From: a virus
UHGV virus genome: UHGV-0008389
Reading direction: 5' to 3' (one strand)
DNA: 43,755 nucleotides
In this document: positions 1-43,755 of the stretch, one piece after another
Numbering within the stretch: position 1 is the stretch's first letter
Layout of the letters: each line of letters starts with the position of its first letter
Made by a program: the position numbers and the translations under genes
The notes under the pieces: generated by a model
What the model was told of the DNA's origin: nothing
Databases searched by the model: none
What the model saw: the letters and a program-made list of their open reading frames with translations, nothing else

Positions 1-90
1 TCACTCTGCCAGATGGCGCAATGCCATCTGGTATCACTTAAAGGTATTAAAAACAACTTTTTGTCTTTTTACCTTCCCGTTTCGCTCAAG
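1..90. other. Bacterial chromosomal flank (B' side of attB-lambda) with a hairpin at about 8-30
   Basis: Reverse complement reads CTTGAGCGAAACGGGAAGGTAAAAAGACAA directly 3' of the core, matching the attB-lambda B' arm as recalled; inverted repeat CCAGATGGC...GCCATCTGG. Confidence 0.6.
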
Positions 91-105
91 TTAGTATAAA
101 AAAGC
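91..105. other. attR: attR core (15-bp lambda common core O at a P-O-B' junction)
   Basis: Sequence TTAGTATAAAAAAGC is the reverse complement of the lambda core GCTTTTTTATACTAA, with P-arm sequence on one side and B'-type sequence on the other. Confidence 0.8.
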
Positions 106-245
106 TGAACGTGAAACATTAAAAACCATTAATATCAATGTGTTGCAATATCTTTAGTCTAAAAAATAGACTGCATAATGCTACAAAACACAACATATCC
201 AGTCACTATGAATCAACTACTTAGATAGCATTAGTGACCTGTAAC
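106..245. promoter_or_regulatory. Lambda attP P arm (Int arm-type, IHF and Xis binding region)
   Basis: Reverse complement of 181-250 reads GCTCTGTTACAGGTCACTAATGCTATCTAAGTAGTTGATTCATAGTGACTGGATATGTTGTGTTTT, near-identical to the lambda P arm as recalled. Confidence 0.7.
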
Positions 246-251
246 AGAGCA

Positions 252-292
252 TTAGCGCAAGGTGATTTTTTGTCTTCTTGCGCTAATTTTTT
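252..292 (+). terminator. sib: sib/tI-like hairpin with T-tract (int retroregulation element)
   Basis: Stem TTAGCGCAAG / CTTGCGCTAA followed by TTTTTTG; matches the lambda sequence next to the P arm as recalled and is oriented in the int-transcript direction. Confidence 0.6.
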
Positions 293-622
293 GTCAACGC
301 ACTGGGTTAGTTGAATTTACAACCATGCTCAGTATCTCGATAAACGCAGAGAAATGATGCAGTGGTGGGCGGATTGGCTTGATGAAAAAGTGGCATAGCG
401 CCACCTACATCCCTGGGAAATCATCAAACTAACCTGCACGCGCATCGTTGATGATGCACCCATCCCATTTTTTTGATAGGATTAACACGAGAACAGAAAG
501 AATTATATCTAATTGTTTTTAAAGCGGAAATTTTCATACCATCTTTTCCATTACCGTTTTTATATAAATGTAATGAAGTATAGCTTTAAATGATTTAACA
601 TCAGGATATTATATAATCCCTA

Positions 623-1822
623 ATGGTCGTGAGCGTTTTTATGTTTGACTTGACGTTTATTATCTTTATTTTATCTTCCATCCCTGTATTTTTTGTTTTT
701 TGGATTGCCGGAAGGTTTAAGAATGAATTAGTTGCAGACTCTTCTTTTGGGTTGCGAGGTGATGACAATTTATCTTGCCTCAGGGGGTTGGCGGCTGTCA
801 TGGTCGCCCTTCACCATTCAGTATATATGTTCAATTATCTTTATCATGATAAATGGAGTATATTTTTGAATGATGGATTTACGGCGAAGTCAAGCAACAA
901 TAGTTTATTGGCTATTGCATATTTTGGCTCCATTCCAGTCATGATATTCTTTATGATTACAGGGTTTCTCTTCTTTAGAAAAATAATAAACAAACCAATA
1001 AACAATGCTGCAATATTTTTGTCGGCGCGAGTTAAGAGACTAATTCCAATGTATGCATTCATGGTGCTTTGCGTTGTTTGTGTTTCTGAATTAATTCGAC
1101 CCAACGATAGCATTGGGATTCACAACATTATTGTTGAAGTTGGCCGATATTTTACGTTTGGTATAATTGACCCTAATGGCCTTACACCTTCTATTCATGG
1201 ATCTTTAATCGTTGGCGGGGTTATCTGGACTCTTGCATATGAGTGGGGTTTTTATATAATTTTACCATATATCTCTATGTTCGTAAAATCAATAAGAGAT
1301 GCATGTTTTTCGGTAATAATTATGCTTTTCTCGGTATTAATTGCTTACCGCCAAGGGCTTATCAGTGAAATGTTTGCCACTCTTCTCTTTTGCTTTATTG
1401 GTGGCTTTGTTGCAGCGCTAGCTTCTGGTTACCTAAAGAACAACGCTATCAAACAAGCCAATAGCGTAATGATGACAATTGTGTACCTTTTATCGCTTAT
1501 TGCTGTTGCATACTGGCAGGACTTTAACATTTACAATGTTTACATAGTGATTCCGCTATTTTTGTTTTTTTTAAGTGCGTGTACTGGCTCCAAAGCTTTT
1601 CAAATTATAAACACCAAGTTCTTCAAGGTGGCGGGTTCTGTAAGTTACAGCATTTATTTGATGCATGGCTTAAGCATGGTAATGACCTTTAATTTCATTT
1701 CAAGCTCATTAAACTATACTGAGTTTGCAGCAATATCTTTATCAATTTGTGCAATGATAAGTTGCTTAACTTACTTATACATTGAAAAACCCGCAATGAA
1801 AAAACAGTTTAAAAACAATTAG
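623..1822 (+). CDS. Integral-membrane acyltransferase (acyltransferase-3 family, OafA/Oac-like O-antigen acetylase); lysogenic-conversion moron
   Basis: 399 aa, multiple hydrophobic segments, N-terminal LRGLAAVMVALHHS motif typical of acyltransferase-3; strongly AT-rich; lies between attR and the tail-fibre genes on the opposite strand. Start may be the second ATG at 641. Confidence 0.75.
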   Translation: MVVSVFMFDLTFIIFILSSIPVFFVFWIAGRFKNELVADSSFGLRGDDNLSCLRGLAAVMVALHHSVYMFNYLYHDKWSIFLNDGFTAKSSNNSLLAIAYFGSIPVMIFFMITGFLFFRKIINKPINNAAIFLSARVKRLIPMYAFMVLCVVCVSELIRPNDSIGIHNIIVEVGRYFTFGIIDPNGLTPSIHGSLIVGGVIWTLAYEWGFYIILPYISMFVKSIRDACFSVIIMLFSVLIAYRQGLISEMFATLLFCFIGGFVAALASGYLKNNAIKQANSVMMTIVYLLSLIAVAYWQDFNIYNVYIVIPLFLFFLSACTGSKAFQIINTKFFKVAGSVSYSIYLMHGLSMVMTFNFISSSLNYTEFAAISLSICAMISCLTYLYIEKPAMKKQFKNN

Positions 1823-1831
1823 TTAAAATAT

Positions 1832-1861
1832 TGGTCTCTCAGCAAATGCTGAGTGACCAAT
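1832..1861. terminator. Hairpin between convergent acyltransferase and tail-fibre-assembly genes
   Basis: Inverted repeat TTGGTCTCTCAGC aaat GCTGAGTGACCAA with one mismatch. Confidence 0.45.
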
Positions 1862-1865
1862 GAAG

Positions 1866-2297
1866 TTAAGCTGGCTTAATAGGCCATTCTATATCGGGAG
1901 CCTTGGTAACATTAATAGCTTCCAATTCATCAAGATAATCCAGCCATGCACCATACTGATATTTTTCATCATTACGGAGCCGACCCATAGCCGCTTTTCC
2001 AGGCCATTGCTTGCTGTTCATGTTAGAGTTGGCCTGTTCAATAAGAATCTGCCTCTTGCGTTCTGCTGCTGCTACCTGCTCATCATGAGTTAGTGCTGGT
2101 AGTTCCCCCCATTCCGGATAACCATCTTTTCCAGCGATGCGGACCTTCCCAGTTGGCGGTTCCTTTGTATATTCTGTAAATATATCTTCGTCACATTCAA
2201 CACCATCAGTAGGCCAGCAATTTCCAGAAATATAATCTTCTTTCATTGATGTTGGATAGAAAGCGTTATTTATTGCACTGTACACATATTTTTTCAT
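1866..2297 (-). CDS. tfa: Tail fibre assembly protein (Tfa)
   Basis: 143 aa; C-terminus APDIEWPIKPA resembles the conserved Tfa C-terminus (lambda Tfa ...APDIEWPAVPV as recalled); immediately downstream of the tail-fibre gene. Confidence 0.8.
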   Translation of the reverse strand: MKKYVYSAINNAFYPTSMKEDYISGNCWPTDGVECDEDIFTEYTKEPPTGKVRIAGKDGYPEWGELPALTHDEQVAAAERKRQILIEQANSNMNSKQWPGKAAMGRLRNDEKYQYGAWLDYLDELEAINVTKAPDIEWPIKPA

Positions 2298-2298
2298 T

Positions 2299-3054
2299 TT
2301 ATTTACCTATAGCTATCCATCGACAATAAGTTGTATTGCTACCTGATGGCTGGGAACCCATTAAGCTAAAACCAAGACCGGTACTAACGGGTGTAGCAGC
2401 AAAAGAAGGAATTGAATTTACTGAAGATTCCGTATTATCATACGACACAACAATTTGCACGGTTGAGTAGTTGGTAAATGCAATGGGGAAATTTATAAAA
2501 GTGGGAGATCCAATCGCTCCTGCCACTGAAATACCACGTTGAAAGATAGTTCCATCAGGGTAACGACACCAGCCATTTCCACTTGTAAAGCTAGACATGT
2601 CAGGAATTTGATTGGTGCCGGTCCCTACATTTCTTTTAGCCGCTTCTCCTAAACCAAGATATGAAAAAGCATCTTTCCACCCGGCACCATTGCTGTTTGG
2701 ATCAGATAGATTTCCTTCTGTTGTGTTAATGAATATTCTTTCCCCATCGTTCGAGATGAGCATCGCCCCTGACGGATATCCAGAAATCTCCGAAGCAAAT
2801 TCAGAATCAAAAGTATTCAGCGCCCCGCTGCTCGACCATCTACCCAGAGCAGAAAGTTCGTATAAAATTTGGTTCATATCCTGGCCTTTTGGCGGCAAAC
2901 CGCCAGCAGATTTCAGGATCATTGTTATTGGAGGAAACCCCAGTTCATACGATGCTGAGTTATCTCCTGCAGGAGTGGTTGGCAATATTACCCCTCTCTG
3001 TCCATTAACTCCAAATGGCTTAGGTTGTTTTTTAGGTGAGTCAGAACGATTCAT
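2299..3054 (-). CDS. Tail fibre protein
   Basis: 251 aa, Gly/Ser/Thr-rich; position between the baseplate gene and tfa. Confidence 0.65.
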   Translation of the reverse strand: MNRSDSPKKQPKPFGVNGQRGVILPTTPAGDNSASYELGFPPITMILKSAGGLPPKGQDMNQILYELSALGRWSSSGALNTFDSEFASEISGYPSGAMLISNDGERIFINTTEGNLSDPNSNGAGWKDAFSYLGLGEAAKRNVGTGTNQIPDMSSFTSGNGWCRYPDGTIFQRGISVAGAIGSPTFINFPIAFTNYSTVQIVVSYDNTESSVNSIPSFAATPVSTGLGFSLMGSQPSGSNTTYCRWIAIGK

Positions 3055-3056
3055 GC

Positions 3057-3695
3057 TTAATTCCTATAAAATGTGCCATCATTAAACGGATAGGCATCAG
3101 ATGCAAAACCAAAATAATGGCTAATGATTTTACGTATATTTACCAGAACACCACTCGGAACGGGCATCACCTCATAATTCGTGAGAATAGATTCTTCGTA
3201 TGGCGCAAGCTCAAATTCAAACGTTATTCCTATTGTCATATCTCGATAATTTACGCAATATGCTCTCCCTCTTTGATAAAAAAGTATTTTTAGAAATTTA
3301 TTTATATCTGTAATGGTGGCTATGCTTATGTTGGCAAATGCCTTGCAAAAAATCAATGTTCTGTAAGCGTCATCCCCGAGCCTGACACTTGTTGTTTCCT
3401 GCACTCCACCATAAAAAGGAGAATCATTAAATGGTGAAGGATAATCAGTGCTTCCATCGTCAGCCTCACTAAATCCAAATGAGTCACTGTCAATTGGAGC
3501 GACGATGTATCTGCTTATACCTACTATTTTCCCCCACATATCAAGGCCAAAAGATTCACACGTTGTCAAATCCCATACCTTTTTGATGAATTCATCTGTG
3601 AAGTCATCTAGGCTTACCGCCTGATTAAAAGTGTCAATGACAGATAATAGTTTTTTGCTTGCCGAGTATTGGGTAAGAATTGTGTCTTCCCACAT
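3057..3695 (-). CDS. Baseplate/tail protein (Mu gp48 / YmfQ-like, tentative DUF2313)
   Basis: 212 aa; synteny with the J-like baseplate gene upstream and tail fibre downstream. Confidence 0.55.
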   Translation of the reverse strand: MWEDTILTQYSASKKLLSVIDTFNQAVSLDDFTDEFIKKVWDLTTCESFGLDMWGKIVGISRYIVAPIDSDSFGFSEADDGSTDYPSPFNDSPFYGGVQETTSVRLGDDAYRTLIFCKAFANISIATITDINKFLKILFYQRGRAYCVNYRDMTIGITFEFELAPYEESILTNYEVMPVPSGVLVNIRKIISHYFGFASDAYPFNDGTFYRN

Positions 3696-3706
3696 GCTGC
3701 TCCCCC

Positions 3707-4936
3707 CTACGATAATGTAACAGTGATATCTGATTCCTGAATGGTTGGAACCTGGTCTATGCCCATAGTCACAGCGGGTCCGTATAGTGAACCGTCTATG
3801 GAAATTTCAAGAGACAAAATTCCAACTGTATCAGGAGATATTGAAATAACAGGGGCATAGTATTTACCAGCATTTATCGTAGAACCAATTCGTGCCTTTC
3901 CAATACCCTCATACCCTCCATTGAACACGGTGACAACCATTTCCTTTACTTGTTTAGTAATATCACTTGGGGGATTTAGTGAAGAATCGATATTTACCTT
4001 AAAGTAAACCCGCGTAGGTGATGCCTTTTGCCATTGCATTACGTAAGATGGATATGGCGGCATGTAATTAACGTTATCGTAAACAGTGAACGTTGTATCA
4101 CCATTCATATTGGCGCCGGGGTTATAAGTATTGAATATTGACTCAGCAACATCAGTATCAGCCCCGCCATAAACACAAATATAAACAGAATGCGCAAGAA
4201 TCGGGAAATTCGTTGTTCCTTTATTTACTGTTTCTGCAGTTCTGTTTGACCATACGTAAGCATCAAGCACACCATCTGTCGCAAGTAACGCAGCTAATGT
4301 AGACGCATCCTGATTTCTGCTGTTTCTGGCAACTGATTGTCTCCGGCGAGTTTCAAAGGCGATCCGTGATTCAACATCAACACCAACGACCCCAGGGCTG
4401 ATATTATTTACAGCATCCCACCCGGAAACGGCTCGATAAATCTGATTCAGGGAGCCCGCTGCACACGGAATTGGTCCGGTTGTTGTGTTGACAAACTGCA
4501 CATCAACAGAGCCTGATGAGGGTATTACGGCATTGTCAATTGACTGATATATATACCCGCTCGTATCCACAGCGGTACTCCCTGCTGGTATTGTTGTTCC
4601 AACCTGACCAATGCATGTTGCCGTAACAACTGTCCCCTGAGCAGCGATCCGTTCCATAAAGTAAATCCGGCCAATCCCGTCCTGGAATCTGCCAGTTGAA
4701 AAGTCAGGGTTAATTTGATTAAACAAACAAAGAAGCTTGTCGTATTCCTGAGCGATAATTTCAGTATCAGACTGTGCGATCTGCCCTTGCGGTGAACTCA
4801 GTGACTGACTTGCACCACCACCAAGAGCCGTTGACATGTCTGTAAGTCTTCCCGCCAGCACATCCGCTATGTCGGGAACTGAAAGACCGTTTTCAGTGAT
4901 GGTTACATCAGGAACAGCCGTATTTAATATCGTCAT
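3707..4936 (-). CDS. Baseplate J-like protein (Mu gp47-like)
   Basis: 409 aa; size and position in a Mu-like baseplate cluster. Confidence 0.6.
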   Translation of the reverse strand: MTILNTAVPDVTITENGLSVPDIADVLAGRLTDMSTALGGGASQSLSSPQGQIAQSDTEIIAQEYDKLLCLFNQINPDFSTGRFQDGIGRIYFMERIAAQGTVVTATCIGQVGTTIPAGSTAVDTSGYIYQSIDNAVIPSSGSVDVQFVNTTTGPIPCAAGSLNQIYRAVSGWDAVNNISPGVVGVDVESRIAFETRRRQSVARNSRNQDASTLAALLATDGVLDAYVWSNRTAETVNKGTTNFPILAHSVYICVYGGADTDVAESIFNTYNPGANMNGDTTFTVYDNVNYMPPYPSYVMQWQKASPTRVYFKVNIDSSLNPPSDITKQVKEMVVTVFNGGYEGIGKARIGSTINAGKYYAPVISISPDTVGILSLEISIDGSLYGPAVTMGIDQVPTIQESDITVTLS

Positions 4937-5292
4937 AAGGTGGCCTGTGCAATATTACCATTGATATCTGTAACGCGGATTGTGCCGCGAGTTGTGCGTG
5001 TATTCTTGTCAAAGAAAACTGATGCCAGAGCATCCTCAACGACAGGTAATTTGAGTGCTTCAGCCTGCATTTTCTGAGCAATAAAACCAGGAGATGGTCG
5101 CCTGCCAAGAACTTCTGCCTTCCATGGAATCCCAAGCGTATTATCGTAATAACACTCTCCAGAAAACACCAGGCACGCACTGGCGACATCCTGAGCAACA
5201 GAATATGATTCTTCTGCGATCGCCAGATTGCCATTTCCGTCAAGCGTCAAGTCCCACGTAGAAGTGTCCAGTTGCATAGTTCTGTATGTCAT
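4933..5292 (-). CDS. Baseplate protein (Mu gp46 / GP46-like)
   Basis: 119 aa; translationally coupled between the V-like and J-like genes. Confidence 0.5.
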   Translation of the reverse strand: MTYRTMQLDTSTWDLTLDGNGNLAIAEESYSVAQDVASACLVFSGECYYDNTLGIPWKAEVLGRRPSPGFIAQKMQAEALKLPVVEDALASVFFDKNTRTTRGTIRVTDINGNIAQATL

Positions 5293-5981
5293 GTCGGTTT
5301 ATCCGTTGCATTGGAATTTATTGTTGACCCACCACTTTGTACTCCTGAAACAGAATGTTTGTGATTGTTATAGTTGTCCCTTAAATTTTTAACAGTAGAT
5401 GACTGTGAACTTGCGTTATCCTGAATATCGCCGCTAACTTTAAGTAAAGGTGTATTCATGTTGACTCCACCAGGAGCATCAATATTTAACGATGAACATT
5501 TAATATTTAGTGGATTAGGCGTGGTTATATTTATTGCACCGTCAGCGAATTCAATGAATTGAGTAGGTGAAATGTTTAATACCCCACCAAGATAAATCGC
5601 ATCCGATTTACTGTGTCGTCTTTTGCTTCCAGGTACTGATTCTTTACGATTTTTTCTTACCAGTGATGTGTCTTTGTCGCATACCGCAATCAGACCAATA
5701 TCACCCGCCACAGGGTCCATAATTACAGCACTGTTGCCTCTCTGCAACCGCCATACAGGAATATCATATAAAACCGAGTTGGAAATCATTTTTCCTGTGC
5801 GGTCTGTTCTGGTCAGCAAAGGAAGAGCATCAACAACTAAATCTGGTGCCTCACCCCTGACTTCCTGAACTTTTGCTAACTCAATGAAGAAATATCCAGA
5901 CATCAGCATCTCAAAAATATATTCCTGAGATTGAGCCTCACTCACCTGAGCAGGTGTTGGGGTAAATAGTTGCTTATCCAT
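5289..5981 (-). CDS. Baseplate assembly protein V-like (spike)
   Basis: Longest ORF is 5289-6074; the internal Met (MDKQLF...) gives a start abutting the upstream gene. Position and size fit a gpV-like spike. Confidence 0.55.
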   Translation of the reverse strand: MDKQLFTPTPAQVSEAQSQEYIFEMLMSGYFFIELAKVQEVRGEAPDLVVDALPLLTRTDRTGKMISNSVLYDIPVWRLQRGNSAVIMDPVAGDIGLIAVCDKDTSLVRKNRKESVPGSKRRHSKSDAIYLGGVLNISPTQFIEFADGAINITTPNPLNIKCSSLNIDAPGGVNMNTPLLKVSGDIQDNASSQSSTVKNLRDNYNNHKHSVSGVQSGGSTINSNATDKPT

Positions 5982-6963
5982 TATTCTGTTGTGCCTCTGC
6001 TCTTTGTTCTGCTGTTCTGGCGGCAATACATATTGAGTGCCATGAACCATTTGGCATCCATGATGATAATTCATGCTGAACGGAGGTTAACTTATACCTT
6101 CCGCTTGCATGTGGTAGTTCTGTTTTGATATCCACATATCTTCCAATGCAAAGGAGAGATGAATATTGCGTCTGAAACATCAGTCCCCCATTTGAAAATA
6201 CAGGATATCCAACAAGTCCGTATTCTCTGGATATAAACGGAATCACATCGTCTCTGTTTTTTTCTGAAGGCCAGAACTCTACTTTTGCAGGTGGCGTAGC
6301 TGACATCGCCAGTCCATAATCTGAACAGATTCTATAAAGCTGCTCAAAAACACTTCCTTCAAAATGCGGACTTCCTGATGTTGTCATCCCTTTTACATTA
6401 TTAAACACAGCTTCATAACCTGCACTTTCACAAATGGATGAGATGACATCTTCAACACTTTGCGCCCCCTGTGCTGTAAACGGGCTTGCTGGCATGTTCT
6501 GTAAATCAACATTAGAAGAGGCTGTTATCATCAGACTGCTTTCAGGAGCAGAATTCATGTTTGCTATTGATGAAAGCATCGTGCCAGAAAAAACAAGAGA
6601 GTCATCAGCAAATACTTCAACATTTAACTTCTGTCCGTCTCCAACAATACCATCAGCCTTCCCTGATATATCAGCAAGCCTTTCAATTCCTAACCCGTAA
6701 AGGGATATATCAGCCTGAGCGCCTCCCCGACCTGTAACAAAGTTCAGTGATACTGTTGACTTAACATTTCTTATGGAGATTTTATTGTTTCCATTTTTAT
6801 CAAATGCTGATGATTCATTCGTGAAGTCAAACCGAAGACTGTGATTTTTATACAAGCTCGTTTTCCTCGATGTAATACAGCAAGTAACGGCTACCCAAGC
6901 CTTCCCATTGCGGGTCCGATTCCCCATCATTATCAATGAAAATAAGGTCTCCCTTAAATCCAA
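5974..6963 (-). CDS. Baseplate hub / tail protein (Mu gp44-like); 5' end uncertain
   Basis: 329-aa ORF in a Mu-like tail cluster; the annotated start overlaps the upstream ORF by about 115 nt, so the true start is probably downstream (possible TTG near 6855). Confidence 0.45.
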   Translation of the reverse strand: MDLRETLFSLIMMGNRTRNGKAWVAVTCCITSRKTSLYKNHSLRFDFTNESSAFDKNGNNKISIRNVKSTVSLNFVTGRGGAQADISLYGLGIERLADISGKADGIVGDGQKLNVEVFADDSLVFSGTMLSSIANMNSAPESSLMITASSNVDLQNMPASPFTAQGAQSVEDVISSICESAGYEAVFNNVKGMTTSGSPHFEGSVFEQLYRICSDYGLAMSATPPAKVEFWPSEKNRDDVIPFISREYGLVGYPVFSNGGLMFQTQYSSLLCIGRYVDIKTELPHASGRYKLTSVQHELSSWMPNGSWHSICIAARTAEQRAEAQQNNG

Positions 6964-7150
6964 GGTAGGAATATCTTACCATCTTATTCCCATACAGACA
7001 TGGAACGCCCTGCATAATTGGGACTTCATTAACAGTTAAATCCATGTACATAAAACTCTGTCGCTGAACAAGTTTTATATTACATTGCTGACCAGCCAGA
7101 CTTACCGAAATGGACTGAGATTTGCTGGGAAGAACAGATACTGTAATCAT
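6848..7150 (-). CDS. Hypothetical tail protein
   Basis: 100-aa ORF within the tail operon, coupled to the upstream gene. Confidence 0.35.
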   Translation of the reverse strand: MITVSVLPSKSQSISVSLAGQQCNIKLVQRQSFMYMDLTVNEVPIMQGVPCLYGNKMVRYSYLGFKGDLIFIDNDGESDPQWEGLGSRYLLYYIEENELV

Positions 7151-7962
7151 GTACTCGCCTTAACTATATTTTTTGCAATATCTGCCGCTTTTTTTGTTGC
7201 GCTGTTTGTGACTTCGAGTATTGGTTTGGATACCGTATCAAGAGCGCTCTGGAATTCAGTCTTGATTGTGTCGGAGATTTTTCCAGTGATTTCGCCAACA
7301 GATGACTTCAGTGATGACCATGATTTACTTAGCTCATCGACAGTAGATTCCCTGGCTCCGCCATTGGTTATTTGCGGATCAACTCCTACATCTCCCTGTG
7401 ACTTATTGTTATCCGTTGGCTTCTGTTCTGACTGAGATCCAGAGAGGATAACCTCCATTTGCTGAATGACCTCCTGAAAATCAAGATAAACCGTCAGAAG
7501 AGTCACCCCTTTTTGAGAGTTAACTTCGTAATAGTGGTCAACAAGGTCGAAACTCTCCAGAGTTTCCTTTGGCGTTTCAATATCGTATGTTTTTGCTGAT
7601 GACAACATCGTTTTGATTGTGTTCAGCGTGCTGTTCTGGCTTGTGAATGTGAGATCGAAAATATTCGGGATGTTGCCGGAAAAACCAGTAAGACCATTTA
7701 CGATGATTGCGCATCTTATTCTGGCGGGTTCTTTAACTTTGTTGATGGACTGGTATTTCCCTTTCTCCACCGGAGCGTTTGTTATTTGCGCCCTTCCACT
7801 TGGCTGTACGGATGCCATACCACTGAACTCAAGAGCAACCTCGCCAGTTTCCCTGTCACGAATCACATACTGGGGATGCAGAACGCTGTCGATGATCGAA
7901 AGCGGAGAGCCACCACCGATAGCATTGAATATGTCTGCTGTGTTTAAATCGATTATGCTCAT
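7147..7962 (-). CDS. Hypothetical tail/baseplate protein
   Basis: 271 aa; first gene after the minus-strand terminator at 7975-7999, resuming the tail operon. Confidence 0.4.
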   Translation of the reverse strand: MSIIDLNTADIFNAIGGGSPLSIIDSVLHPQYVIRDRETGEVALEFSGMASVQPSGRAQITNAPVEKGKYQSINKVKEPARIRCAIIVNGLTGFSGNIPNIFDLTFTSQNSTLNTIKTMLSSAKTYDIETPKETLESFDLVDHYYEVNSQKGVTLLTVYLDFQEVIQQMEVILSGSQSEQKPTDNNKSQGDVGVDPQITNGGARESTVDELSKSWSSLKSSVGEITGKISDTIKTEFQSALDTVSKPILEVTNSATKKAADIAKNIVKAST

Positions 7963-7974
7963 CTACTCTCCATT

Positions 7975-7999
7975 AAACAAAAACCCAGCCGAAGCTGGG
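7975..7999 (-). terminator. Intrinsic terminator closing the inserted immI-like module
   Basis: On the minus strand CCCAGC ttcg GCTGGG followed by TTTTTGTTT. Confidence 0.6.
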
Positions 8000-8012
8000 T
8001 TTAGTGAATTGG

Positions 8013-8231
8013 CTAGTTATCAAAAAGTCCGTACGTTTCTTCTTCAGGAGTAAGGGGAAGAATCTCAATTCTATCTATAGATACCTTTTCAATGTACCCA
8101 TGAGGTCTGCTTAAAATTAAAGCTCTCTCATGCCACAGAACTCCAAGAATGTGATACCTTCCAGCATAGCCTTTTACCCTGGCTCTTCCTTTGATTCTTG
8201 GCGGCATAATGCCATATTTTTTCTTTGCCAT
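8013..8231 (-). CDS. Hypothetical small basic protein
   Basis: 72-aa ORF coupled to the upstream gene (ATG overlaps its stop). Confidence 0.4.
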   Translation of the reverse strand: MAKKKYGIMPPRIKGRARVKGYAGRYHILGVLWHERALILSRPHGYIEKVSIDRIEILPLTPEEETYGLFDN

Positions 8232-9007
8232 TATGCAACATTACTCCCATGAATCAGGTGTTGTAGTGCTTTAACACCTTCCGCATTGTAGCGGAATGCT
8301 TCCACCTGTTTGCTGGAATGTGCAGATTTATCCAGGAAGAACTTCCCGTACTGCTCAGTTTTGAGGTTGTTTGCGTTAGCAATGCGACCAATCTTGTTGG
8401 CCGTTACTCCAAGCTGCTCTGCAACCTCCCCTGCTGAGTAGTAATGCTCTTCTATTGCTGGAAGAGGTATTGCATTAAAACCAACGATCGGGTTGATTAT
8501 GTTTGCTGCCGCAGTCTGCTTTGCTTCCGGCGCAAGATTTGGCATCAAATCGAACAGATTGATAACAGCTTCAACCGTCATTTTCAATGTTCGCGCCTGG
8601 CGATACTCAACAAGTCCACTCGACGATTTACCGCTTTTAATGTGCGCTTCCTGCATACTTTCAAGTTTGTCTACAAGTGTTCGGCGAACTGCTTTAGATT
8701 CGCGAGCAGCAACACGAAGCGCCTGCTTGATAGTCATGGAGATAACATCAATGTCAGCCCCGTTTTTCCGACCTACACTTTTTGTGTAGGTCTCGCCCTC
8801 CAATTCATCCTCAATTTTCTCGATGAATTTGTTGTTACGTACTGATGGCTCTCCACATAACTTGCGAGCTTCATTAACCATCATCAGAAGACTTTGACTG
8901 TCAATGGTTTTATCCGTGACAACGGATCCGATGTTTGCTACATTCTTAAAAGTCATTAGGCATTCCTTATGTGGTAGTAAGGGTGTGACATAGGCCGCCA
9001 GCAGCAC
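8231..9007 (-). CDS. Putative antirepressor-like regulatory protein (KilA-C-like C-terminal region, tentative)
   Basis: 258-aa ORF; C-terminal ...AGEVAEQLGVTANKIGRIANANNLKTEQYGKFF resembles KilA-C/ANT-type domains; real start may be the internal Met at about 8956. Confidence 0.4.
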   Translation of the reverse strand: MLLAAYVTPLLPHKECLMTFKNVANIGSVVTDKTIDSQSLLMMVNEARKLCGEPSVRNNKFIEKIEDELEGETYTKSVGRKNGADIDVISMTIKQALRVAARESKAVRRTLVDKLESMQEAHIKSGKSSSGLVEYRQARTLKMTVEAVINLFDLMPNLAPEAKQTAAANIINPIVGFNAIPLPAIEEHYYSAGEVAEQLGVTANKIGRIANANNLKTEQYGKFFLDKSAHSSKQVEAFRYNAEGVKALQHLIHGSNVA

Positions 9008-9021
9008 ACTGGCGGTTTTTT
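8990..9021 (+). terminator. Plus-strand hairpin with T8 between ant and the next gene
   Basis: CCGCCAG cagcaca CTGGCGG followed by TTTTTTTT on the plus strand. Confidence 0.4.
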
Positions 9022-9040
9022 TTCACCGCCAGATGCGTCA

Positions 9041-9955
9041 TTAATACAGATGAACAGAAGGCGGCAATTCTTTATTCTTAAGCCTTATCCATGCGGAAAG
9101 ATTCGTTGGTCCGTCTGGCTCATTAATATCAACATCTCGTGTGTGGTTTATTAAAACGTCTCTCGCCATTCCGATAACATGCGAGAACTCATGACCATAG
9201 TCGTAGCATCTGCCGGAATAGTTCGATTGAATTTGTTTTAATGCCGGATACAGTTCGCGGAATAATGCCTGTGAACGGTTAGCATAATCCCATAGCCATA
9301 CAAGGCTGTTTGCTTCTTTTGCAGAAAGCTCGTTGGTTTTCTTCTCTTGTTTGCCAATGAACTCACCTTCAAGCGGAACGCGAGCAGCAAGTGACAGTGC
9401 TTCGGCAAACTGCTCCTCACTGATTTCTTTGTACGAACATCCAAAATGGGATTTCAGTGACGACCACATGGTGATCATCGCCTTAGCCTGTTTTTCTTTT
9501 GGCAGAGACTGACCGCAACTCATGACGAGTTGTTTAATGGCTTCCTGCTGTTCAGTGGTGATTTTACCCGGCAACGCCTTTTTAGCTTTCGGTGTATTTC
9601 CGTAAGACCCCGTTTTACGAATGGATGGCAAAACTTCAGCTGTCACCCATTTGCGGAATTTGTGCGGGACTGAACCTTTATTGACGGCATCACGGCAGCG
9701 CAGAACCAATGTATACATACCTGATTCGCTCACAATGCTTAAATTCTGCTCACCACCAAGGGTGTAACTTAAAGTTACTCCCTTCTCATCGTTATCAAGT
9801 GCAGTAAGCGCCTTGCGTGAGTTAGTCAGAGTTAAAGCATCACAAACATCTTTTGCTACAAACCACGGCTCACCGCACTTGTTGATGACGCGGATTTCAC
9901 TGTCGCCGAATTTGAAGATGGTGAAATCGTTTTGTGCCTTTGCTATACTTTTCAT
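9041..9955 (-). CDS. ant: Antirepressor Ant (Bro-N domain)
   Basis: 304 aa; N-terminal [30 protein letters not shown] matches the Bro-N motif of P22-type antirepressors; follows an arc-like gene. Confidence 0.8.
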
Positions 9956-10026
9956 GTCAATATTTCCCGATCAGATTTGTTGATGTAGAAGCCTCGCCAG
10001 TTCCCGCTGTCGGGGCTTCGTTATTT

Positions 10027-10188
10027 TTAGAGAGCATTCCGCATTTTCTCCCGGTACTTCAACCACCAAGCAAGTCCCTGAACCAACACTGAGTTTTCTG
10101 ACATCCCCTCTTCCTTAGCGATGCGTTTCACCTCCTCCTTAAAACGGTACGGATACCGAAGAGTTGTCTTCACTTCATTCTTTTCCAT
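10027..10188 (-). CDS. arc: Arc-like ribbon-helix-helix repressor (53 aa)
   Basis: Unlisted small ORF MEKNEVKTTLRYPYRFKEEVKRIAKEEGMSENSVLVQGLAWWLKYREKMRNAL; AAGGAG RBS upstream; same length as P22 Arc with a matching NGRS-NSE-type RHH motif; lies immediately upstream of ant. Confidence 0.6.
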   Translation of the reverse strand: MEKNEVKTTLRYPYRFKEEVKRIAKEEGMSENSVLVQGLAWWLKYREKMRNAL

Positions 10189-10205
10189 TGATCACTCCTT
10201 TTTAC

Positions 10206-10270
10206 GTAATGGCATTATGCCTTGAAAGCAATATGCCATCATTGAATATAAATAGCAATATGCCATCATT
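10206..10270. promoter_or_regulatory. Divergent promoter/operator region of the immI-like module
   Basis: Palindrome GGCATTATGCC (10210-10220) and two direct copies of GCAATATGCCATCATTG (10227-10243, 10254-10270) between divergent arc-like and mnt-like genes. Confidence 0.5.
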
Positions 10271-10290
10271 GTTTTTTTTGAGGTGATGTT

Positions 10291-10611
10291 ATGGCTGAAA
10301 AGCAGGTTAAAGATTACGAAAAGTTTGTTGTGCGTTTCCCTGACGGGATGAGGGACGCGATTGCGGAGAGAGCCAAACGAAACGGGCGCTCTATGAACTC
10401 AGAGATTGTGCAGATACTGGAAGATGCCTTGAATGCAGAAAATACTCTTGGGGAAATAGCAGACAAAATCAACAGCGTCTCGGTTCCGCTAAATGTTGAT
10501 GCGCTAGTTCAACTTCAAGCCCAGGTTATCGCCATGCAAAAAGAAATACAGGAAAAGTTCAGAGAGCAGAACGAAAAGTTGAGAGAACTGCTAAACAAAA
10601 AACCCACCTGA
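10291..10611 (+). CDS. mnt: Mnt-like ribbon-helix-helix repressor
   Basis: 106 aa; FPDGMRDAIAERAKRNGRSMNSEIVQILEDAL matches the P22 Mnt/Arc RHH region (NGRSMNSE...QI); divergent from arc/ant. Confidence 0.7.
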   Translation: MAEKQVKDYEKFVVRFPDGMRDAIAERAKRNGRSMNSEIVQILEDALNAENTLGEIADKINSVSVPLNVDALVQLQAQVIAMQKEIQEKFREQNEKLRELLNKKPT

Positions 10612-10630
10612 CGGTGGGTTTTCATTTTTA
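10600..10630. terminator. Bidirectional intrinsic terminator between mnt-like gene and tape measure gene
   Basis: CCCACC tgac GGTGGG flanked by A-run upstream and T-run downstream. Confidence 0.65.
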
Positions 10631-10679
10631 CCGTCCGACTTCAGTCAACAGGCACAAACAGAGAAAACGTTACAGGTGA

Positions 10680-12494
10680 CTAAGGCATTGCACTGGAAAA
10701 TGCCGCGTTTGTTGACGCCCGGCTAACTTGCTGATTGACACTTCTGGTAAGAGCATCAACTGTTGTCGGGTTACTGTTAACAACTACCGTGCCAATAGTT
10801 GTACTGCTGCTACGGCTGTTGTCAATTTTTGATGTTGTCTGGCTTGGTGTTGAAGCGATGCGTTGCTGCTGCTGATAGTAAGCCAGCGTCTCGTTTTCTT
10901 TTGCATTAAGAGCGGCGCGAATCTTTGGTACATATTCTCGCGTTTCTTTCGGCAGGGTGTTCCAGTATTTGGATGATGGTGAATCAAACCCGGTACTGGA
11001 TATGTATTTTAACTTTTTGTCTACATTGCCCATCCCCCAGTTGTAAGCCATCAGCGCATGGTTAACATTGCCTTTATAGTGCTTTAGCAAATCCCTCATG
11101 AACCTTTCAGCAGCAGCGCGAGATTTCACTTCATCAAGACGCTCATCAATCCCATCCCCGACCTTTAACCCGTACGCTATGGCAGTATCCTTCATGAACT
11201 GATACGGACCAACGGCACCTTTCGGGCTGTAAAGTTTTTTGCCACCGCTCGATTCCACCTCACGAATGGCATCAAGAAGAGAATCCATGCTTACTGGCTT
11301 TACTCCGTCAGGGAGAGGGATATCTGGCTGAATGTTATTGCCATAAATCTCATCACCCCTACGCCCAAAATCGGTATCAAACCCCATGCTGCGCATGGTA
11401 TCTCCAAGTTCACGCTTAGAGTAATCAAACGATCCTTTAGCTGCCCCCTCAATGTTTTCCCTGTCATTGTAGAGATACAAACCATATGCTATTAACCCTG
11501 CTAACCATGGAGGAAGGGCGCCGCCTGTAAGTTTGCTTCCTACATATGCTGCTGCCAATAGCTTCAGAGCCTCTTCCGCACCACCAACTGCCTTTGTGAA
11601 TTGCTGCGTCATATTCCCGGCGTCATTGAAAAAGCCAATGATGTCGCCATGATGTTTCTCAATCCAGGAACCAAAAGCCTTCATCCCGTCAATAACGTCT
11701 GGAGCGAATGCCATGGCTAAATTTTGCTTTAATCGGGAAAACTCTGAATCAAGTTGCCCAAGAGTGGCAGCAACCTTCTCCTGCTCTTTTACCTGCTGTG
11801 CTGTAATACGGGATTTCTTTGTTTCTGAATCGACAAGCTGCTTAAGTTCCCCTGATTTTATTTTAGCGGCATCTGTCGGATCGAACCCTGCGGCAGCCAT
11901 CACCTGCATCAGGTTTTCTTGAGAATGAGTCTTGCCATAGCGAGAAAACTCAGCAAGAGCCTTGTTTGGGTCGCCGAGCTTATTGATATCTATTCCGGTA
12001 CGAGCTCCAAGAATCAGCAAATTTTGTGCAGCGCCAGTAAGCCCTCCCATAACAGTCGGATCGGCAATATTTGCCAAAGCCATTCTGGCATTCCCAGAAG
12101 ATGAAATGAACGAGTCACCGTTAAGACCAGCCTGGCGAAATCCCCGCTGAACACCAAACATCTTATTAACATCAGAGTCGAAAAACTTGGCCTGTTGGCT
12201 GGCCCTCACAATTTCGTTGGCAGTAGATGTAAAAAGTTGCTTAATTCCATACAACCCGGCGCCAATTCCCAAAAATCCAGCGGCTGCTGTTGTCACGTTG
12301 CGGAAAGCTGAAACAGCGGTTTTACCGAACCTCTCCGTTTCCTGCCGCTGTTTTTCAAGTTCCTTTAGCCTTTCCTTCTCAGCCCTGGAAAGATCTTTGT
12401 TTAATTTACTAACTTCATCTTTTACTTTCCGTTTTCCATTCAGGAATTCATCGGCCTTAATTGTGACCTTGTAGGCCAACTCATTGATAATCAT
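10680..12494 (-). CDS. Tail tape measure protein with C-terminal lytic transglycosylase (SLT) domain
   Basis: 604 aa, long helical N-terminal part; C-terminal motifs EVESSGG ... GAVGPYQFM ... AYNWG typical of SLT domains. Confidence 0.8.
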   Translation of the reverse strand: MIINELAYKVTIKADEFLNGKRKVKDEVSKLNKDLSRAEKERLKELEKQRQETERFGKTAVSAFRNVTTAAAGFLGIGAGLYGIKQLFTSTANEIVRASQQAKFFDSDVNKMFGVQRGFRQAGLNGDSFISSSGNARMALANIADPTVMGGLTGAAQNLLILGARTGIDINKLGDPNKALAEFSRYGKTHSQENLMQVMAAAGFDPTDAAKIKSGELKQLVDSETKKSRITAQQVKEQEKVAATLGQLDSEFSRLKQNLAMAFAPDVIDGMKAFGSWIEKHHGDIIGFFNDAGNMTQQFTKAVGGAEEALKLLAAAYVGSKLTGGALPPWLAGLIAYGLYLYNDRENIEGAAKGSFDYSKRELGDTMRSMGFDTDFGRRGDEIYGNNIQPDIPLPDGVKPVSMDSLLDAIREVESSGGKKLYSPKGAVGPYQFMKDTAIAYGLKVGDGIDERLDEVKSRAAAERFMRDLLKHYKGNVNHALMAYNWGMGNVDKKLKYISSTGFDSPSSKYWNTLPKETREYVPKIRAALNAKENETLAYYQQQQRIASTPSQTTSKIDNSRSSSTTIGTVVVNSNPTTVDALTRSVNQQVSRASTNAAFSSAMP

Positions 12495-12709
12495 CGCTGC
12501 TCCTGATGTTTATTCCAGACCCGATTGTTAAATGATTCCACCGAGATAATTTCCAGAAGGTTATACATATCACGAACAGATAACCGTTCCTGCAAATCGG
12601 TATAAGTGGCTTTTCCTGAACAGATAATGGCGTTCATTGATGGTGTGACGTTTACGGGGCGAACGAGTTTTGCCGGAAGAGTCTCCTCCTCCATGAACGG
12701 GTACTTCAC
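12491..12709 (-). CDS. Hypothetical protein (possible tail assembly chaperone)
   Basis: 72-aa ORF immediately upstream of the tape measure gene. Confidence 0.35.
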   Translation of the reverse strand: MKYPFMEEETLPAKLVRPVNVTPSMNAIICSGKATYTDLQERLSVRDMYNLLEIISVESFNNRVWNKHQEQR

Positions 12710-13113
12710 TCTCCGGCGATCGTTAAAAAATCAAAATTGACTTTAAATACCTTATCCATTACCTGACGAATGGTTGATACCTCTTCAAAGTCGACAGGCT
12801 TCACGGTTCGCACCTGTCTGCTGCCTTCGTGTGTAATCACAATTTGCACAGTTGACATCAGGCGATCACGAAGTTTTCTGGCGACTTCCGGCGATGCAGC
12901 AGAAATAACATTCAGACCAAGGGTGGCAAGGCCAGCGCACCCCATGGCAATAACATCAGCAGGAATACCAGAGAATCCCGATTCCCCCATGGAGCGGAAT
13001 AAATCCTGTGCCAGTTCGTCGGCATCCCATGCCGACATCTCTGTGATAATGAACTCCTTCCCATTGTCGCGATTATCGTCTTCCACGATAAAGGGGATTT
13101 CTTTACGTGCCAT
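12706..13113 (-). CDS. Hypothetical protein (possible tail assembly chaperone)
   Basis: 135 aa, acidic; between the tube and tape measure genes. Confidence 0.4.
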   Translation of the reverse strand: MARKEIPFIVEDDNRDNGKEFIITEMSAWDADELAQDLFRSMGESGFSGIPADVIAMGCAGLATLGLNVISAASPEVARKLRDRLMSTVQIVITHEGSRQVRTVKPVDFEEVSTIRQVMDKVFKVNFDFLTIAGE

Positions 13114-13547
13114 CAGATAGTGCTCCGTGTTACAGACTCAAAGTGAAATACTGCCGGGCGTGGTTGCAGTACGCGCCGACCCGGAGGAGTTGGTGTCCAT
13201 GTATAAAGAACCCCGTTCACAAAATTCCACTTCGCGCCGAGAGCCGGAACTGTAAGCACCGCATTACACTGAAACGCTGAAATTGCAGTTCTCTCTGCTG
13301 CATACCAGTCATCAATCAGCGAGCCAGCATTAGATGTGGGCATCAGGTTGATGGTGAACTCTGTCGGGTTAAAGATAAAACCAGCATGGTATTTACCGTC
13401 CGCTGATATCATGTCTTCTTTGTTCTGTAGTGCGCCAGTTTCAAACATGTTATCAGCTGCGTAGTCGTCAACATCAAAACCGCCAGGGTAGTAAGCGGGT
13501 ACGACGATTCGCAGCTTACTGTTTGCCGAGGTAATATCGATAGGCAT
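13113..13547 (-). CDS. Tail tube protein (tentative)
   Basis: 144 aa; immediately downstream of the sheath-like gene. Confidence 0.5.
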   Translation of the reverse strand: MPIDITSANSKLRIVVPAYYPGGFDVDDYAADNMFETGALQNKEDMISADGKYHAGFIFNPTEFTINLMPTSNAGSLIDDWYAAERTAISAFQCNAVLTVPALGAKWNFVNGVLYTWTPTPPGRRVLQPRPAVFHFESVTRSTI

Positions 13548-13558
13548 GATTTATTCCC

Positions 13559-15049
13559 TTATAAAATCGCGGTTGAGGACATTGTGATGGACTGAATAAG
13601 TTGCCCATCGACATAATAAAAAATGACACCTTTCAGGTCGCGCTCAATGCGTGCAGAGCCTGACTGTGTCGGGATGTACAGGAACCAGCCCTGTGAATAC
13701 AGCGTCGATGAGATATCTTTTCCAACTGTGTTATTCACAATTCTGGTTTGCGCATTATCAAGTTTCACGCCACGCTGAATAGCCCCGAAATTGAGAGCCT
13801 GTTCAGCAACATCAATAACAGCAGCAGAAACTGCGCCGTATCCTGTCTCATTGAACGGGTAAGACTGGTTATTGGTGAACAGGTTGGCAAAAGCACTAAC
13901 CAGATTGGCATTAATCCATACCTGATTAATAAAACTGTCCAGCCATACAAACTTGCCAGTAATGGCACCATCAGATGCGTACTGCGCCATTGTTTTGTTC
14001 AGGCTGTATGAGCCGTAGAAGTTGTAACCGTTTGACTTCAGTGCCTGAGCAGTCGCCAGATCGCTGACGTTGGGTGCTAACCCTGAAAATCCACGGAACT
14101 TGAACGAGATACGCCCATTGGTGCGTGCAAAATCCACGGATGCAGCATATGCCAGTGCTGTAACGCTATACAGGTATGTTCCGTACACCGGAAAAATGTT
14201 CTCGTAGCCATTTGCCACAACCACTTTCTGCACAAAGCAATTGGCATTATTGGCTACCGTTCCTGCTGAAGTGGTGTCGTGAACAACATATCCAAATCGG
14301 TTTTTACTGCTGCTTGCCCATGCGCACAATTCTGTTTTCTGGTCATCGGTCAGTTCGACCAGCGAGTTAAACAGGATCCAGTTCTGGTTGACGTTGATGA
14401 TGTTGTTCATCGTGTCTGTCAGCGTTACCGCATCAGAACCCAGTGATACAATCGCTGCGGAATCCTGCGTCAGTAATAACCCGGCAGCCAGAGCGCCAGC
14501 AGAGGCATAAGACACTTCACTCTCTGCGCCAGTAGTGGCAGAGCGAATGATGAATCGGTTAGCGATTGGCAACCATTCAACCACCACCTTGCTTGCACCA
14601 ATTCCAACCTGCAACTTGGAAGCAATGTCACTAAAACTTGTGGCTGTGGACAAATCAATTGATGTGCTAGTAGTCGACTCACCGTCAATGGAAAGGGTGA
14701 TTGTTCCTGCTGGAATTGCTTTCAGTGTTGCCAGGGAAACACCTTTCAGGTTGCCGGACAGAAGATACCCAGCCACTGGTGAAGTAACAATACGATACAT
14801 CAGCAGTTCACCAGGAATAACGGATGAGTTTTCGTATCCGTTAAAATACTGTTGTGCGGCGAGGAATTCTTTCGATTCACTCCCCATCAAAGCTGATACA
14901 TCAGATGAGGAGTAATAAGATTGTACCGCGCCAACCGGGATAAGCTCGTTATCGGTCAACATCAGGCCGTTAGCATCAACCGCAGAACCGGCAGGCGTAA
15001 CGACATTGGGCGTGATATTAAAATCTACAGATAAAGGGATTGTGCTCAT
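13559..15049 (-). CDS. Tail sheath protein (tentative)
   Basis: 496 aa, similar in length to Mu gpL; position upstream of tube and tape measure genes. Confidence 0.55.
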   Translation of the reverse strand: MSTIPLSVDFNITPNVVTPAGSAVDANGLMLTDNELIPVGAVQSYYSSSDVSALMGSESKEFLAAQQYFNGYENSSVIPGELLMYRIVTSPVAGYLLSGNLKGVSLATLKAIPAGTITLSIDGESTTSTSIDLSTATSFSDIASKLQVGIGASKVVVEWLPIANRFIIRSATTGAESEVSYASAGALAAGLLLTQDSAAIVSLGSDAVTLTDTMNNIINVNQNWILFNSLVELTDDQKTELCAWASSSKNRFGYVVHDTTSAGTVANNANCFVQKVVVANGYENIFPVYGTYLYSVTALAYAASVDFARTNGRISFKFRGFSGLAPNVSDLATAQALKSNGYNFYGSYSLNKTMAQYASDGAITGKFVWLDSFINQVWINANLVSAFANLFTNNQSYPFNETGYGAVSAAVIDVAEQALNFGAIQRGVKLDNAQTRIVNNTVGKDISSTLYSQGWFLYIPTQSGSARIERDLKGVIFYYVDGQLIQSITMSSTAIL

Positions 15050-15594
15050 GGGCGGTTATCCACCTGTTCAGTTGAAATTTCTGCTTTGTCGAAATAGTCC
15101 TGCTGGAACGACACTGTGATGTGTGCTTGCAGGGAAAGAGTTAACGTGTAACGCTCCTGCCACTGACTCTCGGCGTTGATCATCGGCGCCTGAATGGCAG
15201 GAGATGAGTAAAGCGGCGCAAGCCGTGCATCAATAGCCTTGATGATGTCGTAGCCATATCCACTGGTGAATGTTGTTTCCAGTGCAATAGCTCTATCTCC
15301 TGCCCCCTGACCATAGATATCTACCTGAATATCAGCCTGGCGAACTTCCGTATATCCCATGGTGCTTGTGTCCGGAGAGCCGGTATCTTGCTTAAGCTCT
15401 CTCGTCGTGGATAGTCTGGTGAATCGCAAAGGGGTCAGGATACAGAACTGATCTTTGGGCATTGGTACACGGTTAGCCTGAGCCTGCAGGCATTTACCAG
15501 CGATAGGTTCTATGTAGCCAGCAAGTACATCGATAATATTATCGACAGTGAAATCATTCATGGGCTTACCTGCAATACAGCAATCAGCCGGCAC
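15046..15594 (-). CDS. Hypothetical virion protein
   Basis: 182-aa ORF in the late operon between head and tail modules. Confidence 0.4.
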   Translation of the reverse strand: MPADCCIAGKPMNDFTVDNIIDVLAGYIEPIAGKCLQAQANRVPMPKDQFCILTPLRFTRLSTTRELKQDTGSPDTSTMGYTEVRQADIQVDIYGQGAGDRAIALETTFTSGYGYDIIKAIDARLAPLYSSPAIQAPMINAESQWQERYTLTLSLQAHITVSFQQDYFDKAEISTEQVDNRP

Positions 15595-15935
15595 CAGTCA
15601 GGCCACAACTCTATTGGCTCAACAACAAGCCATTGTTCCCCGTTAATCACGAAGATATCTCCGCCCTGCTCCAGTTCTCGCTGCACACTGAAGTAATTAC
15701 CATTGACGTAAATCACTTTTGCCAGCCCCTGAATATTCAATCCATCGACGTGTTGCATGTCGCCGCGACTGATTGGCTGTAGTTGAATGGTAACGTTCTG
15801 GTCAGGGAGATAAGACGGAATCGGCTTGCGACCGGGGCCGATAGTTTCACCTGCATACTTTTTCAGGATTGCCGGGATGTTGGGGTTAATGCTTGTGATC
15901 GCGTTATTGGCTATCTGTCGAAGATTCAATTTCAC
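15558..15935 (-). CDS. Hypothetical virion protein
   Basis: 125-aa ORF in the late operon. Confidence 0.4.
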   Translation of the reverse strand: MKLNLRQIANNAITSINPNIPAILKKYAGETIGPGRKPIPSYLPDQNVTIQLQPISRGDMQHVDGLNIQGLAKVIYVNGNYFSVQRELEQGGDIFVINGEQWLVVEPIELWPDWCRLIAVLQVSP

Positions 15936-16470
15936 CTACCTCATAATCAACAGCCCTTAACATGTCCCCGGTCCATATGAGAGGCTTGTTGTTGCTCATA
16001 TCAACATCAACCTTTTTCACCGGACCGAAATAGCCCGGACCACCAAAAACATCTTCTCTGGCCTTCACTACATCCCACTTAGTCATTTCCGCCCTGTTAT
16101 TAGGGAATCTACTTCTTAGAAGTACTGTTACCGGGCTTAATGGCGGCTCTTGAATAGTTCGAATGGATTCCTGGATGTCTGCTTTTATGATCTCGCCGAT
16201 AAGATTCAGAACAGTATCCGTATCTCCGTCATGCGATTTCATGAGCTTTTCGACCTTTTCTGACCACTCTTCAGATTTAGAAGCTATAGCATTCCTGAAG
16301 AATGGCCTTGGCGGACTTCCACTTGCCGGGTTACCAAATTCGTTAGATGCTGCAACCATTGGCATAGAAGTACCATCTGGATAGGTGGCATCTTCAAGAA
16401 ACCCGACCTTCAATTGCTTTGAGGACAACTCACTACCAACTGAATCAAGGAACTCCATCACCTTATCCAT
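15904..16470 (-). CDS. Virion morphogenesis / head-tail joining protein (tentative)
   Basis: 188-aa ORF, position after the capsid genes. Confidence 0.4.
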   Translation of the reverse strand: MDKVMEFLDSVGSELSSKQLKVGFLEDATYPDGTSMPMVAASNEFGNPASGSPPRPFFRNAIASKSEEWSEKVEKLMKSHDGDTDTVLNLIGEIIKADIQESIRTIQEPPLSPVTVLLRSRFPNNRAEMTKWDVVKAREDVFGGPGYFGPVKKVDVDMSNNKPLIWTGDMLRAVDYEVGEIESSTDSQ

Positions 16471-16901
16471 CAGTACCTCCGGTAATACCCATACGGGTAA
16501 TTTGATGGAGAATGCCCGCTTATATACTGGAAGGTGCGAAACGGCGCCGTAGCATTCCAGTAATCAGCCCCGTACTTTGTTTGCATGTACCATGCTGAAT
16601 TTGCTGTTCCCCCTGGCATATCGGCATGAACGCTAACCGAACCCTCTGAAGCACTGTCGATTCTTCCAACCAATCCGGATGGAGACTGCCCATTCGCTCC
16701 TGAATACAAACAGGCGATATGGGCAACCAGCATATTCAGCAGCATTGAGCGTACAGCCAAATCCGACACGCGACTTGAGTCTGTGTTATCGAGATAAATG
16801 GTTGCTTGCGTGAAATACTGCTGAAGAAGTGCGTCGTCGACAGATGAGAATTCAGGATAGCGTAGCTTAAATGCGGAGGGGTCAAATATTACGACGCCCA
16901 T
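16470..16901 (-). CDS. Head-tail connector-like protein (tentative)
   Basis: 143-aa ORF coupled to neighbouring genes. Confidence 0.4.
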
Positions 16902-16913
16902 TTGCTGCTCCCG

Positions 16914-17261
16914 CTATTTTTCGTCAGCCTTTTTTACGCCCGGAGCCGGATTTTCCGGGTCAAGGCCTTCGAGGCCAGTTTTTGATTCTTTCAGATCTTT
17001 ACCCTGCGCATTCAGACTGAGAATATCTTTCTGAATGAAGATTGCATTATTCTGAATATACGCGGCATCCTTATAGGTCTCGATGAACTTATCCATGAAG
17101 TCTTTCTCGACCATGGTAACTCCGAAAGCCCCCTCAGGAATTGCACCATCAAGACCACGGAGGGCGGTTGTTGCCGCCCCGTTCAGGATTACTGTTTTGC
17201 CATCCAGAGTTACCTGAAGGCCATTTGGCAATTTGCAGCCAACGCTTACCATTTCTGCCAT
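16914..17261 (-). CDS. Hypothetical head-associated protein
   Basis: 115-aa ORF directly downstream of the major capsid gene. Confidence 0.4.
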   Translation of the reverse strand: MAEMVSVGCKLPNGLQVTLDGKTVILNGAATTALRGLDGAIPEGAFGVTMVEKDFMDKFIETYKDAAYIQNNAIFIQKDILSLNAQGKDLKESKTGLEGLDPENPAPGVKKADEK

Positions 17262-17264
17262 GAA

Positions 17265-18305
17265 TTAAACTCCCAACATGCTTGCAAATGCCAGCGGCTG
17301 GCGAATGATTGCGCCCCAGGTGCCACCGGTTTTCTTTTGTTTGTACGCGGACAGGTCAACAACAACCGGATGCGCACGCATTTTTTCGGTAAATGCGCAG
17401 TAGCCGGTGTCCTGACCATCCAAATCGTCGGCGATCAACTGAACCAGTTCGCCGGATTCGGTTTTGTACTCGACAGCAGTAACAACGCGCAGGTTCGGGA
17501 AGTTTTTCTTCAGCTGATCAGACACGTTGACGTTGTACATGTTGGTCTTGGTCAGATTTGCTTCTGACTCTGGACTCATCGCCAGCGTCATCTTGCTGTC
17601 CCGCTCAACGTACCCCTTGGTCTGCTTCACTAACTGCATGTAAAGCGCCTGGATATCGTCATACACCGCCTGACCGTCTTTAGTTGCCCAGGTAGTTCCG
17701 CTGCCGGTACCCGTTGCGCCAGGAGTGATTGATGCCGGAAGGTTAGGGTCATTCAGAATGCCGTAGTTCTTCAGGCCAGCAACGCCGAAGAAGTAGGACT
17801 TGTTCTGGAACTTATTCAGGGTCAGCGCAGAAGCCGTATTCAGTTGTTGAGCCCATGCAATGCGGCCTTCACCGTAACGGTCAAGTTCCAGCTCACCCCA
17901 CTGAGTAATGGTCTGGTACAGATAGGACTCACGAGCAACCCAGTTGACGTTAGCGTTTACCTGCCCATTATTGTTGTAGTCACCATAACTGGAAACCTGA
18001 CCTGTTGATTCCACAACCGGGAATTGTGCGGTCATGGTGGTCCAGTCTCCCTTCTTCGTTTCCCCCAGAATTTCCACCGCTTTCATCGGAGTGACAAGGA
18101 TACGAATCAGTTCCGGGTCAACGTAATTAGTGAAGTACCATGGAATGCCTGAGTTACTGGTTGTTACCAGTGAAGGCTGAGAGTCCATTGCATAGGAATA
18201 GCTATTAGCAACAGCATCCGTCAGATAGGCTTTGGCTTCCGGAAGGATTACACCGTAATCTCGCTCAGCCATAGCTTTATGTTGTAAAAATTCTGCGTTA
18301 TTCAT
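17265..18305 (-). CDS. Major capsid protein
   Basis: 346 aa; follows scaffold/protease and decoration-like genes in canonical head-module order. Confidence 0.7.
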
Positions 18306-18308
18306 GTA

Positions 18309-18788
18309 TTAGCTCCAGGTGCCCATCTGAATCAACTCGCCAGCCTCGCCAGCACTGCCAACGACAAATTTTGTTTCAACGTAATCCGAAATTGACGCCC
18401 CGGCATCGCCAGCGGTAATAGTTCCATCTGACAGTTTGGCGAAAATCTTCTGCCCTACGGTTGCTGCACCGGCAGTTTTCACCCAGTAGTCACCAGCAGT
18501 CATCAATGTCATCTGAACTCCAGGCTGAATAGTCATAGATGATTCACCAAGCCATGTGGTGACAGACGCCTGCCCTTCCCGATGAACGAAACCGGCAGGA
18601 GCACCGGTTCCAGTGTTATTGGCAACACCATTGCTTACCCATGCAAAGCGACCAACAACAACCCCATTTGCACCGGCAACAAGAGCGCCCTCCCCAGCAA
18701 GAAGACTTGCTTTAGGGTTAGCCGAAGCGAAATCGCCTTCAACTCCCGGCGCCTGTTGCTGATTAATTACACTTTGAAAGCCACTCAT
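18309..18788 (-). CDS. Head decoration/structural protein (tentative DUF2190-like)
   Basis: 159 aa, Gly/Ala-rich; between scaffold/protease and major capsid genes. Confidence 0.5.
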   Translation of the reverse strand: MSGFQSVINQQQAPGVEGDFASANPKASLLAGEGALVAGANGVVVGRFAWVSNGVANNTGTGAPAGFVHREGQASVTTWLGESSMTIQPGVQMTLMTAGDYWVKTAGAATVGQKIFAKLSDGTITAGDAGASISDYVETKFVVGSAGEAGELIQMGTWS

Positions 18789-18791
18789 TTC

Positions 18792-20018
18792 TTAGCTCCG
18801 TTTCAGTTTAGTTGCGCCAGGAAATGCCTTGGCGAAAGAATTGGTTGCGGCAGCATCCATACCCAGACCATGAGATGGTTTTCGAACTACCGCTTTCTGG
18901 CTGATAGCAAATTCAACCATCGATTTAAGTGCTGAAGGATGAACGCCTTTATGTTCGGCACCGATTGAATCAAGAGCAAAGCGATAAATAGACTCTGCGG
19001 AATCCATAGCGACCAGACTCACATCACCAACCAAAGCACGAACACATTCTCGAGCCTCATTGGCTTGACGGATACGCCCCATCACATTCTCTTCAGCTTT
19101 TCGAATCAATGCGGCATCCATAGCTGCTTTATTCTCATCATCGTCTTCATCCTCGGCAGTCTTTTTATCCTTGCCGTCATCATTTTCGTCTTCCGCTTCT
19201 TTGCGGTCACGATCGCGATCCTTTCGCTCACGTTCTTCACGCTCTTTTAGTTCATCCTCTTCACGTTTCAGACGCTCTGCTTCTGACTCATTATCTCTCT
19301 CAGCCTGAGTGGCTTCGTCTTCAACAACCTTTTGCACTTTCTTTTCCACTTCTTCTGGCTTCTCATCACTGGCCAGCATCGGCGTGATAACTGCCATCAA
19401 CTTTTTAGTAAGTTCTGACATTGATTTCATTCCTGTTGGTATTGAATCCCCGACAACAACGTCGGATCCGGCTCTTCCCTCTGTTACGAGAGCAACGTGG
19501 TTCCCGACGATATCGCGCATTACACCATCGTATGGCTGGCCTTCATGCACGCCGGGGGTCATGTCAGCTACATATCTGTAGGCCGACGAAAGTTCTTTCT
19601 TCTCGTTTGTCTCGATTCCAGCGATAGAATCCGCATCCCATACGACAAGCGAGTTCTTGAGATAAGTCCCGTCAAACTCAGCATCAGTACCAGTAGAACC
19701 AACCACAGCCATCTTCTGAGGGTCTGAAGCAGTAACCGGGATGTGTTCGTTAAGGAGCGGGATGTTGTTGAATGTAGATGCTGCTTTGGCTAACTCTTTC
19801 GGGTCACGAAGCAGGTAGTAAACTTTGTCAGGCTGTAAACCTAGCGATCTGTAATTAGGGATTTCACGTCCATAATAAGGGCAAACGTTAGCCTTACTGA
19901 TTGGCGTCACTTCTATATGCAAACGCCCATCCTTATCAAAGGAGCGCACCGTTGCCTTATCGAATGCCAATCCGTGATATCCCCATTGCCAGCCGCCTTT
20001 AACTTTGCGTAATGGCAT
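18792..20018 (-). CDS. Putative prohead scaffold/protease protein (tentative DUF2213-like)
   Basis: 408 aa with a central highly charged low-complexity segment ([54 protein letters not shown]); position between the F-like and capsid genes. Confidence 0.5.
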
Positions 20019-20039
20019 GCTTTTACCTTTCGGCAGGCA

Positions 20040-20062
20040 ATAAAAAAGCCGCAGTAGCGGCC
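20040..20062 (-). terminator. Weak intrinsic terminator inside the head module
   Basis: On the minus strand GCCGC tact GCGGC followed by TTTTTTTA, between the F-like and scaffold genes. Confidence 0.4.
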
Positions 20063-20152
20063 ATTATTTCCCCTTGGGCATAGCTATTTTCAGTAGTGCA
20101 ATCATTAAGCAACCAAAAATCAACACTAAGCCCAGAGACCATAAAACCTCAA

Positions 20153-20971
20153 TCATTTTCTATCTATCCCAGGGATAACAGGAGACCACGTACAACGGCA
20201 GTTGATTGCCTCTCCCGGCAGCACCCATTCACCATCGAGATACAGCCCTTTATCGAGGTCGAACTCTTTACCGTCAGCTTTCACATGGGATGGCCTTGGC
20301 TGCTTCCCGGCGTGTGAGTGACGCCAGATTCCTTTGGTGATTCCTAACTTCTTCTGCCGTTCAGACTGAATTACCGCTGTAGCTTTGTTGTTCTGATCGC
20401 GTGCAATCGTCTCAGCGCGTCTGCGTGTAATGCCATATCGCTTAACCAGTTCATCAGTGAGATAGCCAAGGTCACGACCACGGCTGACAGACTGCATGAC
20501 TATCGTCTCAACCTGTGTGTGATAGTGTTCAGGTATGGATTTAATCAGGTTGACGTTCTCGTTAACGACAGCCTGCATCACGTTCTTAAGCTCGTCATTC
20601 ATTGTGAACTTAACGGTAAATCCGCCAGCCTTTAACGCTGAGTGTAACGAAACGTCGGTGTTGCGCAGTGTCTTATCAACGAAGCGATCAGCCAGTTTCT
20701 TAGCCAGTTCATTGAATTTATGCTCCCACTGCTTGCCTAGTCTGGACAATCTGCGCTTTAACTCATTCGCGGGGCTGGAATCCATCGCCATGTTGTTTTT
20801 GTATGCGCCCTCAAGCCAGTATCGGTATGACTTATCCATCTCCCTAACCAGCTTGAGAAGCTCAGAGCGATACCACTCATGAACTCCGGCGTTAGCTCTG
20901 ACTGGACGAAGGGTTTTCCTGGTCTTCAAATCCTTCTTCGATGGACTCGTTTTCGTACTCTTCTTCGTCAT
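20153..20971 (-). CDS. Head morphogenesis protein (Mu F-like / SPP1 gp7 family)
   Basis: 272 aa; C-terminal ...[15 protein letters not shown] motif characteristic of Mu F-like minor head proteins; downstream of portal. Annotated start overlaps the portal 3' end by 80 nt, so the true start is uncertain. Confidence 0.7.
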
Positions 20972-22427
20972 ATTCAGATTCCATCATGTGGTATGGACTG
21001 GCCTTATCCGACTGGCGCATACTTCTTATTGCATCAAGGTCAAACACGCCAGCTTCGGCATAGTTCTTATCAGCCTCAGACTGATGTTTCATGATCTCGG
21101 CTTTCTCTGCTTCTGTAAGCTCGTACAGCGGCAGGAATTCAAAATCAATGTCAGGGTCAATCTCGCCAAATTCATTCAACTGGATAACATCCAGCACTGT
21201 TTTCAGCGGCACCCTGAACAGATTCTCCTGCATGGCGTGTATTGAGTCATAGAAGACGCGGATTTCGCCATCAGATGAAGCGTTTAGCCCGTTAGGAGTG
21301 ATGCCAAGGAGCTTAACCAGAGGAATGCTTGATACCGATGCCATTTGTTCCTGTGCCTGCGCCTGAAGAGCATCGACTCCGGACAGACTTGTCACAAACT
21401 GGAAGAATTCTTCCCCATCCTTATCAATAAGGAACATTCCGCGATTGTCGCGAACCTTATTGAAGAGCTCGGCACGCATAAACAGGTTTGGGTCTGCAAT
21501 TCCAGACAAGGCATTCTGCATGTTCGTCTTCAGCCCATAGACCACAAACGAATGAACCAGATCGCTAACGCTGTCACGTGTTCTCAGCCAGTTTTGCACA
21601 TAGGGCTCTGCCATCTGACTCAGCGACAAGCCGCCGAAGTTGTACGCCGCTTTGAGAATGTCTGGCACCTGGCGAGAAATCATTGTCAACATGCGACTGG
21701 CGTGAACCGTGCGCCCCATGACATACCATTCAGATGGATTGAAGAAGTCAGGGCTTAGAGGATTGTCAGCGTTATACACGCCCGGGTAAGTCCACATGGC
21801 TTCGATAACGCGGAAACCATTCAGGCTTCCTTTGGTAATCTTGCGCGGACTGATATAGAGCTTCTTATCCAGTTCGTCGGGAACCAGCCAGGCTGAGTTA
21901 CCGCTTGGCGTCTTCACGTCGATATAAATCTGTCCGCGCCCGAAGTAACCGTCATGTTCCGCCGCCTCGCGAAACTTCTCTCGCACTCTGAAACGCTTTA
22001 ATGCGTCGTCAAGCTGGCGAATCTTATCGGCCTTGTCGTCACCATCGTCTTTACCAACATGTTTCAGCTCAATCCATTTTCGCGTCATCTCTTCTGCTAT
22101 CGTGCCAGTAATCTTGCGATACTCCGGCAACTGAGCAAGTTGAGACAGATATGGGTAGCCAGGAAACCCACCGTAGCCATATGCGGTGATGTTTGCTGAA
22201 TTAAGGTAACTGTACGGTGTGGAGTCCATCGCCAGAGCTGACTCCCCAATATGTTCCGGAATAACGCCAGGCGGGGGTACGTATCGCTCAATTCTACGCA
22301 ATGCCTCGCCTTCATTTTTAATTCGCTCCTGCTCGTTAATAATCGCAAGAACATTCGCCAGAGACATTGGCTGTTTCGCCTCTTCTTTCTGAGGCTCAGA
22401 TTTTTTCTTTCTCAAAAAATTAAACAC
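20892..22427 (-). CDS. Portal protein
   Basis: 511 aa, acidic C-terminus; immediately downstream of the large terminase. Confidence 0.7.
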
Positions 22428-23953
22428 TATGCGAGCCTCAAAAGGTCTTCAGATATACGTAACGGACCATTGCCATTTTTCATCTCATCGATGGCATCCA
22501 TCATCGGATCAAGCTGGTCGTCGTGCGTATTGAAATCAGGATTAATAGCTTCCATTTCAACGAGGAAGTCGTTGATGAATGGTGCGTTGCTGGGGAGCTT
22601 GATGTAGCCGGACTCGATATAACCCTGTACGTCCATCAGTCGCGTGTACTTATCCTTATCACGCTGAATTGCTTTGATGGGGCATATCGCTTTTTTTCGG
22701 ATGTTCTGTATCAGGCCTGTGCCAGATGACTTATCCTCTATCGCCATGTGGCGAAGCGGCCCATTCTTCAGAGTTTTGCACTTTTCCCAGAATGCAACAG
22801 CACGGCGTTGTAATTCATCGGCCTCCCATTTACCGCGAATCATATCGATCAGATAGATGTACCCGTCAGTACCAAGCCCCCAGTGCTCGAATACTGAGAA
22901 GTCGTTGACCTCTTTTGTTTTCTGTGCGGTGTCTCCATAGACGGCACGCCATTGCATGGGAGGGAGTACCGAATATTCACCAAACCATTCAGACTTAATA
23001 AGCCCACCGCCTTTGGCGGTTGGTCGTTGCTGATAAAGGGCATTCCATACAAGAGAACCGCGCTGTTTGCACTTCTCTACGAACTCTCTCGGCATGCGCT
23101 CAGGAAACAGAATTTCACCGGGATTGCGCAGTCGATACACATTACCGTTGAGTTCATGAATCTCTTCCTTTTCAGCCTCCATTGGGAAGCTAACTACGCG
23201 CCAGCGTTCCCCGCCCTCTTCAGCCAGTTTTAATAACTGTCCGGCGAGATCGTTTTGATGCCAGCGTGTCAGGATGATGACGATGCCGTTTATCTTCGGG
23301 TCAACACGAGTGAAGAATGTCGTGTCATACCAGTCCATCACCGCTTCCTGGTAAGTTGGAGACGATGCGGTTTTGTAATCTTTCGCGGGGTCATCAATAA
23401 CCCCAATATTCATACCCTGCCCGGTGATGCCCCCGTTAACACCAGCAGAACGATATGAGCCGCCGTGTAGTTCGCCTTTGGCATCCACTGGTTCCCATAG
23501 CTCGGTTTTGTTGATGCCTCCCGCCAAACTGCGTCCTGAAGGTATTTTCACGTCAGGGAAAACATCAGCGTACTTGTCAGAGGTGATAATGCGTTTAACG
23601 TCACGGCTCATTCGGTCTGACAGGTCAGAAGAATATGAGCACGAGATAATGTTCCATGATGGATGCTGTCCTAACACATACGCTGGGAAACGGCGAGAGC
23701 ACAACTCACTCTTTCCTGAGCGCGGAGGGGCAAACACCATTAGCCTGGGCATGTTTCCGGCTTTAACTTCATCCAGAAAGTGATCCAGCTCAGCACAAAG
23801 CAGCTCGTTAAACCAACCTGTTTCGTATTGCGGATTAGTGTACAAAGTGAAATCGAGAAGGTTTTTCCTTGCTGAGCGGATAGCCAGCTCTTTGTGCAAC
23901 TCATAAATCTGAGCGTTTCGATTCAAGCTGATTGGAGCGCCTGCCATTACCAA
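22427..23953 (-). CDS. terL: Terminase large subunit
   Basis: 508 aa; Walker A-like [10 protein letters not shown] and ATPase/nuclease-type layout; follows the small subunit. Confidence 0.85.
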
Positions 23954-24488
23954 GCTCCTTCAGTTTCTCTTCAAGTAACTCTTCTGACATATCAGCATAA
24001 CGAACAGGCCCACCATCAGCGCCAGTTATTTCTGTAGATGTTTGCTCTTTAAACGCCTGAACAGAAACATGCTTACCAAGAAGTTCGAGGTTTTTGACCT
24101 TATCAGGCCATTTGATTTTCTTCAGAAGTGCGGCACTATCTGCGGATACCATCTCCACGACATCCATTCCTGATAGCGTTGTGCGCCATACCTTAGGCCA
24201 GTCTTTAATGGGTTTTAGCTCACCGTTTTGCAGGAGAATGTCGAGCACATCCATCTGGTCGATTTCAAGAAGGCGATTAAGTACGTATTCTGCATTTATT
24301 CCAACAGAGTCATTGCGTTGTGCTTTCAATTCGGAGATTCTGAATTGTATGTCAGGTTTTGACATGTTTTCGGACGCAGTACGGTTGGCTGTTTTTGCGC
24401 TGTACCCCGCCCGAATAGCCGCTTGCGTGGCGTTTAAATCGATGAGGTACTCGCGACAGAACATTTCTTGTTTGTCAGTGAGCGCCAT
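23901..24488 (-). CDS. terS: Terminase small subunit
   Basis: 195 aa; N-terminal MALTDKQEMFCREYLIDLNATQAAIRAGYS resembles phage terminase small-subunit DNA-binding regions; overlaps the terL start. Confidence 0.75.
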   Translation of the reverse strand: MALTDKQEMFCREYLIDLNATQAAIRAGYSAKTANRTASENMSKPDIQFRISELKAQRNDSVGINAEYVLNRLLEIDQMDVLDILLQNGELKPIKDWPKVWRTTLSGMDVVEMVSADSAALLKKIKWPDKVKNLELLGKHVSVQAFKEQTSTEITGADGGPVRYADMSEELLEEKLKELGNGRRSNQLESKRSDL

Positions 24489-24515
24489 ATTTTCCCCTGC
24501 TGATAAGGTAAATAA

Positions 24516-25040
24516 ATGAATCCTGAAATTTTTGAATCAAAGTTCATAATGAACGAAGCAACTTGGCAACGAATTGAAAGGTTAGTAAATACTGAAGATG
24601 ATATTGGTTTGGTTTTAAGAGTACATCTGATTACAGAAGCAATGATTGAGGCATTTTGTTGCGCCGCTGTAGGTAACCAAAATCTATTTGATGGATTTGG
24701 TGAAAACTTAACCATGACCTATGCCGCAAAAATTCAGCTAGCTGCCAACCTCGGCCTAAATGAACACTCCGTCGCAGAACTTAAACGCCTAAATAGAATA
24801 AGAAATGTTCGCTCTCATCAAATAGACAACCCGGAAATAACTGACGCAGAAATTGAATCATTACGAACATTTATTAGCCGAGGTGGTCAGGAAGATCTCA
24901 TTAACTCAGCAAGATTCGGCATAAAAGTTGGAGACATTGAGCTGAATCTTAACCGTCCAGATGCCAATAATCGTGAAAAATTCATAGCTATTCTTGGCAG
25001 CATCATCCTAAGGCTCACTAAACAAGTTGCAGGACAATAG
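24516..25040 (+). CDS. Hypothetical protein with RNxxxH (HEPN-like) motif; moron transcribed opposite to the late operon
   Basis: 174 aa, AT-rich relative to neighbours; AAGG RBS 7 nt upstream; motif LKRLNRIRNVRSHQ contains R-N-x-x-x-H; hairpin after the stop (25041-25070). Confidence 0.6.
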   Translation: MNPEIFESKFIMNEATWQRIERLVNTEDDIGLVLRVHLITEAMIEAFCCAAVGNQNLFDGFGENLTMTYAAKIQLAANLGLNEHSVAELKRLNRIRNVRSHQIDNPEITDAEIESLRTFISRGGQEDLINSARFGIKVGDIELNLNRPDANNREKFIAILGSIILRLTKQVAGQ

Positions 25041-25647
25041 AGCTCATTGACTGAGCTAATTGATTGTTTTAGCGCATAAACCTATACCACAAAATAGCCA
25101 CTTATCACGCTTCATCATTCAATTCTGGCGTGAACTGTATGCGCCTCACATTGTCGGGAGAGAAATACAGTCACTCTCCCGTCTCGATCACAAGCGGCAC
25201 AAAGCCGTTAACCAACTCATGCTGAAATCGTGACGTCTTGCTCGTAACGGTTTCGCCTGTTTGGGTGGTTAACGTGATTTGGTAGATGTTGGACATTGAG
25301 AATCTCTTTATCCGCTTGTGGGGATATCAGTTAAGTTATCCCGTGTAGGGTATAAGCCATTGTCGAGACCACTCATTGAATGGTCTCTGCAATAACCGAT
25401 GTCTTTCCATCAGTCCGCCACCACAAAGAATCTTTTTTGCCATAAGGCTGGAGGTTCATCTTTCAGTGGCTGCCAGTGTTATTTCCCCACTTACTGGCTT
25501 GGGTTGTTTCGTGGTACTGCCGTAACTGGTGGTGCACAGATTTAGTTAAATCTGTTCTCGCCTGAACTATCTTTTACATACCCGGATTGTGGGGATGTAA
25601 ATCACGGTTTCATTATCAAGCCCACCCGTAGATGGGCTTTGGAATGG

Positions 25648-26202
25648 TCACTTTGGCAGTCCGGGGATCGATATTTGCGACTGCTGCTCAAGCCTTTCGA
25701 TTCTTGCTATGAGTTGCGGTTTTTTGATCCTGCCCCAGCGGTTCAGCAAGCGTCCTGACATACTGGCAACATCCTTTTCCTTCATGAACTCCAGCATTAA
25801 CTCGTTGTGCTCTCTTTGGTATGAGTGAGCCATCTCCATCAGCCTGTCACGCATCCAATTAAATGCTTTGATAAACGCCTCTTTGATGGCGGCAGCTTTT
25901 TTGCCGGTAAACGACATGATGATGTACATCGCACCGTCTTTGGAAATTTCATATTCAACATACTGATTACCCTTGTGTTCATAGGTAACCCGCGAAAAGT
26001 TGCTGGTTAGAAATTCATCCGAACAGTCTAGCTTTTCGATTTTCTGAATGATGTGGTGATGCTGCTTGTCGAAGTAAGCTGCTACCTTGCGGGAGGTTGT
26101 GATCACGCGATCACCAGAAACAACCACCATGTCCCGGAAATCGAGATTAGCCAATTGATGATTCATAGCGTCTTTACCTTTTAGAAAGTGAGCCTGTCTC
26201 AC
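25648..26202 (-). CDS. rha: Phage regulatory protein, Rha family
   Basis: 184 aa; VVVSGDRVITTSRKVAAYFDKQHHHIIQKIEKL and FTGKKAAAIKEAFIKAFNWM match Rha-family conserved regions. Confidence 0.75.
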   Translation of the reverse strand: MRQAHFLKGKDAMNHQLANLDFRDMVVVSGDRVITTSRKVAAYFDKQHHHIIQKIEKLDCSDEFLTSNFSRVTYEHKGNQYVEYEISKDGAMYIIMSFTGKKAAAIKEAFIKAFNWMRDRLMEMAHSYQREHNELMLEFMKEKDVASMSGRLLNRWGRIKKPQLIARIERLEQQSQISIPGLPK

Positions 26203-26313
26203 AGAAAAGCCGCCCGAGAGAGGTCGCCACCTATAACGGCATTTCTCAGGCTCGCTTACTGAAAGGCTCTCGTTAATATGCGCGTGAGATGCGCTGTGAA
26301 ATTCAGATATAAA

Positions 26314-26345
26314 AAAGCCCCGCGAATGCGAGGCTAAATCCTGGT
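26314..26345 (-). terminator. Hairpin with U-tract downstream of the lysis cassette
   Basis: Plus strand TATAAAAAAGCCCCGCGAATGCGAGGC; on the minus strand an imperfect GC-rich stem followed by TTTTTTATA. Confidence 0.4.
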
Positions 26346-26509
26346 GTTTGTGATGAACTGGCTCTTATCTCAACGCAGCCCCTTACTGCGCGCCAGATGC
26401 TCAATATCAAGCATCAGCAATGAGATGTTTAATCTGGATTTACTCCAGAAGTGATCACCACCCTGTCTACAGAGCCAGATGTGAAGGATGATGAGTAAAA
26501 TTATCGCTA

Positions 26510-26947
26510 TCATCGAAGGCATTGCGTCCTGATGTATTCCTGCAGGTAGTTAACCTGCGCGGTTATCTTGTCGATTCCACTTCGGAGACGGTAATAATTG
26601 AGTTCAGCATCTGCTGTAAGTCTTGGGCTTTCTCCATCGCCCATGCTGCTGGCTCCGGTCGTTGACTTTGCACAGGTGGCGGCGACTTGCAGGCGCTTAC
26701 GCCCAGCAGAAACATCAGCACGGAGACTTTCGATAGTCGCGTTAGCATCAGCAAGCTCCTTTGTGTATCTGGCATCAAGTTCTGCTACATCACGTTGACG
26801 CTTCTGCATATCAGCGATGATGGATGTGGCTTTATCGCGCTGCTCTTTGTAGGTCATGGCGTTATCACGGTAATGATTAACAGCCCATGACAGGCAGACG
26901 ATGATGCAGATAACCAGAGCGGAGATAATCGCGGTTACTCTGCTCAT
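26510..26947 (-). CDS. Rz: Spanin inner-membrane subunit Rz (i-spanin)
   Basis: 145 aa; [30 protein letters not shown]... near-identical to lambda Rz as recalled. Confidence 0.9.
26563..26748 (-). CDS. Rz1: Spanin outer-membrane lipoprotein subunit Rz1 (o-spanin), embedded in Rz in the +1 frame
   Basis: Embedded ORF with lipoprotein signal ...[10 protein letters not shown] and proline-rich [16 protein letters not shown], as in lambda Rz1; start taken at the internal Met (MLTRLSK...). Confidence 0.8.
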
Positions 26948-27420
26948 ACCTCAATCTCTCTGACCGTTCCGCCTGCTTCTTTGAATTTTGCAATCAGGCT
27001 GTCAGCCTTATGCTCGAACTGACCATAACCAGCACCCGGCAGTGAAGCCCAGATATTGCTGCAACGGTCGATTGCCTGACGAATATCACCGCGATCAATC
27101 ATCGGTAAAGCGCCACGCTCCTTAATCTGCTGCAGCGCAACAGCGTCCTGGCTTTTGGGAGAGAAGTCTTTCAGGCCAAGCTGCTTACGGTAAGCATCCC
27201 ACCAACGGGAAAGAAGCTGGTAACGTCCGGCTGCTGTTGATTTGAGTTTGGGGTTTAGCGTGACAAGTTTGCGAGGGTGATCGGAGTAATCAGTGAATAG
27301 CTCTCCGCCAACAATGACGTCATAACCATGATTTCTGGTTTTCTGACGTCCGTTATCAGTTCCCTCTGACCACGCCAGCATATCGAGGAACGCCTTACGT
27401 TGATTATTGATTTCCACCAT
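26944..27420 (-). CDS. R: Endolysin R (lytic transglycosylase)
   Basis: 158 aa; [51 protein letters not shown]... essentially identical to lambda R as recalled. Confidence 0.95.
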
Positions 27421-27727
27421 CTTCTACTCCGGCTTTTTTAGCAGCGAAGCGTTTGATAAGCGAACCAATCGAGTCAGTACCGATGTAGCCGATGAACACG
27501 CTCGTTATATAAGCGAGATTGCTACTTAGTCCGGCGAAGTCGAGAAGGTCACGAATGAACCAGGCGATAATGGCGCACATCGTTGCGTCGATTACTGTTT
27601 TTGTAAACGCACCGCCATTATATCTGCCGCGAAGGTACGCCATTGCAAACGCAAGGATTGCCCCGATGCCTTGTTCCTTTGCCGTAAGAATGGCGGCTAA
27701 CAGGTCATGTTTTTCTGGCATCTTCAT
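27404..27727 (-). CDS. S: Holin S (dual-start S107/S105)
   Basis: 107 aa beginning [14 protein letters not shown]..., near-identical to lambda S, including the Met-Lys-Met dual-start motif. Confidence 0.95.
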
Positions 27728-27745
27728 GTCTTACCCCCAGAAGGG
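27728..27745 (-). promoter_or_regulatory. sdi-type stem-loop at the S translation initiation region
   Basis: CCCC cagaa GGGG hairpin immediately upstream of the S start, as in the lambda S leader. Confidence 0.5.
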
Positions 27746-27890
27746 GATCTGTTCAAATTAGGAATTATGGATATGGTCGCTTGAACAAATCCGGGTTACG
27801 GTTGATTTGTAACGGGTTTGTTCGTGACCGCATTCATGAGCAAATCAGGCGTGGATTGCGCCAACAATACATGCCGCTCATATCACGAAG

Positions 27891-27920
27891 CCCAGCCATT
27901 GATGCTGGGTTTTCTTTTTT
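27891..27920 (+). terminator. Plus-strand (antisense to late transcription) intrinsic terminator-like hairpin in the Q-S gap
   Basis: CCCAGC cattgat GCTGGG followed by TTTTCTTTTTT on the plus strand. Confidence 0.4.
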
Positions 27921-28612
27921 AAAGCGCACTAGACAACCGTATCCACAGAGTGTCAGCAATGAGTTGGTTAGGTCTGGTTCTTGGTGGAAGTACGCTTTAA
28001 AAAATGGGCTGAGGGTTGTAGCCCAAAATACTGAGGGAATGGTAAGGATGAACAACGGTTTTGCCCTGGGTGGATTTGGCTGTGGTGGCCGGCGCTGATC
28101 TCCGGCTTGTATACAGGCACCTTGTTCTTCCGAAGCTCTCCTGCGCGCATCAGCCTGCGCATTCACCACACCGGAAAGAGCACTCAGTTGTACCGGCCAG
28201 TTGTGCCACTAAGAAATGCTTTCGCAGACCGTTAAGCTCTTTGCCAGTTCTTTAATGCTCTTACCTGTTGTGTGCCCATTATTAATCACACCGGGCCAGT
28301 GCGCCAGATTCGTTGATGAGGAACTGGAATACCTCACTGGTGTTTAGCGGTTAAGCTACGGCCAGATACATTTCTTCGTTTGCATTTATCTTTGTGATCA
28401 GTTTCTAAAAAACCGCAAAGTCGCTTACGAAAACCATCGGAAAGAACACATCTGTCTGCCGGGTCTCTGAATGATCTTCCAATCCAGCCCTATCAGTGCG
28501 TCGATATGCTCTTACCTGATAGCCTTCAATCTGGCTCAGGACTCTCGCGTATGAGTGTCAACGTGTCGTGCAGCACGCATTAACTCGAAAGTCCTGACCG
28601 GATTGCAGAAAT

Positions 28613-28645
28613 GAAAAAACCCCGAGCTATTAACTCAGGGCTTTA
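28613..28645 (-). terminator. tR'-like terminator shortly downstream of pR'
   Basis: On the minus strand CCCTGAG ttaatag CTCGGGG (one G-U pair) followed by TTTTTT, about 30-60 nt downstream of the predicted pR' start. Confidence 0.55.
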
Positions 28646-28671
28646 TTTAACGAGTGTATTTATCCATCGTT

Positions 28672-28712
28672 GAGTCAAATTTACCCAACTTTATTCAAAA
28701 AGTCAATATTAT
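28672..28712 (-). promoter_or_regulatory. Late promoter pR' with qut site
   Basis: Minus strand reads TTGACTTTTTGAATAAAGTTGGGTAAATTTGACTCAACGATGG, matching lambda pR' (TTGACT -35, TAAATT -10) as recalled; directly downstream of Q. Confidence 0.7.
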
Positions 28713-28748
28713 GCCGTTAATATGTTGCCATCCGTGGCAATCATGCTG

Positions 28749-29372
28749 CTAACGTGTGACCGCATTCAAAATGTTGTCTGCGATTGACTCTTCCTTGTGG
28801 CATTGCACCACCAGAGCGTCATACAGCGGCTTAACAGTGCGTGACCAGGTGGGTTGAGTAAGGTTTGGGATTAGCATCGTTACAGCGCGATATGCGGCGC
28901 TTGCTGGCATCCTTGAATAGCCGACACCTTTGCATCTTCCGCACTCTTTCTCAACAACTCTCCCCCACTGCTCTGTTTTTGCTATATCAACCGCGCGGCC
29001 TGTACCGTGGCAATCTCTGCATCTTGCCCCCGGCGTCGCGGCACTACGGCAATAATCCGCATAAGCGAATGTTGCGAGCACTTGCAGTACCTTTGCCTTA
29101 GTATTTCCTTCGAGCTTTGCCACACCACGGTATTTCCCCGATACCTTGTGTGCATATTGCATCAGATAGTTGATAGCCTTTTGTTTGTCGTTCTGGCTGA
29201 GTTCATGCTTACCGCAGAATGCAGCCATTCCGAATCCGGCTTGTGATTGCGCCATCCCCATAGCAGCCATCACATCAGTACCGGAAAGAGAGTCAGAAGC
29301 CGTGGCCCGTGGTGAGTCGCTCATCATCGGGCTTTTTGGCGAATGAAATTTAGCTACGCTTTCGAGTCTCAT
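28749..29372 (-). CDS. Q: Late antiterminator Q
   Basis: 207 aa; MRLESVAKFHSPKSPMMSDSPRATASDSLSGTDVMAAMGMAQSQ... near-identical to lambda Q as recalled. Confidence 0.95.
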   Translation of the reverse strand: MRLESVAKFHSPKSPMMSDSPRATASDSLSGTDVMAAMGMAQSQAGFGMAAFCGKHELSQNDKQKAINYLMQYAHKVSGKYRGVAKLEGNTKAKVLQVLATFAYADYCRSAATPGARCRDCHGTGRAVDIAKTEQWGRVVEKECGRCKGVGYSRMPASAAYRAVTMLIPNLTQPTWSRTVKPLYDALVVQCHKEESIADNILNAVTR

Positions 29373-29557
29373 CGTCTTCCCCTCTTGCCCTGTTTGACCA
29401 TCAGGACGCCGTTAACTATTACGTGACGCTCGCCTTTGCTGTCTCGGTTGTACTTGAGCACTGTTCCTCTTGCGCAGGAAAGCATCCTCGCCACTTCGGT
29501 CTGATTTCCTCGTGTCTGGATAAGCAGTTCTGGTATCGTTTGAATTGTGGCGTTCAT
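29369..29557 (-). CDS. ninH: NinH-like protein
   Basis: 62 aa; TIPELLIQTRGNQTEVARMLSCARGTVLKY... resembles lambda NinH; sits immediately upstream of Q. Confidence 0.75.
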   Translation of the reverse strand: MNATIQTIPELLIQTRGNQTEVARMLSCARGTVLKYNRDSKGERHVIVNGVLMVKQGKRGRR

Positions 29558-29916
29558 ACGCTCTCCAGTTCGGTGATTTTTATTCCAAGCCGTCCGCCTG
29601 GTACTTTCACACCACGAATTACGCGAATGTCATCGAATTGCTCGTCGTCTTCCGCAAATCCGGCGTGGATAAGGGAGTCGAGTAAACCTTTCAGGATATT
29701 GTCGAGGTCTCGGCGGCGGGAGTCTGGAACGTCTGCGATGACTTTGATGCGGAGTCGTGATTTGGTGAAAATGTCTAACTTAAGTTGGCGGATGATTTGC
29801 TGAACGTCTTTTCGGTATTTCTGGCCTTTATCGCTGATGTAGTATTGGCTTCCCCGTCTTCGCCAGTAGGTGTTCACCGACGGCGGGTATGGAAGCACAA
29901 ACTGATATTCGTTCAT
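29554..29916 (-). CDS. rusA: Holliday junction resolvase RusA
   Basis: 120 aa; LPYPPSVNTYWRRRG ... ADVPDSRRRDLDNILKGLLDSL ... GGRLGIKITELE match RusA conserved regions. Confidence 0.85.
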   Translation of the reverse strand: MNEYQFVLPYPPSVNTYWRRRGSQYYISDKGQKYRKDVQQIIRQLKLDIFTKSRLRIKVIADVPDSRRRDLDNILKGLLDSLIHAGFAEDDEQFDDIRVIRGVKVPGGRLGIKITELESV

Positions 29917-30203
29917 GACTTAATCTTCCCCTCCTTCAGCAGTATCGCCTGCGTCCTGATCACGCCTTCGAGGTGGTAAAGTCTGGCGTCTTTGTTGTCG
30001 AGATTATGGGTGCGTCGGTCGATTTCATCGTGACACGCGCTACAAGCCCATGCGCCGATCAGGTCGTCAGGCTTCATTCCAGTTCCGCAAATTCCAGCCA
30101 TCCGGTAATGTGCCAGAACTGTAGTTTCAGGATTACCATTGCATACGCCGTAAATACGTACCTGGCATTCTCTGTTGCGCGCTTCTTTGCGTAGATTGGC
30201 CAT
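29913..30203 (-). CDS. Cys-rich nin-region protein (tentative DUF1364-like)
   Basis: 96 aa with conserved-looking Cys/His pattern (C-x-V-x-x-C ... C-x-x-C-H). Confidence 0.45.
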   Translation of the reverse strand: MANLRKEARNRECQVRIYGVCNGNPETTVLAHYRMAGICGTGMKPDDLIGAWACSACHDEIDRRTHNLDNKDARLYHLEGVIRTQAILLKEGKIKS

Positions 30204-30925
30204 TAAGCAGCCTCCCCTGTTACTTTCAGCATTCCGTTATCGAGCAGCTTTCTGGTCAGCCACTGTTGGCCACGCCCGGTGATTTTTGTGGTGAACGATA
30301 TCTGTATTCCGTGATTTGTGTTGACCGCTGTTTCTTTCACTGTGAAATAGCCGCGATCCATATATTCCTGCATTGGCACATTGCGCCGGGAACCTGAAGC
30401 AATAAGTATTTTGTGATCGCGCATCCACGCAAACAGTTTGTTTGGACCAATACCGACAACCTTTGCAAAGTTTCCAATCAAAATTCCGCTGGCCTCGCCA
30501 ACGCGATCGGCAAACTCAACTTTAGGTGCGGCAATTGCGAGCTGGTTTTCCAGTTGCATTTTCTGCTCAGCAAGATCAGCAGCAAGGCGCAACGCTTCTG
30601 GTAGCGTTTTGGGGATATTAACCGCAGCTTCTTCAAGCTCTCGCCAGCGGTCAACAAGGCGAGCGGTGAATTCCGGAGACAACTGGGCAACAACGACAAT
30701 ACTGTCTCGCTTACCTTGTTCGCCTTCGAAGACGTAATGCTCGTACTGAACATTGAACCCTAAGTTATTGATTCTTTCGGAAACCTCAATTTGAGGAAGC
30801 CGGATAACACCATTTTTAGCCAGCGTTTCGATGGTACGTTTCACATTGTCATGACGCTTACCAACCAACTCAGCGATTTCAATGCTTGTCATTTTGATGG
30901 CATTGCCATTTATTAACTCATTCAT
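30203..30925 (-). CDS. Antirepressor-like protein (Rha/AntA-like N-terminal domain plus KilA-C-like C-terminal domain)
   Basis: 240 aa; N-terminal MTSIEIAELVGKRHDNVKRTIETL; C-terminal VGEASGILIGNFAKVVGIGPNKLFAWMRDHKIL resembles KilA-C. Confidence 0.65.
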   Translation of the reverse strand: MNELINGNAIKMTSIEIAELVGKRHDNVKRTIETLAKNGVIRLPQIEVSERINNLGFNVQYEHYVFEGEQGKRDSIVVVAQLSPEFTARLVDRWRELEEAAVNIPKTLPEALRLAADLAEQKMQLENQLAIAAPKVEFADRVGEASGILIGNFAKVVGIGPNKLFAWMRDHKILIASGSRRNVPMQEYMDRGYFTVKETAVNTNHGIQISFTTKITGRGQQWLTRKLLDNGMLKVTGEAA

Positions 30926-31130
30926 CGTCTTCTTCCTCGTACATTGAGCTATTCGGATCGCTCATCAGTTCTGCACAGCAGTGCTCACACACGTGAACTT
31001 CCAGCACATGCAGCTTCTGACCGCAATTAGCGCACGTTAAAGCCCGCTCGACGCTTTCTTGTTCGTAACTTCGATTTTGGTCAATCACCTTGTTTTCCTC
31101 GCACGATGTCTTAGCCACCGGATATCCCAC
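30918..31130 (-). CDS. ninF: NinF-like protein
   Basis: C-terminal [47 protein letters not shown] matches lambda NinF as recalled; true start may be an internal GTG. Confidence 0.7.
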
Positions 31131-31267
31131 AGGTGAGCCGTGTAGTTGAAGGTTTTTACGTCAGATTCTTTTGGGATTGGCTTGCGTTTATTTCTGGAGC
31201 GTTTCGTTGGAAGGTATTTGCAGTTTTCGCAGATGATGTCGGTGAAACTTCGTCGCTGTCGCCTCAT
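31085..31267 (-). CDS. ninE: NinE-like protein
   Basis: Internal-Met product [60 protein letters not shown] matches lambda NinE as recalled. Confidence 0.8.
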
Positions 31268-31794
31268 GCCGCCCTCCTGACGCCCTGCCCGATCGCCATC
31301 AATGCCGCTTTGGATACGGTAGTAAACATCCGTCGAGGACTGATGAACGGTCGCCAAATCAGCAGCATGGATCCTTTGCTGTTTCCCTTCTTCTCCAGCC
31401 CTGTCGATGGTTCGATAAAATTAATCCGTCCATCAGTGATAATGCGAACTTCGTCAACACTCTCCAGAGCCTTGCTGAACCATCCGACAGACATATCCTC
31501 TGGCACAAGCATAACTACCGTCTGTCGCTGTTGTATGCACTGCTCAGCGGCTTTTTCCACCCACGGCCTGATATTGCTGTACGGTGGGTTATTCCAGATT
31601 GCACCGTGGCTTATCCACTCAGAATTTAGCGCGTCGTCGGCCTCAGTTAACCAGTGAGCGCACAGAGCATTTTTGTCGCTCGCTGCCGAATCCAGCCAGA
31701 ATCCAAACTCAATATCCAGTGCATCAAAAAGCCAAAGCGGCGTTTGCCAGCAGTCTCTAACTTCTTTTGGTGTTTCTGATTTATGTTTAATCAT
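31264..31794 (-). CDS. Phage Dam-like DNA N6-adenine methyltransferase (orphan)
   Basis: 176 aa; NPPY motif ([10 protein letters not shown]) typical of N6-adenine methyltransferases; no cognate restriction gene of classical type adjacent. Confidence 0.8.
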
Positions 31795-32318
31795 TCAACC
31801 CTCGCATATTGTCCGTGATATTTGTTGATAGCCTCACTGGCAACCAAACCAGCAAGCTCAAGATCTTCATAGAACCCAAAATGCAACCGGCCAAAATCTG
31901 TGCGCACTTGAACGGCCCATTTATTTTTTTGCTTGTTCCATAAAACATTTTTTATTCCAGAACGGCTATTGCACTTAGTTTTCTGATTTCGGCTGTTTGC
32001 TATCCGGCTTGCCTCCCTAAGATTTTTTGGGGAATTGTCCAGCCTGTTTCCGTTAATATGGTCAATATTTTTCAATGGCATTCTTTTGTTGTGCAGCGCA
32101 AAAACAACTACGTGAACAAACATCTGAATGCCTGCAAAACACACCTGTCTATACCCAGATCCATTTATCGATGTTTTAATTTCATCTCCGGCCCGGTGGC
32201 TGTGGTTGGGGTGTTTTAGCGAGTCCTTTTTGTATCTGACTGTATCTCCGTCTAAATACAGATAATCCTCAATAAGCCGATACCTATCTGACGCTGGCGT
32301 ATTTGATTTGATAGTCAT
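31791..32318 (-). CDS. HNH homing endonuclease with AP2-like DNA-binding domain
   Basis: HNH motif IDHINGNRLDNSPKNLREASRIANSRNQ and C-terminal AP2-like WNKQKNKWAVQVRTDFGRLHFGFYEDLELAGL; AT-rich; start taken at the internal Met (MTIKSNT...) abutting the ninB stop. Confidence 0.75.
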   Translation of the reverse strand: MTIKSNTPASDRYRLIEDYLYLDGDTVRYKKDSLKHPNHSHRAGDEIKTSINGSGYRQVCFAGIQMFVHVVVFALHNKRMPLKNIDHINGNRLDNSPKNLREASRIANSRNQKTKCNSRSGIKNVLWNKQKNKWAVQVRTDFGRLHFGFYEDLELAGLVASEAINKYHGQYARVE

Positions 32319-32755
32319 GCAGCCCGATCTCCCCATCGCGCTTTCCATTCGAGAGCTAGTCGCGCTTCGTCTGACCACTTAACGCCACGCTCTGTACCGA
32401 ATGCCTGTATAAGCTCTAATAGCTCCGCAAATTCGCTTACACGCATCCTGCTGGTTGACTGGCCTATTACCACAAAGCCATTCCCGGCAAGGTTAGGAAC
32501 AACGTCCTGCTGCTTTAAGGCTGCGGTAAACACACACTTCCAGCTTTCTGCATCCAGCCAGCGACCATGCCATTCAACCTGACGCGAAACGTCACCAAGG
32601 CAAGCCCAAAGCTTCCGATTTTGGTCTAAGCTGCGGTTGCGTTCCTGAATGGTTACTACGATTGGTTTGGTTGGGTCTGGAAGAATTTGCTGTACTGCGT
32701 GAATAGCGTTTTGCTGATGTGCCGGAGATCGAATTTCAAAGGTTAGTTTTTTCAT
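32315..32755 (-). CDS. ninB: Recombination protein NinB
   Basis: MKKLTFEIRSPAHQQNAIHAVQQILPDPTKPIVVTIQERNRSLDQNRKLWACLGDVSRQVEWHGRW... near-identical to lambda NinB as recalled. Confidence 0.9.
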   Translation of the reverse strand: MKKLTFEIRSPAHQQNAIHAVQQILPDPTKPIVVTIQERNRSLDQNRKLWACLGDVSRQVEWHGRWLDAESWKCVFTAALKQQDVVPNLAGNGFVVIGQSTSRMRVSEFAELLELIQAFGTERGVKWSDEARLALEWKARWGDRAA

Positions 32756-32828
32756 GACTTCCCTCTCCCCCAAATAAAAAGGCCTGCGATTACCAGCAGG
32801 CCTGTTATTAGCTCAGTGATGTAGATGG

Positions 32829-33119
32829 TCATTGCCTTACCTCCATAAGCGCCCTATTAATAAACGCCGTCATTGGATTTGCACATCCCCACCCCGTACC
32901 ATCTGGATTTCTTTTAATTGGCTCCTTCTTCACTTTGCGTTTTGCATAAATAACCGTCTTCCACTTACGCTCAACAACACTCAAATACCCTTGTTTCACC
33001 ATATGCCTTGCTGCTTGAGCGATTCTGTTATTTGGTATTCCGGTAATCAGAGCTAATTCATGTGGGGAGAATTGTTCATGAGTTTTCAGATATTCCAGGA
33101 TGATTTCTTTTCCAGTCAC
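32829..33119 (-). CDS. ren: Ren-like protein
   Basis: 96 aa beginning MTGKE, same length and position (downstream of the replication genes) as lambda Ren; moderate similarity only. Confidence 0.55.
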   Translation of the reverse strand: MTGKEIILEYLKTHEQFSPHELALITGIPNNRIAQAARHMVKQGYLSVVERKWKTVIYAKRKVKKEPIKRNPDGTGWGCANPMTAFINRALMEVRQ

Positions 33120-34027
33120 GATCTGCTCCTGTAACTATCCCATGTAAACGCAAGGGTGCATCCGCCGCCATCATTCATCCTGTCAATAACACGCTCACCA
33201 ATGAATGCAGACAGTTCATCTTTGCTCTGGTTGCTAATCAGGATTGTTGGCTTCATGTATTCATATCTGGTGTTGATAATTTCGAACATGATTAGCTTTT
33301 CAGCATCACTGCCGAACTGCACGCCAACCTCATCGATTATTAACAAGTCAGGATGCGTAAATTGCCTAATGACTTCTTCTTCAGTTCTGGTTGCGGCCTT
33401 AGACCATGTTGATTTGTACTCTCTGGCAATTTTCAACGCAGTGGTAAATATCACAGAGCTTTGATGCTCGATAATGGCGTGCCTAGCGATAGCCAGTGCA
33501 AGGTGGTTCTTTCCAGTTCCAGGCTTACCACACATGACCAGTCCGCCACCTTTTTGAAGGCGTTCAGGCCACTTACTGGCATATGCCTGGCATACCTTAA
33601 GAACTCGCTTTGCATCATCGTTAACAGGCTCATAATTCTGAAGAGTGCAATTTTTGAACCTCTCTGGAATATTGAGAGAATTCAACAAATATTCAATTTT
33701 TGATTGTCTTGCTCTTTGTTCTGCCTGCTCACGTTCAATCTCTTTCTTACGAATTTTCTCCTCAAGGCACTGTGGGCACTCAGATTTACTTGAAGTAATT
33801 CTTTTTCCTGAGATGGTCAGATATTTCTCATAGGAAGTATATTTACCGTGTTTCTCGCACTCTTCCACTGTGCTGGTAACTGACATTCCATCTGATGCTG
33901 ATCCAATTTTGCTAAACTCAAGTTTCTGTTTCAGATCAGAAATGTCATTGATTTTTGAGTCTACAAGTTGCCTTTGCAGTGCCAGATTGTAACCATTTGT
34001 CGTATTCATATTCACTCCTGCGCCCAT
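33116..34027 (-). CDS. DnaC-like helicase loader (replication protein)
   Basis: 303 aa; Walker A GKPGTGKNHLALA and IstB/DnaC-like layout; immediately downstream of O. Confidence 0.8.
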   Translation of the reverse strand: MGAGVNMNTTNGYNLALQRQLVDSKINDISDLKQKLEFSKIGSASDGMSVTSTVEECEKHGKYTSYEKYLTISGKRITSSKSECPQCLEEKIRKKEIEREQAEQRARQSKIEYLLNSLNIPERFKNCTLQNYEPVNDDAKRVLKVCQAYASKWPERLQKGGGLVMCGKPGTGKNHLALAIARHAIIEHQSSVIFTTALKIAREYKSTWSKAATRTEEEVIRQFTHPDLLIIDEVGVQFGSDAEKLIMFEIINTRYEYMKPTILISNQSKDELSAFIGERVIDRMNDGGGCTLAFTWDSYRSRS

Positions 34028-34857
34028 GAAGGCATTTCAGTTTTCCCGTAATCTTTGGCGGCAAAGTTTTCCTGCATAGCTCGCTGCTGCGGCCTCGGTT
34101 GAGATTTCCCCTTTGGAGTCTTGGGTTCAAAAATCCCCTGCCAACCACTGGCGATGCTCTGGTTTATAATTTCTTCAGGTGTATATCCCTTCTCCAGACT
34201 TCTGCTTAGAACGTTGATAGCCTGAGTGACACTTTGCTTAGACTTGATCGACTTACCTATCTCCTTGCGATAGGTAACCCACGACAACCATGTTTCTGCT
34301 GATAACCAATCAGGCAACTCTGTTTCTAGCGGGTCGAACTTCTGAGAAACTTTTTTGGGGGATATAGGGGGTTTATTAATATTTTCTTTTTTCTTTAAAG
34401 AATTTCTTTTGTGTGTCTCTAACTTCGAGACATTGAGTGTCTCTAATTTGGAGACATTTTTTGTCTCTAACTTCGAGACAAAGTTACTAACTTGGAGACA
34501 CTTGCTGAATTGCCACGCAGATACCTCACTGTTTACACCGATTTTATTTCCATCCATAAACAGGCAATTCATTGAAATCAGTTCTTTTTTAGCCTTGTTA
34601 ACATTCTGCCTTGACAGTCCTGTTAACTGAGCAATTTGCTCATCGGCTATTCGATCTGTTTTCTTATTGAAGCCATATGTTTTCCGGACGTAGGCCAGCA
34701 TAACTTTCAACTGGCGAGCGGTTAAATCGGCACTTGCGATAGCTTCCAGCAGCTCGTTAGCGAATCTGGTGTAACCATCATCGATATCAGCCACTCTTAG
34801 CTCCTGTTCGGCAAAGTTACCTCTGCCGAAGTTGAGTATTTTTGCTGTATTTGTCAT
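34012..34857 (-). CDS. O: Replication initiator O
   Basis: 281 aa; N-terminal MTNTAKILNFGRGNFAEQELRVADIDDGY... matches lambda O as recalled; iterons lie inside the gene. Confidence 0.85.
   Translation of the reverse strand: MTNTAKILNFGRGNFAEQELRVADIDDGYTRFANELLEAIASADLTARQLKVMLAYVRKTYGFNKKTDRIADEQIAQLTGLSRQNVNKAKKELISMNCLFMDGNKIGVNSEVSAWQFSKCLQVSNFVSKLETKNVSKLETLNVSKLETHKRNSLKKKENINKPPISPKKVSQKFDPLETELPDWLSAETWLSWVTYRKEIGKSIKSKQSVTQAINVLSRSLEKGYTPEEIINQSIASGWQGIFEPKTPKGKSQPRPQQRAMQENFAAKDYGKTEMPSWAQE
34414..34500. repeat. ori: Replication origin iterons (four roughly 19-bp inverted-repeat units) with flanking AT-rich region at about 34345-34413
   Basis: TGTCTCTAACTTCGAGACA (34414-34432), TGTCTCTAATTTGGAGACA (34438-34456), TGTCTCTAACTTCGAGACA (34462-34480) and a partial fourth copy ending 34500; located within O as in ori-lambda. 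Confidence 0.75.
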
Positions 34858-34891
34858 AATGACTCCTGTGGATTGTTCCAGTCTTTCTACA

Positions 34892-35170
34892 TCAGGCCTC
34901 GAAGAATTCGCCGTTCTTCGGGGCTTTTTCTTTTGTCAGCATTCTTGCTACTTTCTTAGCCAGTTCCGCCAACTCCTCGTCTTCAACACCCCATTCAAGA
35001 ACAGCCAGAAGCATTCCCATTTTTGGGATGAAGCTATCTTTCCATCGAGAAATTTGCGATTCATTAATCCCTAACGCGTCGGCAACCTTTCGCTGACCAC
35101 GTACAGCAATTCGATTCAGGATGTTGCTTGTAATTGCATTCGCTTTCTTGCGAGTACTTGTAAGTTCCAT
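34892..35170 (-). CDS. cII: Transcriptional activator cII
   Basis: Internal-Met product ...GINESQISRWKDSFIPKMGMLLAVLEWGVEDEE... matches lambda CII conserved region; located between cro and O. Confidence 0.8.
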   Translation of the reverse strand: MELTSTRKKANAITSNILNRIAVRGQRKVADALGINESQISRWKDSFIPKMGMLLAVLEWGVEDEELAELAKKVARMLTKEKAPKNGEFFEA

Positions 35171-35279
35171 ATGCAAGTATTTCCTTAACAAATAAGAAGT
35201 TATGCGCATCAACTTATGCGCGTTGTATTCCCGCATTTCGGCGGGAATGAGGACCATGACTGTTAAAGAGCGGTGTTAC

Positions 35280-35489
<210 letters not shown>

Positions 35490-35506
35490 TTAGTACATGC
35501 AATCAT

Positions 35507-35570
35507 TATCACCGCTAGAGGTAAAATAGTCAACACGCACGGTGTTAGATATTTATCCCTTGCGGTGATA
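35507..35570. promoter_or_regulatory. OR: Right operator OR1-OR2-OR3 with divergent promoters PR (to cro) and PRM (to cI)
   Basis: TATCACCGCTAGAGGTA (35507-35523, OR1), CAACACGCACGGTGTTA (35531-35547, OR2), TATCCCTTGCGGTGATA (35554-35570, OR3); lambda-type 17-bp operators. Confidence 0.9.
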
Positions 35571-35577
35571 GATTTAA

Positions 35578-36294
<717 letters not shown>

Positions 36295-36409
36295 TTCCAA
36301 TTGTGATTTATGAAAAGTCAATTGCGCCAGATTAGCGATGATGACAAACCACTATGTCTTATCCTCAACATGAATACATTCATCGTAACCACAACAGGGA
36401 GTTTAACGA

Positions 36410-37414
36410 ATGAATACTATTGAAAATAATGATGTTTATGTGTATATAGGCGATATTCATCGTGATGGTTATCTTGATCTAACCAATAAAATCAAGAAGC
36501 GTAAGTCACAAAATGAATTAAAAAAGAATGTTATCTTCTGTGTTGCTACTTATGGCGGTGATCCTAATGCTGGTTATCGTATAGGTAGGGCTCTCCAGCA
36601 CTATTATGAAACGGTAACACTTTTAGTTGTTGGGCCGTGCAAAAGTGCTGGTACACTAATAGCCATAGCTGCGAATAAACTTGTTATCGGTGACATGGGT
36701 GAGCTCGGGCCATTAGATATCCAACTGAAAAAAAACGATGAAATAGGTGAGATGAGTTCTGGTTTAGCCATTATGACAGCTCTCGATGCACTGAAGGAGC
36801 GCTCTATTTCAGCGTTTAACTCATACCTTGTTCAGATAAAATACGAAAACCAGATAAGCACTAAAATATCTGCTGACATCGCAACCAGACTTACAGAGGC
36901 ATTGATAGCCCCCATGGCTGCTCAGATAGATCCAATAAAACTTGGTGAGCATCAGCGTGCGATGAGCATTGCTATCACTTATGGTCAACGGTTAGCAGAC
37001 AAGCCAAGTAGTCTAAAAGAAGGGGCGTTAAGCAAACTCATCGCTTCGTATCCTTCACATGGATTTGTTATCGACAGAAAAGAAGCCAAGGAACTTTTCA
37101 AGTGTGTTGAATGTCCTAAAGGTATAACAGAAATACTCGATAATTTTTTCTGTGATAAGATTCATAGTGGTGAAATCCCAACGTTTGGAAAACCAAGGGT
37201 GATGGATTTCCCTCTTACTACACAAGATAAAGAGGACAATACTAATGCCGAAGAATCTGCAACCGGAGATGGAAATTCTCAACAAAATGTTGGAAAGCCA
37301 GATCCAAGAAAGTCGCAATCTGGCAAGAAAAGCGGAACAGCACCTGAACGAGATCAAAAAAGAACTGGAGCCGTATCAATTCAACCACCAGATGAACAGC
37401 AACCTAATGCGTGA
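36410..37414 (+). CDS. ClpP/SppA-fold serine protease-like protein occupying the rexA/rexB slot downstream of cI
   Basis: 334 aa, AT-rich; GGAG-type RBS; VIFCVATYGGDPNAGYRIGRAL and VVGPCKSAGTLIAIAA fit the ClpP/S49 pattern (GG..AG..I; G-x-[AC]-x-S-x-G around a candidate nucleophilic Ser); about 70-aa hydrophilic C-terminal tail; same strand and operon position as rexAB in lambda; terminator at 37445-37470. Confidence 0.65.
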   Translation: MNTIENNDVYVYIGDIHRDGYLDLTNKIKKRKSQNELKKNVIFCVATYGGDPNAGYRIGRALQHYYETVTLLVVGPCKSAGTLIAIAANKLVIGDMGELGPLDIQLKKNDEIGEMSSGLAIMTALDALKERSISAFNSYLVQIKYENQISTKISADIATRLTEALIAPMAAQIDPIKLGEHQRAMSIAITYGQRLADKPSSLKEGALSKLIASYPSHGFVIDRKEAKELFKCVECPKGITEILDNFFCDKIHSGEIPTFGKPRVMDFPLTTQDKEDNTNAEESATGDGNSQQNVGKPDPRKSQSGKKSGTAPERDQKRTGAVSIQPPDEQQPNA

Positions 37415-37430
37415 TCTCTTTGCTCTGTAA
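37245..37430 (+). CDS. Possible overlapping small ORF (61 aa, predicted helical) in alternate frame at the 3' end of the protease gene
   Basis: ATG at 37245 preceded by AGAGGA about 9 nt upstream; product MPKNLQPEMEILNKMLESQIQESRNLARKAEQHLNEIKKELEPY... looks helical, while the in-frame protease tail is low-complexity; stop 14 nt before the terminator. Confidence 0.25.
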   Translation: MPKNLQPEMEILNKMLESQIQESRNLARKAEQHLNEIKKELEPYQFNHQMNSNLMRDLFAL

Positions 37431-37444
37431 TTAATTCCTCACAT

Positions 37445-37470
37445 CCCGGCCTCAGCGCCGGGTTTTCTTT
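37445..37470 (+). terminator. Intrinsic terminator ending the cI-protease (immunity) transcript (tIMM-equivalent)
   Basis: CCCGGC ctcagc GCCGGG followed by TTTTCTTT. Confidence 0.7.
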
Positions 37471-37626
37471 GCCTCACGATCGCCCCACCTAAAAACACAT
37501 AACCAATTGTATTTATTTGAAAATTAATAGATACAACTCACTAAACATCACAATTCAGATCTCCCGATCACCTTCCCAATCCACACACCCCTGCAAAAAA
37601 TAAATCTATATAAAAAACATACAGAT

Positions 37627-37696
37627 AACCATCTGCGGTGATGAATTATCTCTGGCGGTGTTGACACGCATACCACTAGCGGTGATACTAAACACA
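37627..37696 (+). promoter_or_regulatory. OL: Left operator OL3-OL2-OL1 and promoter PL
   Basis: AACCATCTGCGGTGATG (OL3), TATCTCTGGCGGTGTTG (OL2), TTGACA -35, TACCACTAGCGGTGATA (OL1), GATACT -10; near-identical to lambda OL/PL as recalled. Confidence 0.9.
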
Positions 37697-37734
37697 TCAG
37701 CAGGACGCTGGAAGCCAAACGGAACAGATTGGCA

Positions 37735-37775
37735 GGCTCTTTAACATTGATGGGATTGTCCCGCCGAAATGCGGG
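37735..37775 (+). promoter_or_regulatory. nutL: nutL-like site (boxA plus boxB hairpin)
   Basis: boxA-like GCTCTTTAACA (37736-37746) followed by hairpin CCCGC cgaaat GCGGG (37760-37775) downstream of PL. Confidence 0.55.
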
Positions 37776-37947
37776 AACCAAAGAGTAGTTGGCTTTGGGG
37801 TGTGGTGAAGGGTTCATGGACGGGAATATGTCGCACGTAAAGCGGCGAGGCCTGCGGGACTATTGCCGAATTGAAGTCGGACGAAGCGGGTCGAAATGGG
37901 TCTCCCACCTACCACACCACCAAAGCTAATCATCTGAGGAACAGAAA

Positions 37948-38067
37948 ATGTTAGACATCATGACCAACCCAATTCTCGGTGGTTTAGTTACCACATTCGC
38001 CATCTGCTTCGGTTTCACTATCTGGTCTGAAGTAGATGACTGGATGTGGGAACGCAAAAACAAATAA
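37948..38067 (+). CDS. Small hydrophobic ORF (39 aa, single predicted TM) between nutL and N
   Basis: ATG at 37948 preceded by GAGGA; product MLDIMTNPILGGLVTTFAICFGFTIWSEVDDWMWERKNK; below the 60-aa cutoff of the supplied ORF track. Confidence 0.35.
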   Translation: MLDIMTNPILGGLVTTFAICFGFTIWSEVDDWMWERKNK

Positions 38068-38107
38068 TCATCGACACACAAGGATGTGTACCTTCCCGGA
38101 GGTCAAC

Positions 38108-38407
38108 ATGACAGTAGTCATTACATATCTTGCTGACGATAACGCCAGAAATCGCCGCAGAGCACGCAGACAGGCTCAACGTGAACAGGCAATGCAAGAG
38201 CAGCGACTGGCGCGAAAAATTGCGCTAAAGCTCTCTGGTTGCGTCAGAGCAGATAAAGCAGCATCACTCGGAAGCCTTCGCTGCAAGAAGGCAGAAGAAG
38301 TCGAGAGTAAACAGAATCGTATTTACTACCGCAAGCCACGCAGTGAAATGGGTGTGACTTGTGTTGGTCGCCAGAAAATGAAATTAGGCAGCAAACCACT
38401 TATTTGA
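38108..38407 (+). CDS. N: N-like antitermination protein
   Basis: Arg-rich motif DDNARNRRRARRQAQREQAM and C-terminus YRKPRSEMGVTCVGRQKMKLGSKPLI resembling the lambda N C-terminus; GGAGG RBS before the ATG at 38108; first PL-operon gene after nutL. Confidence 0.75.
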   Translation: MTVVITYLADDNARNRRRARRQAQREQAMQEQRLARKIALKLSGCVRADKAASLGSLRCKKAEEVESKQNRIYYRKPRSEMGVTCVGRQKMKLGSKPLI

Positions 38408-38467
38408 GGTGAGATATGGAAGCTAAGGCCGAATAGTCTGCCTTTATTTTTGGCATAAACAACAGAG

Positions 38468-38734
38468 GTGAATATGACCGTAGAAAGAATGAAAAGGCCG
38501 TGGAGTGTTATTGGCACTGGATTCAACGATGATGGTGTTTATGTCACGTTTGACGATACAACCATACATCGTGGTGATTTGAGATTGATGGAGGCAGCTC
38601 CTGATTTGCTTGAAGCTCTGCAAGCGATGCTAAACAAGGCATACAAGCAAAGCTGGAATGACCATTATCCTGATGAAGTATCGAAAGCACTGTCAGCAAT
38701 TAGCAAAGCTATTGGTGAAGATTATTACGATTGA
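38468..38734 (+). CDS. Hypothetical early protein
   Basis: 88-aa ORF with GAGGTGA RBS; in the PL operon between N and cIII. Confidence 0.5.
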   Translation: MNMTVERMKRPWSVIGTGFNDDGVYVTFDDTTIHRGDLRLMEAAPDLLEALQAMLNKAYKQSWNDHYPDEVSKALSAISKAIGEDYYD

Positions 38735-39009
38735 GGTTAATGATGAAGTTCAAATTGAACGATGAAGTTAAATGGTCAAGCTCATCAAACGGTGTAACGA
38801 AGGTAAAAATCGGGTTTATCGTCGAGGTGATTCCTCCTGGTGTCAACGTAAAAAAATTCGAACTAGGCCGTCTGCTAGATGCACCTGGCCTTCCGAGGAA
38901 AGAAGAGAGCTATATAGTTTGTGTAGGTCCAAGACCCGGATCTCGTGCCAAGCCAAAATATTACTGGCCGCGAGTTAATAACCTGCGTCGCTTACACGAT
39001 GACAAATAG
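38731..39009 (+). CDS. Hypothetical early protein
   Basis: 92-aa ORF coupled to the upstream gene. Confidence 0.45.
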   Translation: MRLMMKFKLNDEVKWSSSSNGVTKVKIGFIVEVIPPGVNVKKFELGRLLDAPGLPRKEESYIVCVGPRPGSRAKPKYYWPRVNNLRRLHDDK

Positions 39010-39135
39010 AAAGTGAGTATCCTTGTTTTACTTTTTCGCGGCAAACCACTTATTTGAGGTGATATATGGAAGAAGAATTTGAAGAGTTCGAAGAGCATCC
39101 TCAGGATGTGATGGAACAATACCAGGACTATCCGT

Positions 39136-39336
39136 ATGACTACGACTATTGATAAAAATCAATGGTGTGGACAATTCAAGCGATGCAATGGATGCAAGCT
39201 GCAATCGGAATGCATGGTTAAGCCTGAAGAAATGTTTCCTGTAATGGAAGATGGGAAATATGTCGATAAATGGGCAATACGAACGACGGCAATGATTGCC
39301 AGAGAACTTGGTAAACAGAATAACAAGGCTGCCTGA
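39136..39336 (+). CDS. Hypothetical small Cys-rich protein (possible zinc-binding)
   Basis: 66 aa with CGQFKRCNGCKLQSEC (four Cys). Confidence 0.45.
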   Translation: MTTTIDKNQWCGQFKRCNGCKLQSECMVKPEEMFPVMEDGKYVDKWAIRTTAMIARELGKQNNKAA

Positions 39337-39363
39337 TGGTGGCCTTTATTTTTAAGGTGCTAT

Positions 39364-39606
39364 ATGAAAATTAAAACTATGGGCGCAAGCCCATTAAGCG
39401 GTCGTATTTTTCAAGGAACATTAAACACTGAAAAAGGGATGTGGGTAGGAAAGAAAGAAGATGTCACCGAACAAGCGATTAAGGCAGTAACTGAACACCT
39501 GATGATAAAAGACCGGAAATATGCATACGAAACGAATGATGGCAAATGGGTGATAATAATGCATCAACTGGTTGATGAATTACCAGAAGAGTTTATTGCT
39601 GATTAA
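39364..39606 (+). CDS. Hypothetical early protein
   Basis: 80-aa ORF in the PL operon. Confidence 0.45.
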   Translation: MKIKTMGASPLSGRIFQGTLNTEKGMWVGKKEDVTEQAIKAVTEHLMIKDRKYAYETNDGKWVIIMHQLVDELPEEFIAD

Positions 39607-39637
39607 AATTATTTTTGCATAAACAACAGAGGTGAAT

Positions 39638-39772
39638 ATGAACGCAGTTGAATTTACAAAATGGATGGCAGAGCAAGATATCACAGGAGCCGACGAAAAG
39701 GCTGTGTACTACATGGCTATGCTATGGATTCACAAAGCAAAAGAGATTGCAAATGCTCTTGGAGGTGAGTGA
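39638..39772 (+). CDS. Hypothetical small protein (44 aa)
   Basis: ATG at 39638 preceded by the same GAGGTGAATATG linker as the gene at 38468; stop overlaps the next start (TGATG). Confidence 0.35.
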   Translation: MNAVEFTKWMAEQDITGADEKAVYYMAMLWIHKAKEIANALGGE

Positions 39773-39957
39773 TGTGCGAGTTTTATGAAGCAGATATCAA
39801 ACGCCCAGAAATGGCAAGTGATGCGACATTACGTGATTACTTCGCAGCAAAGTTCATGCAGGGAGTTTGTGCAAATCCAGACAGGCTTTATGACAACGAA
39901 GCACTTGCTAAAGAAGCTTATGCGATGGCAGACGCAATGCTCAAAGCTCGCGAATAA
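39769..39957 (+). CDS. Hypothetical early protein
   Basis: 62-aa ORF coupled to the upstream small ORF. Confidence 0.4.
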   Translation: MMCEFYEADIKRPEMASDATLRDYFAAKFMQGVCANPDRLYDNEALAKEAYAMADAMLKARE

Positions 39958-40091
39958 GCACTGTGTATTCATTCTAACGAGTGAATACACGGAGCAATGT
40001 CGCTCGTAACTAAACAGGAGCCGACTTGTTCTGATTATTGGAAATCTTCTTTGCCCTCTAATGTGAGGGCAATTTTTTTGATGGAGGAATT

Positions 40092-40508
40092 ATGGAAATT
40101 ACAGATATTCTGGTTAATCCAGATAATTACGACCAATTCAATATCTCTACTCAATCAGTTGATTTGGGTTGTGCAACTGTCAGCGCATGGCTACTTAATG
40201 GTGAACAGTTGGATAAATGCCTTGATGCACATATGACGGTTAACAGCTTCCTTGCAGAAAAAACACACTGGCAAGATGCTGGAGGGGAATATGCTGGATG
40301 GCTTGAAAGCATGGGATTTGAATATCAATCTGATGAAGGTTGGTGGAGCCTTATAGCTGTAACGCCTGAGACAATAGAATGCTTCGTTAAATACTCAAAC
40401 GACGATGACTATAAACACCAGGTAGATTCTGCGATAGAAAGATATAAAAGAAAATCATTCAGCCACGAAATATCATCAGTTCTTGATTTCATAGAAGTCT
40501 TCAAATAA
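40092..40508 (+). CDS. Hypothetical acidic protein
   Basis: 138 aa, net acidic, Trp-rich (WQDAGGEYAGWLESMGFEYQSDEGWW); early-left region. Confidence 0.5.
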   Translation: MEITDILVNPDNYDQFNISTQSVDLGCATVSAWLLNGEQLDKCLDAHMTVNSFLAEKTHWQDAGGEYAGWLESMGFEYQSDEGWWSLIAVTPETIECFVKYSNDDDYKHQVDSAIERYKRKSFSHEISSVLDFIEVFK

Positions 40509-40589
40509 GCCGCCTGAGCGCGGCTTTACCGCATACCAATAACGCTTCACTCGAGGCGTTTTTCGTTATGTATAAATAAGGAGCACACC

Positions 40590-40730
40590 ATGCAATATGC
40601 CATTGCAGGGTGGCCTGTTGCTGGCTGCCCTTCCGAATCTTTACTTGAACGAATCACCCGTAAATTACGTGACGGATGGAAACGCCTTATCGACATACTT
40701 AATCAGCCAGGAGTCCCAAAAAATGGATAA
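40590..40730 (+). CDS. cIII: cIII (C-terminally shortened relative to lambda)
   Basis: MQYAIAGWPVAGCPSESLLERITRKLRDGWKRLIDILNQPGVPKNG matches lambda CIII as recalled, but ends 8 residues early; GGAG RBS. Confidence 0.85.
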   Translation: MQYAIAGWPVAGCPSESLLERITRKLRDGWKRLIDILNQPGVPKNG

Positions 40731-40836
40731 AACACTTATGGCTATCCAGACTAAATTCACTATCGCCGCTTTTATTGGCGATGAAAAGATGTTTCGTGAG
40801 GCCGTCGAAGCCTACAGAAAATGGAGGTCAAAATGA
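40723..40836 (+). CDS. kil: Kil-like protein (truncated)
   Basis: MDKTLMAIQTKFTIAAFIGDEKMFREAVEAYRKW matches the lambda Kil N-terminal region as recalled; ends after 37 aa at a junction with non-lambda sequence. Confidence 0.65.
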   Translation: MDKTLMAIQTKFTIAAFIGDEKMFREAVEAYRKWRSK

Positions 40837-41021
40837 TTCCGGTAGAACTGGCGAAAACTCCAGAGTTAAGTCGATTAAAAAGAGAATATCACATTGCTGA
40901 GGCTCGTTACTGGCGTAAAGCGGGAGATAAATCAAAGAAACAACTTTGCTTATGGCAGGCACAAAGAGAGCGCATGAATGAGCGTGAGTTTCTTTCCTCC
41001 CCATCCGAATTACCATTCTGA
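40833..41021 (+). CDS. Hypothetical protein
   Basis: ATG at 40833 with GGAGG RBS; 62 aa; coupled to the Sak4-like gene. Confidence 0.4.
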   Translation: MIPVELAKTPELSRLKREYHIAEARYWRKAGDKSKKQLCLWQAQRERMNEREFLSSPSELPF

Positions 41022-41029
41022 GGCAAATT

Positions 41030-41710
41030 ATGGGAACTGCGACATTAATACTCGGTGAATCTGGCACCGGAAAATCAACCAGCATGAGAAATATCAATCC
41101 AGAGGAAGCAATACTTATAAAACCAATAGGCAAGCCGCTTCCATTTAAATCAAAAGACTGGCTGGCATGGGATGCCAGAGCAAAAAAAGGAACCGTAGTT
41201 ACCACTGACAAATGGGACGTAATAGTTGCCGTAATTAAGCGTGCTCACGAATACGGGAAAAGAATCGTTATTGTTGATGACTTCCAGTATGTGATGAGCA
41301 ATGAGTTTATGCGCCGCTCAGAAGAAAAATCGTTTGATAAATTCACTGAGATAGGCCGCCACGCATGGGAGGTGATTAAGGCTGCACAGGATGCACCTGA
41401 TGACCTGAGAGTCTATTTTCTTGCGCACACCGAAGAAACCCCTATGGGGCGTGTGAAAATGAAGACTATCGGCAAAATGCTGGACGAGAAAATCACTGTC
41501 GAAGGCATGTTTACTATAGTTCTTCGCACCCTTACCCGCGATGACCAGTTCTTTTTCACCACGAAAAACAACGGTGCAGACACTGTTAAATCCCCAATGG
41601 GAATGTTTGATTCTAATGAGATTGATAACGATCTCTCTTTCGTCGATGCCACTGTTTGTGATTACTACGGCATCAATAATGTTCATCAAATTAAGGAAAA
41701 CGCCGCATGA
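41030..41710 (+). CDS. Sak4-like RecA-core ATPase (AAA_24 family) of a recombination module
   Basis: 226 aa; Walker A LGESGTGKST; Walker B-like IVIVDDFQ; followed by an SSB-like gene. Confidence 0.75.
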   Translation: MGTATLILGESGTGKSTSMRNINPEEAILIKPIGKPLPFKSKDWLAWDARAKKGTVVTTDKWDVIVAVIKRAHEYGKRIVIVDDFQYVMSNEFMRRSEEKSFDKFTEIGRHAWEVIKAAQDAPDDLRVYFLAHTEETPMGRVKMKTIGKMLDEKITVEGMFTIVLRTLTRDDQFFFTTKNNGADTVKSPMGMFDSNEIDNDLSFVDATVCDYYGINNVHQIKENAA

Positions 41711-42294
41711 GCAACGTGATTTTTACTTATAACGAAGAAGCAGCACTGACCGCAGGGCAAGGTGGTTTTATTAACGAAACTGGTGCTCATATCATTACCA
41801 TTACTGAAGCAGAACTAAAGCAATCAGAAAAAGGAGCCAAATTTATTGAGTTTTCTGGCGAATCTGACGACGGACGTAAAATCCAATATCTTAGCGTCTG
41901 TGTTCAGAAAAATGACGGAACGGAAAACAAATTTGGCGCAAATGTCGTTCACGCCATGATGGGGTGTGCCGGGATTGGACAATTAACGCAACATATGGTT
42001 TCCGCCAGTAAATTTGTTGCTCCTGAGTTTCATGGAAAGAAAATCGGGTTAGTGCTCCAGAAAGTATTAACCACAAACAAAAAGACTGGCGCAGACAGCT
42101 ACCAGATGGAAATACGCATCCCGTTTATTGCACAAACAGGTCAAACCCTTAAAGAAAAGGCGGAAGGCAAGCAACCAGAAACTATCGCCAACATGGTTGC
42201 CAGCCTCAAAGATAAAGACAATCGCTCTAAAAACGTAAGCCAGAATCATGCAGATGATTATGGTTACAGCCAGAACGATTACCCTCCTTTCTGA
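41707..42294 (+). CDS. DUF669-like ssDNA-binding protein with SSB-type acidic C-terminal tail
   Basis: 195 aa; C-terminal DDYGYSQNDYPPF resembles the SSB tail (D-D-D-I-P-F type); coupled to the Sak4-like gene. Confidence 0.55.
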   Translation: MSNVIFTYNEEAALTAGQGGFINETGAHIITITEAELKQSEKGAKFIEFSGESDDGRKIQYLSVCVQKNDGTENKFGANVVHAMMGCAGIGQLTQHMVSASKFVAPEFHGKKIGLVLQKVLTTNKKTGADSYQMEIRIPFIAQTGQTLKEKAEGKQPETIANMVASLKDKDNRSKNVSQNHADDYGYSQNDYPPF

Positions 42295-42317
42295 TTATTG
42301 AAAATAAGGCTCCCATT

Positions 42318-42614
42318 ATGCCAGCGCCTCTGTATGGTGCGGATGACCCGCGCAATTGCTCCGGTAGCTCCAAGGCGGAGGTGCTGGAAAATATCAAAAA
42401 CAATTTCGACGCGTTTCTTGCTCTGACACCAGAAACAAAAGCAGAACGGATGTACCGACGCGATATACAACTCGCGCTAAAACAGGAGAAGGACCGAACA
42501 AACGAAACAGCAATGAGACCGTTGCGAAAAGCGACAATAGACAAATTCCCTGAATATATCGACCCGCGCCTGCGTAATTACCGATCACGCTATGGCGCTA
42601 TCAGTAATGACTGA
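42318..42614 (+). CDS. Hypothetical protein
   Basis: 98-aa ORF in the early-left operon. Confidence 0.45.
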
Positions 42615-42789
42615 GGAATTTACCATGAGAGGACTTGCATACAATCCCGGCATTCTTCCGGCAGAAATGATTATTCGCCAACGCGTAAAGCCAATGCCAT
42701 CGAGAGAGGAATTGCTTAAAAGAAATAGTTTCGGTTCTGTTAATGACAACAAATATCTGAATGCGATGTTGCGGAGTGGGAAGAAATGA
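42592..42789 (+). CDS. Hypothetical protein
   Basis: 65-aa ORF; start uncertain. Confidence 0.3.
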
Positions 42790-43442
42790 AACAAATGTCA
42801 CTAATTGAGATGGATGGATTTCTGAAAGGTAAATGCATCCCAAGTGATTTAAAGGTTAACGAAACAAACGCTGAATATCTTGTCCGTAAGTTCGGTGAAC
42901 TTGAATCAAAACTAGAAACGGCGTTGCGGGAGTGTCGTTCTGCTGGAATCACGATTGATAACCTTGAGGCCAAGTGCGCGGCGCTGGCAGCGGAGAGTGC
43001 TTGGCTGAAGTCTGAAGCTCCACTTGGTGCCATCGAGAATGGCAGAGCGTTTGCAGACCGTTTAGAGAATTACCAGTTCGAGTGTGAAGGCGGAAACCTA
43101 AACATGTGTAGTGATTGGCAGGAGTTTCGCTGTTGCTTCGAGTATTTATCTGAATGGACAATGCATAGCCAGACAGAGCACCCAGCCACCGATGCTTTCC
43201 TGGCTGAAGTGAAGACTGAAGCACGCAAGGAGGGCGCTTACTTTGTGGCGAACAGAATGCTGGCTGCCTGGGAAGCTGGTTTTATTGATGATACTGCGAA
43301 GAACGCCGCTGATATTGCCCGGATGATTCTTACCTCTACTGAGTTTATGGCTAATGCGCCGGAAGGCGATTTTGACCGCTCATTCTCTGATGGCGTTCTC
43401 GAAGATATCGCCGCCCAGCTTCGCAAAGGAGGCAACCAGTGA
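42786..43442 (+). CDS. Hypothetical protein
   Basis: 218-aa ORF coupled to neighbours in the early-left operon. Confidence 0.5.
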
Positions 43443-43755
43443 GCAAGATTGACTATCAGGTACTGCGTGCCAAGGCAGAAAAAGCAACGTGTGGTGTGTG
43501 GTCGCTCGAATATGGAGAGGGCCGATTTGATGGTGATGATGCGCTAATTCATCGTGAAGTTGCTGGATATATTCCCATTTGCAGAATTGAAGGAGCGCAT
43601 CCTGAAAGCCGTTTCTATGAAGATTTCCAAATGGAACAGCAGGCCAATGCTGAATTCATCGCCGCAGCCAATCCAGCTACCGTGCTGGCACTACTGGATG
43701 AACGGGAAAGGAACCAGCAATACATCAAATCCCGCGACCAGGAGAACGAGGATAT
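43439..43755 (+). CDS. Hypothetical protein, 3'-truncated by the window end (possibly Ead/Ea22-like)
   Basis: Open frame from a GTG at 43439 to the window end ([28 protein letters not shown]...). Confidence 0.35.
   Translation, partial: MSKIDYQVLRAKAEKATCGVWSLEYGEGRFDGDDALIHREVAGYIPICRIEGAHPESRFYEDFQMEQQANAEFIAAANPATVLALLDERERNQQYIKSRDQENED

Follow-up and report, generated by a model that had tools for sequence, protein, structure and literature searches.

Between the cI repressor gene and the OL/PL region of the virus genome UHGV-0008389 (43,755 nucleotides, all of which we refer to as the window), we found a cassette that appears to consist of two genes in the place where lambda carries rexA and rexB. 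One encodes a serine protease with a ClpP-type fold, and the other, which lies in the +1 frame on the 3' end of the first, is predicted to encode a small helical protein. The two-gene cassette is a good candidate for a new anti-phage system, and we put at about 0.5 the probability that it is expressed in the lysogen and acts, as a protease-based module of two components, in exclusion or abortive infection. More tentatively, we suggest that it may be the first representative of a widespread, protease-based and two-component type of anti-phage or conflict system, which would be located preferentially in the repressor-proximal slot, from Enterobacterales to Bartonella and beyond, and whose partner gene, overprinted in the +1 frame on a disordered tail, would have been overlooked.

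The first-pass annotation of this DNA had described the flanks of the cassette as lambda-like, and both BLAST and operator mapping bear this out. The cI gene in the ORF list (35581-36294, + strand) encodes a lambda-type repressor of 237 amino acids, lies in a block with 84% nucleotide identity to lambda, and is presumed to be the upstream gene of an immunity transcript from PRM/PRE. The lambda-like operators OR1-3 are found at 35507-35570, and lambda-type OL3 (37627-37643), OL2 (37647-37663), and OL1 (37671-37687) lie on the + strand together with a lambda-type PL (37661-37689, +; -35 element at 37661-37666 and -10 element at 37684-37689). In the BLAST alignment, window 34664-36295 corresponds to lambda 38879-37226, with the left-hand homology stopping at the cI stop codon, and homology restarts on the right at window 37445, which is lambda 35824, one base past rexB. 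Given this gap, rexA-rexB (lambda 35825-37225) has been cleanly replaced by window 36296-37444, and the replacement of rexAB surmised in the first-pass annotation is therefore confirmed by alignment.

The new gene had also been credited with a terminator of its own. However, the rho-independent terminator at 37445-37472 (+; CCCGGC, loop, GCCGGG, and then a T run) lies inside the lambda-homologous segment, and is therefore the homologue of lambda t_imm and was not brought in with the protease gene. It is the right boundary of an exchangeable slot, and the flank on its side is common to 124 lambdoid and Stx phage records. At the other end, the left cassette junction and a 115-nt leader span 36265-36409 (+), and homology to protease cassettes that sit behind a different (H-19B/BP-4795-type) repressor begins at ~36265-36267. 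The Shine-Dalgarno sequence of the protease gene, AGGGAG, is at 36396-36401. As originally noted, the gene lies on the cI strand; no terminator-like site was predicted between cI and the protease gene, and we infer that the two are co-transcribed. The gene had been called AT-rich, and its GC content (0.403) is indeed lower than that of cI (0.458) or the window (0.453), but only modestly so.

The slot between cI and t_imm is a hotspot for cargo. It houses rexAB in lambda, an NYN-domain gene in phage 2B8, and a three-gene cassette in BP-4795 and Stx phages. Owen et al. (2021; PMC8585504) describe the region between cI and N as a mosaic hotspot in which RexAB and BstA are found. By position, the window cassette belongs with the repressor-linked exclusion cassettes, being on the same strand as the repressor, directly 3' of it, and 5' of the immunity terminator.

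The protease gene (36410-37414, +) encodes a 334-amino acid protein and is present exactly as first annotated, including the motifs VIFCVATYGGDPNAGYRIGRAL and VVGPCKSAGTLIAIAA. Structure comparison of the predicted model placed it with the ClpP/NfeD/SppA-like folds. As in the ClpP/crotonase superfamily, the model has a ClpP-type α/β fold in which a helix follows a GG oxyanion loop and bears the nucleophile at its N-terminus. The core of the protease comprises residues 1-267 (36410-37210, +), in which Ser79 (36644-36646, +) is the predicted nucleophile and Gly49/Gly50 (36554-36559, +) are the oxyanion-hole residues. The motif around the nucleophile, C77-K78-S79-x-G81-T82 (CKSAGT in the window), is invariant in the family, as are H64, D103, H181, H217, and D222. 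Ser79, Asp103, His181, and His217 are unchanged in 40 diverse homologues and fit a Ser-Asp-His arrangement as far as residue order goes. Together with a core dN/dS of 0.07-0.09, these sequence features indicate that the protease is intact and constrained, with its core under purifying selection. The protein appears to be cytoplasmic.

Among viral proteins, the closest structural matches over the whole length are those annotated as "serine dehydrogenase proteinase" (SDH), and the E. coli orthologues bear the RefSeq name "SDH family Clp fold serine proteinase." The window protein scored 26.6 bits against PF01972 (SDH_protease; gathering cut-off 31.3) and 34.1 bits against NF047768 (curated cut-off 250), and many of its homologues have a precomputed PF01972 match. 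Based on these sub-cut-off scores, the matches of the homologues, and the structural matches, we consider it a divergent relative of the SDH proteinases rather than a model-level member. A match to CLP_protease was confined to residues 34-90 (20.3 bits), and the hallmarks of S14 ClpP, namely a Ser-His-Asp triad with the His ~25 residues past the Ser and a MIHQP motif, were not seen. At the position equivalent to MIHQP in a manual alignment with E. coli ClpP, the protein has GPLDIQ, with the invariant Asp103 instead of His. The first-pass annotation had spoken of ClpP/S49-like motifs. A ClpP/SDH-type fold with an intact nucleophile motif is supported; with S49 SppA, the similarity is at fold level only, a Pfam profile search giving no match to Peptidase_S49 at E ≤ 1, and the protein does not classify as an S49 SppA. 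In Pfam the protein matched only three models, all of the ClpP clan, apart from a DDHD hit due to chance, and it has no stomatin/Band 7 domain. Some homologues are named "SppA protein" in the databases, and these names are source annotations. The window protease is assigned to PHROG 21683, a function-unknown family, and sequence matching found no solved structure for the protease family. Literature searches found neither a biochemical characterisation of this subfamily nor work on PF01972/SDH proteases in phage biology. No family in PADLOC-DB v2.0.0 matched the protease at E ≤ 1, which means that the analysis shows no homology to a validated system, and the original observation that it resembles no characterised defence system holds for PADLOC and the literature alike.

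The part of the gene that encodes the protease tail (residues 268-334; 37211-37414, +) is dual-coding from 37245 onward. There, another conserved ORF (37245-37430, +), shifted by +1 from the protease frame, begins with an ATG at 37245, ends with a TAA at 37428-37430, and is preceded by a GAGG Shine-Dalgarno sequence at 37232-37235 (+); the slot had previously been thought to hold one gene only. The predicted product has 61 amino acids and a mass of 7.35 kDa (MPKNLQPEMEILNKMLESQIQESRNLARKAEQHLNEIKKELEPYQFNHQMNSNLMRDLFAL), and was modelled by AF2 as a single long α-helix (residues 3-60, pLDDT 86.5). Its C-terminus is non-polar, and hydrophobic C-termini are enriched among the small proteins (42% vs. 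7%).

Several comparisons point to the +1 frame as the one under purifying, amino-acid-level selection in the tail region. Across 11 independent pairs, mismatches by codon phase numbered 116/53/75 in the tail vs. 168/39/908 in the core, and phase entropy was 1.07/0.77/0.65 in the overlap vs. 0.42/0.18/1.26 in the core, such that variability in the overlap moves to the +1 wobble position (chi-square p = 3.5e-6). Read in frame 0, the tail has a dN/dS of ~1-1.7 and an abnormally low dS. We considered recent recombination as the cause of the low dS and rejected it, given that nucleotide identity in the tail bins is not above that of the core and that the codon-phase pattern switches. Over the same DNA, the +1 peptides gave 261 significant pairs vs. 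153 for the frame-0 tails. When synonymous recoding of the +1 ORF was simulated, frame 0 stayed open in only 0.1% of cases. A jackhmmer search with the small protein was on-target for all of its hits (33/33) among 21,466 six-frame segments. The ATG and the GAGG Shine-Dalgarno are kept in 10 aligned loci, and an equivalent small ORF is found, across phyla, in 132 of the 141 non-redundant loci; in some members it is a conventional downstream gene, with an overlap of 4-41 nt and the same EFA(K/R)M motif. With an open alternative frame, a codon-phase signature, and conserved start signals, the small ORF has the predicted properties of an overprinted gene, and we consider the partner gene to be real and family-wide, with translation of its product, like that of the protease, predicted.

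This alters the view of the ~70-residue, low-complexity, hydrophilic tail in the first-pass annotation. Disorder is indeed predicted for residues 270-334 (pLDDT <50), but the low-complexity reading gives way to one in which the tail is mainly a by-product of the overlapping, selected +1-frame gene; the unit of the cassette is then two genes, not one. Neither of the two RefSeq loci examined carries an annotation for the small ORF, which is seldom called elsewhere. There are nine database clusters for the small protein, and in the one that was looked up it is called only at contig ends that cut off the protease. Searches with the small protein found no homology to known families, only chance coiled-coil matches below cut-off. 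It evolves fast relative to the protease; such fast evolution is frequent in antitoxins and sensors.

Clustered at 50% identity, the protease family falls into about 1,350 clusters, and it occurs patchily over phyla and mobile elements. In E. coli, the cassette is rare (28/5,426 complete genomes) and the same cassette, at ~99% and ~90% nucleotide identity, is found behind two different immunity types. Relatives with 45-56% identity lie 79-98 nt 3' of an S24 repressor (Bartonella) or of RacR-like repressors (Klebsiella). In a P2-like phage of Burkholderia the gene adjoins the integrase, and in a Klebsiella phage its neighbour is an XRE/ImmA module. On viral contigs, Peptidase_S24 was identified in 38 of 72 upstream ORFs and, after de-replication, 18 of 31 protease clusters were directly 3' of a cI/S24-type repressor. 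The cassette recurs just 3' of prophage repressors in many bacteria. In contrast, only 6 of 67 clusters from species-representative genomes are repressor-linked, and most members outside viral contigs are located among housekeeping genes, which makes a general cellular role possible. BstA is encoded immediately downstream of a family member in Gilliamella (E 6.7e-117), and a BstA-like protein adjoins another in Pseudomonas. PADLOC and Pfam scans of 150 neighbouring genes identified BstA twice, PD-Lambda-2, a Pycsar cyclase (PycC), and MzaA, a finding that is only suggestive, because there was no matched control. The variety of cargo in the slot, the 18 repressor-linked viral clusters, and the adjacency to BstA strengthen the earlier suggestion that the site downstream of the repressor is a home for exclusion genes.

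The systems closest in position are RexA-RexB, the BstA of BTP1-like prophages, and the Stk of 933W. Like the window cassette, they occupy the slot 3' of cI, on the cI strand and 5' of t_imm and OL/PL, as exchangeable cargo that is presumably transcribed from PRM in lysogens. However, neither their sequences nor their folds are related to the window protease: RexAB is a sensor and membrane-channel pair, BstA a KilA-N-type DNA-associated protein, and Stk a kinase, whereas the window cassette would combine a ClpP-fold serine protease with an overprinted helical partner. With the SDH proteinases (PF01972, NF047768), the window protein shares the ClpP/crotonase fold, a Ser in the context G-x-x-x-S-x-G-T after GG, and conserved residues consistent with the order Ser...Asp...His; it differs in its ~330-residue architecture, helical C-terminal half, dual-coded tail, and partner gene. 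The window sequence KSAGTLIAI also resembles the active-site strand of NfeD (1510-N), ASAGTYIAL. NfeD (1510-N)/stomatin and SppA proteases target or bind hydrophobic C-terminal segments of their partner or substrate, and these find a parallel in the non-polar C-termini of the small proteins. Unlike the apparently cytoplasmic window protease, NfeD and SppA are membrane-associated and use a Ser-Lys dyad, and the slot showed no gene for a stomatin partner. Lambda gene C also encodes a ClpP-fold (S49) protease, and its 3' part encodes a separately initiated small protein, Nu3, which is nested in the same frame as C and functions in head assembly; the small gene in the window is instead in the +1 frame and in the immunity region, and a separate head protease is present. 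Among defence systems, FS_HP_SDH_sah of DefenseFinder is reportedly a PICI-encoded, validated two-gene anti-phage system, one component of which is said to have a PF01972 (SDH_sah) domain and the other to be a hypothetical protein. By that description, it would parallel the window cassette in its two genes and its SDH-type component; PADLOC contains no model related to it. Finally, the Lit protease of prophage e14, which cleaves its target when triggered by a phage peptide and thereby aborts infection, is a prophage-encoded protease that offers a mechanistic analogy. Lit, however, is a zinc metalloprotease encoded by a single gene that is not known to be repressor-linked, and it has no homology to the window protease.

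We propose the following model. In the lysogen, PRM/PRE, the promoters of the repressor, would drive expression of the cassette. Its first gene would provide a cytoplasmic SDH-type protease with Ser79 as nucleophile, Gly49-Gly50 as oxyanion hole, and Asp103 and a downstream His to complete a Ser-Asp-His order. The second, which lies within the 3' end of the first in another frame, would provide the 61-residue single-helix protein with its non-polar C-terminus. In a step that is pure inference, this protein would bind the protease, either as a labile inhibitor or antitoxin, or as a sensor or adaptor. Infection by a heterologous phage would perturb the pair, and the released or redirected protease could then cleave a phage protein or an essential host protein and block infection by exclusion or abortive infection, in a manner analogous to RexAB, BstA, or Lit.

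If the cassette is a defence system, it would extend the enzymatic repertoire of the repressor-linked exclusion genes by a new principle, in which a small helical protein regulates or targets a ClpP-fold serine protease. It would do so in the lambda-type immunity region, the best-understood of genetic contexts and a ready experimental handle, and its two overlapping frames could be separated by clean separation-of-function mutations. Whatever its function, a family of >1,300 sequence clusters appears to hold a conserved and essentially unannotated second gene, which is relevant to genome annotation, to the interpretation of "disordered tails," and to defence-discovery pipelines that score single genes.

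An unlikely alternative is that the cassette serves lysogeny control or host physiology. Together with a helical adaptor, the protease would then remove a regulator of the phage or host (such as CII/CIII/Xis-type proteins, antirepressors, or stress regulators) by proteolysis, which would stabilise lysogeny or tune induction or host fitness; superinfecting phages would not be the target. The close association with repressor genes from several families is consistent with such a role, as is the precedent of ImmA/IrrE, a protease encoded beside the repressor ImmR, and the many members in non-phage housekeeping neighbourhoods suggest a phage-independent function. However, lambda immunity works without the cassette, an identical cI/OR/OL arrangement there carrying rexAB, and the slot otherwise holds exclusion-type cargo. 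Moreover, the same cassette is paired with unrelated S24-type, RacR-like, and XRE/ImmA repressors, which argues against a role as a repressor-specific partner. We give rather less credence to a selfish addiction module of the toxin-antitoxin type, in which the protease is the toxin and the helical protein a labile antitoxin, or the reverse, and whose main effect would be to stabilise the prophage or island, without a role dedicated to phage defence. The two-gene architecture with an inseparable small partner, the fast evolution of that partner relative to the enzyme, the degron-like non-polar C-termini, and the patchy spread over phyla and mobile elements would all suit such a module, but the small protein matched no toxin-antitoxin family and there is no similarity to known ones. 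Since many such modules are also anti-phage, this alternative overlaps the exclusion or abortive-infection reading rather than excluding it.

Two further explanations would leave the cassette with a single component or a different purpose. It is improbable that there is only a protease gene, with a +1 ORF that is meaningless or that supplies the C-terminus through a programmed +1 frameshift. An A/G-rich tail does reduce stop codons in the other frames, and gene callers annotate only one gene. Against this stand the shift of variability to the +1 wobble position, the better conservation of the +1 peptides than of the frame-0 tails, the conserved ATG and GAGG where the conserved peptide begins, and the conventional downstream gene in some members. 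We judged a frameshift fusion in particular to be unlikely, based on the conserved ATG and Shine-Dalgarno and on the members with a 4-nt overlap; furthermore, no conserved slippery site is apparent, because residues 268-279, upstream of the small-ORF ATG, are variable at all three codon positions. Least probable of all is a displaced or redundant prohead protease or scaffold remnant, an origin that the first-pass annotation had already doubted. Weak matches to the ClpP-related head-maturation protease profiles NF045542 (E 7e-8) and phrog_1684 (E 6e-7) extend over only ~60-80 residues around the active site, but over its whole length the protein matches SDH proteinases in structure and not prohead proteases, and the gene is in the immunity region in all prophage-associated loci examined. 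In the window itself, the gene lies between cI and OL/PL, and the head module has its own protease (18792-20018, - strand; phrog_2229, E 1.9e-172), flanked by the portal (20892-22427) and major head protein (17265-18305) genes.

The protease ORF (36410-37414, + strand, 334 aa), which carries the motifs reported for it in the first-pass annotation, lies in a lambda-like immunity region. Upstream of it, the ORF list contains lambda-type cI (35581-36294, +), cro (35280-35480, -), and cII, and all six lambda operators were located in the window with 0-1 mismatches each (OR1-3 at 35507-35570; OL3-OL1 at 37627-37687), as was PL (TTGACA at 37661; GATACT ending at 37689). BLAST against lambda gave two blocks, the first of which (window 34664-36295, lambda 38879-37226, 84% identity) ends at the cI stop, while the second (window 37445-37708, lambda 35824-35570, 89% identity) starts one base past rexB. 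The suggested replacement of rexAB is therefore precise, with window 36296-37444 substituting for lambda rexA-rexB (35825-37225). The terminator, however, is not the gene's own, as had been proposed, since the hairpin (37445-37462) that precedes the T run falls within the second block and is the conserved t_imm. At 0.403, the GC content of the protease gene is lower than that of cI (0.458) and of the window (0.453).

The product had been described as ClpP/S49-like; the ClpP-clan fold is retained and is of the SDH type, but the protein is neither an S49 SppA nor an S14 ClpP. Profile matches were marginal and centred on the active site: PF01972 SDH_protease scored 26.6 bits (below its gathering score of 31.3), CLP_protease 20.3, NfeD1b_N 20.1, NCBIfam Clp_like_SDH 34 (far below the cut-off of 250), and a ClpP-related head-maturation model 32.6. 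An AlphaFold2 model made with 40 homologues as input was confident for residues 11-100 (pLDDT >90), and also modelled well a helical middle and a small C-terminal alpha/beta region, with disorder from residue 270 on. Residues G49, G50, H64, C77, K78, S79, G81, T82, D103, H181, H217, and D222 are invariant in these homologues (down to 41% identity). In a profile alignment, CKSAGT aligns with the ClpP nucleophile motif (Ser79 codon, 36644-36646, +), and a manual alignment puts Asp103 at the position of the ClpP histidine, consistent with the order Ser-Asp-His given for PF01972. With a dN/dS of 0.07-0.09, the core shows strong purifying selection. By fold, the protein is a divergent SDH-type member of the ClpP clan, below the curated PF01972 and NF047768 thresholds. 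It had previously been matched to no characterised system, and this still holds: PADLOC models gave no match to the protease, and PHROG 21683, to which it belongs (E 3.8e-172), is of unknown function.

In the part of the gene encoding the tail (aa 268-334), dN/dS in the protease frame (frame 0) is ~1-1.7, and dS is reduced several-fold relative to the core. This part is overlapped by a 61-aa ORF in the +1 frame (37245-37430, +), conserved in an alignment of 10 enterobacterial loci, in which a conserved GAGG (37232-37235) is followed 9 nt on by a conserved ATG; its stop lies 16 nt past that of the protease, shortly ahead of the terminator. For the three codon positions of frame 0, the variability of the alignment columns is 0.42/0.18/1.26 bits in the core and 1.07/0.77/0.65 in the overlap, so that the +1 wobble position becomes the most variable. 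Over the final 150 nt, 11 independent pairs from outside the enterobacteria had 116/53/75 mismatches at the three frame-0 positions; the core had 168/39/908 (p = 3.5e-6 by chi-square). A jackhmmer search with the 61-aa peptide gave 33 matches among the 21,466 six-frame segments from every locus retrieved, every one of them (33/33) at the equivalent position, and over identical DNA spans there were 261 significant pairs for +1 peptides, 153 for frame-0 tails, and 110 for +2 peptides. Other clades have conserved +1 motifs of their own (e.g., Q-M-x-K-A-x-EFARMV and HQ(T/M)P..V..A), each with a conserved Met ahead of it. Several independent comparative tests thus agree in showing that the +1 frame is the one under amino-acid selection in the overlap, and the hydrophilic stretch can no longer be regarded as a plain protease tail.

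When 141 non-redundant loci with enough downstream sequence were considered, 132 had a small same-strand ORF, which was in the +1 frame in 118 (median overlap, 170 nt). In a minority of loci the small gene is conventional, overlapping by just 4-41 nt and encoding the same motif (e.g., in Gilliamella, local coordinates 7839-8006, and in locus L076), which argues for independent initiation of the small protein and disfavours its origin as a frameshift fusion. Simulated synonymous recoding of the +1 ORF left the protease frame open in 0.1% of cases for the window (median of 3.9% across loci), which suggests, in a test that is partly circular, that the long extension in frame 0 is maintained as well. 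The small protein is predicted to form a single long helix (residues 3-60, pLDDT 86.5) with a non-polar C-terminus, in that 42% of 102 sequences have three or more hydrophobic residues among the last four, a composition seen in 7% of internal 4-mers. It had no match in Pfam, RefSeq does not annotate it at orthologous loci, and gene callers have picked it up in just nine database clusters; the one cluster inspected had two occurrences, each at a contig end by which the protease gene is truncated.

The protease family is large and uniform in length (~300-360 aa), with 1,569 matches in a 90%-clustered database and 1,354 clusters at 50% identity (E <= 1e-30), and ranges over Proteobacteria, Chlorobi, Cyanobacteria, Acidobacteria, Chloroflexi, Planctomycetes, and others. 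The cassette of protease and small gene occurs in 28 of 5,426 complete E. coli genomes, where RefSeq names the protease "SDH family Clp fold serine proteinase"; among 50,697 phage records, just 2 carry a gene for a relative. Peptidase_S24 was found on 38 of 72 immediate upstream same-strand ORFs in IMG/VR contigs (18 of 31 clusters after de-replication at 80% identity). In Bartonella a relative follows an HTH+S24 repressor at a distance of 79 nt, and in Rac-like prophages of Klebsiella relatives follow RacR-like repressors at 98 nt; others adjoin an XRE/ImmA module (Klebsiella phage) or the integrase (P2-like Burkholderia phage). With one genome per species, a repressor was upstream in just 6 of 67 clusters and neighbours were mostly housekeeping genes; the family thus also occurs outside prophages. 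An uncontrolled and hence only suggestive PADLOC scan of the 150 genes that lie up to three positions away from the protease, across 25 genomes, found BstA twice (full-length in Gilliamella, E 6.7e-117, immediately downstream; BstA-like in Pseudomonas), as well as PD-Lambda-2 A and B, Pycsar cyclase, and MzaA. In a prophage immunity region of Gilliamella sp. Pas-s25 (5660-9732), an S24-type repressor, an 81-aa ORF, the SDH protease, the small ORF (overlap of 41 nt only), and the BstA homologue (8818-9732) stand in tandem on one strand. The cultured, temperate Klebsiella phage ST13-OXA48phi12.4, which could serve as an experimental model, encodes a 78% identical protease annotated as 'SppA protein', divergent from an XRE regulator and ImmA/IrrE metallopeptidase pair, with a 71-aa ORF (2302-2517) ahead of it that overlaps its start.

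A cargo hotspot lies between the stop codon of the repressor and the shared t_imm flank, a point made for BstA by Owen et al. (2021; PMC8585504), who also note that few prophage promoters are as active in lysogens as that of cI. It holds rexAB in lambda, and in the lambda-like phages 2B8 and ev099 a single gene for a 285-aa NYN-domain protein (predicted RNase; 1746-2603 in 2B8), another uncharacterised repressor-linked cargo gene. In BP-4795 and the Stx2a phage Stx2a_WGPS9 it holds three genes (95 + 218 + 134 aa; 1259-2600 in each) with overlapping stops and starts, the 218-aa product being annotated 'transcriptional regulator'; they are another uncharacterised candidate cargo system. The repressor type ahead of these three genes also precedes the protease cassette in E. 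coli, the one cassette being found behind both lambda-like cI/cro and an H-19B/BP-4795-type repressor (234-235 aa), with its left junction ~28 nt within the repressor 3′ end.

The protease gene is thus real repressor-linked prophage cargo and a candidate protease-based defence, with an anatomy more interesting than first described, owing to a conserved partner gene that lies hidden by overprinting. The analysis establishes this anatomy, the fold and its conserved residues, selection on both genes, the link in position to repressors, and the hotspot nature of the slot. We infer that the cassette is co-transcribed with cI in the lysogen and that both products are translated, the helix protein probably binding a catalytically active SDH-type protease as inhibitor/antitoxin, adaptor, or substrate. 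Such a two-gene accessory module would most likely act in phage exclusion or abortive infection, to which we assign a probability of about 0.5. A role in lysogeny or host physiology seems unlikely, and a purely selfish addiction module somewhat more so. Reading the overlap as one-component is very improbable, given that selection acts on the +1 frame there. That the protease is a prohead-protease remnant we consider hardly credible; a prohead function, already doubted in the first-pass annotation, is ruled out because the head module encodes a separate head-maturation protease (18792-20018; phrog_2229, E 1.9e-172).

The cassette resembles RexAB, BstA, and Stk in position and presumed expression, with no relationship to any of them in sequence or fold. 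The nesting is reminiscent of lambda C/Nu3, but the inner gene of the present pair is out of frame and belongs to the immunity region. FS_HP_SDH_sah, a PICI-derived two-gene system listed by DefenseFinder (Fillol-Salom et al. 2022), reportedly has a PF01972 component; a possible kinship to it bears most on the novelty of the cassette.

Lambda homology stops at 37708, and the N and nutL region beyond is not lambda-type. The N-like antiterminator ORF (38036-38407, +), mechanically called at 123 aa, is probably over-extended; the ATG at 38108 gives a 99-aa protein beginning MTVVITYLADDNARNRRRARR, with an arginine-rich motif near its N-terminus. Between PL and N, a 39-aa ORF (37948-38067, +) with a good Shine-Dalgarno sequence (GAGGAA) encodes the hydrophobic peptide MLDIMTNPILGGLVTTFAICFGFTIWSEVDDWMWERKNK and would be transcribed early from PL; it has no annotation in related RefSeq loci, and window 37755-38250 is not common to the other protease-carrying prophages compared. 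The virion module (10680-23953, -) is not lambda-like, with almost no nucleotide similarity to the 50,697 phage records (best, a Vibrio phage with 70% identity over 3 kb). It encodes the phrog_2229 head protease, portal, large terminase, and a tail sheath (13559-15049, -; phrog_205), and hence a contractile tail, so that the prophage is a mosaic of a lambda-type immunity/early region and a myovirus-type morphogenesis module.

What the first reader, a model, noticed from the sequence alone, without database searches (positions are those of the whole stretch)
37245..37430. Alternate-frame ORF with RBS overlapping the low-complexity 3' end of the protease gene
The last 170 nt of the protease gene encode a disordered-looking tail in the protease frame. 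In the +1 frame the same DNA encodes a 61-aa helical-looking peptide with an AGAGGA RBS, stopping 14 nt before the terminator. This could be a second component, a programmed frameshift site, or a sequencing frameshift that changes the true C-terminus.
Basis: seen in the sequence. Interest (0 to 1): 0.45.

Follow-up and report, generated by a model that had tools for sequence, protein, structure and literature searches.

The report
Hidden small gene overlapping prophage protease tail
The last 170 bases of a prophage protease gene are read in two frames: one gives the protease a floppy tail, the other gives a conserved 61-residue helical protein that standard annotation misses and that is probably the protease's partner.

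Summary
ORF 37245-37430 lies in the +1 frame of the protease gene (36410-37414). It has a GAGGA Shine-Dalgarno 8 nt before its ATG and stops 14 nt before the terminator stem (37445).

An open +1 frame is not evidence by itself: the hydrophilic tail leaves it open in about 76% of synonymous resamplings.

Comparative data show the ORF is a real gene:
- In eight enterobacterial loci, substitutions peak at protease codon position 3 in the gene body (0.139/0.069/0.525 per site). In the overlap they peak at the small ORF's third position (0.351/0.225/0.190).
- Amino-acid identity averages 68% in the alternate frame and 52% in the protease tail.
- ATG and SD are kept while the flanks diverge.
- 66 of 72 distinct homologous loci, across several phyla, carry a +1 ORF of at least 50 aa at the protease 3' end. 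It often runs 50-250 nt past the protease stop, and it is a separate gene after one tail-less protease.

The protease frame is also kept open: P is at most 0.016 given the small protein. The region is therefore dual-coding.

A sequencing error and programmed frameshifting are not supported. Function is unknown. The most likely reading is a protease-plus-partner module co-transcribed with cI at the rexAB position.

The parts
35581..36294 (+). cI-type prophage repressor (HTH_3 + Peptidase_S24), the upstream gene on the same strand
   Evidence: Pfam HTH_3 4e-11, Peptidase_S24 5.8e-29. Related loci are annotated LexA family or cI.
36410..37414 (+). ClpP-fold (SppA/NfeD/SDH-like) serine protease gene, 334 aa. 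Residues 1-269 are folded; residues 270-334 form a disordered hydrophilic tail.
   Evidence: RefSeq annotates relatives as 'SDH family Clp fold serine proteinase'.
37231..37236 (+). Shine-Dalgarno-like AGAGGA, 8 nt upstream of the small ORF's ATG. It lies inside the protease coding sequence.
   Evidence: Sequence. (A/G)AGGA, TAAGGA or AGGAG is conserved 5-8 nt before the homologous ATG in all 13 distinct enterobacterial/aeromonad versions, while the flanking bases diverge.
37245..37430 (+). Unannotated 61-aa small protein gene in the +1 frame. It shares 170 nt with the protease ORF (37245-37414, protease stop codon included), covering protease codons 279-334, and extends 16 nt past the protease stop.
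37244..37411 (+). Dual-coding segment: protease codons 279-334 (disordered tail), read simultaneously as small-protein codons 1-56
   Evidence: The protease frame stays open in 0-1.6% of synonymous resamplings of the small protein. T-ending small-ORF codons never precede AA/AG/GA (0 of 254 contexts, against 34% in the gene body). The substitution periodicity changes phase here.
37445..37472 (+). Intrinsic terminator closing the cI-protease-small ORF unit. The backbone shared with other lambdoid prophages begins here.
   Evidence: stem of 6 G-C pairs followed by a T-run. (904 E. coli records match only window 37432-37500). (a different cargo gene lies upstream of the same terminator in strain 2009C-3133).
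37661..37689 (+). pL-like promoter (TTGACA-17-GATACT) with flanking operator-like repeats. It marks the end of the cI-to-N cargo slot.
   Evidence: An N antiterminator gene lies downstream in related loci.

Best explanation
Window 37245-37430 is a genuine, independently initiated protein-coding gene. It encodes a 61-residue single-helix (coiled-coil-type) protein and is overprinted in the +1 frame on the DNA that also encodes the disordered C-terminal tail of a ClpP-fold (SppA/NfeD-like) serine protease. Both frames are maintained by selection. The small protein's sequence is the more constrained. The tail is constrained mainly to stay open and hydrophilic. Protease and small protein form a two-gene unit that is ancient: a small +1-frame ORF sits at the protease 3' end in most homologues across phyla, with an overlap ranging from none to about 200 nt. 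In this prophage the unit occupies the cargo slot between cI and the terminator/pL, the slot that holds rexAB in lambda. I infer that it is transcribed with the repressor in lysogens. I also infer, without demonstration, that the small helix binds the protease as a regulator, inhibitor or substrate/adaptor, and that the pair is a lysogen-expressed accessory module, most plausibly for phage exclusion. Shown: gene reality, dual coding and family-wide pairing. Inferred: co-transcription with cI, physical partnership and biological role.
For: 1. Phase switch of substitution periodicity among 8 enterobacterial loci. Per-site pairwise differences at protease codon positions 1/2/3 are 0.139/0.069/0.525 in the body (residues 5-262), 0.40/0.29/0.48 in the linker and 0.351/0.225/0.190 in the overlap. 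In the overlap the maximum falls on the small ORF's third position and the minimum on the protease wobble position (raw counts 347/293/540).
2. Amino-acid identity is higher in the alternate frame in 27 of 28 pairs, mean 68% against 52%. For the window against the Pantoea locus it is 58% against 30%.
3. A gapless 61-codon ORF with a conserved ATG and SD is present in E. coli (3 alleles), Serratia, a Klebsiella phage, Salmonella and Pantoea. Yersinia has the same ORF with the SD before its second ATG (59 codons). Versions of 60-61 codons with small indels occur in Brenneria, Klebsiella and an Aeromonadaceae MAG. All share the motif LEPYQ(F/Q) or a close variant.
4. 66 of 72 distinct loci have an ATG-ORF of at least 50 aa in frame +1 across the protease stop, against 4 of 72 in frame +2 and 31% for control genes.
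5. In many distant loci the ORF runs 50-256 nt beyond the protease stop. In the Competibacter group that non-overlapped part shows differences of 12/8/45 by codon position.
6. The two proteases that truly lack a tail, L083 and L084, have the small gene nearly or fully separate. In L084 it is a called 66-aa gene.
7. The protease frame stays open in only 0-1.6% of synonymous resamplings of the small protein, in 14 lineages.
8. AlphaFold2 gives a helix at residues 3-60 with pLDDT 86.5, against a tail pLDDT of about 30 for the same DNA.
9. Context: cI lies upstream, and the terminator and pL lie downstream. The same slot downstream of a cI-like repressor holds the module in Serratia, Yersinia, Pantoea, Brenneria, Morganella, Klebsiella and Bartonella. 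This slot is a known hotspot for lysogen-expressed defence cargo (rexAB, bstA; PMC8585504).
Against: There is no direct evidence of translation: no ribosome profiling or peptide data could be consulted. Sequence homology between the enterobacterial small proteins and the positionally equivalent ORFs of distant taxa is not statistically demonstrable (hmmsearch E of at least 0.59; hhalign P 0.02-0.6). It rests on position, frame, size and a motif defined post hoc. Neither protein matches any PADLOC defence model, and no paper was found, so the functional part is inference. The enterobacterial sequences are related by descent, so the pairwise counts are not independent observations.
Confidence: 0.85

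Rival explanations
1. The +1 ORF is a meaningless by-product. A hydrophilic low-complexity tail lacks the codons that create +1 stops, so a long open frame appears automatically and only the protease frame is translated.
For:: with the tail protein fixed, the +1 frame stays open in 76% of resamplings for the window and in 18-100% for relatives. PGAP never annotates the ORF. Only 4 clusters of called homologues exist among 1.84 billion representatives.
Against: This reading predicts the most variation at the protease wobble position. That position is in fact the least variable, and the maximum falls on the ORF's own third position. The alternate-frame protein is better conserved than the tail. 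ATG and SD are conserved while the flanks diverge. The ORF extends far beyond the protease stop, or is fully separate, in many relatives, with third-position-biased change there. It is confidently predicted as a helix.
Confidence: 0.05
2. Programmed ribosomal frameshifting joins the two frames. A +1 shift would make a protease-helix fusion, or a -1 shift out of the small ORF would occur, so the two frames encode alternative C-termini of one protein.
For: Both frames are open over the whole overlap. One E. coli allele (WP_001084325) has an A-AAA-AAA run in the small-ORF frame. One database protein, P0129, is a chimera that switches from the small-ORF frame to the protease frame exactly there.
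Against: The A-run is interrupted in the window (GCAAGAAAAGCG) and in other alleles, so no slippery site is conserved. The conserved SD and ATG point to independent initiation. In Yersinia a +1-frame stop lies directly upstream of the start region. None of the 120 best protease homologues has the helical peptide fused in frame. Where the protease has no tail, the small gene is separate. P0129 is more simply explained as a homopolymer indel or assembly error.
Confidence: 0.05
3. A sequencing or assembly frameshift, or a recent pseudogenising indel, has split what is really one reading frame. The annotated protease C-terminus is wrong.
For: None beyond the coexistence of two open frames.
Against: The architecture is identical in 28 complete E. 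coli genomes from independent projects and in many other genera. The overlap region is gapless among eight enterobacterial sequences. The protease stop lies exactly 16 nt before the small-ORF stop in all enterobacterial loci. The protease frame is kept open far beyond chance.
Confidence: 0.01
4. The raised nucleotide conservation of the last 170 nt reflects an RNA element, such as a 3'-end-derived sRNA or a regulatory structure using the terminator, rather than a second protein.
For: The segment is more conserved at the DNA level than the linker just upstream, and it abuts a strong terminator.
Against: The substitutions have a three-base periodicity in phase with the ORF, which an RNA structure does not produce. 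Rfam gives no match at E below 0.9. The amino-acid motifs, start codon and SD are conserved.
Confidence: 0.03

Closest known systems
Lambda Rz/Rz1 (spanin genes): one gene embedded out of frame in another
   Same: It is a temperate-phage locus. A small gene is encoded on the same strand in the +1 frame within a larger gene and has its own ribosome-binding site. The two products plausibly act together. (From my own knowledge of lambda biology.)
   Different: Rz1 is wholly embedded and encodes a lipoprotein of the lysis system. Here the small ORF covers only the 3' tail, runs 16 nt past the host gene's stop and encodes a soluble helix. The host gene is a protease in the immunity region. A functional link between the two products has not been shown.
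Lambda gene C / Nu3 (ClpP/S49-type prohead protease with the scaffolding protein nested in its 3' part)
   Same: A ClpP-fold phage protease gene whose 3' part also encodes a small, largely helical protein from an internal start. The protease shows weak similarity to head-maturation proteases (phrog_1684 6e-07; NF045542 7e-08, below its cutoff).
   Different: Nu3 is in the same frame as C. Here the frames differ. The locus is not in the head-gene cluster but between cI and pL, and the family is also widespread outside phages. At 61 aa the protein is much shorter than known scaffolds.
rexAB (lambda) and bstA (BTP1): lysogen-expressed exclusion genes downstream of the repressor
   Same: The chromosomal slot is the same: after cI, before the terminator, pL and N (PMC8585504). 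As with rexAB, two genes are involved.
   Different: There is no sequence or fold similarity and no PADLOC hit. No phenotype is known.
SppA (B. subtilis signal peptide peptidase A, PDB 3RST/4KWB) and the NfeD-type 1510-N stomatin-specific protease (3BPP/3VIV)
   Same: These are the best structural matches to the protease model (Foldseek E 2e-05 to 2e-04). The 4KWB title reports the enzyme's own C-termini bound in the active sites and self-processing, which is a precedent for a functional C-terminal tail. NfeD proteases are encoded in an operon with the stomatin homologue they cleave (my own knowledge).
   Different: Sequence identity is only 13-20% and TM scores are 0.27-0.57. No membrane anchor is evident in this protein. 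The curated family thresholds are not reached.

Membership tests
Same-strand out-of-frame overlapping (overprinted) gene pair | Two ORFs on one strand, in different frames, share a substantial stretch of nucleotides | tested here: met
   36410-37414 and 37245-37430 share 170 nt, with a frame offset of +1.
Same-strand out-of-frame overlapping (overprinted) gene pair | Purifying selection is detectable in both frames | tested here: met
   Alternate frame: periodicity and higher amino-acid identity. Protease frame: kept open with P of at most 0.016 given the small protein, in 14 lineages, and 0 of 254 stop-creating codon contexts are used.
Same-strand out-of-frame overlapping (overprinted) gene pair | The embedded gene has its own translation-initiation signal | tested here: met
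   An ATG with GAGGA, AAGGA or AGGAG 5-8 nt upstream is conserved in 13 distinct sequences. This is a sequence signal only.
Same-strand out-of-frame overlapping (overprinted) gene pair | Both protein products are actually made | not testable with these tools
   This needs ribosome profiling, mass spectrometry or epitope tagging.
SDH-type / S49 (SppA, NfeD) ClpP-fold serine proteases | Match to the curated family models at their thresholds | tested here: not met
   PF01972 scores 26.6 bits against a cutoff of 31.3. CLP_protease (PF00574) scores 20.3 against 20.2, a borderline pass. NF047768 scores 34 bits against a cutoff of 250. The match to phrog_21683 (unknown function) is full length, 3.8e-172.
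SDH-type / S49 (SppA, NfeD) ClpP-fold serine proteases | ClpP/crotonase fold | tested here: met
   The AlphaFold2 model has a confident core, residues 1-269. Foldseek top hits are SppA, 1510-N and ClpP, at E 2e-05 to 6e-04.
SDH-type / S49 (SppA, NfeD) ClpP-fold serine proteases | Conserved nucleophilic serine at the ClpP catalytic position | tested here: met
   S79 in CKSAGT is invariant in 30 homologues. It aligns with the Ser of the ClpP 'ASMG' motif (weak E of 0.2-0.5). The identity of that Ser as catalytic is from my own knowledge. The general base (Lys or His) was not assigned.
Programmed ribosomal frameshift site | A conserved slippery sequence, with or without a stimulatory element, at a fixed place in the overlap | tested here: not met
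   The A7 run occurs in one allele only and is interrupted in the window and elsewhere. No fused products are found among 120 homologues.
Known anti-phage defence systems (PADLOC-DB v2) | A profile match of either protein to a defence-system component | tested here: not met
   no hit at E of 1 or below for either protein.
Lysogen-expressed cargo in the cI-N slot of lambdoid prophages (rexAB-like position) | Located between the repressor gene and the terminator/pL, on the repressor's strand, with different cargo at the same slot in related prophages | tested here: met
   A different cargo gene sits before the same terminator in strain 2009C-3133. The cassette is combined with different repressor alleles.
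Lysogen-expressed cargo in the cI-N slot of lambdoid prophages (rexAB-like position) | Expression in the lysogen and an exclusion phenotype | not testable with these tools
   This needs transcriptomics and phage challenge experiments.

The most novel reading that the evidence does not exclude
The SppA-like protease and its overprinted 61-aa helical partner form a previously unrecognised two-component prophage module for phage exclusion or abortive infection. In this reading the partner gates the protease or is processed by it. The partner's gene is written over the protease's own, possibly autoinhibitory, tail, so the two cannot be separated by recombination and their translation is mechanically coupled. 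The pairing would be ancient and spread across bacterial phyla.
Probability: 0.25. Interest if true: 0.75.

Novelty: new member of a known kind. Interest (0 to 1): 0.55.

Why it matters
RefSeq/PGAP omits this gene in every E. coli locus examined. Among 1.84 billion representative proteins only four clusters contain a called version. It is therefore a clear case of a conserved small protein hidden by the rule that genes do not overlap. A 56-codon stretch under selection in two frames is also a useful natural example of how overprinting is tolerated: the older or looser frame is a disordered tail. Finally, it turns an orphan 'SDH family protease' in the rexAB slot of lambdoid prophages into a two-gene module. 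Anyone testing that protease for phage defence or another lysogenic-conversion function needs to know this, because cloning or mutating the protease tail also alters the second gene.

Tried and rejected
1. Detecting the distant small ORFs with an HMM built from the enterobacterial small proteins. Only the seeds were significant. The best non-seed hits were positional equivalents (L084 at E 0.59, L060 at 0.77), which is not significant.
2. BLASTP all-against-all of the small ORFs linked only close lineages. There were no false links to other ORFs.
3. hhalign between lineage-specific alignments gave P of 0.02-0.6, so homology is not demonstrated.
4. The motif Q..[KEQ][AGS]x.[LMIF][STA][KR] is strongly enriched in positional equivalents (17 of 88 ORFs, against 4 occurrences in 560,000 residues elsewhere). 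It was defined after looking at the sequences, so I treat it as suggestive only.
5. A search for a conserved third gene found only the upstream cI-like repressor, in 20 loci. No further partner is shared family-wide.
6. The manual survey of neighbouring ORFs in GC-rich loci was too noisy to use.
7. Literature searches (SDH family + prophage, PF01972, SppA + anti-phage) returned nothing relevant.
8. Rfam found nothing.
9. A first phmmer run timed out.
10. The profile search of PDB sequences gave only weak ClpP hits.
11. The control-gene comparison is imperfect. Real downstream operon genes inflate the control rate to 31%.

Full report
**What is at the coordinates**

The window is a lambdoid prophage. 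On the + strand lie, in order:
- a cI-type repressor at 35581-36294 (HTH_3 + Peptidase_S24);
- a 334-aa ORF at 36410-37414;
- an intrinsic terminator at 37445-37472;
- a pL-like promoter at 37661-37689.

The 334-aa ORF therefore sits in the cargo slot that holds rexAB in lambda. Published work identifies this slot as a hotspot for lysogen-expressed defence genes such as bstA (PMC8585504).

- ATG at 37245 and TAA at 37428-37430, giving 61 codons;
- frame +1 relative to the protease;
- AGAGGA at 37231-37236, 8 nt before the ATG;
- 14 nt between the stop and the terminator stem.

**Is the ORF more than chance?**

Taken alone, it is not. I held the tail's amino-acid sequence fixed and resampled synonymous codons. 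The +1 frame remained open in 76% of trials for the window and in 18-100% for relatives. The reason is that +1 stops need codons ending in TA or TG, which means Leu, Val, Ile or Met, and the hydrophilic tail has almost none. Any claim for the ORF has to come from other evidence.

**Comparative evidence that the alternate frame is coding**

Source material:
- 28 of 5,426 complete E. coli genomes carry the locus, as three alleles about 90% identical.
- Further loci came from a Klebsiella phage, Serratia, Salmonella, Yersinia, Pantoea, Brenneria, Klebsiella and Morganella.
- 58 loci came from a scan of one genome per species.

Eight enterobacterial sequences align without gaps over the 186-nt ORF.

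| Region (protease residues) | Per-site pairwise differences at protease codon positions 1 / 2 / 3 |
|---|---|
| Body (5-262) | 0.139 / 0.069 / 0.525 |
| Linker (263-278) | 0.40 / 0.29 / 0.48 |
| Overlap (280-334) | 0.351 / 0.225 / 0.190 |

These figures are; the raw counts by small-ORF codon position are 347/293/540. The body shows ordinary coding in the protease frame. In the overlap the maximum moves to the small ORF's third position, and the protease wobble position becomes the least variable.

- Amino-acid identity is higher in the alternate frame in 27 of 28 pairs, with means of 68% and 52%. For the window against Pantoea it is 58% against 30%.
- The ATG and an (A/G)AGGA, TAAGGA or AGGAG motif 5-8 nt upstream are retained in all 13 distinct enterobacterial/aeromonad versions. 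The bases between and around them diverge, and there is a 3-nt indel just upstream.
- These small proteins share a recognisable sequence...EME.LN.MLE.QIQE...LA.KAEQ.L.EIK..LEPYQF... It remains recognisable, with variants such as LAPYQQ, down to 65% protease identity.
- AlphaFold2 predicts one long helix, residues 3-60, mean pLDDT 86.5. The same DNA read in the protease frame gives pLDDT of about 30.

**Family-wide pattern**

Among 72 distinct loci, 66 have an ATG-ORF of at least 50 aa in frame +1 spanning the protease stop. Only 4 have one in frame +2. For other long genes in the same loci the rate is 31%, and that control is inflated by real operon partners.

- In many distant lineages (Bacteroidota, Competibacter, Nitrosomonas and others) the ORF runs 50-256 nt beyond the protease stop.
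- In the Competibacter trio the non-overlapped part shows differences of 12/8/45 by codon position.
- Two proteases that truly lack a tail have the small gene nearly or wholly separate. In L083 the overlap is 19 nt. In L084 it is a called 66-aa gene starting 6 nt after the protease stop.
- Gilliamella (L016) has a short tail and an overlap of about 40 nt.

The protease-plus-small-ORF pair therefore looks ancestral. The long overlap in Enterobacterales is one end of a continuum.

One caveat applies. Homology between the small proteins of distant lineages could not be shown statistically. A shared motif is strongly enriched but was defined post hoc.

**The protease tail is also maintained**

With the small protein held fixed and its codons resampled, the protease frame stayed open in only 0-1.6% of trials, in each of 14 lineages.

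Across 11 sequences, T-ending small-ORF codons never precede a codon starting AA, AG or GA. That is 0 of 254 such contexts, against 34% in the protease body. For example, Asn is AAT before C-starting codons and AAC otherwise.

The protease stop sits exactly 16 nt before the small-ORF stop in all enterobacterial loci. The small ORF's third position changes more slowly (0.351) than the wobble position of the protease body (0.525).

Most homologues carry a hydrophilic tail of about 50-65 residues, even where the overlap is short. The region is genuinely dual-coding. The tail appears constrained to stay open and hydrophilic rather than to keep a particular sequence.

**Readings that are not supported**

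- *Sequencing frameshift.* The layout is identical in many independent complete genomes and genera.
- *Programmed frameshift.* No slippery site is conserved: an A7 run exists in one allele only. In the Yersinia loci a +1-frame stop lies immediately upstream of the start region. None of the 120 best protease homologues has the helix fused in frame. One database protein, P0129, switches from the small-ORF frame to the protease frame at that A7 run. This is most simply a homopolymer indel.
- *RNA element.* The three-base periodicity argues against it, and Rfam finds nothing.

**What the protease is**

It has a ClpP/crotonase fold. The closest solved structures are B. subtilis SppA (3RST/4KWB), the NfeD-type 1510-N stomatin protease and ClpP. 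Ser79 is invariant and aligns with the ClpP nucleophile.

It falls below the curated thresholds of PF01972 and NF047768. It matches phrog_21683, of unknown function, over its full length.

Neither protein hits PADLOC, and I found no literature on the family in prophages.

**Context elsewhere**

| Locus | Neighbouring genes |
|---|---|
| Serratia, Yersinia, Pantoea, Brenneria, Morganella, Bartonella | Directly after a cI-like HTH + S24 repressor |
| Klebsiella | Directly after a cI-type repressor (Phage_CI_repr / HTH_3; no S24 hit on record) |
| A Cellvibrionaceae MAG and the Klebsiella phage | Next to an XRE/ImmA pair |
| Neisseria | After a phage lysozyme / DUF2514 cassette |
| Flavobacterium | Non-phage surroundings |

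**Most likely mechanism**

Shown: a two-gene unit in which a 61-aa helical protein is encoded, with its own SD and ATG, over the disordered tail of an SppA-like protease.

Inferred:
- transcription with cI from the repressor promoter in lysogens, ending at the terminator at 37445;
- physical association of the helix with the protease, as regulator, inhibitor or substrate/adaptor;
- a lysogen accessory role, most plausibly phage exclusion, given the slot.

Ribosomes translating the tail must pass over the small ORF's start. The two products are therefore likely to be coupled in amount, but this is speculation.

**Novelty**

Out-of-frame embedded genes are known in temperate phages, for example Rz/Rz1. 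A helical protein nested in a ClpP-type protease gene is also known, in frame, as lambda C/Nu3. This is a new and unusually well-conserved member of that kind. It is almost never annotated: there are only sporadic 'hypothetical protein' calls (P0121-P0128, P0131). It also redefines an orphan prophage protease as part of a pair.

Noticed in passing
L001/L003/L005-L009/L011 (E. coli allele WP_001084325), equivalent to window 37325-37340; protein P0129: This allele has an A7 run (GGCAAAAAAAGCGG) inside the overlap, where the window has GCAAGAAAAGCG. One metagenomic protein, P0129 (55 aa), starts in the small-ORF frame and continues in the protease frame exactly at this run. It is probably a homopolymer indel or assembly error. 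It could also be a hotspot for phase-variable loss of the small protein.
   Followed up: partly
window 37432-37500: Only this terminator-containing segment is shared, at about 94% identity, with roughly 870 further E. coli records. In strain 2009C-3133 (L085) the same terminator follows a different 126-aa hypothetical cargo gene downstream of cI. The protease/small-ORF unit therefore behaves as an exchangeable cassette, and its right-hand junction lies within about 15 nt after the small ORF's stop.
   Followed up: partly
window 36310-36423: A 37-aa ORF (MKSQLRQISDDDKPL...) fills the cI-protease spacer and overlaps the protease start by 14 nt. It is open in the E. coli alleles, but the region is not conserved in Serratia, Pantoea or the Klebsiella phage. 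The Klebsiella phage instead has an annotated 71-aa gene overlapping the protease start. There is no evidence that the window's ORF is a gene.
   Followed up: partly
L072 about 2395-2440 and L077 about 2385-2430 (Serratia and Pantoea loci, between the repressor and the protease): GC-rich inverted repeats (GCCGGCGATAGATCGGC and CCCGGCGCCAGACCGGG) lie between the repressor gene and the protease. They are absent from the window's spacer. They may be terminators or attenuators that would uncouple the module from repressor transcription in those phages.
   Followed up: no
L082 3351-3524 (Alishewanella MAG, protease P0088, 282 aa): Here the +1 ORF immediately after the protease stop encodes a hydrophilic, tail-like sequence (MPQHANEEQKNVRPDDPTESQG...) rather than a helical small protein. 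This 'tail-less' protease may simply carry a frameshift in or before its tail.
   Followed up: no
L071 2501-3518 (Serratia, GCA_051987355.1): The stored gene range runs from the protease start to the small ORF's stop (1,018 nt, not a multiple of three). That record also carries the 61-aa ORF (P0127), and overlapping calls were merged. It is one of the few public annotations that include the small gene.
   Followed up: yes

Follow-up and report, generated by a model that had tools for sequence, protein, structure and literature searches.

Two pairs of short direct repeats in the virus genome UHGV-0008389 (the whole 43,755-nt stretch analysed is called the window here) probably represent two kinds of intergenic linker, or boundary sequence, of a lambdoid pL operon, related to each other and each present twice, at which gene cassettes have been exchanged by recombination. 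They lie in the early leftward (pL) operon of a prophage that is lambdoid, mosaic and related to both HK620 and phage 21. The phenomenon is the known linker or boundary-sequence mechanism (Susskind-Botstein; Clark et al., 2001), of which the locus is a clear example and no new kind of system.

The order, all on the plus strand, is N, A1, a 6-codon remnant, a hairpin, B1, orf86, orf88, A2, orf28, ral, a second hairpin, orf80, B2, orf44, orf61 and bsq4, where A1, A2, B1 and B2 are the copies of repeats A and B. The antiterminator gene N (38108..38407) encodes a 99-aa protein of phage-21/CUS-3 type (phrog_271, E 1e-36; the Pfam N_peptide match is weak and under cut-off); the gene is 97.9% identical in nucleotides to its CUS-3 counterpart and 97.7% to the phage 21 one over the 217 nt at the 3' end of the latter. 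A first-pass annotation had read 38468-39009 and 39136-39606 as one small ORF each. The first is actually two genes, orf86 (38474..38734, phrog_1273) and orf88 (38743..39009, phrog_11941); the second is the antirestriction gene ral (39136..39336; PF11058, E 1.6e-48; phrog_1055) followed by orf80 (39364..39606; DUF7446, phrog_1578). To that list must be added orf28 (39066..39152, phrog_16060), a 28-codon gene that starts at the ATG of A2, encodes a very acidic peptide and shares 17 nt with the beginning of ral. The terminator scan found a 9-bp terminator-like hairpin with T-run (39325..39353) where ral ends. This is the right boundary of a conserved orf28-ral cassette; orf80 is inserted within this T-run, with TTATTTTT on both sides. 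Then come orf44 (39638..39772, phrog_24660) and orf61 (39772..39957, phrog_2201), joined by GGAGGTGAGTGATG, and a homologue of what the Sf6 annotation calls the "bsq4 boundary sequence" (39958..40078, 92.8% identity to Sf6), ending in a tL2a-like intrinsic terminator at 40051-40078 according to terminator scan and fold. Pfam gave no match for orf86, orf88, orf28, orf44, orf61 or the deleted 106-aa gene described below, and the PHROGs families to which all six are assigned have no known function. Positions 41030-42614 encode a Sak4-like annealase, SSB and Abc2.

Copies A1 (38388..38422) and A2 (39038..39072) of repeat A are identical at 33 of 35 nt, with 2 mismatches and a longest perfect match of 22 nt. 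The first-pass annotation had noted this repeat of the N end at 38388-38420 and 39036-39070, the latter in non-coding context; it is present and slightly longer, and only the left part of A2, between the orf88 stop (39009) and the orf28 start (39066), is non-coding, the orf28 ATG lying inside the copy. A1 holds the last 6 codons and stop of N (GGC AGC AAA CCA CTT ATT TGA), the TGA being embedded in the Shine-Dalgarno sequence GAGGTGA, and then ATG GAA G. A2 consists of a non-coding copy of the N 3' end (17 nt of it, now dead), the Shine-Dalgarno sequence and the orf28 ATG. In linker A the stop codon of the upstream gene accordingly sits in a strong Shine-Dalgarno sequence (TTTGAGGTGA), and the ATG is 4 nt further on. 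A hairpin in A that would sequester the Shine-Dalgarno sequence (CACUU/AGGUG) and couple translation was considered and dropped, its fold being no better than that of shuffles (z -0.56 and 0.15).

Repeat B spans 36 nt with 33 identical and 3 mismatched between B1 (38448..38483) and B2 (39612..39647); it too is slightly longer than the second motif previously placed at 38441-38468 and 39611-39640. Its exact 25-mer core, at 38453-38477 and 39617-39641, has these 2 matches only in the window. B1 is made of the end of a T-run, the C/A-rich leader GGCATAAACAACA, the Shine-Dalgarno sequence GAGGTGA and the orf86 ATG; B2 has T-run, leader and Shine-Dalgarno sequence before the orf44 ATG. Linker B in general is the T-run of a terminator-like hairpin, the leader, the same Shine-Dalgarno sequence as in linker A, and an ATG.

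GAGGTGA is the complement of the 16S rRNA 3' end, and copies of a strong ribosome-binding site might have arisen by chance or convergence, without common descent. The 16-nt TTTGAGGTGAnATATG family, with 4 copies at 81-100% identity in the window, could be such a case. For A and B this account is very improbable, and is refuted by shuffling together with the variety of flanks in related loci: the 32-nt core of A occurs exactly twice in the 43.7-kb window with up to 3 mismatches allowed, each core has 0 matches in 100 shuffles (dinucleotide shuffles for A), identity reaches 17-20 nt upstream of the Shine-Dalgarno sequence, and hundreds of related loci carry identical linkers.

Mismatch-tolerant searches found no further copies of A or B in the window, and the similarity of A to B there is limited to GAGGTGA(n)ATATG. 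Other phages have hybrid alleles, GGCAGCAAGCCAC|AGAGGTGA(A/T)ATATG, that tie A to B; given these alleles elsewhere, rather than the window itself, A and B appear to be variants of a single junction element. The window has six GAGGTGA-ATG modules, five of them within 38406-39774. A shorter repeat of like kind, GCCTTTATTTTT, occurs at 38440 and 39342. A further joint, linker C (AGATTATTACGATTGAGGTTAATGATGAAG, 38719..38748), connects orf86 to orf88 in the window. In most other phages it links orf88 to a variant allele of N, at the 3' end of the latter. In E. coli MS6192 orf88 directly follows an N variant.

We compared the locus with about 260 related loci in all; those from IMG/VR are mostly E. 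coli prophages and phylogenetically non-independent. Genes are present in some phages and absent from others at exactly these points, as the first-pass annotation had predicted for related prophages. There is one A, in the order N-A-orf28-ral, in phage 21 and CUS-3; the window has 650 extra bp between its two A copies. In Sf101 the orf86 homologue follows ral and in E. coli EC28 a different gene, in both cases still behind B. Salmonella phage SE16 has A-orf28-ral-orf80-B followed by a different gene, diverging after B. The proposal that cassettes were inserted at conserved linkers is supported by these phages, with the caveat that only the linkers themselves are duplicated.

In 120 IMG/VR loci linker A joins at least 10 upstream classes to at least 6 downstream classes, with 21 combinations occupied; for linker B, 27 loci show at least 8 upstream contexts and 5 downstream genes in many combinations. 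The commonest IMG/VR gene behind B is orf44, and orf86 is one of at least 5 alternatives directly behind it. Two samples were chosen independently of the linkers, anchored on Ral and on orf88. The 77 Ral-anchored loci show 10 left and 10 right context classes around the orf28-ral cassette. Among their 60 unique sequences, agreement climbs from less than 0.3 to about 1.0 over A2 (39038-39057) and falls from about 1.0 to about 0.1 beyond 39353. Linker flanks assort independently, and mosaic junctions coincide with A and with 39353. All 10 close orf88 homologues in the IMG/VR sample have A next, then one of 5 different genes. Finally, a SNP inside A, GAGGTGA[G/T]ATATG, was seen as G and as T in every major upstream class and with each of the major downstream genes. 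This assortment with both flanks points to exchange to the left and to the right of the SNP, and so inside the linker.

The repeats might instead belong to a transposable or site-specific element (IS, integron cassette or homing element), as its ends or as target-site duplications; direct repeats do flank insertions relative to phage 21. We regard this as the least credible of the readings, and practically negligible. Repeats of 35-36 nt far exceed target-site duplications, the content between copies differs among phages, and the pairs are interleaved (A1 B1 A2 B2) rather than nested, another correction to the first-pass annotation. The repeat search of the window revealed no terminal inverted repeats at cassette ends, and Pfam and PHROGs identified no transposase, integron integrase or homing endonuclease among the bracketed ORFs.

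The seemingly non-coding stretch between A1 and B1 is a 6-codon gene remnant and a degenerate hairpin. The mini-ORF MEAKAE* (38416..38436) is what remains, in frame, of a 106-aa gene (MEALVVERSEDGYW..., phrog_1372), an intact copy of which is carried by IMG/VR contig L081. That contig has the arrangement of the window plus 300 nt: 37695-38423 corresponds to 2493-3221 of its reverse complement and 38421-39353 to 3522-4453, both at about 98.5%. By this comparison one gene behind A1 was lost from the window through a 300-nt in-frame deletion. The exact A1/B1 junction (TATGGAAGCTAAGGCCGAATAG) had 0 matches in IMG/VR and in GTDB species representatives, and was contiguous in none of 5,426 complete E. 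coli genomes. The B core also had 0 matches in the GTDB representatives, a result made uninformative by their one genome per species.

The hairpin with T-run at 38425..38451 (AAGGCCGAATAGTCTGCCTTTATTTTT) is a degenerate copy of the terminator-like one that most phages have ahead of B; hairpins homologous to it were found in 20 contexts. A hairpin and T-run precede B in 24 of the 27 IMG/VR instances. The consensus form is GGCCGCATAGTCGGCC plus T-run. Pairing in the B hairpin is kept in 93.8% of cells, compared with 84.8% in shuffles, and 5 of the 7 pairs change on both sides. Such hairpins would be expected to terminate transcription. The promoter scan showed no plus-strand site in A or B (6 in the region in total, against 6.8 in shuffles), and an antisense promoter overlapping B2 (39636-39608, 9/12 match) was dropped, promoter-like sites being no more frequent than in shuffles. 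The Pas sRNAs of a preprint were set aside as not relevant, since they are located in the late region.

An alternative is that functional cis-elements came first (an N-suppressible terminator, a C/A-rich enhancer, the Shine-Dalgarno sequence and stop/start coupling), that selection explains their recurrence, and that shuffling is incidental. In its favour, hairpin and T-run are kept despite different stem sequences (contigs L130 and L253), and only the hairpin, T-run and ACAGAGG are retained in orf88 relatives at 65% identity. The fold of the ral hairpin is significantly more stable than those of shuffles (-15.3 kcal/mol, z -2.4), and the narrow similarity of A to B in the window also fits. 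Function would, however, leave inexplicable the 33/35 identity of A, which spans the dead N 3' end in A2. The hairpin is moreover absent from B2 and degenerate at B1, where it folds like shuffles (z 0.04), and Rfam at E <= 1 over 37300-40700 had no match at linkers or hairpins, finding only the cIII thermoregulator. As the primary cause selection on cis-elements is improbable, although it is compatible with cassette exchange at linkers and does not exclude it.

A weightier objection, though still an unlikely one, is that all joins were illegitimate, as in the Hendrix/Juhala model, so that the shared 25-35 nt are bits of former neighbours kept as ribosome-binding site and did not guide recombination. 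At least two junctions are homology-free. At the left edge of A2, about 39037, the orf88 flank runs straight into the final 14 nt of N; the deletion of 300 nt, at 38423/38424, has no microhomology; judged by sequence, both must be illegitimate events. Linker C has a similar make-up, with the end of a different N allele joined to orf86. In SE16, about 90% identical, the linkers are conserved no better than flanking genes and the Shine-Dalgarno sequence is mutated, thus giving no sign of selection on linker sequence as such. De Paepe et al. saw traces of flanking homology in only about 30% of mosaics (PMC3945230). Against passive scars throughout, independent illegitimate events would not repeatedly hit the same nucleotides, as the many partners of linker A on either side would demand; the SNP assorts with both flanks; and hybrid A/B alleles exist. 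The comparative pattern could also have come from rare illegitimate joins that were selected for preserved gene expression and then spread.

We favour cassette exchange at the linkers and would picture it as follows. The linker would be a working joint between two small genes. The same 25-35 nt stand ahead of many unrelated accessory genes, so that linkers are islands of homology in unrelated DNA. Co-resident phages or prophages may recombine there, exchanging, adding or removing single-gene cassettes, and every gene would stay correctly joined to its translation signals. We infer homologous crossover within the linkers, by host RecA or by a phage annealase such as the Sak4-like one that the phage itself encodes with SSB and Abc2. 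Since N antitermination passes the hairpins borne by cassettes, cassettes can be stacked. In the window, the N-to-bsq4 interval has probably received two alternative fillings, joined head to tail to give A1-B1-A2-B2, one gene behind A1 being deleted in a later step. Minimal efficient pairing segments are 23-27 bp for Red-beta and 31-34 bp for RecA (PMC3945230), and HK620 Sak4 anneals oligonucleotides diverged by up to 20% (PMC5928155). The perfect matches in the window, 22 nt (A) and 25 nt (B), are at or below these published lengths, which counts against the proposal.

More tentatively, and with clear doubt, A, B, linker C and the ral-hairpin joint can be imagined as diverged copies of one 50-60 nt element, a promoter-less lambdoid counterpart of the PeSL (promoter-early stem-loop) that actively mobilises single genes. 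If so, hairpin, T-run, C/A-rich leader, Shine-Dalgarno sequence and ATG would be its layout, mini-circles might be excised by, for example, Sak4, Red-beta or Erf annealases, and the N-to-bsq4 interval would be an integron-like hyperplastic slot that tolerates unlimited stacking through N antitermination of every cassette terminator.

Known systems resemble the locus in different ways. PMC3029335 credits the idea of short conserved boundary sequences as foci of homologous recombination to Clark et al. (2001) and Susskind and Botstein (1978). The sequences bsq1-7 of HK620 (Clark et al., 2001) are likewise short and conserved; they mark the borders of modules in the early ("metabolic") part of lambdoid genomes and, like A and B, are common to phages with unrelated flanking genes. 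Both lie between N and the bsq4 homologue in the pL operon, A spanning the N stop and next start, B the T-run and next start. GenBank records of Sf6 and CUS-3 annotate bsq4 and bsq5. No bsq label is given to A or B in the Sf6, CUS-3 or HK620 records, and the left half of B ends 9 nt upstream of the annotated bsq4 in Sf6. Compared with the annotated elements, A and B act at single-gene resolution inside one "module" (bsq5-bsq4) and are in the main translation-initiation joints of 25-35 nt, where bsq4 has 113 nt and bsq5 502 nt.

The PeSLs of T4-type phages (Arbiol et al., 2010; PMC2839356) run from an upstream stop through a stem-loop terminator to a Shine-Dalgarno sequence and ATG, and our linkers similarly start at an upstream stop codon and end with the downstream Shine-Dalgarno sequence and start codon. 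PeSLs flank genes of unknown function in hyperplastic regions, and it is at PeSLs that insertions, deletions and replacements between close relatives map (PMC2839356). A PeSL is about 100 bp long and holds a strong sigma-70 early promoter, whereas A and B have no promoter-like site on the coding strand and are transcribed from pL with N antitermination. Mini-circle formation has been demonstrated for PeSLs (PMC2839356) and would be a candidate property of A and B. De Paepe et al. (2014; PMC3945230), on relaxed homologous recombination of lambdoid phages with defective prophages, described recombinase-dependent mosaics at short or diverged homologies, on which phage annealases are better than RecA, and the window encodes a Sak4-type annealase module; their homologies are hundreds of bp, whereas the linkers offer 22-35 bp, the lower limit of efficient pairing. 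Morons (Juhala/Hendrix) are also single accessory genes between conserved lambdoid genes, often with a terminator. As a passage of PMC2839356 describes them, they have their own promoter, often the opposite orientation and no conserved flanks, unlike the cassettes of the window, which are co-oriented with pL, lack a promoter and have conserved joints.

Recognising the joints helps annotation by accounting for the mini-ORF of 6 codons, the dead copy of the end of N and the chimeric C-termini seen in small genes nearby. Each linker is present twice beside the phage's own Sak4/SSB/Abc2 module, and so any deletions (650 bp for A1xA2, 1164 bp for B1xB2) or circles would lend themselves to direct measurement. 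An old debate on phage mosaicism sets homologous exchange at conserved linkers against random illegitimate joins on which selection then acts. Here, in one small natural locus, both have left readable traces: linker-bounded combinations and SNP assortment on the one hand, and at least two homology-free joins on the other.

We examined the leftward early (pL) operon of the window, on its + strand, where the repeats lie. The window is a lambdoid (pro)phage of mosaic make-up, with an early region that is patchwise 94-96% identical to HK620, N7, HK97 and HK140. A promoter-like site (TTGACA-17-GATACT, 37661-37689) lies upstream of eight genes: N (38108-38407; 99 aa, phrog_271, E 1e-36, with ~98% nucleotide identity to N of CUS-3 and phage 21), orf86 (38474-38734; phrog_1273), orf88 (38743-39009; phrog_11941), orf28 (39066-39152, +; phrog_16060), ral (39136-39336; PF11058, E 1.6e-48), orf80 (39364-39606; DUF7446), orf44 (39638-39772; phrog_24660) and orf61 (39772-39957; phrog_2201). 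They are followed by 121 nt (39958-40078) with 92.8% identity to the "bsq4; boundary sequence" of the Sf6 record, ending in a tL2a-like terminator. This bsq4 homologue begins with a conserved imperfect hairpin (39958-39995; 17-nt arms, 82% complementary, 4-nt loop), found likewise in phage 21, Sf6 and CUS-3. Further along the + strand are cIII (40590-40730; 46 aa, phrog_550), its start overlapped by an Rfam match to the cIII thermoregulator (RF01804, 40577-40635, +; 88.5 bits, E 1.6e-21), and an HK620-like recombination module (41030-42614) of a Sak4-like ssDNA annealase (41030-41710; phrog_2872, E 4e-108), an SSB (41707-42294) and the Abc2 anti-RecBCD protein (42318-42614). Two other ORFs were noted. 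A 334-aa ORF (36410-37462, +; phrog_21683) has weak ClpP/S49-protease-like matches; a strong GC-rich terminator (37445-37462) follows it, with the pL-like promoter just downstream, a position that suggests a lysogeny-expressed accessory or defence gene. Between N and the pL/nutL region is a 39-aa hydrophobic ORF (37948-38067, +; phrog_7482, E 8e-25).

The first-pass annotation had described two direct repeats bracketing two small ORFs. Both pairs are present where it placed them: the repeat finder returned repeat A at 38388-38422 and 39038-39072 (A1 and A2; 35 nt, 94% identity) and repeat B at 38448-38483 and 39612-39647 (B1 and B2; 36 nt, 92% identity). With up to 3 mismatches allowed, the 43,755-bp window holds exactly two matches to the 32-nt A core and two to the 25-nt B core, and neither core had a match in 100 dinucleotide-preserving shuffles; the pairs far exceed chance. 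Two shorter repeats were also returned, GCCTTTATTTTT at 38440 and 39342, and a family TTTGAGGTGAnATATG with four copies at 38403, 39053, 39351 and 39759. The bracketed DNA holds four genes (orf86, orf88, ral and orf80), plus orf28, rather than two ORFs.

The A consensus is GC(A/G)GCAAACCACTTATTTGAGGTGA(G/T)ATATGGAAG. Its left part is, as had been read, a copy of the 3′ end of N: the first 20 nt of A1 encode the end of N, six codons and the stop (…G S K P L I stop), the TGA lying within a Shine-Dalgarno sequence, GAGGTGA, with an ATG 4 nt further on, and in A2 this N tail is non-coding, lying after the stop of orf88 (39009) and before the start of orf28 (39066). The B consensus, TTTT(G/T)GCATAAACAACAGAGGTGAATATGA, runs from the last part of a T-run through a C/A-rich leader and a Shine-Dalgarno sequence identical to that of A to an ATG. 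GAGGTGA-N(3-7)-ATG modules number four in the whole window versus 0.43 expected, three of them within 38406-39774, and the B copies are two further GAGGTGA-ATG modules with a 2-nt spacer. Within the window the likeness of A to B is confined to this ribosome-binding module. The leaders at 38453-38465 and 39041-39050 are C/A-rich (ATAAACAACA and GCAAACCAC) and resemble the C/A-rich translational enhancers and sRNA target sites of E. coli mRNAs.

Comparison with named phages and prophages puts the presence or absence of the bracketed genes exactly at the repeats, which supports, with the corrected gene structure, the earlier proposal that cassettes were inserted at conserved linkers. A occurs once, in the order N-A-orf28-ral, in phage 21 and CUS-3; the 650 bp from A1 to A2 are therefore additional in the window. 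The hairpin and T-run of ral or gene 34 lead, in phage 21 and Sf6, directly into GGCATAAA(C/T)AA(C/G)AGA-ATAAACACT-bsq4; the left half of B therefore adjoins the annotated bsq4 upstream, 9 nt away, and cassettes are inserted directly after its …AACAGA. Sf101 has an orf86 homologue after ral, joined by GCCTTTATTTTT plus B; E. coli EC28 has N-A-(87-aa gene)-hairpin-B-orf86; in E. coli MS6192, orf88-A-orf28-ral directly follows a variant N; and Salmonella phage SE16 has A-orf28-ral-orf80-B at 90% identity, then a different gene.

An A-core scan of IMG/VR gave at least 120 loci, whose flanks were sorted into classes. At least 10 upstream classes (the N 3′ end, Sf6 gene-36 type, orf88, a 20-codon MNYLEF… ORF and others) and at least 6 downstream genes (orf28, MEALVVERSEDGYW…, MEEQANKILV…, MDKKIK… and others) occur in at least 21 combinations. 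The B core was found in 27 loci; its upstream contexts number at least 8, and the genes downstream of it 5, among them the window's own orf86 (after B1) and orf44 (after B2). Two samples were picked independently of the linkers. Agreement of 77 Ral-anchored loci (60 unique sequences) with the window is ~1.0 over 39057-39353, falling below 0.3 left of 39038 and to ~0.1 right of 39353, with 10 different left and 10 different right contexts; 52 of the 77 run directly into bsq4. All 77 carry orf28, which shares 17 nt with the start of ral and codes for a 28-aa, extremely acidic peptide (MEEEFEEFEEHPQDVMEQYQDYPYDYDY) that may be a functional partner of the Ral antirestriction protein. Among the 34 orf88-anchored loci, the close homologues all (10/10) continue into TTTTACTTTTTCGC(A/G)GCAAACCACTTATTTGAGGTGA and then one of 5 genes; this join of orf88 flank to N tail is old, is common to all of them and was later reassorted. 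Both bases of a SNP inside A (GAGGTGA[G/T]ATATG) are found alongside all major upstream classes and all major downstream genes. Recurrent mutation would account for this less parsimoniously than exchange on both sides of the SNP, hence inside the linker.

The window's own arrangement, A1-B1-A2-B2, is most simply explained as a head-to-tail union of two alternative N-to-bsq4 fillings: A-gene-hairpin-B-orf86-orf88, and A-orf28-ral-hairpin-orf80-B-orf44-orf61, which would have been joined between the orf88 3′ flank and the N tail. Only one contig among 262 loci (L081/L231) has two A copies, and none has two B copies. That contig matches the window at 98.5% through N-A1, has 300 extra nt, the body of a 106-aa MEALVV… gene (phrog_1372), and then matches 38421-39353 at 98.6%. 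At this place the window has a mini-ORF, MEAKAE (38416-38436; ATG GAA GC|T AAG GCC GAA TAG), the remnant of an in-frame deletion in the MEALVV… gene. The deletion joint has no microhomology, and searches for the junction did not find it in IMG/VR, among GTDB representative genomes or, contiguously, among 5,426 E. coli genomes.

A and B are members of one joint family. In more distant orf88 relatives (L248 and L249) a hairpin, GGCCGCATAGTCGGCC, and T-run lead directly into an A-like linker, and hybrid alleles in L250 and L150, GGCAGCAAGCCAC|AGAGGTGA(A/T)ATATG, take their left half from A and their right half from B. Of the unique Ral-anchored sequences, about 23% deviate from the window's long A allele at 39038-39056, the short hybrid of L150 being one such variant. 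In orf88 relatives with 65% protein identity only the hairpin, T-run and …ACAGAGG… remain. The 7-bp stem, compared over 22 contexts, shows pairing in 93.8% of cells versus 84.8% in shuffles, with 5 pairs altered on both sides, mostly via wholesale hairpin replacement. Of the window's own hairpins, that of ral (-15.3 kcal/mol, z -2.4) is a good candidate for a terminator and that at B1 is degenerate (z 0.04); B2 lacks a hairpin. N-modified RNA polymerase passes terminators in lambda, and such putative cassette-borne terminators would be harmless because it would read through them.

A third joint, linker C (38719-38748), is the tail of a variant N allele (…PAYYD-stop, found in MS6192 and 9 IMG/VR loci) with Shine-Dalgarno sequence and ATG, attached in the window to orf86 (…EDYYD-stop); the last codons and Shine-Dalgarno sequence of the two are identical. 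Similarly, orf44 and the Sf101 orf86 homologue share the tail …ALGGE-stop and the joint to orf61 (39755-39775). The chimeric tails of orf86 and orf44 place mosaic joints a few codons inside genes.

We observed conserved joints, combinatorial flanks, indel polymorphism at the joints, SNP assortment and hairpin conservation. The 22-35 bp islands of identity probably serve as substrates for RecA or phage annealases, and an annealase module is encoded in the same phage. For efficient pairing, Red-beta needs at least 23-27 bp and RecA 31-34 bp (PMC3945230), and HK620 Sak4 is an ATP-dependent annealase tolerating 20% divergence in vitro (PMC5928155). Illegitimate events clearly contributed too, at the left edge of A2 and in the 300-nt deletion.

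The cassettes lack the defining features of morons, transposons and integron cassettes. [quoted passage not shown] (2001, HK620), both cited in PMC3029335, and bsq4 and bsq5 are annotated in the Sf6 and CUS-3 records. A and B share the operational features of these sequences, but are absent from the annotated ones, are shorter, lie within one module and are essentially translation joints. In function, the nearest described system is the T4-type phage PeSL (stop codon, promoter, stem-loop, Shine-Dalgarno sequence and ATG), which recombines into mini-circles and borders genes with no assigned function (PMC2839356), although the A/B linkers lack its promoter. That lambdoid phages have a discrete, mobile junction element of the PeSL kind seems to us unlikely. 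The A/B linkers are a fine-scale, well-documented instance of a known phenomenon, and since the joints overlap coding ends, exchanges at them yield chimeric C-termini.

Follow-up and report, generated by a model that had tools for sequence, protein, structure and literature searches.

A probable mosaic accessory region between N and cIII in a lambdoid virus genome: lambda ral, orf28 and a PreS-like segment among exchangeable small genes

The interval 38408-40589 of the virus genome UHGV-0008389, whose whole analysed stretch of 43,755 nucleotides is referred to as the window, is very probably a hypervariable accessory region of a lambdoid PL operon, in which a lambda-like backbone has been combined with recombined, independently mobile cassettes of one or two genes. 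The backbone pieces, namely the 3′ end of N, orf28-ral together with its terminator, the PreS region with tL2a and the cIII leader, are 96–100% identical to lambda. Between N (38108-38407) and cIII (40590-40730) seven small ORFs are located at 38468-40508, as had been described in the first-pass annotation, whose coordinates proved correct; all of them are on the plus strand. The cassettes themselves are known and reside in a known hotspot, while their combination is new. The features of the region are as follows.

37661-37689, + strand: PL-like promoter, TTGACA-17-GATACT (promoter scan 10/12).
37735-37776, + strand: putative nutL-equivalent, placed by homology from the HK620 nutL annotation.
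38108-38407, + strand: N antiterminator by homology, 99 aa, arginine-rich N-terminus, pI 10.8.
38408-40589, + strand: N-cIII accessory region, the probable hypervariable interval of the lambdoid PL operon.
38388-38473, + strand: Junction 1, comprising the N 3′ end, a ribosome-binding site, a relic ORF, a hairpin and a linker.
38416-38436, + strand: relic ORF of Junction 1, MEAKAE, 6 codons.
38474-38734, + strand: ORF1, 86 aa, acidic, pI 4.7 (phrog_1273, E 4.8e-18).
38740-39009, + strand: ORF2, 89 aa, basic, pI 10.0 (phrog_11941, E 5.3e-46).
39038-39065, + strand: Junction 2, in which a non-coding remnant of the 3′ end of N, GCGGCAAACCACTTATTTGA, is combined with the orf28 ribosome-binding site.
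39066-39152, + strand: orf28, which extends into the start of ral; 28 aa, net charge -12.
39136-39336, + strand: ral (ORF3), restriction alleviation protein of 66 aa (PF11058, identity to lambda Ral).
39325-39353, + strand: terminator-like hairpin 3′ of ral (terminator scan, 9-bp stem, then TATTTTT).
39364-39606, + strand: ORF4, 80 aa, DUF7446 (PF24233, E 2.7e-26; phrog_1578, E 2.3e-37).
39612-39637, + strand: Junction 3, a second copy of the linker, TTTTGCATAAACAACAGAGGTGAAT.
39638-39772, + strand: ORF5, 44 aa (phrog_24660, E 2.2e-33), its stop overlapping the ORF6 start (TGATG).
39772-39957, + strand: ORF6, 61 aa, acidic; a small domain widespread in phages (PHROG, E 6e-15).
39958-40079, + strand: PreS/LPR1-like sRNA region ending in terminator tL2a (homology to the lambda ral-ea10 intergenic region).
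40092-40508, + strand: ORF7, 138 aa, acidic, in the ea10 slot (phrog_8967, E 3.3e-86).
40509-40568, + strand: terminator-like hairpins upstream of cIII, tL2b-like (scan match 40541-40560).
40577-40730, + strand: cIII thermoregulator RNA element with cIII, 46 aa (Rfam RF01804).

Upstream of the block the PL-like promoter is located just 5′ of a segment (37695-37810) which is 98% identical to the pL/nutL region of HK620. The position of nutL was transferred from HK620 nutL (L003 2555-2596) via the alignment of this segment with L003 2515-2630 (98%). On the DNA level N is 99% identical to HK620 N over 38097-38299, and towards its end (38327-38422) it matches the end of Sf101 N with 99% identity. 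On the other side, the segment carrying the tL2b-like hairpins is 96.8% identical to lambda, and the homologous region of HK620 is annotated with tL2A and tL2B. The cIII thermoregulator (RF01804) was recovered with 88.5 bits and an E-value of 1.7e-21 as the sole Rfam match over 37400-41100, the PreS segment giving no match at E up to 1, and the segment comprising the end of ea10, cIII and kil shares 96.8% DNA identity with lambda. With these identities the flanks proposed earlier, N and cIII, are confirmed. The assignment of the block to the slot equivalent to ral/sieB was likewise right, since the lambda annotation places sieB, orf28, ral and ea10 in this interval. A Sak4/SSB/Abc2 recombination module lies just downstream of the block as well, together with cIII and kil.

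All seven ORFs match a PHROG family over their full length (E 6e-15 to 3e-86), and an ATG preceded by a ribosome-binding site is present in each of them. The starts of ORF1 (38474), ORF2 (38740), ORF5 (39638) and ORF6 (39772) were reassigned to an ATG behind a Shine-Dalgarno sequence, whereas the original starts of ORF3, ORF4 and ORF7 were retained. Ten alternative ORFs (antisense, other-frame or upstream) were tested, nine of them within the block; eight of these nine have no PHROG match; the ninth, an antisense ORF spanning a conserved linker, has a partial match only, and the PHROG family behind this match probably reflects mis-annotation over the linker. From the common strand, the ribosome-binding sites and the phage family matches, the seven ORFs are judged to be real genes. 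That some of them are nonfunctional, i.e. chance ORFs or decaying remnants in a recombination hotspot, appears highly improbable. Relics do occur in the region (the 6-codon MEAKAE ORF and a non-coding copy of the N tail), ORF5 comprises just 44 aa, and one antisense ORF also matches a PHROG family in part. However, such remnants would be hard to reconcile with full-length family matches and a ribosome-binding site for every one of the seven, with the conservation of homologues in other genera on the amino acid level and with alternative frames that are devoid of comparable matches.

The first-pass annotation had stated that none of the seven ORFs has a recognisable lambda counterpart. This is wrong for ORF3, which is identical to lambda Ral in 66 of 66 residues (100%). 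The protein furthermore matches PF11058 with 162.5 bits (E 1.6e-48, cut-off 25) over positions 1–66 of 66 and phrog_1055, ‘restriction alleviation ral’, with an E-value of 1.7e-49; its description as a four-Cys protein was accurate, four cysteines being counted. In lambda, Ral alleviates restriction by stimulating type IA restriction-modification enzymes to methylate unmodified DNA. Because of the complete identity of the two proteins, alleviation of type IA restriction is the expected function of ORF3. Upstream of ral, orf28 had been missed in the earlier list of ORFs; all 28 residues are identical to lambda orf28, the DNA of orf28-ral (39041-39353) is 98% identical to lambda, and the terminator hairpin of ral is conserved in lambda as well. 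The terminator-like hairpins behind N and behind ral had likewise gone unnoticed.

Also absent from the earlier list is a third lambda element, the PreS region. The stretch 39958-40078 shares 96.7% identity with the intergenic region between ral and ea10 of lambda; the equivalent of the 88-nt PreS sRNA lies at about 39992-40079 and the tL2a hairpin at 40051-40072, followed by TTTTTTT (terminator scan). The fold of the region has a z-score of -7.8, and the segment is conserved in all 27 ORF7-bearing IMG/VR loci with a match. In lambda, LPR1/PreS sits between ral and ea10 with its 3′ end at tL2a and acts as an Hfq-dependent sRNA which increases the translation of host dnaN (bioRxiv 10.1101/2024.10.31.621285). 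A corresponding PreS function in this phage would require that the RNA pairs with the leader of host dnaN. The label ‘uncharacterised’, which had been given to the whole block, consequently does not apply to ORF3, with orf28 and PreS alongside it, but holds for the six remaining ORFs.

The cassettes are connected by repeated linkers, in which the last codons of N, the tail of a terminator or a ribosome-binding site is found. At Junction 1, which is marked by the direct repeats D2, D12 and D1, N is followed by a terminator-like hairpin carrying GCCTTTATTTTT and by the linker GGCATAAACAACAGAGGTGAAT, and the stretch 38440-38466 is 96% identical to the lambda sequence immediately 3′ of ral. Alignment with EC28 (E. 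coli) revealed the identical arrangement of this junction plus an additional 87-aa gene. Junction 2 corresponds to the direct repeat D2 and is 94% identical to 38388-38422; its linker was found before different genes in 17 of the 43 loci retrieved. Junction 3 corresponds to the direct repeat D1 and is 92% identical to 38448-38483. The alignments of the junctions to the EC28 and Cronobacter prophages are concordant. As judged from these sequence patterns, the linkers may serve as homology patches for exchange among co-infecting phages or resident prophages. The gene contents between N and ORF7 fall into at least 12 architectures in 25 loci, and N on one side and the PreS-ORF7-cIII flank on the other are conserved around these variable contents with ral lying within, as is characteristic of an accessory region. 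No phage or E. coli record has a contiguous match to more than 50% of the block, and a search for an identical arrangement among phage isolates, complete E. coli genomes and IMG/VR found none. The arrangement of the IMG/VR contig L016 differs from that of the block.

Compared to the lambda N-cIII interval, the operon position, the flanking N and cIII genes with the thermoregulator, the identical orf28 and Ral proteins, the near-identical PreS/tL2a and the ral terminator are shared. In contrast to lambda, however, N belongs to the HK620/phage 21 type and not to the lambda type, three additional genes (ORF4-6) reside in the gap between the ral terminator and PreS, the unrelated ORF7 occupies the slot of ea10 between tL2a and cIII, and the recombination module 3′ of the block is Sak4/SSB/Abc2 instead of Red/Gam. 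Furthermore, lambda carries sieB on the opposite strand, where ORF1 and ORF2 fill the slot here. A sieB-like gene of about 180–190 aa on the strand opposite to N was searched for in the gap between N and ral, but the longest minus-strand ORF in 38400-39100 comprises 66 aa, and the minus-strand ORFs gave no SieB or other full PHROG match. In both lambda and the P22-like phage SE16, sieB is annotated on the opposite strand, and lambda sieB has its own promoter.

Subsets of the cassettes recur elsewhere with 85–99% DNA identity in Sf101 and in lambdoid prophages of E. coli or Cronobacter (EC28, 2020N21-110, GCA_048159205), each of which contains at most about 50% of the block. The Shigella phage Sf101 shares N-orf28-ral-ORF1-like-ORF6-like, the EC28 prophage shares ORF1-ORF6-like-ORF7, and Cronobacter prophages share N-ORF2-orf28-ral in an interval that also holds other cassettes such as DUF7685 and DUF7167. 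The region containing ral has been handled as an accessory region holding counter-defence genes, and a further gene located there, orf184, sets off an abortive-infection system (Silas et al., bioRxiv 10.1101/2023.04.06.535777). The block shares with it variable small genes including ral between conserved flanks. The set tested in that study includes a Ral identical to ORF3 (orf87), a homologue of ORF1 (orf123, i.e. Sf101 gp34) and a homologue of ORF6 (orf57, Sf101), and neither orf123 nor orf57 is listed by name among the hits of this study, in which 200 accessory genes were screened in wild E. coli. Peptides of ORF2, ORF4, ORF5 and ORF7 were not found in the gene table of Silas et al., and the trigger gene orf184 is absent from the block. 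The combination of the seven genes with orf28 did not occur in any searched phage or complete E. coli genome.

With respect to expression in this phage we infer from the lambda model that all genes of the block would be transcribed from PL (37661-37689), with N, loaded at nutL, reading through the hairpins that follow N and ral and through the tL2a hairpin. Since they would be reached only via this read-through of hairpin terminators, the genes should be delayed-early, expressed during lytic growth only and silent in the lysogen. PL expression, N-dependence and lytic-only timing are all transferred by analogy here.

The PHROG families of ORF1, ORF2, ORF5 and ORF6 are unannotated. ORF1 shares 98% identity with a hypothetical protein encoded by the EC28 prophage, and on the DNA level the gene is 93% identical to gp34 of Sf101. 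The homologues of ORF2 (31 clusters) belong without exception to Enterobacterales and are always found between N and either ral or DUF7446 in Cronobacter and E. coli prophages, whereas no occurrence was detected in 50,697 phage isolate genomes; matches of ORF2 to Tudor/KOW domains are weak hints only. ORF5 occupies a slot whose 5′ linker and 3′ junction are those of the ORF1-like gene in Sf101 and EC28. The domain of ORF6 forms the C-terminus of phrog_2201 and of other families, and its homologues are found in temperate phages of Enterobacterales, Burkholderia, Pseudomonas and Rhizobium.

ORF4 matches PF24233 with 91.6 bits (cut-off 24.1), as do all 25 aligned homologues, and shares about 48% identity with proteins encoded by virulent Kuttervirus phages; a literature search on DUF7446 found no papers. 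It appears quite improbable that ORF4 is DndE-like and interferes with or exploits the Dnd phosphorothioate modification-restriction of the host as a second modification-targeting function beside ral. This idea originates from a weak match of ORF4 to the PADLOC DndE model PDLC02671 (E 0.0069, residues 17-67 aligned with profile positions 53-105 of 111), which is shared by 17 of the 25 family members (best E 4e-4), and from the position of the gene immediately after ral, which is also where the DUF7446 gene of P22-like phages is located. Yet the members are closely related, so that their 17 matches count as a single weak observation (about 15–19 bits); moreover, no member has a Pfam DndE match at E up to 1, and the family profile retrieves no DndE structure from the PDB.

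ORF7 had been described as acidic and Trp-rich, in agreement with a pI of 4.28, a net charge of -16 and five tryptophans. Its family comprises 62 clusters at 50% identity, carries the conserved motif DWGGxYAxWL...GWWSxxAV and is acidic throughout most of its members (net charge below -5 in 45 of 49). It ranges from lambdoid prophages to rV5-like virulent phages (Vequintavirinae), whose proteins are 65–67% identical to ORF7, and to unrelated metagenomic phages, in which distant relatives adjoin RecT/YqaJ, AAA_24 and DnaB genes. An initial AF2 model from a nine-sequence alignment was poor (pLDDT 64.6) and was superseded by the model from a 49-sequence alignment (pLDDT 96.3), which predicts a compact acidic helical domain with an invariant aromatic patch. 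No fold neighbour of this model was obtained in the structure searches. ORF7 resembles the DNA mimics Ocr and ArdA as well as lambda Gam in being small, strongly acidic and early, and lies in the operon region of ral; for a DNA mimic of the Ocr/ArdA type, however, neither a B-DNA-like carboxylate fold nor similarity to solved structures was found.

Two relationships of ORF7 were considered and rejected. A diverged Ea10 was discarded with just 11.5 bits (E 5) in BLASTP against lambda Ea10, and kinship with the trigger gene orf184 with an hhalign probability of 1.4%. As a side observation, orf184 shares with ORF7 the acidic character, the presence of tryptophan and the location in the ral region.

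What the six remaining proteins do was approached by Pfam, NCBIfam, PADLOC, PDB-sequence and fold searches, none of which matched them to an anti-defence or exclusion protein; the yield was DUF7446 together with two weak leads, Tudor/KOW for ORF2 and DndE for ORF4. Such profile and structure searches had been suggested in the first-pass annotation as a check on its proposal of anti-defence or exclusion roles; they left these six ORFs without a functional match, but identified ORF3 as Ral. Confident matches to housekeeping phage functions, which would have spoken against the proposal, were looked for and did not arise. As a working guess, the six small proteins could bind proteins of the host or of competitors stoichiometrically and thereby serve host takeover or counter-defence. 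Anti-defence roles are plausible given the location of the genes and their sharing with virulent phages. The stricter reading that at least one of ORF1, 2, 4, 5, 6 and 7 is a dedicated anti-defence or superinfection-exclusion factor, i.e. an inhibitor or an excluder in the prophage state comparable to lambda Ral or SieB, is possible but tentative. It draws on the accessory region shared with ral (and in lambda with sieB), the rapid turnover of gene content, the occurrence of ORF4 and ORF7 in small-early-gene arrays of virulent phages of the same hosts, the consistently acidic ORF7 family and the strict binding of ORF2 to its position next to N. These points are set against the absence of similarity to PADLOC or known anti-defence families and to solved structures, and against the homologues of ORF1 and ORF6, which are not among the named hits of the 200-gene screen. 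Exclusion of the sieB type in the prophage state is in addition unlikely, because all six genes would be transcribed with PL behind terminators, in contrast to lambda sieB with its own promoter on the opposite strand.

It is also conceivable, and no better than a possibility to be held with caution, that the proteins tune host physiology or phage DNA metabolism (replication, recombination, division or the lysis-lysogeny decision) in the manner of Kil, cIII and PreS. Neighbours of this kind are known, namely PreS acting on dnaN and the downstream cIII, kil and Sak4/SSB/Abc2, and both the RecT/YqaJ, AAA_24 and DnaB context of the distant ORF7 relatives and the basic ORF2 with its faint Tudor/KOW-like hints, compatible with nucleic-acid binding, point in the same direction. 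On the other hand the genes are dispensable, being missing from many close relatives, domain evidence was not found, and the neighbourhood in which the distant ORF7 relatives occur is no more than an early region, which is home to anti-defence genes too. Among the six proteins ORF7 is the best candidate for a binder in host takeover or counter-defence, because it is acidic, is predicted to fold into a compact helical domain whose aromatic patch is invariant, and undergoes exchange with virulent phages. The more specific proposal that ORF7 founds a hitherto undescribed early phage protein family whose fold is new, that it displaced ea10 beside ral and PreS in this phage lineage, and that it either neutralises a component of host defence or a nuclease component by binding it or captures a small-molecule signal, is rather unlikely as a whole; the invariant DWGGxYAxWL and GWWS motifs would in that case form a binding surface or pocket. 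A literature search for an anti-defence hotspot at cIII gave nothing relevant.

Under the favoured reading of the interval as a mosaic PL accessory region, the annotation of a block that had been flagged as wholly unknown is corrected, as it contains lambda Ral, orf28 and the recently described PreS. The interval furthermore illustrates how this region of PL operons is constructed, namely by cassette swaps at short conserved linkers, and these linkers are useful for setting the borders of accessory regions and for picking genes to screen. A shortlist for experiments is obtained with ORF7 (confident model, no fold neighbour, present in temperate and virulent coliphages), ORF2 (fixed position after N, absent from cultured phages) and ORF4 (next to ral, weak DndE lead). 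The general picture of lambdoid biology would remain unchanged unless one of the six proteins turns out to have a new target.

The block of small early genes between N and cIII (about 38400-40600, + strand) combines known cassettes in a new way within a region already recognized as hypervariable, and is carried in the + strand PL operon of a mosaic lambdoid phage or prophage. Its position follows from the flanking N and cIII genes, which were placed together with the neighboring features:

35581-36294: lambda-type cI
36410-37414, + strand: 334-aa ORF directly 3' of cI, in the slot of lambda rexA/rexB
37661-37689, + strand: PL-like promoter
37948-38067, + strand: hydrophobic 39-aa ORF (MLDIMTNPILGGLVTTFAICFGFTIWSEVDDWMWERKNK) between nutL and N
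38108-38407, + strand: N
40590-40730, + strand: cIII, 46 aa
41030-42614, + strand: recombination module of HK620 type (Sak4-like AAA_24 ATPase, SSB-like protein, Abc2)

Positions 37695-37810 match the pL/nutL region of HK620 with 98% identity, and N shares 99% identity with HK620 N over 38097-38299 and 99% with the end of N of the Shigella phage Sf101. The cIII thermoregulator (Rfam RF01804, 88.5 bits, 40577-40635) is intact as an RNA element; the shortening of cIII by an internal stop codon compared to similar proteins is likewise annotated in HK620. Downstream of cIII follow kil and the HK620-like Sak4/SSB/Abc2 module with the anti-RecBCD protein Abc2 (PF11043, E 1.5e-35) and a 195-aa SSB-like protein that has no Pfam match, and lambda gam, bet and exo gave no match within the compared part 37400-41100. 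The first-pass annotation was therefore correct in placing the block in the ral/sieB-equivalent part of the PL operon.

The 39-aa ORF matches phrog_7482 over its full length (E 8e-25) and is located in an approximately 290-nt segment absent from HK620; it probably encodes a small membrane peptide, which would be made first from the PL transcript. The 334-aa ORF has similarity below threshold to families of ClpP-like serine proteases (SDH_protease, E 3.7e-6; CLP_protease; NfeD1b_N), gave no match in PADLOC and could be a defence or exclusion gene expressed from the prophage. In other prophages this slot is filled by different genes, e.g. for a P63C domain protein, DUF1828 or BstA_C. Outside the operon, at most 16% of positions 1-20000 is covered by any cultured phage, the best match being a Vibrio phage with 70% identity over 12708-15887; the structural module is therefore poorly represented among isolates.

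The seven + strand ORFs reported in the first-pass annotation (ORF1 to ORF7, in order) were all found at their coordinates, and all have a Shine-Dalgarno sequence upstream once four starts are shifted to a nearby ATG. PHROG E-values are given in brackets:

ORF1, start corrected to 38474, + strand: 86 aa, acidic, phrog_1273 (4.8e-18)
ORF2, start corrected to 38740, + strand: 89 aa, pI 10, phrog_11941 (5.3e-46)
orf28, 39066-39152, + strand: eighth gene, overlapping the ral start, 28/28 residues identical to lambda orf28
ORF3, 39136-39336, + strand: four-Cys protein (1.7e-49)
ORF4, + strand: 80 aa, DUF7446 (2.3e-37)
ORF5, start corrected to 39638, + strand: 44 aa, phrog_24660, translationally coupled to ORF6 (2.2e-33)
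ORF6, start corrected to 39772, + strand: 61 aa, widespread small domain (6e-15)
ORF7, 40092-40508, + strand: 138 aa, acidic, phrog_8967 (3.3e-86)

Of nine ORFs (53-79 aa) tested within this stretch on the opposite strand or in alternative frames, eight had no PHROG match. The ninth, a 66-aa ORF on the - strand (38326-38526) spanning the N 3' end and a conserved linker, matched only in part (residues 35-61 against positions 2-28 of 86 of phrog_37739, E 6.5e-12), and this family probably includes ORFs mis-called over the linker in other genomes. Ribosome binding sites and PHROG matches, the latter nearly all missing from the alternative frames, thus indicate real genes and no chance pattern.

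The claim that none of the ORFs has a lambda counterpart did not hold. ORF3, with its four cysteines as described, matches PF11058 (162.5 bits), is identical to lambda Ral in 66/66 residues and is by its sequence Ral; orf28 and the PreS segment had been overlooked. ORF6 and ORF7 are 135 nt apart, but this gap is occupied: 39958-40078 shares 96.7% identity with the intergenic region between ral and ea10 of lambda. In lambda this region harbors the Hfq-dependent sRNA LPR1/PreS, an RNA of about 88 or 68 nt with its 3' end at terminator tL2a that is expressed in the lytic cycle and activates translation of host dnaN (bioRxiv 10.1101/2024.10.31.621285). A terminator scan unveiled a hairpin with U-run matching the tL2a end (40051-40079), and the fold of the segment is much more stable than that of shuffled controls (z = -7.8).

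The lambda PL order is N, sieB (opposite strand), orf28, ral, terminator, PreS/tL2a, ea10, cIII, whereas the window has N, ORF1, ORF2, orf28, ral, terminator, ORF4, ORF5, ORF6, PreS/tL2a, ORF7, cIII. Thus, ORF1 and ORF2 take the sieB slot, ORF4-6 are inserted into the ral-PreS spacer and ea10 is precisely replaced by ORF7, which has no similarity to Ea10. Minus-strand ORFs and a PHROG check revealed no sieB-like gene on the opposite strand in the window. A direct-repeat search found the cassette borders to consist of repeated linkers, listed here together with a six-codon ORF at the first of them:

38388-38422, and again 39038-39072 ahead of orf28: N-tail linker, the final N codons and then GAGGTGAnATATGGAAG
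38416-38436, + strand: six-codon ORF MEAKAE
38440 and 39342: GCCTTTATTTTT, ral terminator tail
5' of both ORF1 and ORF5: TTTTGGCATAAACAACAGAGGTGAATATG

The second N-tail copy (39038-39057) repeats the last N codons without coding, and the E. coli prophage EC28 has an 87-aa gene where the window keeps only MEAKAE; both read as remnants of earlier recombination events. Of 43 fetched loci, 17 contain the N-tail linker, 5' of orf28 or of unrelated genes, and in Cronobacter prophages it likewise lies between ORF2 and orf28. We infer that the linkers serve as homology patches for cassette exchange.

Among the phage isolates and complete E. coli genomes searched, none contained more than about 50% of 38400-40600 contiguously. 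ORF7 is carried by 27 IMG/VR loci, and wherever these gave megablast matches, the matching DNA started at the PreS segment (~39958) and extended into cIII. A comparison of 25 loci with ORF7, drawn from IMG/VR and E. coli prophages, gave at least 12 different gene sets between N and ORF7, from N-orf28-ral-ORF7 up to sets with unrelated 207-aa or 121-aa genes, the window having the most cassettes of this set. This variability agrees with the ral-containing accessory region of Silas et al. (bioRxiv 10.1101/2023.04.06.535777). Two Cronobacter prophages (L040 and L041, 3687-6493) carry nine small genes between N and cIII, in part other ones than the window: an ORF2 homologue, Ral, DUF7685, DUF7167 and five that belong to no family. 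Their array is comparable to or even longer than that of the window.

The Sf101 homologues of ORF1 and ORF6 are orf123 and orf57 of the 200-gene Silas screen; neither is among its named hits, which speaks weakly against the two phenotypes measured there. ORF6 homologues occur in temperate phages of several proteobacterial genera, and the linker-defined slot of ORF5 is that of an ORF1-like gene in Sf101 and EC28. ORF2 has 31 homologue clusters, all in Enterobacterales and always directly after N or one gene further on, none among 50,697 phage isolate genomes, and yields faint Tudor/KOW hints. As in the window, the ORF4 homologue of P22-like phages comes after ral; homologues about 48% identical occur in virulent Kuttervirus phages. 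A single DndE model of PADLOC gave weak matches to ORF4 (E 0.0069) and to 17 of 25 relatives (best 4e-4), but the family matches neither Pfam DndE nor a DndE structure in the PDB, so that kinship to DndE may serve as a lead only.

Gene identities, signals and mosaic structure follow from the sequence itself; expression can be proposed in analogy to the established lambda model. Transcription would start at PL, and N loaded at nutL would allow readthrough of the terminators behind N, behind ral and at tL2a, so that the block would be expressed as delayed-early genes during lytic growth. Ral, which makes type IA R-M enzymes methylate unmodified DNA more readily (Loenen and Murray 1986, as cited in PMC12373910), would then do so here, and PreS would raise DnaN. 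The remaining six proteins are predicted to be small and soluble, because their GRAVY is negative and they carry no Pfam enzymatic domain; their most probable mode of action is binding to proteins of the host or of rival elements. The anti-defence or exclusion role suggested by the first-pass annotation fits the position and is plausible, but that at least one of the six is a true anti-defence factor is a tentative reading, and modulation of host physiology or DNA metabolism carries similar weight. Exclusion of the sieB type in the prophage state is unlikely, since the genes sit in the PL transcript behind terminators.

ORF7 is acidic and Trp-rich as described (pI 4.28, net charge -16, five Trp). 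A word-index search gave only 10 close clusters and a profile search of 1.84 billion representatives 62 at E <=1e-3. N12, D62, Y67, L71, G83, W84, W85, A89 and F98 are invariant or nearly so, the conserved residues falling within the motifs DWGGxYAxWL and GWWSxxAVxPxNIxxF; net charge is below -5 in 45 of 49 members, and none has a meaningful Pfam match. The AlphaFold2 model from the family alignment (pLDDT 96.3, pTM 0.88) predicts a helical domain with two small hairpins. Kinship to orf184, the Silas trigger gene of the ral region, was rejected, the two being unrelated. In cultured phages, homologues (64-67% identical) occur solely in rV5-like virulent myoviruses (115 records, a few labelled Campylobacter phage), where they belong to long runs of small early genes annotated as hypothetical; the early regions of unrelated metagenomic phages hold distant relatives, adjoining RecT/YqaJ, AAA_24 or DnaB genes. 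ORF7 is the only element of the block likely to surprise specialists, because it combines a confident model lacking any fold neighbour with exchange between temperate and virulent coliphages.
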